Sequence record: SRR31156797_36528
Direction: 5' to 3' (one strand)
DNA length: 39,775 nt
Each line of letters begins with the position of its first letter. Position 1 is the first letter of the stretch. Under the pieces are notes generated by a model, which was not told where the DNA came from, searched no databases, and saw only the letters and a list, made by a program, of their open reading frames with translations. This document shows positions 1 through 39,775 of this stretch, one piece after another. A program made the position numbers and the translations under genes.

Positions 1-312
1 TGCAACTTTCACCACATTGCCTTTCCCGATGCCCATATGATGCACAAAATCGTTCAGGTCCATTTCCCTGAAATCGGCAAGGATCTGCTTGAAAGTTCCA
101 TTCGTGCTTTCTACAAAGTGCGGGACTTCAGGGGGATTGAAAAAAAGCCGGCCACACGGGAGTTGATCAACTGGATTCGTGCCCTGCAGGCGGACCCCGA
201 TTTCAAAGTCAAGAATCTGGTGAAAGGTGACCTGCCTTACCTGGGTGTTCTGTTTAAGAAAAGCCCCGATTACGCCATCGCTAAAAATGCCTCCGCCCGT
301 ATGAGGATTTAA
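1..312 (+). CDS. MoxR/CoxD-family AAA+ ATPase, C-terminal part (truncated by window start)
   Basis: Frame is open from base 1 (CNFHHIAFPD...). KKPATRELINW matches the MoxR lid motif. Directly followed by a VWA gene. Confidence 0.8.
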   Translation, partial: CNFHHIAFPDAHMMHKIVQVHFPEIGKDLLESSIRAFYKVRDFRGIEKKPATRELINWIRALQADPDFKVKNLVKGDLPYLGVLFKKSPDYAIAKNASARMRI

Positions 313-317
313 ATACC

Positions 318-1511
318 ATGTTTACCAGCTTCTTCTTTCTGCTCAGAAAAGTGGGCATCCCCGTATCACCCACCAGCTTTTTGCGCCTCCAAAAGGCGTT
401 GGGCATGGGATTGATCACGTCCATTGAGGATTTTTACACGGCGGCCAGATCCATCCTTGTGAAAAGTGAAAAATATTTCGATCTCTACGATCAGGCTTTC
501 GCACACCGCTTCGAGGGCGCCGAGCTGAAGGACCCGGAGGCATTCGAAATCAGCCAGGTGGCCCAGGCCATGCTGGAAGAATGGTTGAAGGATCCCAAGG
601 GTGTTGCCGACGCACTGGGGATGGATGAGGACGAACTCAGCAAATTGAGCCCGGAAGAGCTGCTTCAGTACTTTCTCGACCGTCTCAAAGAACAGACCGA
701 GGAGCATCACGGGGGGGCCAAATGGATCGGCACGGGCGGCACCTCTCCGGTGGGTCACTCGGGCTATCATCCGGGCGGCATGCGGGTGGGGGGTGTTTCC
801 CGAAACAAGTCCGCTGTCAAGGTGGCCATGGACAGACGGTACAAGGACTATTCCCAGGACGGACCGCTCACCCAGGCCCAGATCGGCGAAGCCCTGAAAC
901 GGCTTCGGAATATGGTGCCCAGTGGTCCCAGGGACGTGGTCAACATCGATGAGACCATTTACCAGACCATGAAAAACGCGGGGGAAATAGAGATCATTTT
1001 TGAACGGAGTTTAAAGGACCGTCTGAAAGTCATCCTGGCCATCGACAACGGGGGATGGTCCATGGATCCCTATATCGAAATGGTGCAGACCCTCTTCTAC
1101 TACGCGCGGGCCCAGTTCAAGGAAGTGAAGACCTACTTTTTCCACAATACCATTTACGATCAGATCTGGCAGGACCCTGCCCGGTACAGGAAACCGTATC
1201 GAGTTGATGAATTGATCCGGAGGGATCCGGAAACCCGTGTGGTCATCGTGGGGGATGCCAGCATGGCGCCCTATGAATTGATGGCCTCGGATGGGAGTAT
1301 CCATATCGAGGAAAGGTCCTCCCGCCCCAGCCATGAAAGATTGCGGTTTATCGCCGACACCTTTCCCCATTGTGTCTGGATCAACCCCAAGATGGCGGCG
1401 GAATGGCCCTATACCCGAAGTATCATGATGATCCGGGAAATATTTCCCATGTTCGAGTTGACCATCGACGGCCTGGAAAAGGCCGTCGGCCACCTCATGA
1501 GTGACAATTGA
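318..1511 (+). CDS. VWA-domain CoxE-like protein (MoxR partner)
   Basis: HHGGAKWIGTGGTSPVGHSG motif, MIDAS-like IDNGGWSMDPY, VGDASMAPYEL; adjacent to MoxR. Confidence 0.85.
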   Translation: MFTSFFFLLRKVGIPVSPTSFLRLQKALGMGLITSIEDFYTAARSILVKSEKYFDLYDQAFAHRFEGAELKDPEAFEISQVAQAMLEEWLKDPKGVADALGMDEDELSKLSPEELLQYFLDRLKEQTEEHHGGAKWIGTGGTSPVGHSGYHPGGMRVGGVSRNKSAVKVAMDRRYKDYSQDGPLTQAQIGEALKRLRNMVPSGPRDVVNIDETIYQTMKNAGEIEIIFERSLKDRLKVILAIDNGGWSMDPYIEMVQTLFYYARAQFKEVKTYFFHNTIYDQIWQDPARYRKPYRVDELIRRDPETRVVIVGDASMAPYELMASDGSIHIEERSSRPSHERLRFIADTFPHCVWINPKMAAEWPYTRSIMMIREIFPMFELTIDGLEKAVGHLMSDN

Positions 1512-1644
1512 GGAATGGTTTGGGTTTATATTTTACTTTATCGAACTCTACTTGAATCCGAGGTGCCGACAAATATCACCAAATCCTCGTCTCTTAAAAG
1601 GATAAAATCATCGACCATGGGGAGGTCGTGAAATCAGATTTCCC

Positions 1645-1674
1645 TTGACTTTAGGCAATTCTTGTCATTACATT
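1645..1674 (+). promoter_or_regulatory. Candidate sigma70 promoter
   Basis: TTGACT (1645-1650), 18-nt spacer, TACATT (1669-1674) in an AT-rich intergenic region; a TATAAT also lies at 1681. Confidence 0.35.
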
Positions 1675-1727
1675 CTCTAATATAATATCCAACAAACCCT
1701 TTAACCTCTATTTCAGGAGGTTATCTC

Positions 1728-1832
1728 ATGCAATTCCACCTCAAAATGTACATGCCCGCTCCTGATGGGCACTCTTTGCCTGTTGGGAGTCCGAATCTTT
1801 TCCATCTAAAGCAAAACCCATCAACGTCTTAG
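1728..1832 (+). CDS. Possible 34-aa small ORF (MQFHLKMYMPAPDGHSLPVGSPNLFHLKQNPSTS)
   Basis: AGGAGG Shine-Dalgarno 7 nt before the ATG, downstream of a candidate promoter; no family recognised. Confidence 0.3.
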   Translation: MQFHLKMYMPAPDGHSLPVGSPNLFHLKQNPSTS

Positions 1833-1950
1833 GTAAATGATAAGGTAGTTTTTTCAACACAACCTTGAAGAATCGCCAAAAGTGACCCTCATTTTTCCAT
1901 GATTCGCGTCCGGATCTGCCGGTGAGTGCGGAAGGGTGGAAAAAAATACC

Positions 1951-2820
1951 ATGGACAACAGGATAGAACCCATTGAGATGGACCTGCTGCTGGAAGCCGT
2001 CTTCCGTCGTTACGGCTACGATTTCCGCTCCTATGCCAGGGCGTCCATGGAGCGAAGGGTCAGGGGGTTCATGTCGAGGGCCGGATGCGCGTCGGTGTCC
2101 GAGATGATTCCGAAGGTTTTGCATGACAAGGGGTTTTTCTCGCGCCTGGTCCGGCACTTTTCCATCCCGGTAACCGAGATGTTCCGCGACCCGTTCGTCT
2201 ACCGTGCCGTAAGGGAGAAAGTGGTTCCGCTGCTCAGGACCTGGCCCCATTTCAAGATCTGGCATGCCGGGTGCGCCACCGGCGAAGAGGCCTACTCGCT
2301 GGCCATCGTGCTCAAGGAGGAAGGGGTCTACCACCGGGCGACCATCTACGCCACCGATTTCAACGACGAGGCCCTCGACCGGGCCCGGGAAGGCATCTAT
2401 GAGGTCGGTAAAATGAAGGAAGCCACCCGGAGCTATCAGCAGGCGGGCGGGAAGGGCTCCTTTTCGGAGTATCACCACGCCCGGTACGACGCGGTGGCCA
2501 TGAGCGATTCGCTCAAGGAACGCATTACTTTCGCCAATCACAACCTGGCGATGGACGGGGCATTCGGTGAGATGCACCTGGTCTTTTGCAGGAACGTCCT
2601 GATCTATTTCAACCGCGAGCTTCAGAACCGGGTGCTGGCACTTTTTACGGATAGTCTTATGCACGGCGGTTTTCTTTGTCTCGGCACCAAGGAAAGCCTC
2701 CGGTTTACCCATGTGAACAACCTCTACCGGGTGGTGGACGAAAAAGCGAAAATCTTCGGAAAGACGGGTCCATCGCCCTTTCCGTTGACGAGCGGGTTAA
2801 CTGGTCGAGGCCCTCAATAG
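1951..2820 (+). CDS. cheR: CheR-family protein-glutamate O-methyltransferase (orphan, kinase-associated type)
   Basis: YGYDFRSY, VTEMFRDP, IWHAGCATGEEAYS, YATDFN, FCRNVLIYF motifs. An alternative GTG start lies at 1936. The last ~20 codons run into a cheB remnant. Confidence 0.92.
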   Translation: MDNRIEPIEMDLLLEAVFRRYGYDFRSYARASMERRVRGFMSRAGCASVSEMIPKVLHDKGFFSRLVRHFSIPVTEMFRDPFVYRAVREKVVPLLRTWPHFKIWHAGCATGEEAYSLAIVLKEEGVYHRATIYATDFNDEALDRAREGIYEVGKMKEATRSYQQAGGKGSFSEYHHARYDAVAMSDSLKERITFANHNLAMDGAFGEMHLVFCRNVLIYFNRELQNRVLALFTDSLMHGGFLCLGTKESLRFTHVNNLYRVVDEKAKIFGKTGPSPFPLTSGLTGRGPQ

Positions 2821-2900
2821 ACGCGCTTTTTTTGAAAGCGCCGCCTGGGTCTGGGGAGAATCTCCGACATCGGTCATCCTCTCGGAAGCGCAAAACGGTG
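2760..2900 (+). pseudogene. cheB: Frameshifted internal fragment of CheB methylesterase
   Basis: Reads DGSIALSVDERVNWSRPSIDALF, then after two extra T in the T7 run (2827-2833) ESAAWVWGESPTSVILSEAQNG. This matches the CheB motif RPSIDVLFESAA..G...GVILTG. Confidence 0.75.
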
Positions 2901-2954
2901 AGCGATTGCCGGTTTCCCACATTGGCCGAGAAATTCAGTGAGGTGCTGGAGAAG

Positions 2955-4796
2955 ATGACCACCAAGGCGATATTGATTGTGGAGGATGACCGGATCGTGG
3001 CCGAAGGGATCAAGCACAGCTTGAAACGGCTTGGATATTCTGTTTCGGGTATTGTCCCTTCCGGGGAAGAGGCCCTTCACCGGGTGAAAGAGACCCGCCC
3101 CGACCTGGTCCTCATGGATATCCGTCTTGAGGGTGAAATGGACGGGATCGAAGCGGCCGCGCTCCTTCGGTCCCGATTCAACCTGCCGGCCATATATCTT
3201 ACGGCCTACGCGGATAAGGAGACGCTGGACCGGGCCGCGAAAAGCGGACCCTTCGGATATATCGTCAAGCCCTTTGATGATCGGGACTTACACACGGCCA
3301 TTGAGATCGGGCTCTACAAATACGGGATGGAAAAAGCGCTTCGGGAAAGCGAGGAAAGGTACCGGATTCTCGTGGAACAATCTCCGTTTGCCCTATCCCT
3401 CATGGGCGCGGATGGCCGCTACAAATACGTGAATCCCAGGTTTGTGGAGATATTCGGATACGGGCTTGAGGAGATGGCCACGGAGGAGGATCGGAAAAAG
3501 CATGGGATGGGAAAGGTTCGGCACCGGACCCACGGGGTGACCTGCAAGGATGGCTCCAAGAAAATCATCCGCTTCAGTCCGGTGTCCATGGAAACCGGTG
3601 ATCAGCTGGTCATCTATGAAGACGTTACGGAAACACAGCGCTTGGAACAACAATTGCGCCAGACCCAGAAGATGGAGGCCATTGGAACGATGGCAGGGGG
3701 TATCGCCCACGATTTCAATAACATCCTCTCCGCAATCCTGGGTTACACGGACCTGGCCCTCCAAAAGGTGGATGAAGAGGGGGTTTTGAAGGACTTACGG
3801 GAAGTGTACAGGGCCGGTATCCGCGCAAAGGATCTGATTAGGCGGATCCTGACCTTCAGCCGGCAGACCACCCGGGAGCGCAGGCCCATCCGGGTGAAAT
3901 CCCTTGCAAAGGAAACCTTGAAACTGCTCCGGTCGTCCCTCCCCGCCACCATTGAGATCCACCCTGGCATCCTGAGTGACGATTTGGTCATGGCCGACCC
4001 CACTGAGATTCATCAGGTGCTCATGAATTTATGCACCAATGCCGGGCAGGCCATGGAGGAAGAAGGGGGCATCCTTGAGGTGGGCTTGACCCGTATCTCT
4101 CTTGATTCCCGTTTTACGGCCATGCACCCGGACATGAAACCCGGAGCGTTTCTTAAACTGGCCGTGCGGGATACGGGTTGCGGCATCGCCCCCGAGACAA
4201 TGGACAGAATTTTCGATCCGTTTTTCACCACAAAAGAAAAGGGGAAGGGGACCGGCCTGGGGCTTTCGGTGGTTCACGGTATCGTCAAAGACCTCGGGGG
4301 TACCATCGATGTCTACAGCGAACCCTTAAAGGGTTCGGAATTCAAGGTTTATTTGCCGGTCATGGAAGGTAAGATCCAAGAGGTCCATGATTTTTCGGCG
4401 CCCCTTCCCACCGGAGACGAGCGCATTCTGTTCGTGGATGACGAAGCCCCTGTCAGGGATTTGAGTCAAAGGCTCCTTGAGTCCCTGGGGTATCATGTGG
4501 AGGTCACATGCAACGGCATGGAGGCCCTGGAACGTTTCAAGGCGGATCCTGAAAGATTTGATCTGGTCATTACCGATATGACCATGCCCCGTATGACGGG
4601 GGACCGGCTTGCCCGGGAGTTGATGGCGGTTCGTCCCCATATTCCCGTGATTCTTTGTACCGGTTTCAGCGCCCGCATGGACGAAAACAGGGCAAAGGGG
4701 ATGGGGATCCGGGCATTTGTCCTGAAGCCGCTCATCAAGAGCCATATGGCCGGAATTATCCGGACGGTGCTGGAGGGTGGCAATAAAAAAAAATGA
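2955..4796 (+). CDS. Hybrid sensor histidine kinase (REC-PAS-HisKA-HATPase-REC)
   Basis: ILIVEDD and DLVLMDI receiver, [12 protein letters not shown]-box, [22 protein letters not shown]-terminal receiver. Start moved from 2676 to the ATG at 2955 because the upstream part is cheR/cheB sequence. Confidence 0.9.
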
Positions 4797-4912
4797 CGAA
4801 AACGAAAAGACCCCCAGGGAAAGGGGGCGTGTCATGATGCGGTTCAGGGAGGCCGGGCAAAGGGCCTGATCTGCAACGCACGGTCATCAAAAGAGCCGGG
4901 GAGGGGAGACAC

Positions 4913-6517
4913 ATGGATGAAAAACAGAAGATCCTGATCGTGGACGACAGAAAGGAAAACCTCGTTGCCCTCCGGCAGGTTTTGAGCGGGGTGGACGTGG
5001 AGATCGTGGAGGCCACCAGCGGGAACCAGGCCCTCACCATGACCATCGTCCACGACTTTTCCCTGGCGATCCTCGACGTGCGGATGCCCGGGATGGACGG
5101 CTTCGAGCTGGCCGGGCTTCTGCGGGGCGACCCCAAGACGGCGAAACTCCCCGTCATTTTCGTGACTGCGGTCTCCGGTCAGGAGAGAGACGTCTTCAAG
5201 GGGTACGAGGCGGGGGCCGTCGATTATATCGTGAAACCTTACAGCCCGGCGGTTCTGGTGGCGAAAGTGCGCGTGTTCCTGGAGCTGCAGGCCGCAAAAC
5301 GGGCGCTCGCCCGGAGGATCCTTGAATTGTCCGCCTCCGAGGAACGGTATCGAACGCTGGTTGCCACCATCCCCGACATCGTCTATCGCATCGATGGGGA
5401 GGGCCGGTTCACCTTCTTAAACGACGCCGTGAGGGTTCTCGGATATGGTCCCGAAGAACTGATGGGAGTGCCTTTCGCCGAGATTGTTCTCCCCGCCGAC
5501 CTGGAGAACGTCAGCCGTCGCTTCGTGCTCCCCAGGTTCACGGGCAAACGCACCGGCCTTGGGGGAGCGCCCAAGCTCTTTGACGAACGGCGACGGGCTG
5601 CCAGGAAGACCGTGGCCATGGAGGTGCGCCTGGTTTCGCGGAGCGCCGGGCAAGCCGTGCCCGGCGAACTCCACAGCGGGGGCCGGCCCGTGCTCACAGC
5701 CGAGGTCAACAGCTCCGGCCTGTATGCCGGCACCGAAGAGGCCCCTCCCACCTTTCTCGGCTCCGTGGGTGTCATCCGGGACGTCTCCCAGCGCAAGGCG
5801 AGTGAAATCGAGCTCACCCGGTATCGACGGGGGTTGGAAAGAATGGTCCGGGAGCAAACCGCCCAACTGGAGGAGCGGATTTTGGAAAAAGAGGTGCTGT
5901 TGAAAGAGGTCCACCACCGGGTTAAAAACAATATGCAGGTCATGAGCACCCTGCTCATGCTTCAGGGCGAACAAATCAGGGAAAAAGAGGTTGCGGACCT
6001 GTTTCAGGAAGCCTGCGACCGCATCAAATCCATGGCGCTCATTCACGAGATGCTCTACCGCTCGGAAGATTTCGCGAAGGTTGATATGGCCCGTTATTTC
6101 GAAGCCCTTGCGGCCGGCCTGTTCAGGTTTTACGGAATTGATCTCAACCGGATCCGGTTCGAGTCCCAAACCGCTTCCGTCCACGTGGAAATGGACACGG
6201 CCATCCCCTGCGGGCTCATGGCCAACGAGCTGATTTCCAACGCCCTGAAACATGCCTTTCCCGGGGAGGCGGCGGGCCGTATCCGCCTGAGCATGCGGTC
6301 CCTGGGTGAAGAGGGGTTTGAATTATCCGTCAGCGATGACGGCGTGGGGCTGCCGGAAGACCTTGATATGGGAAAGACGGAATCATTGGGCCTGCGCCTG
6401 GTCCGCATGCTGGCGGAAGACCAGCTTCACGGCCGGCTCGTGGTTGACCGAACGGGGGGGACCCGATTCACCGCCCGGTTTAAGGGAAAAATGAAAGGAA
6501 ACGGGGATGAGAGATGA
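4913..6517 (+). CDS. REC-PAS-HisKA_2 sensor histidine kinase
   Basis: N-terminal receiver (ILIVDD, LDVRMPGMDG), PAS, EVHHRVKNNMQV H-box, NELISNALKHAF, SLGLRLV. Confidence 0.9.
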   Translation: MDEKQKILIVDDRKENLVALRQVLSGVDVEIVEATSGNQALTMTIVHDFSLAILDVRMPGMDGFELAGLLRGDPKTAKLPVIFVTAVSGQERDVFKGYEAGAVDYIVKPYSPAVLVAKVRVFLELQAAKRALARRILELSASEERYRTLVATIPDIVYRIDGEGRFTFLNDAVRVLGYGPEELMGVPFAEIVLPADLENVSRRFVLPRFTGKRTGLGGAPKLFDERRRAARKTVAMEVRLVSRSAGQAVPGELHSGGRPVLTAEVNSSGLYAGTEEAPPTFLGSVGVIRDVSQRKASEIELTRYRRGLERMVREQTAQLEERILEKEVLLKEVHHRVKNNMQVMSTLLMLQGEQIREKEVADLFQEACDRIKSMALIHEMLYRSEDFAKVDMARYFEALAAGLFRFYGIDLNRIRFESQTASVHVEMDTAIPCGLMANELISNALKHAFPGEAAGRIRLSMRSLGEEGFELSVSDDGVGLPEDLDMGKTESLGLRLVRMLAEDQLHGRLVVDRTGGTRFTARFKGKMKGNGDER

Positions 6518-6567
6518 CCATCAGGGCGGATATTATGAGGCTACGCGCCTCCTGATCCTGTGAACCC

Positions 6568-6615
6568 TAAACCACGCACCTGACAGGGAGAAGAGACATG
6601 GCCAAAGAAAAAAGG
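6568..6615 (+). repeat. 48-bp imperfect direct repeat, copy 1 (kaiB 3' end remnant + RBS + kaiB start)
   Basis: 42/48 identical to 10684-10731 by manual alignment. Confidence 0.8.
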
Positions 6616-6951
6616 GAGGCCAAACCGAAAGACAGGCGTGAAACCTTTGAAAAGGCGGCTGCGGGTTCAAAAAAAAAGGAATATACCCTTCGTCTCTTTG
6701 TCACCGGGACAACGCCCAGGTCCATGAGGGCCATCGCCAATATCAAGGAGATCTGTGAAGCGCATCTCAAAGGCCGCTATGGCCTGGAAGTCATAGACCT
6801 TTACCGGTATCCCAGGCTGGCCAAGGGAGAGCAGATCATCGCCGCGCCCACGCTGATCAAAAAACTGCCTTTGCCCATACGAAGGCTTGTGGGGGAGCTC
6901 TCCGACAGGGAAAAGGTCCTTTTCGGCCTGGATATCAAGCCAAACCCATAA
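6598..6951 (+). CDS. kaiB: KaiB-family protein
   Basis: YTLRLFVTGTTPRS, LEVIDL, QIIAAPTLIKKLPLPIRRLVGELS. Confidence 0.92.
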   Translation: MAKEKREAKPKDRRETFEKAAAGSKKKEYTLRLFVTGTTPRSMRAIANIKEICEAHLKGRYGLEVIDLYRYPRLAKGEQIIAAPTLIKKLPLPIRRLVGELSDREKVLFGLDIKPNP

Positions 6952-6963
6952 GAGGGAGGTTTT

Positions 6964-9804
6964 ATGATGAGCCGGGAGACCAGGAGTAAAGCCCAGCTTT
7001 TAAAAGAGATGGATGCGCTGGAGCGTCGACTGGAGGAGGTGGAAGAGGCCCTTCGGGCCATCCGAAAGGGTGAAGTGGACGCAATCTGTGTCGAAGGGCC
7101 TGAGGGGGATCGGATCTTCACCTTGAAGGGCGCGGATCAGACCTATCGCAAACTCATCGAGGAGATGAATCAAGGGGCGGTCACCACCACGGCGGACGGG
7201 ACCATTCTCTATGCCAACAAGGCCTTTACAGAGATGATTCAAGCGCCTCATGAATGTATGGCGGGGGCTTCCATCAACCAATGCATAGCCCCGCAACACA
7301 AAGCCCTGTTTGCGGCCCTCTTTCAGCGGGGGGTTCAGGAAAACGCAGGGGGAGAAATCCTGTTGCATGGTGAGGAAGGCTCTCCCGTACCGGTCTATGT
7401 TTCCATCAATACGGTCTTGTTGGAAGGTGAGCGGGTGATCTGTATCGCGGTTACAGATCTGACCGGACAAAAACGTCAGGAAGAAGTCGTCCGATCCGAG
7501 AGACTCTCCCGTGCCATCCTGGAAGGGGCAGGAGAGGCTATTGTGGTATGTGACAGGGGTGGCATCATTATTCGTGCCAACCATGCAGCACAAAGGCTTG
7601 TTGAAAGTCCTGTACTGATGAGATCCTTTGATGATCTATTTGCAATTCAGATGGTATCCCGGGACAATCATGGGGCTGCCCGACCCTTTTCCCTGTCCCG
7701 GGCCCTGAAAGGGGATTATTTTCACGGCAAAGAGGTGGTGCTGAAGAGAGAGAACCGGGAAGCGCTCTATTTCCTGCTCAGCGCCACCCCTTTGCGGAGT
7801 GAAAAGGAAATGATCGGGTGCGTTCTGGTCCTGACGGATGTGACAGACTCTAAAAGATTTAAAAGGGAACTCGAAGCCGAAAGAAAGCGATTGGCCGTCT
7901 CCTTAAAACGGTATCAAGACCTCTTTAACGGCATCAGCGACCTGATTATGACCCACGATATGGAAGGCCGGCTGCTCAGCGTAAACCCCGCCGTATCCAA
8001 GACCCTGGGCTACACCTCTGAGAAAATGATCGGGCGGCCCGTCAGTGATTTCATGCTTCCAAAATTTCGACCCATTTTTCGAGAGGAGTATTTAAAGCAA
8101 ATCAGGGAGAAAGGGCTCTTAAAGGGCGTGGTCTTCTTTCAGGCACAAGACGGAACCGGACATTACGTGGAGTACATCAATACCCTTATCGAGAAAGAAG
8201 GGAGCGAACCATACGTTAGCGCTTCCGGCCGCGATATTACCGAGCGCGTGTATGCCGGGCGCGCCTTGCGGGAGAGTGAGGGGAGATTTCGCGCCATGTT
8301 TGAGCAGGCAGCTGTGGGTGTCGGTCAGATTGAGACTGAAACAGGGCGGTTTGTGAGGGTCAATCAAAAGTATTGCGACATCATCGGCTACACACAGGAA
8401 GAAACAGCCGAGATCACCTTTATGGAGATCACCCATCCCGATGATCTGGAGCAGTCTCTGGATGACATCCAAAGGCTAATAAGGGGTGAGATTAGAGATT
8501 CAACGGTTGAAAAGCGATATCTCCGCAAAGATGGCACCATTGTCTGGGTGAATCTTACCATATCCCCCATGTGGGGTGTTGATGAAAAGCCGAACCATCA
8601 TATTGCCGTGGTGCAGGACATTACCCGGATAAAAAACGCAGAGATAGAAAAAAGGAAGCTTGAGGCCCGGTTCCTTCATGCCCAGAAAATGGAGTCCATC
8701 GGCCGGCTGGCAGGCGGTATAGCCCATGATTTCAACAACCTGCTCACAACCATCTTCGGATATTCGGATCTGGTGATGAGCCGCATGGGAAGGGACAATC
8801 CCCTCTTTGGCGACGTAGAGGAGATCAAGCTGGCAGGGAAACGGGCGGCCGGCTTGATCCGCCAGCTCCTGGCCTTCAGCCGCAGGCAGATCATCCAGCC
8901 AATGGTGCTGGACCTGAACAGGGTTATCGGGGATATGGAAAAAATGTTGCGCCGCCTGATCGGCGAGGATATCCAATTGGCGACGACCCCGGGATCCGAC
9001 CTGTGGGAGGTCAAGGTGGATCCCGGGCAGATCGAGCAGGTGATCATGAACCTGATCGTGAATTCAAGGGATGCCATGCCGCTCGGAGGAAAGCTCACCA
9101 TCGAAACGGTCAATGTGGACCTGGATGATGGATATGCCCGCAATCATGGGATAGAACCGACCCGGGGTCCCCGTGTGATGCTTGCCATAAGTGATACGGG
9201 AGAAGGAATGGACAAAGAGACCCGGTCCAGGATCTTTGAACCTTTCTTCACGACCAAGGAGACAGGCAGGGGCACGGGCTTAGGGCTTTCCACGGTTTAC
9301 GGCATCGTGGAACAGAACAACGGCTTCATCTGGGTCTATAGCGAACCCGGGGAGGGAACGACCTTCAAGATCTATCTGCCAAGAGCGGAAGGGACCGAAA
9401 CCCTGACACAAGAAGCGTCACCGGGGGAAACGTTTGGGGGTTCGGAAACGATCCTGGTGGTGGAAGACGATCCGTTCGTCCGGGAATTGGCTGCGAAGGT
9501 CCTTTCGGTCTGTGGATACACGGTCCTGCAGGCGAAGGCCGGCGAAGAGGCCCTGGACGTCCTTGGCGGGCACGAGGGGGAGGTCCACCTCCTTTTGACC
9601 GATCTGGTCCTGCCGGGCATGAACGGCAGGGAGCTGGCAGAGGGGTTGATCTTGCAATCTCCCCACACAAAGGTCCTGTACATGTCCGGGTATACGGACA
9701 ACACCATTGTCCGGCATGGCATGCTCGGGAAAGGGATTGCATTTATCCCAAAGCCCTTCTCTCCGGAATCCTTGGCCCTGAAGGTGAGGGAAGTCTTGGA
9801 ATGA
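6964..9804 (+). CDS. Multi-PAS hybrid sensor histidine kinase (kaiBC-associated type)
   Basis: N-terminal [16 protein letters not shown] segment, about four PAS domains, [11 protein letters not shown], HATPase, C-terminal receiver. Confidence 0.9.
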
Positions 9805-9827
9805 CGAAGGATGAAAGGAGGATATCC

Positions 9828-10346
9828 ATGATAAAACCAAAGAAAAAAGAGGTCTTGCCTTCTCTTGGCAAATGCCCTACGGGCATCCGCGGGTTTGATG
9901 AGATTACCGGAGGAGGGCTTCCCGAAGGACGGCCGACGCTGCTGTGCGGCGGTGCGGGGTCCGGGAAAACACTGCTGGCCATGGAGTTTCTTGTCCGGGG
10001 GGCCATGGTCTATTCCAGCCAGATTCGCGAGTTTGTGATAACCGATAAGGGGATCGACCTTATCGATGTGTATGCGGGGCCGGGCGGGGTGCTCACCGGC
10101 ACGGCCCGTATGATCCGGGAAGCCGAAGAAAAGGCGGCCAGGCTCATGCGGGACCAGGAGGTTTCCGCCAAAAAACGAGAACTTGACCGCAGGCGCAAGG
10201 CCCTGGAGGCCCGGATCGCAATACTTCATGCAGGGTTTGAGGCAGAGGAGGAAGCGCTGAAGAAAGCCATAGGGGAAGCAGAATCAAGGGAGAAAGACCT
10301 TGGGGAGCTCCTGAAAGAAACGGCAAAGGCAAGAGGCAAAGATTGA
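9828..10346 (+). pseudogene. kaiC: KaiC with a large in-frame internal deletion (172 aa); pseudogene or mini-protein
   Basis: CI start (PTGIRGFDEITGGGLP, Walker A GGAGSGKT) is fused directly to the CII end (QIREFVITDKGI..GVLTGTAR) and a coiled-coil tail. AAGGAGG RBS intact. Confidence 0.85.
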
Positions 10347-10369
10347 ACCGTATTCACAGGAGACATGTC

Positions 10370-10699
10370 ATGCCCGCGAAAAAAAAGGCCCTATCCAAAG
10401 AGACCGAAACAGATCTGAAAGAAGAGAGATACCTGCTGAGACTCTACGTGGCCGGTCAGACGCCCAACTGCGTCAAGGCCTTCTCCAATCTCAGAAAGAT
10501 CTGCGAGGAACACCTGAAGGACAGATATAACATTGAAGTGATCGACCTTCTGGAGAACCCGCAGCTGGCCAGGGGGGAGCAGATCACGGCCATACCGACC
10601 CTGATCCGGAAACTCCCGCCGCCCATTAGAAAGATCGTAGGGAACCTATCCAGAACCGACCGGGTCCTGGTGGGCCTTGACCTTAAAGCACGCGCCTGA
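10370..10699 (+). CDS. kaiB: KaiB-family protein
   Basis: [56 protein letters not shown] before the ATG at 10370. Confidence 0.93.
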
Positions 10700-10731
10700 C
10701 AGGGAGACGGGACATGGCCAACGGAAAAAGG
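10684..10731 (+). repeat. 48-bp imperfect direct repeat, copy 2
   Basis: 42/48 identical to 6568-6615. Confidence 0.8.
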
Positions 10732-10835
10732 CCGAGGCGCTCACCGGCAGCAGGTTCGGCCTGACCGGCGAGGTGAATCCGGAAGGCCGTTTTGATACCC
10801 TTGCCATCAGCAACCCGGGATGGGATACCTGCCGG
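10731..10835 (+). pseudogene. Probable GAF-domain fragment of a deleted sensor kinase
   Basis: AEALTGSRFGLTGEVNPEGRFDTLAISNPGWDTCR resembles GAF segments of anaerobe sensor kinases as I recall them; no own start. Confidence 0.4.
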
Positions 10836-11023
10836 TTTATCAGCGATGGAACAGACGGTATCTTGATCCGGCGATAGGCTAGCCACGGATATTTGAAATT
10901 TTAAATATTGAAATCCACCGGTTGTTCAGCCAATGATTATGTTGGCAACACAAAGAGGAACAACCGATGGAAATTTTGATCCGGATATTTTCACCATGAG
11001 TGACAATTGCGGAAAGGTTTGGG

Positions 11024-11950
11024 TTAATATTTCACCTGATCGAGCCCTTTCAGGTTCAAAATGGTCCGCGCCTCATCGGGGGTGGCGGGCTCCAGTCCCA
11101 GTTCCCGGCCGATTCGAATGATCTTTTCCACCTGTTCCCCGTTGCTTTTGGCTTTGACCCCCTTTTCCAGATACAGGTTGTCCTCCAGGCCCACGCGGGT
11201 GTTGCCGCCCATGAGGAGCGCCAGGTTACACATACGAAACTGCTCCCGGCCTGCCGCGCAAACCGACCAGACGAATGCGTCCCCGAACAACTCTTTTGCG
11301 GTGTTCAAAAGGAACATCAGGTTCCCCACCGTCGCCGGCATCCCTCCCAGAATCCCCAGTACAAACTGCAGGTAAAGGGGTTTTTGAATATACCCTTTTT
11401 CAACCAGAAACGCCAGGTTGCTGAGCATCCCCACATCATAGACTTCGAATTCCGGTTTGGTCCCTTCTTCCTTGAAATACCCACTGAACTGTTTCAGGGT
11501 CTTAAAGGTATTGGGAAAAATAAAATCCTCGGTCATCCCCAGGTATTCAGGTTCCCAATCGTGTTTGAATTTTTTGTATTTTTCCAATACCGGAAAGATG
11601 GCAAAATTCATGGATCCGGCGTTCAAGGAGGCCAGCTCCGGGCTGAATTGCTTTACCACCGCCACCCTTTGTTCGGCGGTCTGTCCCAGTGCCCCGCCGG
11701 TGGTGGTGCAAATAACGGCGCTGGATCTGGTTTTGATTCTGGGAAGCAGTTCCGCAAACATTTCCGGTGTTCCAAAAGGTTTCCCTTCTTCAGGATCCCT
11801 CGCATGAATGTGTACCACGGCAGCGCCGGCATCGCTGGCGCGGCCTGCTTCCTCCACGATTTCATCGGAAGTGATCGGTAGATACGGCGACATGGTCGGG
11901 GTGTGGATTGCGCCGGTGATTGCCGCGGTTACAATGAATTTATCTTTCAT
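11024..11950 (-). CDS. Beta-keto acid cleavage enzyme (BKACE/DUF849, Kce-like)
   Basis: ITGAIHTPTMSPYLP, Zn site HIHAR, TTGG, SLNAGSMNF, PEFEVYD, RVGLEDN. Confidence 0.92.
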   Translation of the reverse strand: MKDKFIVTAAITGAIHTPTMSPYLPITSDEIVEEAGRASDAGAAVVHIHARDPEEGKPFGTPEMFAELLPRIKTRSSAVICTTTGGALGQTAEQRVAVVKQFSPELASLNAGSMNFAIFPVLEKYKKFKHDWEPEYLGMTEDFIFPNTFKTLKQFSGYFKEEGTKPEFEVYDVGMLSNLAFLVEKGYIQKPLYLQFVLGILGGMPATVGNLMFLLNTAKELFGDAFVWSVCAAGREQFRMCNLALLMGGNTRVGLEDNLYLEKGVKAKSNGEQVEKIIRIGRELGLEPATPDEARTILNLKGLDQVKY

Positions 11951-12001
11951 TTTCAGATACTCCTTTTCATCCAGTAAGTTAATGGGTTTCTAAATTTTCG
12001 G

Positions 12002-12637
12002 TTATAGGGTGATGACCCTGCCGACGCCCCCTTTCAGATATTTTTCCGGGTAAAGCGTTTTAATCTCCAACTGATGTTGGGTGCAATGGGTGGGGCAGAT
12101 CCAATCCAGTTTTTGAATCAATCCGAACGAATGGAAGTCGTGCAATCCGCCCACTAACGCGGTTACTTTGCCCCATTGCAGTGCCCTTTCAAGAATACAA
12201 CCAACACCGGGATGGGAGCATCCTGCAACCACCACCAGGCCCCGCGGTGTCCTGACCACCAGAGACTGCTCAAAACCGCCCAACTCTCCGGTGGAAAAGA
12301 TGTTTTGGTGCATCATTGCCGCGCCATTTACACAAATCACTCTGCCGGCCCCCGGGGGACTCCGGTAGGATACGGGCACATAAACATCGCACGGGTTGAT
12401 TTCTAAGAAATCGGCCAACCCGCCCGTATGATCCCAGTGGGAATGGGAAATAAAGATTTCGTCAATCCCTGCCGGATCGATACCGAACCATTCCATATTC
12501 CGAAACAGGATATCCCCTTTTGCACCCGTGTCAAAGAGAATTTTTCTCCCATCCGTTTCGATCAGGCAAGAAAAGCCCCAGTCCGCAACAAAATTTTCCC
12601 CGACAGTCTCATTATCATAGAGAATCGTTATTTTCAT
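12002..12637 (-). CDS. MBL-fold metallo-hydrolase
   Basis: WGFSCLIE, LFDTG, SHSHWDHTGG, GCSHPG, GGLH, PTHCT; start placed at MKITILYDN. Confidence 0.88.
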   Translation of the reverse strand: MKITILYDNETVGENFVADWGFSCLIETDGRKILFDTGAKGDILFRNMEWFGIDPAGIDEIFISHSHWDHTGGLADFLEINPCDVYVPVSYRSPPGAGRVICVNGAAMMHQNIFSTGELGGFEQSLVVRTPRGLVVVAGCSHPGVGCILERALQWGKVTALVGGLHDFHSFGLIQKLDWICPTHCTQHQLEIKTLYPEKYLKGGVGRVITL

Positions 12638-12789
12638 TTCTCTGTAAACCTGTCTCATGCCTCCCGCCCAAATTTTATGCCGTCTTTCTTCCAACCGGAA
12701 AAATGGATGCCATTTCAAAGTAAATGTGCTAGCATAAGTGAATTAATTCACAACGACCTGAAAATAGAATAAGAGAGGAGGAAAAATCA

Positions 12790-13134
12790 ATGAAAAAAGT
12801 AGCAATTGTAGGTTGCGGATCGTATATGGACAACGGATATGGGTGCCCCGGGGAGTGGCGCTGTCTTAAGGCGGCGGCTCTGGGTGAAGGCCAGTTTGAT
12901 GAGCCCTCCCAGGTGACGGCCTATGTAAAATGCGAATGTCCGGGACGAACCCTTGTCCCCGCCATGGGAATGGCCATGAAACTATCTGAAATGAAACCCG
13001 ACGTGATTCATCTCAGTTCCTGTCTTGTTAATGCAAAGCCGGGGTGCCCCTACGGCACAGCCGAAGAGTTTGCGCAACTCCTTGAAGACAAAACGGGCAT
13101 CAAGGTGATCTCCGGAACCCACGACTATCATTAA
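12790..13134 (+). CDS. CGGC-domain putative metal-binding protein
   Basis: Cys pattern GC...CPGEWRC...CECPG...HLSSC...CPY...GTH; strong GAGGAGG RBS. Confidence 0.8.
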   Translation: MKKVAIVGCGSYMDNGYGCPGEWRCLKAAALGEGQFDEPSQVTAYVKCECPGRTLVPAMGMAMKLSEMKPDVIHLSSCLVNAKPGCPYGTAEEFAQLLEDKTGIKVISGTHDYH

Positions 13135-13165
13135 CACAAATTCCGGGTAAGGGGTCTTCACTTGT

Positions 13166-13205
13166 TCGACGCCTTCAAGTTGCCGGTTTGAAGGTGTCGA
13201 TTTGT
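13166..13205. terminator. Hairpin terminator between convergent genes
   Basis: TCGACGCCTTCAA-N9-TTGAAGGTGTCGA (13-bp stem, one G-U pair) followed by TTTGT. Confidence 0.6.
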
Positions 13206-13228
13206 GCTTTTGGTGGGCTTCCTTCACC

Positions 13229-14005
13229 CTACTTCTCATGCCACACCGGTTTTCTCTTCTCAAGGAATGCGTTGATGCCTTCGGTGGCATCTTCGGTCAT
13301 GCAAAGGGCCGCAAACATTTCATTTGAGTATTCCAACCCCTTCCCGAATTCCATGTCGGACATACCGTAAAAAGCCTGTTTTCCCATTTGAAGGGCCAGA
13401 GGGCTTTTCCGGGCCAGTTTGTCGGCCAGCGCCATGGTGGCTTTTTCCAGATCGCCGGGGGGGACCACCTCATTGACCAGGCCCCACTTTAGAGCGGTTT
13501 CGGTGTCAATCATGTCTCCGTTAAAGAGCATTTGGAGACAACGTTTTTTCCCCATGTGCCGGGCCAGTGGAACCGCGGGGCCCATGCAGAAAAGACCCAC
13601 ATTGATGGCCGTTGTGCCGATTTTTGTTCCCTCGGCCACAACGGCCAGATCGGCGGCGGCCAGGAGACCGGCCCCGTTGGCCACCGCAAACCCATGGACG
13701 GAGACAATCACCGGCTTTTTCATCTTGCCGATCACATGGTTCATCTGTTCCATGAGACCGACCCACTCCCGGTATTCCTTCTGGGATTTTCCGAAGAACT
13801 CGGATACATCAATTCCCACACTGAAGGCTTTGCCGGCGCCTTTGACAACCACCACTCGAATGTTTTGGTCCTTATCCAGTTGAATCAATGCCTGGTTTAA
13901 CTCACGCGCCATTTCCGTGCTGAAGGTGTTCATTGCCTCCGGACGATTCAGGGTGATCACTCCCACGTGCTCTTTCTGGTCAATCAGTACCGTGTTATAC
14001 GCCAT
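13229..14005 (-). CDS. Enoyl-CoA hydratase/isomerase family protein
   Basis: ITLNRPEAMN, AFSVGIDV, KPVIVSVHGFAVANG, EGINAFLEKRKP. Confidence 0.9.
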   Translation of the reverse strand: MAYNTVLIDQKEHVGVITLNRPEAMNTFSTEMARELNQALIQLDKDQNIRVVVVKGAGKAFSVGIDVSEFFGKSQKEYREWVGLMEQMNHVIGKMKKPVIVSVHGFAVANGAGLLAAADLAVVAEGTKIGTTAINVGLFCMGPAVPLARHMGKKRCLQMLFNGDMIDTETALKWGLVNEVVPPGDLEKATMALADKLARKSPLALQMGKQAFYGMSDMEFGKGLEYSNEMFAALCMTEDATEGINAFLEKRKPVWHEK

Positions 14006-14289
14006 TTTAAACCTCCCCGTGAAAAAAAATCATTTTATTGTAAAAGGCATCATTCTTTGACTTGGTTCAAGTCTGTTTTCTTACTTCCATCCTTCAAGAA
14101 AGTCCAGCTTCTCCCTATCCATATGGAAAAAAGCATTGTATCGAAGGGTGTTTTGGGATAACCTTGATATACTCTTTTTCTTATGAGGAAAATATGGAAA
14201 AACCGTCGTTGGGCATGAGGTGAAACCCGGCAGGTTGGGGTTGAATCAGGCGTCATGACGCCATTTTTCAGATGAAGGGAGGAAACCAA

Positions 14290-15087
14290 TTGGATAAAGC
14301 GGTTCAGGGGATTGAAGATTTGACCGGATTTGCCATGCAGGTAATCCGGGAAACCGGAAAAGCGGCACTTTCCTATTATGGAAAGGCCAGACCCGGAGAA
14401 AGATTCGATGAAGAATTGGTTACGAAAGCGGAACTTCATTTGACGGAGTTTTTCCAGGACCGTCTCAGCGACCGCTTTCCCGAGCATCAACTGTTTGCAA
14501 ACAACCAGGAAGATTCAGGTTACTCCCATGAAGACAAAAGGTATTTATGGGTTTTCGATCCCCTGGACGGCGTGGCCAATTTTCAGGGAGGCATCCCCTT
14601 ATGGGGCATGTCACTGGCGCTGCTGGAGAACTCATGGCCCATTTTCGGTGCATTTCATATGCCTGTAACCGGAGACCTGTTCCATGCCCGTGCCGGTGAG
14701 ACGGCATTCTGGGGTGAACGGAAAATTCAGGCGGCGCCACCTTCAGAAATCAATGATGAAAGCGTTCTGCTGACCTATGCACGGTTTAACCGCCATTATC
14801 GCCCCTCTTTTGCCGGCAAGATTCGCAGTTTCGGTTGTACCTCCGCCCATATGTGCTATGTGGCAGCCGGTCGAGCGGAAGCGGCCATTATTGCCCGTGA
14901 GACGTTTCAGGATCTGGCTGCCGCCCGGGTGATTATCGAGGCCGCCGGCCTTAAGATCTGCAAAATGGACGGATCAAGGTTTTTCCTTAATGAATACATG
15001 CATGGAAAAAAGATTGACGAACACCTCCTGGTGGTGTCATCCGAAAGCAGGACCCGCATCCATGATTGTCTGAAACCGATCATTTAG
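14290..15087 (+). CDS. Inositol monophosphatase family protein
   Basis: WVFDPLDGVANF, IRSFGC, QDLAAA; TTG start after GGGAGG (ORF track gives 14272). Confidence 0.85.
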   Translation: MDKAVQGIEDLTGFAMQVIRETGKAALSYYGKARPGERFDEELVTKAELHLTEFFQDRLSDRFPEHQLFANNQEDSGYSHEDKRYLWVFDPLDGVANFQGGIPLWGMSLALLENSWPIFGAFHMPVTGDLFHARAGETAFWGERKIQAAPPSEINDESVLLTYARFNRHYRPSFAGKIRSFGCTSAHMCYVAAGRAEAAIIARETFQDLAAARVIIEAAGLKICKMDGSRFFLNEYMHGKKIDEHLLVVSSESRTRIHDCLKPII

Positions 15088-15257
15088 GATTCCGCTTCGT
15101 ATTCATTCAATTAGAAATTTGATAAATGGTTTTCTGGGATTATATTTACCGGGTCGGGTCTTTACGATCCCACCCGGAAGGGTCCTGTGCGGGGAAGGCC
15201 TGTAGCCAAAGGGATTTGAGAACCATTAACAGCGAAACCACCAACAATGGACAGCCG

Positions 15258-15500
15258 ATGAAGAAGACCATTAAAATGAGAGAAATGCTGGATAACCAGA
15301 AAGGGATCATCAAACGGGTTTCCGCAACCGGGGATATGGGTCGACGGATCAGGGAGATGGGTCTGGTTCCCGAGACCCCCATTCAAATTCGAGGTCGGGC
15401 GCCCCTGAAAGACCCCGTGGCCGTTAAAATCAGAGACTATGTGTTGACGCTCAGAAACAATGAAGCCGGCAGTATTTTTGTGGAAGTGGAAGAGAACTAA
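15258..15500 (+). CDS. feoA: Ferrous iron transport protein A
   Basis: RRIREMGL, RAPLKDP, LTLRNNEA; directly upstream of feoB. Confidence 0.92.
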   Translation: MKKTIKMREMLDNQKGIIKRVSATGDMGRRIREMGLVPETPIQIRGRAPLKDPVAVKIRDYVLTLRNNEAGSIFVEVEEN

Positions 15501-15512
15501 AGCCTTAAACCC

Positions 15513-17888
15513 ATGGAACAGAAAATCATTATCGCCCTTTCGGGAAATCCCAACGCCGGAAAAACAACGGCGTTTAACGCCATCACCGGCGCGCGGCAGC
15601 ATATTGCCAACTATCCCGGCGTAACCGTTGAAAAAAAATACGGGACGGTTCACCACAAAGGCTACGAAATAGAGGTGGTGGACCTGCCGGGAACCTATTC
15701 CCTGACGGCCTACTCCATGGAAGAGATTGTGGCCAGGGATTTCGTAATCAACGAAAAGCCGAGACTGGTGGTGGATATCGTTGATGCGTCCAACCTGGAC
15801 CGGCATCTTTACCTGGCCGTGCAATTCAAGGAATTGGGGGTCCCTTTGATATTGGCCCTCAACATGGTGGACGTGGCTGAAAGCCGTGGTATCAAAGTTG
15901 ACCACCGCAAATTATCCGCCCAGTTCGGGGTGCCGGTGGTCCCCATGGTGGCTCGAACCGGCAAAGGTATCACGGACCTCCTGGACAAAGTGGTGGAGGA
16001 GGGTGTCAAAAGCCCGGAGTGGGTGAATGCACCCATGAGTTACGGTATCGATATCGATTCCGGACTTGACCGGATTTCATCCATCATCGAAAAATCCCCC
16101 ATTTTCGACAAAAAGTATCCGGCCCGATGGCGTGCCTTAAAATGTCTGGAAGGGGACAGTCAGATCACGGGTTTACTGAAAAGGGATCCGGAGGCGGGGC
16201 AGTCCATTACGGATATCTGTGATGCCATTTTCAAGCACACCATGGATACCCTGGAGGAAGAGCCGGAAGCCATCATCGCCGATCATCGATACGGCTATAT
16301 CGCCGGTATCACCAAAAAAGTCGTCAAACGAAAAATTGAACTGCGCCTCAATTTTTCCGATAAGGCGGACAAGATCCTTACCAACCGGATCCTCGGCCCC
16401 ATCATCATGGGGTTTATTCTCTATGGTATCTATTCCTTTACATTCTGGGGGAGCGAAATCCCGCTTCTTTGGTTTGAGATGTTTTTTGATGCCCTCAAGA
16501 ATGTGGTAACAGCCTTTATTCCCCCCGGAATTCTCCAGTCATTGATTATTTCGGGGGTTATTGACGGCGTCGGAGGGGTGTTGGGCTTCGTACCGTTGAT
16601 CATGTTCATGTTTTTTGCCATCGCCCTCATGGAGGATTCCGGGTACATGGCCCGGGTGGCCTATATGCTGGACCGGGTGCTCAGATGGTTCGGGCTTCAC
16701 GGAAATTCCGTTATGGCCCTGGTGGTGAGCGGCGGTATCTCCGGCGGGTGCGCCGTGCCGGGGGTGATGGCCACCCGGATATTAAAGGATCCCAAGGAGA
16801 GGATCGCCACCCTTCTGGTGGTGCCGTTTATGAATTGCGGTGCAAAACTGCCCGTTTACGCCATGCTCATCGGGGCTTTTTTTGCAAAGGACAAGGCCCG
16901 CATGTTGTTTATCCTGACCCTTATCTCATGGGGTTTCGCACTTTTTGCCGCCAAATTTTTGAGGGGTACGGTCCTTAAAGGTCCCACCACGCCTTTTGTG
17001 ATGGAACTGCCGCCCTACCGAGCCCCCACCCTTCGTGGATTGCTGATTCATACATGGGAGAGGACATGGCAGTACATCAAAAAGGCGGGTACCGTTATCC
17101 TGGCTTTTTCCGTTATCCTCTGGGCCATGATGACCTTTCCGAGACTTTCAGATGAGCGGAAACAGACCTTTGATAACACCCGGGAAGCGACCGCCATCGC
17201 TTTTCTGAATCAACAGCCCCCACCACGGTGGATTCAGGATAAAAGGGATTTGAAGATGCTGAACCGGCTCTATGACGGCCTCGACCGGAAAGAAAATATT
17301 GCGGACCTGCACCGGCACCATGAAACCCTTTTGGAAGTGGCACGGGCGGCCCTTTGGCTGGGAAGGGAAAAGAGTGAAGCGCCCACATTGGGGCTCGAAG
17401 AGAAATTCCGGGCAACGGGTGCCCGGTACCTGAAATATCGGGAAAAGATTGCTCATATTGACACCCTGCAACAGCAAACGGCTCTCAAAGGGACCATGGC
17501 GGGGTGGATGGGTACAAAGCTGGAGGTTATTACCCGACCTTTGGGTTTTGAGTACCGGACAAACATCGCCCTGGTGGGCGGTTTTGCCGCCAAGGAAGTG
17601 GTTATCTCTACCCTGGGGACCGCCTATTCCCTGAGTGACGTGGATGAGGAAGAGACGGATTCTCTCTCCGAAAAATTAAAAAAGGATTCGGCCTGGAATC
17701 CGCTTCAGGCATTTACGCTGATTATTTTTATAATGCTTTACGTCCCCTGTGTGGCGACAGTGGTGAGCATCCGCAAGGAAAGCTCCTGGAAATGGGCCGC
17801 TTTTTCCATTTTCTTTAATTTATTGGTCGCATACGGGGTGTCGCTCATCATCCGCCAGGGCGGTGTGTTCCTGGGGCTTGGTGGATAA
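15513..17888 (+). CDS. feoB: Ferrous iron transport protein B
   Basis: GNPNAGKTT, NYPGVTVE, DLPGTYSL, NMVD, EDSGYMAR, PFVMELPPY, YVPC. Confidence 0.97.
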   Translation: MEQKIIIALSGNPNAGKTTAFNAITGARQHIANYPGVTVEKKYGTVHHKGYEIEVVDLPGTYSLTAYSMEEIVARDFVINEKPRLVVDIVDASNLDRHLYLAVQFKELGVPLILALNMVDVAESRGIKVDHRKLSAQFGVPVVPMVARTGKGITDLLDKVVEEGVKSPEWVNAPMSYGIDIDSGLDRISSIIEKSPIFDKKYPARWRALKCLEGDSQITGLLKRDPEAGQSITDICDAIFKHTMDTLEEEPEAIIADHRYGYIAGITKKVVKRKIELRLNFSDKADKILTNRILGPIIMGFILYGIYSFTFWGSEIPLLWFEMFFDALKNVVTAFIPPGILQSLIISGVIDGVGGVLGFVPLIMFMFFAIALMEDSGYMARVAYMLDRVLRWFGLHGNSVMALVVSGGISGGCAVPGVMATRILKDPKERIATLLVVPFMNCGAKLPVYAMLIGAFFAKDKARMLFILTLISWGFALFAAKFLRGTVLKGPTTPFVMELPPYRAPTLRGLLIHTWERTWQYIKKAGTVILAFSVILWAMMTFPRLSDERKQTFDNTREATAIAFLNQQPPPRWIQDKRDLKMLNRLYDGLDRKENIADLHRHHETLLEVARAALWLGREKSEAPTLGLEEKFRATGARYLKYREKIAHIDTLQQQTALKGTMAGWMGTKLEVITRPLGFEYRTNIALVGGFAAKEVVISTLGTAYSLSDVDEEETDSLSEKLKKDSAWNPLQAFTLIIFIMLYVPCVATVVSIRKESSWKWAAFSIFFNLLVAYGVSLIIRQGGVFLGLGG

Positions 17889-17958
17889 TATTTGCATTCC
17901 CCTATGTGGAAAACAAGTTTTAAAATTGTTCGATGAAGATGAAACGGAGTTAACAAAC

Positions 17959-18426
17959 ATGGAAAAAATGCCGTTCACGGCAGATGGGCTGGAAAAGGTG
18001 AAAGCGGAATTGCGCTATTTGCAAAAAACAGAGAAACCCAACAACATCAAGGCCATAGCGGAAGCGCGTGCCCACGGAGACCTCAGTGAAAATGCCGAGT
18101 ATCACGCAGCCAAGGAAAAACAGGGGTTTATCGCCGCTAAAATCAACGAGTTGGAGACCGCCATCGGCCAGGCGGAAGTGGTTGATGTGAATGAAGGTCC
18201 CACGGATCGGGTGGTGTTCGGCCGTACCATTTTATTGTATGATGTTCAGGCCGATAAGGAAATCACTTATCAGCTTGTGGGTCCCTATGAGTCGGATCCC
18301 GAAAATGGCCGTATCTCCATTAAAAGCCCCCTGGGGCAAGGCCTCATCGGAAGGGAGATCGGCGATGAAGTCAAAATCAAAATACCCCGGGGTGTTCAGG
18401 AATTTGAAGTTCTGGAAATCAAGTGA
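17959..18426 (+). CDS. greA: Transcription elongation factor GreA
   Basis: ARAHGDLSENAEYHAAKE, ISIKSPLGQGLIG; start placed at MEKMP. Confidence 0.95.
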   Translation: MEKMPFTADGLEKVKAELRYLQKTEKPNNIKAIAEARAHGDLSENAEYHAAKEKQGFIAAKINELETAIGQAEVVDVNEGPTDRVVFGRTILLYDVQADKEITYQLVGPYESDPENGRISIKSPLGQGLIGREIGDEVKIKIPRGVQEFEVLEIK

Positions 18427-18435
18427 GGTGCAGGT

Positions 18436-18924
18436 ATGGAAAGAATACAAAAATTGTGCGCCGTGACCATACGCCTTGAAATAACGGCGCAGTTACCCGA
18501 GATAGAGGTCCGTGAGACCGTACGGCAGGAATTCGAGTTTATTCTCGGGGTGGAGCACCAGGTTCCCACCCTTGAAAAGGCATTGGAAGGGGGTTCGGCA
18601 GGCCATCAATTCAGTTTGGTGATCCCTCCCCATGAGCTTTATGGCGCCCATGACCCTGGACTTATCAGGGAAATTCCCAAAGAAGGGTTGCTTAAGCAAC
18701 GGGTTCGGGAAGGTGAATATTATCGTCAGATGAAAATGGGATCCCTGGTGGAATTTAAAGTGCTTGAAATTAAAAATGATACGCTCCTAGTGGATTTCAA
18801 CAAACCCATGGCCGGCATCTCCGCACTGATGGAAGGGGAAGTGCTGGCGGTCCGCAAGCCTACGGAAGATGAAATTTCCAAGGCCGAGGAGAGCCAGAGG
18901 CGGCGGGAGATCGGATGCGAATGA
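18436..18924 (+). CDS. SlyD-like FKBP-type peptidyl-prolyl isomerase (divergent, no His-rich tail)
   Basis: FEFILG..VPTLEKAL, PHELYG, VDFNKPMAG, VRKPTEDEI. Confidence 0.75.
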   Translation: MERIQKLCAVTIRLEITAQLPEIEVRETVRQEFEFILGVEHQVPTLEKALEGGSAGHQFSLVIPPHELYGAHDPGLIREIPKEGLLKQRVREGEYYRQMKMGSLVEFKVLEIKNDTLLVDFNKPMAGISALMEGEVLAVRKPTEDEISKAEESQRRREIGCE

Positions 18925-19403
18925 CGGATTCGGCCTGCAGAATCTTTATTCATGGACTGGAAAGCAGCAATAAAGGGACGAAATCCGTTTTTTTTCGTGA
19001 AAAGTTTCCCCATATGATGATCCCCACATTTGTGGGAACCCTACCCGAAAGGCTTTCAACGCTTAACGATTTTCTTTCGGAAAAATCGGATATCCGGATG
19101 GTAGGCTCCAGTTTCGGCGGGCTCATGGGCGCCCTGTTTGCCATGGAAAACGAATCCAGGGTGAAAAATCTGATTCTCCTGGCGCCCGCCATTCATATGA
19201 TCCGGCATGCGCCGGTAACACCGAGGAAGATTTCCATTCCGGTCAGTATTTACCATGGTACCGAAGACCGGGTGATACCCCTTATGGATGTGGAGGATGT
19301 TGCGGAAAATTATTTTACCAACCTGACATTTCATAAAGTTCAAGACGACCACTTCCTTCACAGAACCTTCAAGACCATTCCCTGGGAAGCTCTTCTGGCG
19401 TAG
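18921..19403 (+). CDS. Small alpha/beta hydrolase (YqiA-like esterase)
   Basis: FIHGLES, GSSFGG nucleophile elbow, HGTED, DDH; ATGA overlap with the upstream gene. Confidence 0.85.
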   Translation: MTDSACRIFIHGLESSNKGTKSVFFREKFPHMMIPTFVGTLPERLSTLNDFLSEKSDIRMVGSSFGGLMGALFAMENESRVKNLILLAPAIHMIRHAPVTPRKISIPVSIYHGTEDRVIPLMDVEDVAENYFTNLTFHKVQDDHFLHRTFKTIPWEALLA

Positions 19404-19423
19404 GGGCGCCCGTGGGGTGTTTA

Positions 19424-20182
19424 TCATTTATCATTTTTCTCTTTTGGCGCATCAAGCTGAGAAGCGTACCAGTCCATCTGACGGCAGACCCCTCGAATAA
19501 TGCGGACCTCTCTTGCTCTTAACGGAAGCCTTGCCAGGAACCGGCGAATATTTAAAAGCCAGTGTTCGGGATTCTGGGGATCCAGGAACCCGATCTTTGA
19601 AAGCATTTCCCTTAAATGATCGTACATGCCCTCCAGTTCAAAGCTGTTGGCCAGCCGGGGTATTGGGGTGTTTTGCGGTGCCCGGTCCGTGGCCTGGAAC
19701 AATTCGTAACAGACAATCATCACCGCCTGGGCCAGGTTGAGGGATGAAAAGGAAGCTGTGGGAACGGTGGCAATGGTATGGCAGAAACGAAGTTGATCGT
19801 TACTAAGTCCCCGGTCCTCGGGACCAAACAGGATGCCCACAAGATTCTCCCGGGAGATGGGGATCAGTTTTCGGGCCAGTGACCTGGGCCGGGCCAGGGC
19901 AGGCCTTGAGACGCCGATACGTGCGGTGGTTCCCACCAGGTATTGAAAGGGCGCAACTGCTTCCCTCAGGTTTTTATAAGTATCCATCCCCTCCAGTACT
20001 TTGGTGGAACTTCCCGTTGCCGTTTTGTTCATACGGTCCGCGTCGAGGTTTTTGGGGTCCACCAGCACCAGTCGATCCAGCCCCATATTGTGCATGGCCC
20101 GGGCCACGGCTCCGATGTTCTCCGGGATCTGGGGCTGAACCAGTACGATGGCCACATTTTCGAGGGCCACTTGTGATGTCAT
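19424..20182 (-). CDS. trmJ: SPOUT RNA methyltransferase, TrmJ/LasT family
   Basis: PENIGAVARAM, FGPEDRGL, SLNLAQAV. Confidence 0.85.
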   Translation of the reverse strand: MTSQVALENVAIVLVQPQIPENIGAVARAMHNMGLDRLVLVDPKNLDADRMNKTATGSSTKVLEGMDTYKNLREAVAPFQYLVGTTARIGVSRPALARPRSLARKLIPISRENLVGILFGPEDRGLSNDQLRFCHTIATVPTASFSSLNLAQAVMIVCYELFQATDRAPQNTPIPRLANSFELEGMYDHLREMLSKIGFLDPQNPEHWLLNIRRFLARLPLRAREVRIIRGVCRQMDWYASQLDAPKEKNDK

Positions 20183-20397
20183 TGTTTCAATAACTCGAGA
20201 ATTTTGTCGTTAAGCTGGTCGCTGTCGAAAGAAAACATAACGGTTCCCTTGTTGACTTCAAAAGAAATTAGTTGGCACCCATACTGCCCTGCCACGGACT
20301 CCAGCATATCCTTGAACTGGCTCGCGTAGGGGTGATCCTCCCCATCCACTTCCGATGAAAAAAGATCCACTTCAAAACTACCTGATGAAACTTTCAT
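20179..20397 (-). CDS. Hypothetical 72-aa protein
   Basis: 4-bp overlaps with both neighbours, suggesting translational coupling. Confidence 0.7.
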   Translation of the reverse strand: MKVSSGSFEVDLFSSEVDGEDHPYASQFKDMLESVAGQYGCQLISFEVNKGTVMFSFDSDQLNDKILELLKQ

Positions 20398-21560
20398 ACT
20401 TGACGATGCCTCCAGAACATGATGGTTCCCAAAGCCATGACAACGGCTCCGGAGAGAAAGATGGTTCCGAAATTGAAAAAGTCAAGGAGCAACCCCCCCA
20501 GCAGCGGTCCCGCGAGCATTCCGATGCTGTGCCCAAGGGCGAGAAGACTCATGATAGATCCCATTGCCCCGGATCGCCGCCCGTCAATGACCCCCATGGC
20601 CATGATGGCGGGCAGGGAAATACCCCCTGCCAGTCCCAGAATGCCATTGATGACCATCAATTGGGCAAAGGTCCCGGCATGGTCCAGACACAACATGGCG
20701 ACGAGTGCCAGGACTCCGCCGAAAAGGGTCAGGGATTCCTTGCTGAAGCGATCCGCGGCATATCCCATGGGGGCCTGGAGCAAACCGCTGATCAGCACGT
20801 TCACCATGACCAACAGGCCGATGGCGGAACTGGAGAGCCCCAGTCGGGTGTCGGCCATTAACGGCAAAAAGGCCCAGGTAAGGCCGATGCAGGTTGTAAA
20901 ACAGGTGCGAAAGGTAAAAATTGAAAGTACCGATGGAATTTTGATTAAATCCATGTAGTCAACCGGTTTTTTCGAGGTGCCGGTTGCATCCCGTTTTGTC
21001 TCTCGTTCCGCCGGAAGCATGACAAGGCAGAGAAGAAAACCGACCAGCGTCAGGATTCCCATGCCCATAAAAGACGCTTGAATGGAAAGCCAGTCTTTAA
21101 TGAGCCCCCCCATTACGGGTCCCGCGCTCAATCCGCCAAAAAGGGAGATGTTGAATAACCCCATCATACGGCCCTCCCGGTTCGGCGGGATCATCTCCCC
21201 CACATAGGCCTGCGCCACCGGAAGTACCATGGCCGATGCAAAACCCTGCCCCAACCGAAGCAGGATCAACGCCGTCACGTTGTCTGATACGGCATAAAAA
21301 AGGGAGACCAGAAAATAAAGAAAAAGTCCCGTGGTGATAAAGGGTTTCCTCCCTTTTTGATCGGAGAGCTTTCCAAAGTAAGGAACGAAAAGGGTTCTGG
21401 TGAGAGAAAATGCCCCGAAGATCAAACCGATCTGAAAGCCGCCGGCACCCAGTCCATGGGCGTAAATGGGGAGCAGGGGCGCCACAAATCCCGCCCCCGT
21501 GGCCGTGACGAAAATGGCGACGAAAAGGGTCACGAAAATTTTGATATTGAGCACGGGCAT
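20394..21560 (-). CDS. MFS transporter (DHA1-like)
   Basis: About 12 hydrophobic segments; motif A GKLSDQKGRK; RLGQG. Confidence 0.9.
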   Translation of the reverse strand: MPVLNIKIFVTLFVAIFVTATGAGFVAPLLPIYAHGLGAGGFQIGLIFGAFSLTRTLFVPYFGKLSDQKGRKPFITTGLFLYFLVSLFYAVSDNVTALILLRLGQGFASAMVLPVAQAYVGEMIPPNREGRMMGLFNISLFGGLSAGPVMGGLIKDWLSIQASFMGMGILTLVGFLLCLVMLPAERETKRDATGTSKKPVDYMDLIKIPSVLSIFTFRTCFTTCIGLTWAFLPLMADTRLGLSSSAIGLLVMVNVLISGLLQAPMGYAADRFSKESLTLFGGVLALVAMLCLDHAGTFAQLMVINGILGLAGGISLPAIMAMGVIDGRRSGAMGSIMSLLALGHSIGMLAGPLLGGLLLDFFNFGTIFLSGAVVMALGTIMFWRHRQV

Positions 21561-21632
21561 ATTTCTTATAACGACGGTTTAACTCACGGTATGCCGTCAT
21601 ACCCCCAAACGGGTCTGCTTACGGATTTACAA

Positions 21633-22262
21633 TTAAAAGGAGACCACTATCTCATTGTATTTTTTTCTCCATTTTGCCGCGTGCAGGTTCAGATCCGGTT
21701 TCATGTAACCAACCGCCAGCAAGAGGGGAACCCAGTAGTTGTCAGGAATCTTGAACTCCTTTCGAACCGCTTCATGATCAAAACCGTCCATTGGATGCGT
21801 TTCAAAACCGAGACTGGTGGCTGCGTACATGAGGCTCATGGCGAAGAAACCCGTGTTTTTTGCGGCAAAAGCCAGATTTGCATCAGGACTCCAGTCATAG
21901 AGAGCCCTTGTGGCATTCAGAAACCATCCCCTCTGTTCCGGCTGCATGGATCCGGATTTGAGCATTTCCCGCCAATTTTTTTCAAATGTGGAATGACCTT
22001 CCTGCCAGCCGTATTTATCCGCAAGAACGATTAGGACCACAGGTGCTTCAACCACCTTGGGCTGGTCCCAAGCCAGGGATTTGAGTTTTTCCTTTTCCTC
22101 GGGATTCCGAAGCACCATTAGATTCCACGGCTGCAGATTGAAACTGGAAGGTGTATTGGCCGCCAATTCTACCATTCGGATCAGCTGAGCTTCAGTTATA
22201 TCTTTGTCTTTATCGAAGAAATTGATGGAACGTCTCTTTTCACTTAATTCCTGAAAATTCAT
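21633..22262 (-). CDS. Nitroreductase family protein
   Basis: RRSINFF, PSSFNLQPW, THPMDGFD, LAVGY; AGGAGG RBS. Confidence 0.92.
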   Translation of the reverse strand: MNFQELSEKRRSINFFDKDKDITEAQLIRMVELAANTPSSFNLQPWNLMVLRNPEEKEKLKSLAWDQPKVVEAPVVLIVLADKYGWQEGHSTFEKNWREMLKSGSMQPEQRGWFLNATRALYDWSPDANLAFAAKNTGFFAMSLMYAATSLGFETHPMDGFDHEAVRKEFKIPDNYWVPLLLAVGYMKPDLNLHAAKWRKKYNEIVVSF

Positions 22263-22351
22263 ATCGCCTCCTTATTGTTATTTTGGTTTTTGACAATCTG
22301 AAAGCTTACCAGTGCCCGATGTATCGTATGAATTACCGACGGACCGGTTGT

Positions 22352-23497
22352 TTACTTCATTCTCGTTTCCGGAAAAACATTTCTGCGTGCCGCTTCCTCA
22401 CAAATCCGTTGGGGCCATACGAAATGTCCACTTTCCAGGTGGTTATGAGCAACGCAGCCCGTGCGGCAACTCCGCACATGGATACATCTTTTGCAGAGCG
22501 CGGGGAACGCGTCCAGATCGTCCAAATCCCGGCGCAGTTTCCGGATCCGGGGGTGGTGCAGCCATATATCCCTGACGGAATCTTCACCGAGCCGCCCGTA
22601 AACCAGTTCGGGTACGGTTCTGCCCATGCCGCAAAGGGCAACCTCGCCCGTCCCCAGTATCCCCAGAATACCTTTCACGCCGCAGTCCCCCGTACGTCCT
22701 TTCCTGCGTGCGATTTCAGGCAGGGGCGTCAAGGCCGGTGGCGAGTTCATGATGACCCGGATGGGTGACTTCCGCTGCAATGGACCGTAAACATACCGGG
22801 CAAGCTTTAACCGTTGGTCCATGTCCAAAGTTTCGCCCCGTTCGTGCATTACCGTCCCCCGACCCCCTTTGGTGGCGGGGTTGATCTTCACCGTGTGGGC
22901 GCCCCCGTCAGCCGCAAGCCTTACCAGATCATCGACCTGTTTCAGGTTGCCGCGGTGTACGCACATGATCACCTGGACGTTTTCGTATCCCGCCGCCACC
23001 AGATGGTCCAGTCCCCTCAATACGGCATGAAAAGCGCCCGGAACGCCCCTGAACGCGTCGTGGGTCTTTGCATCGGCCCCGTCCATGCTCACGGATATGA
23101 AATTTACATTTGTCTCTTCTTTGAGACGGCGGGCCGACCGTGGTGTGAGCAAGGTGCCGTTGGTCTCCATGGACAACTCCAATCCCATATGGGTGAGCAT
23201 ATCCGCGATCTCCATGAACCGGGGATGGAGCATGGGCTCGCCGCCGGTCAGCTTGGCGCCGGACAGGCCCATGGGCTTTGCCTCTTTCACCGCTTCACGG
23301 AGCAGATCCACATGGAGCACATCACCGGGTGAAGGTTCTCCCTTTACATGGGTGGGCGTAATCCAGCAGTGGCGGCATTTCAAATTGCACCCAGTGCTCA
23401 TGTAAAGATAAAAGGCACGGATGGCGGGCACCCCTTCCGGCAGATCAAGGGGGACCGGATCTTTCCATGCGTTGTGGGGAACATCACGCGGGTTCAT
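22352..23497 (-). CDS. scmF: Radical SAM/SPASM peptide maturase, SynChlorMet ScmF-like
   Basis: CNLKCRHC, TGGEP, ETNG, SPASM cysteines (CGV...LCG...CKRCIHVRSCRTGC...C); cassette context. Confidence 0.8.
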   Translation of the reverse strand: MNPRDVPHNAWKDPVPLDLPEGVPAIRAFYLYMSTGCNLKCRHCWITPTHVKGEPSPGDVLHVDLLREAVKEAKPMGLSGAKLTGGEPMLHPRFMEIADMLTHMGLELSMETNGTLLTPRSARRLKEETNVNFISVSMDGADAKTHDAFRGVPGAFHAVLRGLDHLVAAGYENVQVIMCVHRGNLKQVDDLVRLAADGGAHTVKINPATKGGRGTVMHERGETLDMDQRLKLARYVYGPLQRKSPIRVIMNSPPALTPLPEIARRKGRTGDCGVKGILGILGTGEVALCGMGRTVPELVYGRLGEDSVRDIWLHHPRIRKLRRDLDDLDAFPALCKRCIHVRSCRTGCVAHNHLESGHFVWPQRICEEAARRNVFPETRMK

Positions 23498-23588
23498 GGT
23501 ACGGATCCTTTTCCCGAGTCGTCGATCACAAAGACCACATTATCCGACAGGCGCCATGACAAGACCCGTCCTATTTTTTAAAAAAAGC

Positions 23589-23708
23589 CTAGAAGGGCGC
23601 CGCGCTACCGTCATCACAAATCCCATCCGTGTCATCCTCATATCCGAGTTCCACGACCACGGGTTCTTCCCATTCCATAAAAGACTCCCCCGGTTCTTCC
23701 ATTTCCAT
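23589..23708 (-). CDS. Candidate RiPP precursor peptide, 39 aa (MEMEEPGESFMEWEEPVVVELGYEDDTDGICDDGSAAPF)
   Basis: Translated by hand; too short for the ORF track. TAAGGAGG RBS 6 nt before the ATG. Co-oriented inside the cassette. Has a WxxPxV leader motif and a C-terminal CxxG. Confidence 0.75.
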   Translation of the reverse strand: MEMEEPGESFMEWEEPVVVELGYEDDTDGICDDGSAAPF

Positions 23709-23798
23709 AAGAAACCTCCTTATTCACAATTTTTTTCCCCTCTCAACGTGCCGCGCCCCCATTCCCTATCACGGGAAATCCCCAACGGCAACAGCTGT

Positions 23799-23829
23799 AA
23801 AAGGGAACCGGGGCTCGACCCCCCGGGTT
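23799..23829 (-). terminator. Hairpin after the S26 peptidase gene
   Basis: Minus strand CCGGGG-GGTCGAG-CCCCGG followed by TTCCCTTTT. Confidence 0.4.
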
Positions 23830-24429
23830 TCAATGGGGGAGAGACGTCTCATCCACAAAGAGCCGGAAAGGGCGCCGCACCCGCCACCGCTCACCGGATC
23901 TGCGCCTGCCGATGACCCGTTTGCCCATGAGAAGCTGTATTTCCACGCCCTTGGGCCCTGCAAAATATAACACCCGGGGTTCGGCTTTACGGGGAAGGGC
24001 GCCCCTGAAAATGCCCGCTGCCGCAAGCCGGTTGTAGAGTGGGCCGCATAAACGGGATACCGCCCAATCGGCATGCTGGATGAACCTCAGTAATCCGGCC
24101 CGCAACATACCCCTTCTTCCGCCGTGGATCTGAATGCTCTTGGCGCCCCTGCGCGCGAAAATGACCCGGCCTGCAATGTCATGGGGCCGTAGCGCCCATG
24201 AATCCGCCTTGCCGTTATTGTCCCCCCTGGTTCTCACGCCCCGATTGTCAACAGAGATCACACGATGGGTGATCCGCCGTTTTCTTTCAGGCACGCGAAA
24301 AACAATCACATCCCCCAGGCGTATGGGCGTGCCCCCGTATGGCAATACCATGAGGCCGTCCCCCGTTTTGAGCGTGGGATTCATACTTGGCCCTTTATGG
24401 TTAAATAGTTTGAAATTACCCCTTACCAT
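23830..24429 (-). CDS. S24/S26 signal-peptidase-like protein without a clear membrane anchor
   Basis: GPSMNPTL (catalytic Ser), GDVIVF, ITHRVI (His), TRGDNN..D; SipW/S26B-like Ser-His dyad. Confidence 0.82.
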   Translation of the reverse strand: MVRGNFKLFNHKGPSMNPTLKTGDGLMVLPYGGTPIRLGDVIVFRVPERKRRITHRVISVDNRGVRTRGDNNGKADSWALRPHDIAGRVIFARRGAKSIQIHGGRRGMLRAGLLRFIQHADWAVSRLCGPLYNRLAAAGIFRGALPRKAEPRVLYFAGPKGVEIQLLMGKRVIGRRRSGERWRVRRPFRLFVDETSLPH

Positions 24430-25313
24430 CCCAATACCCGTTCGATTTCCTCCCAGAACCGGCCGTGCAAACTGACGCGGAGCCTGAAAGCCGGTATCCT
24501 CTTGGCCATCTTGCAGGCATTGTCAAACAGATTTTCCCTGAATGCCCTTTGATAAGCCACATCAGCCCTTCGCCAGTATTTACGGCATAACTGGGCGGAT
24601 GATTGACTCAGGCAGACGGCTGCTTTTCCGTCACCCATGAAAATCGTCTCATCAGCATCGGACTGCTCCATGAAAAAAACACCGCAGATGGGTACAAATC
24701 GCTGAACATGCCACGTCTTTTCAACCCCTTTACCCAGATAACGGCTCCACGTGGGAAACGGGTGGGCCGTATAATTTCCTTCATGATCCACGACCACCAG
24801 CGTTTCATCATCGCACAGGGGGTTCCAGTGATGGGGGAGCCGGTCGCAGCATGTTGATTTGCCCGTACCGCTCCGTCCCGCCATGAGAACCCCCCTGCCG
24901 TCCAGTTCAAGGAGTCCCCCATGAAAGGGCAGCCCCCCGGATTCGATTGTTTCCAGATAGATGGGATAGAGGGCATTCCACATGGCCGTGATTTCCATTT
25001 CAGGGTTTGAAAAGGGCTTGACCGTGCAGATCACATCCGGGGTGTCATGGTGATGCCGGATGCATACGGCTTCCATGTCATGGCATTTCAAGCCTTTGGC
25101 GGACGATTCCCCAATGAAGGGATGGAGCCCGCCCTTATGGCCCGTCATGAAGGAGATTTCCCTGTCGCCAACCCTACCGTGCGAAACATCCAGTTCCATG
25201 ATGCCGGCCAGTTTTCGAACCCAGGGTTGGAGCGCAACCGAGCCGGTATTCAACCGCCAGCACACATCATTATTCAGCTTCAGCCGGTAAAAATTCGATT
25301 CATGGTTATTCAT
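24423..25313 (-). CDS. scmC: SynChlorMet ScmC-like protein (HprK-related P-loop)
   Basis: GGLPFHGGL, P-loop GRSGTGKSTCC, LCDDE, HPFPTWS, FWEEIE. Confidence 0.8.
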   Translation of the reverse strand: MNNHESNFYRLKLNNDVCWRLNTGSVALQPWVRKLAGIMELDVSHGRVGDREISFMTGHKGGLHPFIGESSAKGLKCHDMEAVCIRHHHDTPDVICTVKPFSNPEMEITAMWNALYPIYLETIESGGLPFHGGLLELDGRGVLMAGRSGTGKSTCCDRLPHHWNPLCDDETLVVVDHEGNYTAHPFPTWSRYLGKGVEKTWHVQRFVPICGVFFMEQSDADETIFMGDGKAAVCLSQSSAQLCRKYWRRADVAYQRAFRENLFDNACKMAKRIPAFRLRVSLHGRFWEEIERVLGW

Positions 25314-26455
25314 ATTATCCGGCCTTCAAAGGGTGCTGCTCCCTCTTTCCGCATCCTCATAAAAGGCAATCTTCCATCCGCTTCCAGGAACCGTTTCAAA
25401 CATGCATCCGGGCCCGGATGGTTTTCTTCACCCAGAAGGGTGTATGCAATGGCGGGGCAGCCTCCCCGGCAGTACGGTATATAGCCGCAATCCCGGCAGT
25501 ATTCAAAATCATGGAGGCGTATGTGGCGCCGTTCCCTCAACCGGGTCAATTCGGGGTGATTTTGCCACACGTCCCTTAGATCCTCCCGGTTTATCCGGCC
25601 AAGTTTCACATGTGCCATCTGGAGGCAGGGCACCATCACCCCGTCGGCCCGGACGGCCATTTTGGAAAACACCCCGCCGCATGAACCCAGATAACCGCCA
25701 TCCTCGAACCTTTCCCCCCTGTTTTCTTTCCGTGCCTGCTCCATTTTCAGCCAGTTTTTCGCTTGGGACAGGGGACCGGCAGCGGCCCTAATGCGGCCGT
25801 TGTACTTTTCGTTGAGTTTCAACAAGGTCTCCATTGCCAAGGAGCGCTCATCCTCGGTAAGCTGAACATGATCCGCGTGAGCCCTGCAAAGCCCCATATG
25901 GGAAGCGGCGTTGGTGGAAAAATCGGGGAGTTTGAGCTCTTCCAGAAGAAACCGCGCTGTTTCCTCAATATCAGTCACGTTACATCTGTGAAGGGTCATC
26001 CTCACGGTAACGGAGATGTGGTGCGCTTGGAGACATTTCAGGCCTGCAACAGCCCTTTCAAAATTCCCTTCACCCCGGAAGGTATCATGGGTTTTTGAAA
26101 CAGAACCGTCCACGGATATTTGAACACCGTTGCAGCGTCCGGTGGAAGCAAGAAAGGCTGCCATGTCTCGGGTGATGAGCGTGCCGTTGCTGAGAATCCT
26201 GAAGCGCATCCGGTTTTGGACGATGCCCTCAATGATTTCTCTCAGATCTTTCCTCATGAACGGTTCGCCCCCCCCAATGGTCACATCCAGGACTGTGCAG
26301 CGCTTCAACTCTTTAAAAAACCTGAGCCATTCCTCTTTGGGCAAATCATTCCCGCCATCTCCGGCACTCGTAAAATGGGAACAATACGCACATCGCAGGT
26401 TGCACCTGTTGGTTATGGACAGATCAACCGTTCTGGGGGTCTTCATCACTCTCAT
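25310..26455 (-). CDS. scmE: Radical SAM/SPASM peptide maturase, SynChlorMet ScmE-like
   Basis: MKTPRTVDLSITNRCNLRCAYC, GGEP, SPASM (CGG...VPC...CRDCGYIPYCRGGC...C). Confidence 0.82.
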   Translation of the reverse strand: MRVMKTPRTVDLSITNRCNLRCAYCSHFTSAGDGGNDLPKEEWLRFFKELKRCTVLDVTIGGGEPFMRKDLREIIEGIVQNRMRFRILSNGTLITRDMAAFLASTGRCNGVQISVDGSVSKTHDTFRGEGNFERAVAGLKCLQAHHISVTVRMTLHRCNVTDIEETARFLLEELKLPDFSTNAASHMGLCRAHADHVQLTEDERSLAMETLLKLNEKYNGRIRAAAGPLSQAKNWLKMEQARKENRGERFEDGGYLGSCGGVFSKMAVRADGVMVPCLQMAHVKLGRINREDLRDVWQNHPELTRLRERRHIRLHDFEYCRDCGYIPYCRGGCPAIAYTLLGEENHPGPDACLKRFLEADGRLPFMRMRKEGAAPFEGRII

Positions 26456-26461
26456 GGCATC

Positions 26462-26746
26462 TTACCCTGTTATTTCATAGCCCGCCAGACCCCTTTCCAC
26501 AAGATCGTCCATGAAAACCCTTACGGATTTCTCCGCGTGCTCCGGCACATTTTTGCATTTGGCGCGGAGTTCTTTCATGATATCATCGATGGTGTGTTTT
26601 CCGTCAAGGCGTTTATAAATGAATGCGCTTACCGGATTGAACCCGTACCCATCGCCCGAATCCGGATCAAAGAGGACGGCCCAGTCATGAAACTCCTCTC
26701 TCAGCACAAATAAAGAATTCGCTACGGGAATATTATCGTGCCCCAT
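26462..26746 (-). CDS. scmD: PqqD-family RiPP recognition element, ScmD-like
   Basis: VLREEFHDWAVLFDPD...NPV..IYKRLDGKHT...LVERGL; start placed at MGHDN after a GGAG RBS. Confidence 0.85.
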   Translation of the reverse strand: MGHDNIPVANSLFVLREEFHDWAVLFDPDSGDGYGFNPVSAFIYKRLDGKHTIDDIMKELRAKCKNVPEHAEKSVRVFMDDLVERGLAGYEITG

Positions 26747-27079
26747 GTATCTGATCTCCATGTATCTGAAATTTTTAAATGATTGTTTGTTTAGCGTAAT
26801 GTGATAAGAACCTGCTTTTTTCCGGGGCGAGTATAGGAAAAATGGCATTGTGGAGCAAGGGAAAAGGAACCACCACATGTGTGGCATTGATCTTGAGAGA
26901 AACAAGTGAAGATTGAGTGGATGCACTGACAGCCGGTTTTACGGAAGACGAGAAAGAGACGGCATACACCCTTTTAGCGAAGAATTACCCGACGAGATTG
27001 TATGCTGAGCGGGGTGGCCGCCGGGCTGTCCGTGATGTTTGTAGATTTATTGAGGATCAGGGGGTAATTTTTCAAAAAC

Positions 27080-27108
27080 TTGTATTGCCTTGTTTGTAAC
27101 GATAGAAT
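27080..27108 (+). promoter_or_regulatory. Candidate sigma70 promoter for the DUF3302-HlyD-OMF operon
   Basis: TTGTAT-N17-TAGAAT, about 50 nt upstream of the ATG at 27160. Confidence 0.5.
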
Positions 27109-27159
27109 AAACTCACAAAATTAAGAAAATCCCGATTCTTTCATCCCCATTCAGCCATT

Positions 27160-27492
27160 ATGACGAAACTGGACTACATTTCTCTGTTTCTGATCTTTTT
27201 TTCCGTGATCACCATTATCCTCGGCATCATTAAAATCCATACTTACCCCGGAAAGGTCGCCAAAGCGCGTAACCATCCTCAGGAAAAGGCCATTGAAGTC
27301 ACGTCCCTTCTCGGTTTGATCGTATTCCCCTTATGGATGCTGGCGCTCATCTGGGCCTACTCGGGGGCCGTCATAGGGGTCATGTATGCCGAAACCGATG
27401 ATAAATCACCGACAGCGCTTTCCGAAGAGACGGATAAACCCCCCTCTGATGCAAATGAAAAAGAGGACCCGGTTGAAAACCAAAAGGCCTGA
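27160..27492 (+). CDS. DUF3302 (YibI-like) small inner-membrane protein
   Basis: IHTYPGKVAKARNHPQEKAI...LWMLALIWAY; upstream of a HlyD-family gene. Confidence 0.82.
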   Translation: MTKLDYISLFLIFFSVITIILGIIKIHTYPGKVAKARNHPQEKAIEVTSLLGLIVFPLWMLALIWAYSGAVIGVMYAETDDKSPTALSEETDKPPSDANEKEDPVENQKA

Positions 27493-27507
27493 TATCACTT
27501 AATCACT

Positions 27508-28638
27508 ATGGAACTTCTGATTACCATCGCCTACTTTTTTCTCATCCGCCTGATCTTCTTTGATTTCAAATTAATGAAATTCAATCTGTTCTGGAAATTT
27601 ATTGTTTTCGGACTCTGGGTGGGGGCCCTATTGACGGAGATACTCATGCTGGGGCAGTATACGCCCTACAGCAAGGAGGCATTTGTTCAATCCTATGTGG
27701 TGCAGATGGCGCCCGAATACGGGGGGCGGGTGAAGGAAGTCTATATCACTTCCAATACCCCCATTAAAAAAGGAGACCCGCTTTTCCGGATGGATCCCGA
27801 GCCCTGGCAGAACAAGGTCAATGAATATGAGGCGCGTTTGGCAACAGCCGGAACAAATGTTCAAAAACTGGGCGAACAGATCGTGGCGACCAGAGCTGCT
27901 ACGGCGCGCACCCGGGCGACCTTGAAAGGGGCATCCGCCAAATATGACATGATCCTAAGGGCGGCGGAAAAAAATGCCGTGAGCAAAATCCATCTTGAGC
28001 AGATTGAGCAACGGGTGGCGGCGTTAAAAGCGCAGCTCCAGGGGGATAAAGCGGCGGAACGGGAAGCCCAACTCGCTTTTGATTCCGAGGTGGGAGATGA
28101 GCACACGGAAATCGCGGAAGTGCTCGCCAAACTGGCCACCGCAAAGTACCACCTGGAAAATACCATCATACGGGCACCTTCGGACGGCTATGTTTCAAAC
28201 CTTCAACTCTATCCGGGAGCCTTTACCCGCCTCAAGAAGCCGGTGATGACCTTTATCAACAGTGAGGAGTACTGGATTGCGGCCAAAATGAACCAACGGG
28301 GCATTCAGAGAGTTAGAGAGGGGGATCACGCGGAAATAGCCTTTGACATGTATCCCGGAAAGGTTTTCCCCGCAAAAGTGGTGAGCGTCATCTGGGCCAA
28401 CGGCAACGCCCAGGGTGTGCCCAGCGGGCGGATTCCCACGGAAGGCTCCGTTAGCGGCGGCTTTGATTTTATGGTGCGACTTCATTTGACCGAAGAACAT
28501 CCGGACTGTCCGGTCCGTTTCGGGGCCAGTGGACTGGTGGCTGTTTTTACAAAAGAGGCCCCCGATTTTCTGGTTTTACTGCGGCAGATTGAAATCCACT
28601 CGGAAAGTTATCTCAAATATCTTTTCAATCCATTTTAA
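27508..28638 (+). CDS. HlyD/YibH-family membrane fusion protein
   Basis: MELLITIAY start, KKGDPLFRMDP, coiled coil, IRAPSDGYVSNL, YPGKVF. Confidence 0.88.
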   Translation: MELLITIAYFFLIRLIFFDFKLMKFNLFWKFIVFGLWVGALLTEILMLGQYTPYSKEAFVQSYVVQMAPEYGGRVKEVYITSNTPIKKGDPLFRMDPEPWQNKVNEYEARLATAGTNVQKLGEQIVATRAATARTRATLKGASAKYDMILRAAEKNAVSKIHLEQIEQRVAALKAQLQGDKAAEREAQLAFDSEVGDEHTEIAEVLAKLATAKYHLENTIIRAPSDGYVSNLQLYPGAFTRLKKPVMTFINSEEYWIAAKMNQRGIQRVREGDHAEIAFDMYPGKVFPAKVVSVIWANGNAQGVPSGRIPTEGSVSGGFDFMVRLHLTEEHPDCPVRFGASGLVAVFTKEAPDFLVLLRQIEIHSESYLKYLFNPF

Positions 28639-28664
28639 TTCCCATGAGATGATTTCAGCATAAC

Positions 28665-30179
28665 ATGCAGGGTGTAACGGTAATGGTTTTCCGGGTAAAA
28701 GTTCTCATTTCACTGTTTATGGTTTTTCTAAGTCTAGCCTTTTCAACAGGCTGTGCACCGGTGGGTCCCAACTACCAAAAACCCGAAATCGAGACCCCGG
28801 ATGTATGGCACGAAACCATAAGTCGGGAAATGGCGAAGCAGTCCGGCGCCACCCTTCAAACATGGTGGAAGATTTTTGACGACCCGATTCTGAACGACCT
28901 GATTGAGCAGGCCCGACAATCGAATTTGAACTTGAAAATAGCCCTGTCCGGCATTGCCGCATCCAGGGCGCGTTTGGGCATGGCTTCCGGTCAGGAGCTG
29001 CCCAACGCCAACGCCCTTGGATCGTTTACCCGATTCAAGCACAGCGACCACGGCCCACTCAAACAATTGGTGCCTCCGGATGGATTTGACGCTCAGAATA
29101 TGTTCATGGTCGGGGTGGATGCTTTATGGGAGATCGATGTGTTTGGCCGAATAAGGCGCCAGATCGAAGCGGCGGGCGCCCAGTACGAAGCGTCCATTGA
29201 GGATTACCGGGACGTTCTGGTCACCCTGTTTGCCGAAGTGGCCCTGGCCTATGTTGAAATTCGTTCCTATCAGCGCCGAATAGAGTGCGCCGAAGCCAAT
29301 GCCGCTACCCAGCGCAAAATGCTGGAATTGACCCGTGCACGGTATGACAGCGGCATCAGCTCCAAACTGGACATGGCCCAGGCCCTGAGTAACCTGGCCA
29401 ACACGAAAGCCGCCATTCCGCCCTTTCGCATCCGGCTGAATTCAACCATCAACCGGCTCGCGGTCCTGTTGAATGTGAATTCCGAAACCCTGGAGGCGAA
29501 ACTGGCGGGACCCAAGCCCATTCCTCTGGCCCGGGAGAATATCGGCATCGGTGTCCCCGCGGACCTTTTGCGTCAAAGGCCGGACATTCGCATGGCGGAA
29601 AAACAGCTCGCGGCTCAGACGGCGTTGATCGGTGCCGCCACCGCGGACCTTTATCCCAGATTTGCCATTTCCGGATTTTTCGGGCTTGAAACCGGTTCCT
29701 TCTCGGACGCGGGCAGCGGATCAAGCCTGGCCTGGGGCGCCAAATTACCCATAAAATGGAATTTTTTCAGTGGCGGCAAAACCCGCAGCAACATCGCTTT
29801 TCATGAGGAAATTGCAAACCAGGATCTTTTCAAATACAAAGATACGGTTCAGAGGGCCATAGAAGAAGTCAAAACCGCCATTGTGGCGCATAGCCAGGAA
29901 AAAATCCGGCGCAACTGGTTGTTGGCTGCGGTTGCGGCAACACGGGAGGCCGTGGATCTGGTCATTGTCCAGTACGAGACAGGATTAACGGATTTCAACA
30001 ACGTATTGGATACCCAGAGAACCCTGTTTGATCAGCAGGACAAACTTGTGGCCAGCCAGGCCAATGTGGTGCTTGACCTGGTTCGGATCTATAAAGCGCT
30101 TGGGGGCGGGTGGTTCATGGAAGAGAAGACTGAAGCGCCCCCTACCGGGGTGAAGAATTTGTTGACAAACGCCCCATAA
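28665..30179 (+). CDS. NodT/OprM-family outer membrane efflux lipoprotein
   Basis: Lipobox STGC followed by VGPNY, WEIDVFGR, LLRQRPDIR, YKALGGGW. Confidence 0.92.
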   Translation: MQGVTVMVFRVKVLISLFMVFLSLAFSTGCAPVGPNYQKPEIETPDVWHETISREMAKQSGATLQTWWKIFDDPILNDLIEQARQSNLNLKIALSGIAASRARLGMASGQELPNANALGSFTRFKHSDHGPLKQLVPPDGFDAQNMFMVGVDALWEIDVFGRIRRQIEAAGAQYEASIEDYRDVLVTLFAEVALAYVEIRSYQRRIECAEANAATQRKMLELTRARYDSGISSKLDMAQALSNLANTKAAIPPFRIRLNSTINRLAVLLNVNSETLEAKLAGPKPIPLARENIGIGVPADLLRQRPDIRMAEKQLAAQTALIGAATADLYPRFAISGFFGLETGSFSDAGSGSSLAWGAKLPIKWNFFSGGKTRSNIAFHEEIANQDLFKYKDTVQRAIEEVKTAIVAHSQEKIRRNWLLAAVAATREAVDLVIVQYETGLTDFNNVLDTQRTLFDQQDKLVASQANVVLDLVRIYKALGGGWFMEEKTEAPPTGVKNLLTNAP

Positions 30180-31002
30180 AAAAGGCCACCACCAGCGTTC
30201 CCAAAACGGTGACCAGGGAGTATGCGAATACCGCTGCAGGGACTACGGTTCCGGGGAAATTGGTCGATGCCACCACCAGGGCCGCCGGAGCATTCCGTAC
30301 GGTGGTATTTAAAGCCAGTGCCTTTTTTTCGCCCTGATGACGCCCCCCCATGATCCATCCGATGATGAGACAGCCCATGAAAAGAACAATGCTCCCCACC
30401 GCGGCCTTCCATCCAAAGAGTTCAAGTGTTTGATAATTGTTCATGATAATAAGGGAACAGGCCCCCAGAAGGAGCAGGTTGTTCAGGTAACGGAAGCATT
30501 TCGTAATTTTTTGAACAACAGCGGGTTGCCAATGGTTGAGGGCGAGACCGGCTGAAAGGGGCAGGAGTTGCCCCAGCATGACGACCTTCATGATTTTCAG
30601 ATAACTCACCTCAAGGGGTGTTTCTTCCGCAAATCCTGTCAGCAGGAGTTTCAGTACCACCGGAGATAAGATGGTGGAAAGGGCCGCCAGGAGGATCATG
30701 AGCCCGATGGAAAGGGGAACGTCTCCTTTGGCCAGGGCCGTGAAAGGCGGTCCCATGGGGGCCCCTGAAAAAACCACCCCCGTAAGGAAACCCGCCGCCA
30801 CCAGCGGATTCGGCTTGAACAGAAGCAGCAGCAAAAAGGCCACAACCGGTACCAACAGCAAATTTGTGGCCAAACCTTTCCAGACGATGACCCCTTTCTT
30901 CAGTGAAGCCGTCAATTGCGGCATGGTCACGGAGGATCCCATGTGAAACATGAGACAGAGAAGCCAAAGAAACGTAACGATATTGGTGGTCTTGTTTAGC
31001 AA
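30142..31002 (-). CDS. Bile acid:sodium symporter (BASS) family transporter
   Basis: Hydrophobic throughout; NLLLVP, GAPMGP, KGDVPLS, TVRNAPAAL; TTG start 3 nt after the upstream stop. Confidence 0.82.
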   Translation of the reverse strand: MLNKTTNIVTFLWLLCLMFHMGSSVTMPQLTASLKKGVIVWKGLATNLLLVPVVAFLLLLLFKPNPLVAAGFLTGVVFSGAPMGPPFTALAKGDVPLSIGLMILLAALSTILSPVVLKLLLTGFAEETPLEVSYLKIMKVVMLGQLLPLSAGLALNHWQPAVVQKITKCFRYLNNLLLLGACSLIIMNNYQTLELFGWKAAVGSIVLFMGCLIIGWIMGGRHQGEKKALALNTTVRNAPAALVVASTNFPGTVVPAAVFAYSLVTVLGTLVVAFFMGRLSTNSSPR

Positions 31003-31005
31003 AAT

Positions 31006-31974
31006 TTAAGCAGCCGTTAATGCCTTCTTCAAGCGGTCCTCTACCTTCTTGATTTCCAGAACGGTGAGATCGGCTTCTTTCCGGATCTGTTCCACTTCTT
31101 CGGTGGAATATTTGTAAAATCCTTTGCCGGTTTTCATTCCAAACTCCCCTTTCGCCACCATTTCTTCCAGAATTTCGGGCGGCTTGAATCCGGCATCATT
31201 GGTTTTTTCATGGACGTATTTAAATAAGTTCAGACAGGTATCCAGACCCGCATAGTCGGCCATTCGAATGGGGCCGATACTGGCTAGGCGCAGGGCAAAG
31301 CCGTTCTGGATAACCGTGTCCACGTCTTTTGCCGAACAGACGCCGTTTTCCACCAGGGTCAAGGCGGCCCGGAACATGGCGGCCTGTATATAGTTGTGAA
31401 CAAAGCCTGGATTTTCCTTGCACACCACGGGCCGCCTTCCGATACCGGATAGAAAAGAGCAAGTCAGGGACGTTGTTGAGGCGGCCGTGTTTTTACCGGG
31501 TACCACTTCCACCACCGGCATGAGATGGGCCGGAATAAACCAGTGGGCCACCACGGCCCTTTCAGGAAATCTCATTTCGGAAGCAATCTCGTCAATACTC
31601 ATGGAACTGGTGTTGGAAGTTACGACAACTTCTTTGCCGCAAAGTTCACCGCACCGCCTGAAAACGTCCTTCTTTATATCCAGGTTTTCGGGGACCGCCT
31701 CGGTAACATAATGGGCCGGCGCCAAGGCCTCTTCCCAATCCAAGGTGAAATGAATACGGGCGGTCACATCATCTGCCTTTTCCGGGTCAAGTAACCCCTG
31801 TTGCAAACCGAGACGGATATTGGCTTCAAGCCGTTTCTGAGCTCTATCCAGGCTTGCCTGCTGAGTATCCAGTGCTGCAACCCCGTAACCTCTGAATGCG
31901 CATGTCAGGGCAATATCCGGCCCCATGATGCCCATTCCCACCACCGCTACCCGTTTAATCTCTTCAACCTGCAT
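31006..31974 (-). CDS. 3-hydroxyacyl-CoA dehydrogenase family protein
   Basis: GMGIMG Rossmann motif, EAVPENLDIK, SNTSS, HWFIP, GMKTGKGFY. Confidence 0.88.
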   Translation of the reverse strand: MQVEEIKRVAVVGMGIMGPDIALTCAFRGYGVAALDTQQASLDRAQKRLEANIRLGLQQGLLDPEKADDVTARIHFTLDWEEALAPAHYVTEAVPENLDIKKDVFRRCGELCGKEVVVTSNTSSMSIDEIASEMRFPERAVVAHWFIPAHLMPVVEVVPGKNTAASTTSLTCSFLSGIGRRPVVCKENPGFVHNYIQAAMFRAALTLVENGVCSAKDVDTVIQNGFALRLASIGPIRMADYAGLDTCLNLFKYVHEKTNDAGFKPPEILEEMVAKGEFGMKTGKGFYKYSTEEVEQIRKEADLTVLEIKKVEDRLKKALTAA

Positions 31975-31988
31975 GGCGATTCCCTCCT

Positions 31989-32927
31989 CTATTGTTCCTT
32001 GTCCCGCTTTATAAAAGCACCATTCACAATGCCCTGAAGTCTCTCCATGGTCTCTTTTGCAGGCGGCTTGAAATCCCTCAGTTGATAGATTTCCCCTAAG
32101 AATCCGTACTTGTTCTCCCCAAACCGGTGGTAAGGCAACAGTTCTAAGCCTGCGACGTTTTCATAGGGAAGAATAAAGGCCAACACCGCCTGCACATGCG
32201 CCTCCGTATCGTTGACGCCTGGAACGATGGGGCTCCGGGCCAGGAAACGCTTGTCCTTAAAGGTTTCATAGGCCTGTTTCAGGTTCGCGAGAATCCGGCT
32301 GTTGTCCACCCCCGTCCATTTTCTGTGCCGCATGTGATCCATGATCTTAAGGTCATGAAAGATGGTGTCCACATGGGGTAGGACCATTTCCATGGCCTCC
32401 CAGGGCACATTTGCTGCCGTCTCAATGGCGGTGTTGAGCCCTCGGCTGTGGGCTTCCTGAAGAAGGGCCGCCGAAAACCGGGGCTGACACAGGCAATCCC
32501 CGCCGCTAAGGGATATGCCGCCTCCGCTTTCCCGATAGAAAGCACCGTCCTGTTCCACCTCTTCCAGGACCTGGTCCACGGTCATCTCTTTTCCGAAAAG
32601 GTAGAGGGCCATGGAAGGACAGACATTCACACAGCGGCCGCAGTTGCAGCAGAGGTCCCAGTTAACATGCATCTTGTCGCCGGATCCAATGGTGAAGAGG
32701 GCTGACTCAGGACAGGTCTCCATGCAGGCGCCGCAGGCTTTTTCCCCGATGCATTTGTTGGGATTAAAGGCCATTTCCGGTTTGGGGTGGATGCTCTCCG
32801 GATTGCAGCACCATTTGCAGCGAAGAGAACAGCCTTTCAGGAAAACCGTGGTGCGAATGCCGGGTCCATCGTGGAGACTGAAATGTTGAATGTTTAGAAC
32901 CATGCCTGTTGGACGGTTTGCATCCAT
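31989..32927 (-). CDS. Glycyl-radical enzyme activating enzyme with ferredoxin insert
   Basis: HDGPGIRTTVFLKGCSLRCKWCCNPES, two CxxCxxC..CP-type clusters, LLPYH. Confidence 0.95.
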   Translation of the reverse strand: MDANRPTGMVLNIQHFSLHDGPGIRTTVFLKGCSLRCKWCCNPESIHPKPEMAFNPNKCIGEKACGACMETCPESALFTIGSGDKMHVNWDLCCNCGRCVNVCPSMALYLFGKEMTVDQVLEEVEQDGAFYRESGGGISLSGGDCLCQPRFSAALLQEAHSRGLNTAIETAANVPWEAMEMVLPHVDTIFHDLKIMDHMRHRKWTGVDNSRILANLKQAYETFKDKRFLARSPIVPGVNDTEAHVQAVLAFILPYENVAGLELLPYHRFGENKYGFLGEIYQLRDFKPPAKETMERLQGIVNGAFIKRDKEQ

Positions 32928-32954
32928 GAAGCCATGTCCTTCCTTGGTTGAGGC

Positions 32955-34061
32955 CTAATCCCCCAGGGATATCCCCAATGAGCGGGCCACCTGGACGAAT
33001 TCGCTGCCCAGGGGAACCGTCCTGAACCGGTTGACCGCATCGGCCAATGGTATGAATGTCAGGTCAGGGGGTTGGAAAGCCGTCATGACGCCGGTTCGAC
33101 CTTCTTGAAGGGCGCGAACCGCAGCGGCCCCGTAACCCACCCCCAGTTGGCGATCCACGGCCGTGGGGCTTCCGCCCCGAATCAGTTGGCCCGGAAACAG
33201 GGGAAAGGTCTCCTGAATCAACCGCCTTTGCAATTCAAGGGCTACGTTTTCGGCCACAAGCCCTGAACGATTCACCACGTGCGCTCCCTCATTCAACAGT
33301 TGGGGTTCATTGTCTGCGGGAGAGGCCCCTTCAGCCACCACCACCAATGATATGGGTCGACCCCGGTCAATTTTTTCATGAAGACACGTCGCCACGGAAC
33401 TCATATGATAAGGGATTTCCGGAATCAGGATGGCATCGGCGGGCAGGGCGATGCCACCTTGAAGGGCCAACCAGCCAGCGTGGGCGCCCAGAACTTCCAC
33501 CACGGCGATTCGGCCAAGGGTCTCCGCCGCGGTTCGAGCGCGATCAAGGGTTTCCACCACATAGGCAAGAGCGCTGTTGAAGCCGAAGGAGAGGGTGGTT
33601 CCCGCCACATCATTTTCAACCGCTTTGGGAATACACACCAGGGGAAGCCCTTTTCTGGCCAGCTTCCAGGCCATGCTCAGTTCGTTGGGGTCGACGATGG
33701 AAATGACGCCGTCAATCTCTTCCGCTTCTATCTTTCGAAGCAGTGCATCGCTAAGATCTTTTTCCTCAATTTGATGGTCCCCCTTCACCACCCGGACCCG
33801 GAAGGGATTCATGGGGCGTGTGGTGCCCAGGATACCGCCCGAAAGGGCGGACGTGTTCTCAACCTTTTCGAGGGAAAGCGGAACGATACCGCCCGCTTCA
33901 TACCGGTCTGTAAAAAGCAACCCGTCAAACCCGTCGCGAATGCCCACCACCTCCCAATCCAGTTCAAAGGCGGCACGCACCACTCCTCCAAACACTGCGG
34001 TCAGGCCCGGCACATACCCTTCTCCCACATTTACGGCAATGCGCCTTTTTCCGGAACCCAT
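32955..34061 (-). CDS. PfkA-fold protein with degenerate catalytic motifs
   Basis: PFK scaffold (GIRDGFDGL, GGILGT, FGFNSA, LIPEIP, VVAEGA, RGGSPTAVDR), but GGD, TIDND and MGR motifs are altered. Confidence 0.85.
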   Translation of the reverse strand: MGSGKRRIAVNVGEGYVPGLTAVFGGVVRAAFELDWEVVGIRDGFDGLLFTDRYEAGGIVPLSLEKVENTSALSGGILGTTRPMNPFRVRVVKGDHQIEEKDLSDALLRKIEAEEIDGVISIVDPNELSMAWKLARKGLPLVCIPKAVENDVAGTTLSFGFNSALAYVVETLDRARTAAETLGRIAVVEVLGAHAGWLALQGGIALPADAILIPEIPYHMSSVATCLHEKIDRGRPISLVVVAEGASPADNEPQLLNEGAHVVNRSGLVAENVALELQRRLIQETFPLFPGQLIRGGSPTAVDRQLGVGYGAAAVRALQEGRTGVMTAFQPPDLTFIPLADAVNRFRTVPLGSEFVQVARSLGISLGD

Positions 34062-34102
34062 ATCCTGTTCTCCTCTCCCTACAGGTTAAAGCGTCAATTC
34101 CC

Positions 34103-36631
34103 TCACATGGTATATTCCGTGCGGGCTATGATTTCATCCTGGGTGGCCCTGTCCAGCTCTGAAAAAAAGGCAGAGTATCCGGCCACTCGTACAATGAGGT
34201 TCCGGTATTTTTCCGGATCTTCCTGTGCCGCCCGCATGGTCTCGGCTGAAATACAGTTCATCTGAATATGCCAGATTTTGAGATTGTACCACCCGCGGAT
34301 GAGGGAAACCAGTTTTTGGGTGCCCGCATCCCCCTGCAGGGGGCCGGGGGAGAGCTTGATGTTCAGAAGCGGCGAACACCAGTGTTTGGAATCCCGCGGG
34401 GCAAATTTGCTCACGGAATTAAGGAGCGCCGTGGGCCCCATGGTGTCATGGCCCTGTTGAGGGCCGGCCCCCTCGGACAGGGGTTCTCCAGCCTTCCGCC
34501 CATTGGCGGTAGCACCGGTAGCTTGCCCTAAAACGATGTGGGTGGTGACCGGAAGCACCCGGAGTTCCCAGTTTCGGCCCACCACATGGTTGGGATTATG
34601 GAGCTTTCCGATCTCCTCGACCATGAACCGGTTGATCCGGACCATCATGTGGTCCGCCTCGGAATCGTTGTTTCCCCATTTGGGAGCGCTGATGCAGAAT
34701 TGGCGGATCCGCTCCTTTTCTTCCCAGTTCGTATCAAGGGCCTCCAGAAGTTCAGTCATGGTAAACCGTTTCTCATCAAAGACCCTTTTTTTGATGGCCA
34801 CAAGGGAATCACACAAGGTGCCTGTCCCGATCATGTCGATATTCACCAGGCTCACAAAATCCCCGCCTTCAAATCCCACACCGCTTGTCATGGCGTCTTT
34901 CATCTCCCGCATGAACGGCTCATTGATGATACTACTCAAGGGGGACGCGATGTGCCGGGACCGGTAGCCCTCATAAAGTATATTGCGATCAAAGACCATT
35001 TTCAGGTGATAACGCATCTGTCGCGCCCAGGCTTCCCAGAGATCCTCAAAGCATTCAAATTGTCTCGGGTCCCCCGTTTTGAGACCGACGCAGTCACCGG
35101 TTCCTCGAATCCTGCCGTCATTCAAGGCCATCTCCAGGGAAATGACCTGGTTGTTGTAGGCACTGCCGCAGTTGTAGACCTCCGCCTTGATTTGCCGGCA
35201 CTCCATACAGCCGTTGACGGTCCAGTCGTTGGCCAGGTGGAGGGGGACCCCCTTGGCCAGGTACATGGGGATGACAATGTCGTCGTTTAAGAGTTTGGGA
35301 TATCCCTGGCCCTCCTTGACGGTTTCAGCAATTTCATAATAAAGTCTGTCCGGCGTATTGGAGTGGATTCTCACCGCCAAGTCCGGCATGGTGAGGGCCA
35401 CCCCCCGTTTGGATCTCAAAAACAGATAGGTCAGTTCATTGGTGGCATCCCGGCCGTCAGGGGTCTGTCCTCCCAGGGTGACACATTCGAAATGGGCGAA
35501 CCCGGACGTGGACCCGGCAATATGGCCCGCCAGGGGCATAAAAATATATTGGTACATTTTGAGGTTGAGCATGCGGATCAGGCCCAGAACATCCTCGTCC
35601 GTGATGCGGCCCGCCTTCCTGTCCGCTTTGTAGAAGGGATACAGATACTGATCCATACGGCCGTTCCCCACATTTCCGCCGATATTGAGCTCAATGCGGG
35701 TCCAGACCTGCAGCCACCATTGGCATTGAAGAGCCTCCCGAAAGGTGCGGGCCGGGTGTTCCGGCACGCGACGGCAGACATCGGCTATTTCGGTCCATTT
35801 GGCTCTGTCTTCAGGTCCTTGGGCCCGGGCCGCCAGCTTCTCGGCCTCATCCGCATACCGGTTCGCCCAGATGACGACCGCTTCGCATGTAAGCAGCCCG
35901 GCCTTGATAAAGGTTTCCTTTTCATCATGGCGCGGGTCCGTGGACATGAGGGCGGCACGCATCCCTTCCAGCTCCTTTCGAATACCCGCAAACCCTTTTT
36001 TGAGCACCCGTTCGTAGTCCAGGGTCCAGTTCTGGCTGGACCTGCCGGTACCGGTTTCCACGTACACCCCGGTCGGTTTTGCGTCTTCGGTCCATCCAAA
36101 AGCATACGCCGCGGGGGCATTTGCCCGCAGCAGGCCCATGAAGTTCACATCCAGGGCATGTTCCCGCCAATAGGGGATGATTTCCTCCTCCACGACCGGC
36201 CAGTCGGAAGGGTCAATAAAGGGCTCGGAGGGGGCGGGATTCTCTTTGACCATGCCTTTCAGGGATGCATATCCCCCGCCGTCACATTCGGCAAAGGGCA
36301 CCACATAGCGACCTACCCAGGGAGCGGGCGACCCCACAATTTCTTCATCAGGATGGATGAAAATGGGAATGCGCTCCGCAAAAACCTTTAAAAATTGCGC
36401 ATGGCGCAAGTTGATGGACTGACCTTCCGTTTCCCGGTACACATCGGTCAGAATCTTAGTCCGTTCCACCAGCAGGCGTATGGGCAGACTTCGAATGCTC
36501 ACCAGTAAACGGTCAAAACCGGGGCTGGTTCTGGTCCAGGTGGCTTTTCCCTGGGCAATGGCCTTTTCCTGGGCGGTGAGTTTCCCTGTGTCCACTGTTA
36601 TTTCCCCCTGTTTTTTGGAGCTGTTAGCCAT
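34103..36631 (-). CDS. Glycyl radical enzyme, IslA/HpsG-like eliminase group, substrate unknown
   Basis: Glycyl motif LIVRVAGYS, Cys loop NGCME, GRMDQYLYP, GGQTPDGRDATN; 842 aa. Confidence 0.92.
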   Translation of the reverse strand: MANSSKKQGEITVDTGKLTAQEKAIAQGKATWTRTSPGFDRLLVSIRSLPIRLLVERTKILTDVYRETEGQSINLRHAQFLKVFAERIPIFIHPDEEIVGSPAPWVGRYVVPFAECDGGGYASLKGMVKENPAPSEPFIDPSDWPVVEEEIIPYWREHALDVNFMGLLRANAPAAYAFGWTEDAKPTGVYVETGTGRSSQNWTLDYERVLKKGFAGIRKELEGMRAALMSTDPRHDEKETFIKAGLLTCEAVVIWANRYADEAEKLAARAQGPEDRAKWTEIADVCRRVPEHPARTFREALQCQWWLQVWTRIELNIGGNVGNGRMDQYLYPFYKADRKAGRITDEDVLGLIRMLNLKMYQYIFMPLAGHIAGSTSGFAHFECVTLGGQTPDGRDATNELTYLFLRSKRGVALTMPDLAVRIHSNTPDRLYYEIAETVKEGQGYPKLLNDDIVIPMYLAKGVPLHLANDWTVNGCMECRQIKAEVYNCGSAYNNQVISLEMALNDGRIRGTGDCVGLKTGDPRQFECFEDLWEAWARQMRYHLKMVFDRNILYEGYRSRHIASPLSSIINEPFMREMKDAMTSGVGFEGGDFVSLVNIDMIGTGTLCDSLVAIKKRVFDEKRFTMTELLEALDTNWEEKERIRQFCISAPKWGNNDSEADHMMVRINRFMVEEIGKLHNPNHVVGRNWELRVLPVTTHIVLGQATGATANGRKAGEPLSEGAGPQQGHDTMGPTALLNSVSKFAPRDSKHWCSPLLNIKLSPGPLQGDAGTQKLVSLIRGWYNLKIWHIQMNCISAETMRAAQEDPEKYRNLIVRVAGYSAFFSELDRATQDEIIARTEYTM

Positions 36632-36648
36632 TTGCTAAAAGCTCGAAA

Positions 36649-37560
36649 CTATCCCTTCAGAAAATCGGGATTGGCAAACTCAGGATCGGGGTAGGTATAA
36701 AAACCTTTTCCGGCCTTAACCCCCAACTCACCCCGGTCCACCATGGCCTTGAGGGCATGGGGCGGACGGTCCCTTTCTTCGCCGGATTCATGATAGTAAC
36801 TCATTTCCACATGATAGGTGACATCCAGCCCGTTAATGTCCATCTGGCCAAAGGGCCCCGCCGCCTGTCCGTAGGCCACCATCCAGGCCCGATCCACATC
36901 CCGGAAATCCACAACCCCCTGGGACCACATGGAAAGGATTTCCCGCTTGACGGCCCGCCATACGCGATTAAAGCAGAATCCGTAGCTTTCTTTTTTAACG
37001 CTCAGTGGAATACAGCCGATGGCCTTGATCCATTGCTGACCGTTTTCCATCACAGAGGGATCCAACCGCGTGCCGCCCATGATATCCACCAGGTTGATGC
37101 CGGTTACCGGCGTGTAGAAATGCAGGTTCAGGCATTTCTCGGGCCGGCTTGTGGCATCTTCAATCCTTGAAATGGGGATGGTGGAACTGTTGCTGGCCAA
37201 AATCGCTTTTTGAGGTGCTAGGGCATCCATCTCCTTAAACACCTTTTTTTTGAGTTCCAGATCCTCGGGCACCGCCTCGATGACCAGATCGGCATTTTTC
37301 AGGGCATCTGCCATGACGGAAGCGGTTTGAACCTTTGAAATGCTGCCGTTCCATAGTTCCATCGGGACCACCGGACCGGTTTTGCGCGTGGCCATGATGG
37401 CTTCGAACTGTCCCACCGACCGCTCGAAGGCCCCTTCCGCATTGTCATAGACCACGACGTTAAAATTAAAACAGGCGGCCTGAACGGCAATCTGCGCGCC
37501 CAGAATACCGGCGCCGATGATGGTGACGTTTTTGATTTCAGATGATTGTGAGGTTTCCAT
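36649..37560 (-). CDS. 3-hydroxyacyl-CoA dehydrogenase family protein
   Basis: GAGILG, EAVPEDLELK, SNSST, HFYTP, LGVKAGKGFY; AAGGAG RBS before the ATG at 37560. Confidence 0.88.
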   Translation of the reverse strand: METSQSSEIKNVTIIGAGILGAQIAVQAACFNFNVVVYDNAEGAFERSVGQFEAIMATRKTGPVVPMELWNGSISKVQTASVMADALKNADLVIEAVPEDLELKKKVFKEMDALAPQKAILASNSSTIPISRIEDATSRPEKCLNLHFYTPVTGINLVDIMGGTRLDPSVMENGQQWIKAIGCIPLSVKKESYGFCFNRVWRAVKREILSMWSQGVVDFRDVDRAWMVAYGQAAGPFGQMDINGLDVTYHVEMSYYHESGEERDRPPHALKAMVDRGELGVKAGKGFYTYPDPEFANPDFLKG

Positions 37561-37590
37561 GCAGGTCTCCTTGCTATTGGACGGTGTGGG

Positions 37591-37616
37591 CGTTCCCACA
37601 CTGGCGTGTGGGAACG
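37591..37616. repeat. Perfect 11-bp inverted repeat, REP-like
   Basis: CGTTCCCACAC-TGGC-GTGTGGGAACG in an intergenic gap of the operon. Confidence 0.65.
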
Positions 37617-37647
37617 AGAAAAGAGTTGAGGGGACCATTCCCCGATC

Positions 37648-39435
37648 CTAACGCCAGCGGGTACGCTCAAATCGCCCCGTTATGGCCGCATTGACCACAT
37701 CCCGCCGGGTACCCAGCCAGTTCTTGGGAAAACCGATGCCGGCCCCCAGGGTGGCCATTTTGAGGCTGTCGGTGGCATACACCAGAGATTCGGCCGTCTC
37801 AAAGTCCCGGTCGATCATACCGGGACAGCAGGAATGAACAACCCGTGCCCCGCTTTTTTCCACGGCGTTCACAAGCCCCGCCTTTTTGGCGGCGCTGTAT
37901 TCAATATAGTCCGTGTACAGCCAGAGACGCTTTTTCACTTTCTGTCCGTCCAACAGATCCGCCAGTTCAACAAATTCCTCCAGGGTCAAAAACGGGCAGC
38001 CCACCACCGCCACATCGATCTCACGGTTCTCCGTTTGGTTGATGCTGTGGAAAAGTGCGTGCAAATCCGCCTTACCGATTTGAATGCGCTCCACGTCAGG
38101 GGGAATTTCACCGCCGAAAGCATCTTTCACCGTCTGAGCTTCCGGGGTGATGCCCACAATGTGGATCATGGGGTAGGTGAGGGCCGGAGAGACGCAGGCG
38201 CAGAAGGCCTTGGCCTGCTCATTGGTCATGTGCTCAAGACCCGCCACCACCGGCACCCGGTCCACGGCCCGAAAACCGATGGCCCCACCCAGGGCCACAA
38301 AATCGCCCATATCCCGGAGTTCCGGCAGCACCTCCGGCGCCACTTCAAAGAGCATCTGCCCTTTACGGTTTTCCCAAAGGTGCATGCCGTATTCCGGCAT
38401 GACCCCGGTGATGGCGGCATACAGGACCATGTTGGCGGGATCCCGGTTCACCCGGGCCCCCAGCATGGTATTGGTATAGGCCGCATGGTTGCTTTCGCTG
38501 GTCACATGGCATTCCCCGAATCGGGCGACACTCATGTGCATATAAGGGATACAGGTGGGGATCACATGGACCCCCATGGACTTCAGATTGTCGTGAACCG
38601 GTTTCATGGCATCATAAACTTCCCGGGCGGACGTCCGGACCTTGTAATGCCAGGGCATCCCGGGGTCATCCACCAGTTCGTCGGCCATAAAGGTGCTCTC
38701 CACCGTGGTGGGCATGACCACTTTTGCACCCAATTGGGCAAATTCCTTGAAAACGGGCCAGGCGCCGATGACCACGTCTTGCTTCTCCCAGTCGGAAAAG
38801 ACATGGGCCGAACGGATCCGGGCCATTTTTGTGGAACCCATGCCACGACCGAATTTCACCAGACGTTCCATGGCCGTTTGTTTGGCTTTTCCGTGCTTTC
38901 CCGCCAGCATCTCCTGTTCGTAGGGGGTCAGCTTGAGGCAGTCCTTTTTCCAGCCGGTTGCCTTCATTTTTAGCGGCGCCGAATCTTCCGGAGCCGCTTC
39001 CTTTGAAAAAACCTCCACAATGGCCTCTCCACCGGCTTCAGGCGCCGTAATTTTTATCCGGTCTCCGGTTTTTATTGTTTGGCAGGGATCCAGGTCAAAG
39101 CCGTCCACCGCAGGGATCCCGGCGTCCACCGCGCCGCCCACGCTGATGGGATGGACATTTCTACAAATCAATGCCTTGGGTCCTTTCCCGGTGATTTTGC
39201 ATTTGAAATACAGCCCCCAGGCACCCCCCGTGGAAAAAATATCCGTATCGTAAACGATAATTTTATCCGCATAACTCTCTCCCATGAGGGGATGGCCGTT
39301 CATGCGGATCACGCCATCGTTGCCGATGGCATTAAAAAGGTGACTCAGTTTTTCGGTGGTCACCAGGGCTTCCCCTTCAACGGCACCTTCCACCCGGGTG
39401 ATGCCATGAAGCGTTTTGGTCGGTTTTTGTTCCAT
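37648..39435 (-). CDS. Fused aconitase X (DUF126 swivel + DUF521 catalytic domain)
   Basis: Swivel GAVEGEALVT...GHPLMGES...IKTGD; catalytic LTPYEQEMLAGKHG, TCIPY, SESN, LGARVN, GCP; GGAGG RBS before the ATG at 39435. Confidence 0.82.
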   Translation of the reverse strand: MEQKPTKTLHGITRVEGAVEGEALVTTEKLSHLFNAIGNDGVIRMNGHPLMGESYADKIIVYDTDIFSTGGAWGLYFKCKITGKGPKALICRNVHPISVGGAVDAGIPAVDGFDLDPCQTIKTGDRIKITAPEAGGEAIVEVFSKEAAPEDSAPLKMKATGWKKDCLKLTPYEQEMLAGKHGKAKQTAMERLVKFGRGMGSTKMARIRSAHVFSDWEKQDVVIGAWPVFKEFAQLGAKVVMPTTVESTFMADELVDDPGMPWHYKVRTSAREVYDAMKPVHDNLKSMGVHVIPTCIPYMHMSVARFGECHVTSESNHAAYTNTMLGARVNRDPANMVLYAAITGVMPEYGMHLWENRKGQMLFEVAPEVLPELRDMGDFVALGGAIGFRAVDRVPVVAGLEHMTNEQAKAFCACVSPALTYPMIHIVGITPEAQTVKDAFGGEIPPDVERIQIGKADLHALFHSINQTENREIDVAVVGCPFLTLEEFVELADLLDGQKVKKRLWLYTDYIEYSAAKKAGLVNAVEKSGARVVHSCCPGMIDRDFETAESLVYATDSLKMATLGAGIGFPKNWLGTRRDVVNAAITGRFERTRWR

Positions 39436-39469
39436 GTTTTCCTCCGGAATTACTGCAAATTGTAATGGG

Positions 39470-39775
39470 CTAATTCCCGATGGGCGCCAGAACATCCATG
39501 GCATTGGGCAGATAGAGCGCAATGTCGGGAAAGAGCGTCAGGATGACGATCACCAGGATCTGAACCAGTAAAAAAGGTAGTACACCCCGAAATATGGTTG
39601 ACATGGGGACTTTGTCGGCGACCCCGTGGATGACAAACACGTTGATCCCAACGGGCGGGGTGATCTGCCCCATCTCCATCATAATGACCATGATGACGCC
39701 GAACCAGATGGGATCGAATCCCAATGCCATGATGGTGGGAAACAGAATGGGCAGGGTCAGCATGATCATGGGGAT
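39470..39775 (-). CDS. dctM: TRAP transporter large permease DctM, C-terminal part (truncated by window end)
   Basis: GFDPIWFGV, EMGQITPPVGINVFV, LFPDIALYLP. Confidence 0.92.
   Translation of the reverse strand: MPMIMLTLPILFPTIMALGFDPIWFGVIMVIMMEMGQITPPVGINVFVIHGVADKVPMSTIFRGVLPFLLVQILVIVILTLFPDIALYLPNAMDVLAPIGN

Follow-up and report, generated by a model that had tools for sequence, protein, structure and literature searches.

Organization of the cassette

The stretch of DNA analyzed here, referred to as the window, is 39,775 nucleotides long and carries on its minus strand an operon in the order scmD-scmE-scmC-S26 peptidase-39-amino-acid open reading frame (ORF)-scmF. The first gene, scmD (26465..26746), encodes a PqqD-like (RRE) protein of 94 amino acids matching TIGR04248 at 133.1 bits (cutoff 100). 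This match spans residues 68-151 of a listed 154-amino-acid ORF (26462..26926). ScmD homologues from the comparison loci (n = 53) are 89-104 amino acids long, their inferred starts coincide with the ATG at 26746, and on these lengths and starts the longer ORF was rejected as over-extended at its 5' end.

The 2 radical SAM/SPASM genes of the operon, both on the minus strand, differ in how well they fit their families. The scmE gene (25310..26455) matched TIGR04250 at 604.2 bits (cutoff 400), and its product contains CNLRCAYC at residue 18 and 7 C-terminal cysteines. The scmF-like gene (22352..23497) scored 328.2 bits (E = 7.1e-98) against TIGR04251, below the cutoff of 400; TIGR04251 is its best family by far, with the next family at 133.9 bits, and the product carries CNLKCRHC at residue 37 and 7 C-terminal cysteines. 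Judged by its sequence, this protein is a divergent ScmF-like enzyme. CxxxCxxC together with seven C-terminal cysteines in each of ScmE and ScmF makes up the full SPASM pattern. PapB, StsB, AlbA, and SkfB family models appeared as secondary matches in the NCBIfam scan of the cassette maturases.

The scmC gene (24423..25313, minus strand; TIGR04249, 281.7 bits, cutoff 125) encodes a P-loop protein with an HPr-kinase/PEPCK fold. It is followed directly by a gene for an S26-family serine peptidase (23830..24429, minus strand; TIGR02228, 57.1 bits, cutoff 51.85; PF10502) with the motifs GPSMNPT (Ser15) and THRV (His54); its N-terminus lacks a hydrophobic segment. Of 160 scmC loci, 121 contain an S26 homologue, usually in this same position directly after scmC, an association that emerged from our comparison and does not belong to the curated definition of the cassette. 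Catalytic motifs are intact in ScmE, ScmF, ScmC, and the S26 peptidase.

Downstream of scmF, the minus strand continues with a nitroreductase-family gene (21633..22262; PF00881, 97.4 bits) and a gene for an MFS transporter, a possible exporter (20394..21560; PF07690, 183.6 bits). Membership of both in the cassette is doubtful: homologues were found in 0 of 160 scmC loci, and the 2 genes were therefore not counted as parts of the system. Farther along the same minus-strand row, NCBIfam and Pfam scans identified a 72-amino-acid ORF without a family and then TrmJ. Genes for a DUF3302 protein, an EmrA/HlyD-type adaptor, and a NodT-type outer-membrane factor lie upstream in divergent orientation. 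Elsewhere the window holds FeoB, GreA, histidine kinases, beta-oxidation genes, and a glycyl-radical enzyme with its activase, and this remainder is ordinary anaerobe chromosome.

The short ORF between the S26 peptidase and scmF

The ORF at 23589..23708 (minus strand) was re-translated as 39 codons, with the stop codon at 23589..23591. Its translation counts 9 Glu and 5 Asp, giving 14 acidic residues, with no Lys, Arg, or His and a single Cys (C31). A Shine-Dalgarno sequence, TAAGGAGG, was read from the sequence at 23715..23722 (minus strand), 6 nt (TTTCTT) before the ATG. The description of this ORF in an earlier note on the same DNA, including the ribosome-binding site, the 14 D/E, the lack of K/R/H, the one Cys, and the position between the S26 gene and scmF, was confirmed in full from the sequence and the family scans.

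The peptide can be divided into a putative leader and a putative core. The leader, residues 1-29 (23622..23708, minus strand), contains W13-E-E-P16-V-V-V-E-L21 and T27-D-G29 and aligns to positions 1-19 of the family profile described below. The core, residues 30-39 (23592..23621, minus strand), reads I-C31-D-D-G34-S35-A-A-P-F and forms one C-x-x-G-S-x-A module; Ser35 is the sole hydroxyl residue of this presumed core, and 8 residues follow C31. A second in-frame ATG (Met11) lies behind a GGGGGAG stretch, so an alternative 29-amino-acid product starting MEWEEP may also be made. Further, codons 1-8 and the next eight (MEMEEP.. and MEWEEP..) look like the outcome of a small internal duplication.

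A sigma-70 scan found no promoter-like site immediately 5' of the ORF. Just past the S26 stop, at 23808..23826 (minus strand), the GC-rich hairpin CCGGGG-GGTCGAG-CCCCGG is followed by the T-rich run TTCCCTTTTA, an arrangement that is terminator-like by consensus match only. We queried 5.8 billion predicted proteins with the 39-amino-acid peptide plus one extra upstream codon, and no relative sharing three 5-residue words was returned, not even the peptide itself, which seems to be uncalled in predicted-protein collections. Among listed public sequencing runs, a single DNA run, perhaps of the source sample, contains this sequence, and no RNA run does.

ScmA-like peptides in other scmC loci

A search for ScmC returned 910 matches at E ≤ 1e-3, and scmC loci were found in Desulfobacterota, Chlorobiaceae, Omnitrophota, methanogens, and other hosts. 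We used 160 scmC loci, 80 from species-representative genomes and 80 from metagenomes, for comparison. The window peptide was compared by phmmer with all ORFs of 15-120 amino acids in the first 80 loci, and the matches lay almost wholly on the scmC strand, just upstream of scmC. The matched small proteins begin with a leader of the type MKK.KYEKP.L..L and continue with C-x-x-G-[S/T]-x-A repeats. A first profile, seeded with the window peptide, collected 47 ORFs from 33 of 80 loci but was discarded because of its circularity, and an independent profile was built from the seed L044:7504-7740, iterated on locus ORFs only (85 ORFs, 80 loci) and with no input from the window.

Against this independent profile the window ORF ranked first of 676 ORFs of at least 15 amino acids, at E = 1.2e-5 and 20.9 bits, with the runner-up at E = 0.73. 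The alignment covers residues 11-37 of the peptide (Met11 to Ala37), and among 2000 shuffled versions of the peptide the top score was 5.3 bits. The profile scan found no second ScmA-like ORF within the 39.8-kb window.

The earlier note had suggested looking for similar small ORFs in homologous cassettes, and such ORFs are indeed common there: the profile detects 160 ORFs, spread over 119 of 160 scmC loci, and 74 of 85 loci are positive among those with at least 1.5 kb on each scmC flank. The 41 profile-negative loci are mostly short contigs. Relative to scmC, the peptide gene is upstream in 99 loci, downstream in 21, and on both sides in 12. The commonest order is D-E-F-a-C-S26 (a being the peptide gene), complete in 23 loci, with truncated versions of it making up most of the others.

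When relatives of the peptide were scanned, we found that the precursor family is already curated as NCBIfam TIGR04252, "SCM_precur_ScmA, SynChlorMet cassette protein ScmA," an equivalog model. The statement in the earlier note that the Scm families had been defined without a precursor was thus mistaken, and the window peptide cannot be said to supply a substrate that had been missing. At E ≤ 1e-3, TIGR04252 matches 24 of the 144 peptides in alignment A3 (143 relatives and the window peptide), and no other family matches any of them. The scanned relatives score 9.7-15.2 bits, the curated cutoff is 35 bits, and the window peptide has no TIGR04252 match at E ≤ 10. The curated model is too narrow, and precursors of this type consequently remain unannotated. 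Searched more widely, our ScmA-like profile returned 3091 cluster representatives (50% identity) at E ≤ 1e-3, of which 107 were at E ≤ 1e-10; the figure of 3091 is an upper bound because some top matches are repeat proteins of 770-1843 amino acids that are perhaps unrelated.

The anatomy of the family is regular. In the leader, Tyr or Trp occupies profile position 3 and Pro position 6 in 141 of 141 peptides each, Leu, Ile, or Val stands at position 8, and Leu is found at position 11 in 100 of 141. Four residues before the first Cys a small residue is usual (Ala 65, Gly 23, Val 12, Ser 9, Thr 8); Gly precedes the first Cys by two positions in 122 of 143 peptides, and the first Cys itself is present in 139 of 143. 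The first module has Gly at +3 in 144 of 145 cases and Ser or Thr at +4 in 93 of 145. Across all core cysteines, 562 of 701 (80%) lie in C-x-x-G, and the Cys-to-Cys spacing peaks at 10 residues (238 cases), followed by 11 (117) and 9 (71). The tail past the last Cys is 6-8 residues long in 110 of 143 peptides.

The window peptide keeps the family positions once each: W13, E14, P16, V18, L21, T27, G29, C31, G34, S35, and A37. Its division into a WEEPVV leader and an (G)ICDDGSAAPF core, as first proposed, has the right register, with WEEPVVVEL corresponding to [Y/W]E.P.L..L and G-I-C-D-D-G-S-A-A to the first G.C..G[S/T].A module. The 8-residue tail falls in the family mode, which argues for a complete module and against an arbitrary truncation. 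In agreement with the original proposal, and with first rank in a profile built independently of it, the 39-amino-acid ORF is very probably the ribosomal ScmA-type precursor of the surrounding SynChlorMet radical SAM cassette, reduced to a 29-residue acidic leader and a single 10-residue core module. This assessment covers the identity of the precursor, not the chemical steps. The peptide is best described, on our alignments, as a previously unannotated, divergent, and very short ScmA-type member of a catalogued family.

Distinctive features and alternative explanations

Several features set this member apart. A single core Cys occurs in 1 of the 160 profile-positive ORFs and two in 6, with most having 3-6; the one single-Cys ORF (L050:9882-9974, 30 amino acids, E = 1.3e-4) comes from a locus with many paralogues. 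Weaker one-Cys ORFs, at E = 0.05-0.1, were seen in loci L039 and L004/L091, and in L039, where two short genes stand in tandem at the canonical F-a-C position, the one-Cys ORF is the latter of the pair and ends C-V-N-N-G-S-L-P-N-H-I-P. The second-module Cys, present in 141 of 144 relatives, is absent from the window peptide. Its net charge is -14 and its D/E content 36%, compared with a minimum of -10 and a maximum of 22% among 143 relatives. The order D-E-C-S26-a-F was found in 0 of 160 loci. In the nearest cassettes (L081-L083; ScmC identity 59-64%), the peptides are 61-76 amino acids long with 4-7 Cys and are placed after scmC, and their leaders (MEW.EPRIVVL, MKWEEPRIVVM) closely resemble the MEWEEPVVVEL of the window peptide. 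The rare single module, the outlying acidity, the unmatched gene order, the multi-module peptides of the nearest cassettes, the lack of a TIGR04252 match, and the sub-cutoff ScmF all weigh against the precursor reading.

The same features would suit a decayed remnant of a multi-module scmA, in which modules 2 onward were lost through a deletion or rearrangement that also brought the gene next to scmF, leaving the cassette inactive or served by a precursor encoded elsewhere in the genome. We judge this account as a whole improbable, while taking it more seriously than the other alternatives. One-module forms are rare at E ≤ 1e-3, the gene order is unique among the loci, the composition is an outlier, the nearest cassettes have multi-Cys peptides, and just 91 nt separate the peptide stop from scmF. 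Set against this, the strong ribosome-binding site is kept, the leader and first module retain every near-invariant residue, the peptide ends with a family-typical tail, and all cassette enzymes have their catalytic motifs. Further, short ORFs with one or two modules occupy canonical positions elsewhere (L039, L018, L057), and the 91 nt before scmF are too short for lost modules and leave no room for traces of further ones.

A leader-only decoy or regulator, which would bind ScmD without being a productive substrate and so tune the maturation of other precursors, is very unlikely. An intact leader with a minimal core, an acidity unlike that of relatives, and an upstream terminator-like hairpin suggesting separate transcription would fit such a role; the fully conserved C-x-x-G-S-x-A module would be needless for a decoy, and other precursors are absent from the window. 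We know of no precedent for a leader-only decoy in such systems.

That the ORF arose by chance between genes, or that the real gene is the 164-amino-acid antisense ORF at 23421..23915 (plus strand), is scarcely credible: short ORFs are plentiful (164 of at least 30 amino acids in 17000..31000) and two long antisense ORFs overlap the site, but the wide gaps between the profile E-value and its runner-up and between the peptide and its shuffles speak against this reading, and strand, ribosome-binding site, and in-cassette position all fit a genuine gene. The antisense ORFs, at 23421..23915 and 23629..23970, were rejected as genes, having no Pfam match at E ≤ 0.1 and overlapping the scmF and S26 coding sequences.

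Proposed maturation

If the ORF encodes the precursor, as we favor, a plausible route begins with recognition of the leader. PqqD-type proteins read a YxxPxL motif directly, and ScmD, as a PqqD-type recognition protein, would bind the W13-x-x-P16-x-V-x-x-L21 block. Co-folding of ScmD with the peptide, one of the checks the earlier note had put forward, gave a score of 0.50 (best of 3 controls, 0.02), clear of the controls but within the zone of 0.60 and below, which mixes solved complexes with mismatches and contains just 5 of the 78 solved complexes and all 4 passing mismatches of 180. In the calibration, 51 of 78 solved complexes attained the mark, as did 2 of 108 mismatched pairs. Contacts coincide between runs at a rate of 92% or more, with a partner pLDDT of at least 56. 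Because recognition-protein/leader complexes of other families are among the solved structures, the pass may reflect likeness to these. The co-folding thus lends weak backing to binding of the peptide by ScmD. A YxxPxL motif is also conserved in lasso-peptide leaders, according to a report on phosphorylated lasso peptides (PMC10368454).

The C31-x-x-G34 module would then be the target of ScmE and ScmF. As the leading but tentative proposal, they would link the Cys sulfur to a nearby carbon (a thioether, -2 Da). The nearest solved sequences to ScmE are SkfB (7e-19), 5v1q ("Radical SAM"), and PqqE, and for ScmE and ScmF together the nearest solved relatives are SkfB (thioether), the streptide-type 5v1q, PqqE, and BlsE; this mixture leaves the chemistry of the maturases unfixed by homology.

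ScmC is a predicted peptide kinase and could possibly phosphorylate Ser35, a step that we regard as about as tentative as the thioether. Its motif comprises H131, G146xxG149xG151-K152-S153, and D168-D169; an alignment of 27 ScmC sequences shows no variation at H131, G151, K152, S153, D168, and D169. The AlphaFold model of ScmC (pLDDT 88.9) has PEPCK as its best Foldseek match (E = 1.4e-8, TMq ~0.5), and a ScmC profile against PDB sequences found HPr kinase at E = 0.021. PEP carboxykinases and HPr kinase share one fold class. Among all modules of the family, 45% have Ser or Thr at +4, which weakens a model in which the kinase acts on every module. The lasso-peptide report describes BsfK as a lasso-precursor kinase that phosphorylates a core Ser, is stimulated by a PqqD-type partner, and has the motif H148-G163-G166-G168-K169-S170-D186-D187 (PMC10368454). 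Compared by motif positions, the spacing in ScmC matches that given there for BsfK, being one residue shorter before the DD.

The soluble S26 Ser/His peptidase, a predicted leader peptidase, would finally cut after T27-D-G29 and remove the leader. Signal peptidases follow a -3/-1 rule, and a cut at this site fits that pattern as well as the family preference for Ala, Gly, Val, Ser, or Thr at the small-residue column. The released product would be anionic and ~10 residues long.

Significance

The ScmA family itself is already catalogued, and the novelty here lies in a member that is unusually short, very acidic, and limited to one cysteine. Its only distinctive value is the one-module form, possibly as a minimal substrate. 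Whether the peptide is a functional, naturally minimal ScmA, with one C-x-x-G-S-x-A module on a 29-residue leader, is a closer call than its identity as a precursor, and we place it slightly on the doubtful side of even. If such a one-module peptide is matured, the chemistry of SynChlorMet must be intramodular, confined to ~10 residues around one Cys, and would involve two radical SAM/SPASM enzymes and a kinase-like protein. In that case the operon would offer the simplest setting for working out the chemistry of ~3000 precursor clusters (50% identity), and it would yield a modified decapeptide, small and strongly anionic, as opposed to the poly-crosslinked cores of 30-80 residues in relatives. 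A 10-residue core with one Cys and one Ser allows a handful of possible modifications, each readable from a single mass shift, which makes the operon a convenient entry point at the bench.

The cassette is widespread across hosts and, as far as checked, biochemically uncharacterised. We found no publication on a SynChlorMet product, on TIGR04248-04252, or on PF27840 in a search of the main texts of open-access papers, and the main text of the RRE-Finder paper (PMC7470986) contains neither "SCM," "TIGR042," nor "HPr kinase." Of the original suggestion that the locus holds a complete, uncharacterised RiPP system, the literature search thus bears out the second adjective, and the idea of a missing substrate being supplied falls with the existence of TIGR04252.

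Comparison with known systems

Sactipeptides and ranthipeptides (maturases SkfB, AlbA, PapB, and StsB) resemble the window system in having a Cys-bearing core, radical SAM/SPASM maturases, and guidance by a leader. Scm cassettes differ in having two separate maturases, a stand-alone recognition protein, a kinase-like protein, and an S26 peptidase. Sactipeptides and ranthipeptides are defined by a thioether crosslink from Cys sulfur to carbon in the mature peptide; for the window peptide such a crosslink is a proposal. To our knowledge, a C-x-x-G repeat at ~10-residue spacing is not a sactipeptide or ranthipeptide motif. The ACGX, GeoRSP, and SCIFF systems also have repeat-Cys precursors. The maturase models of ACGX (TIGR04340) and GeoRSP (TIGR04303) match ScmE and ScmF secondarily and far below their cutoffs, and the repeat motif and accessory genes of ACGX, GeoRSP, and SCIFF differ from those of Scm.

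Phosphorylated lasso peptides (BsfA/BsfB1/BsfK; PMC10368454) share with the window system a YxxPxL-type leader, a stand-alone PqqD-like protein, and the kinase motif His/GxxGxGKS/DD. The window differs in encoding radical SAM enzymes, and the Leu of the motif is Val in the window peptide. No lasso cyclase (asparagine-synthetase-like) or B2 cysteine protease (transglutaminase-like) was identified among the ten operon proteins by NCBIfam and Pfam scans.

The closest comparison is with SynChlorMet itself (ScmA, TIGR04252; ScmC, TIGR04249/PF27840; ScmD, TIGR04248; ScmE, TIGR04250; ScmF, TIGR04251), the same cassette proteins of which surround the window peptide. Known ScmA peptides and the window peptide have in common the [Y/W]E.P.L..L leader and the G.C..G[S/T].A module. 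In contrast, known ScmA peptides usually carry 3-6 modules where the window peptide has one, and the N-terminus of the latter is not Lys-rich. The known scmA gene lies between scmF and scmC, whereas the gene in the window follows the S26 peptidase and precedes scmF.

Genes surrounding the scm operon

Divergent from the scm operon, the plus-strand interval 27160..30179 contains a DUF3302 gene (PF11742, 53.9 bits), an EmrA/HlyD-type periplasmic adaptor gene, and a gene for an outer-membrane factor of the NodT type (TIGR01845, 327.5 bits), and an MFS gene (20394..21560) lies at the opposite end of the operon. The products of these 4 genes could together make up a tripartite exporter. No gene of the 4 is conserved across the other scm loci. 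A 72-aa acidic ORF on the minus strand (20179..20397), with no NCBIfam or Pfam match, overlaps its neighbours by 4 nt at each end, reaching into the MFS stop on one side and the TrmJ start on the other.

Farther along, the minus-strand region 31989..36631 encodes a glycyl-radical enzyme nearest to (2S)-3-sulfopropanediol dehydratase HpsG (NF048011), with a score of 810.3 bits that falls under the cutoff of 1000. Its radical-SAM/ferredoxin-type activase (31989..32927, minus strand) is the second gene downstream, and a phosphofructokinase-family gene is located between the two.

Variation in scm loci and ScmA-like proteins

Among the scmC loci from other genomes and metagenomes, some (L092:136-3127 on the plus strand, L050, L071, and L149) harbor 4-6 ScmA-like paralogues along with 2 or 3 scmC copies. 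In L092, 5 precursors precede scmC and 1 follows it, with several of these peptides also being acidic and Trp-rich. The S26-homologue frame after scmC spans approximately 2 kb (stop to stop) in 3 loci (L023:9327-11381, L035:8837-10834, and L149:3654-5642), compared with the usual ~0.65 kb, which suggests fusion of the S26 homologue to an additional domain. The ScmA-like profile also matched long proteins of 770-1843 aa (cluster representatives P0121-P0124, P0144, and P0198; best E = 4.5e-31), each with 5-11 stretches matching the repeat part of the profile. These could represent very large Cys-repeat substrates, or they could be unrelated repeat proteins rich in Cys and Gly.

The short window peptide and its closest parallel

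The 5' end of the 39-aa ORF looks like a small tandem duplication. Codons 1-10 (MEMEEPGESF; 23679..23708, minus strand) partly repeat the following block, MEWEEP. Met11 is preceded by its own GGGGGAG, and 2 start sites are therefore possible.

The best parallel to this one-module peptide is a tandem pair of short ScmA-like genes in a Candidatus Aerophobetes MAG (L039:7412-7827, plus strand), both starting with MGKNAK and placed between scmF and scmC, as in the canonical gene order, with one gene encoding 50 aa with 2 Cys and the other ~42 aa (from an internal ATG) with a single Cys.
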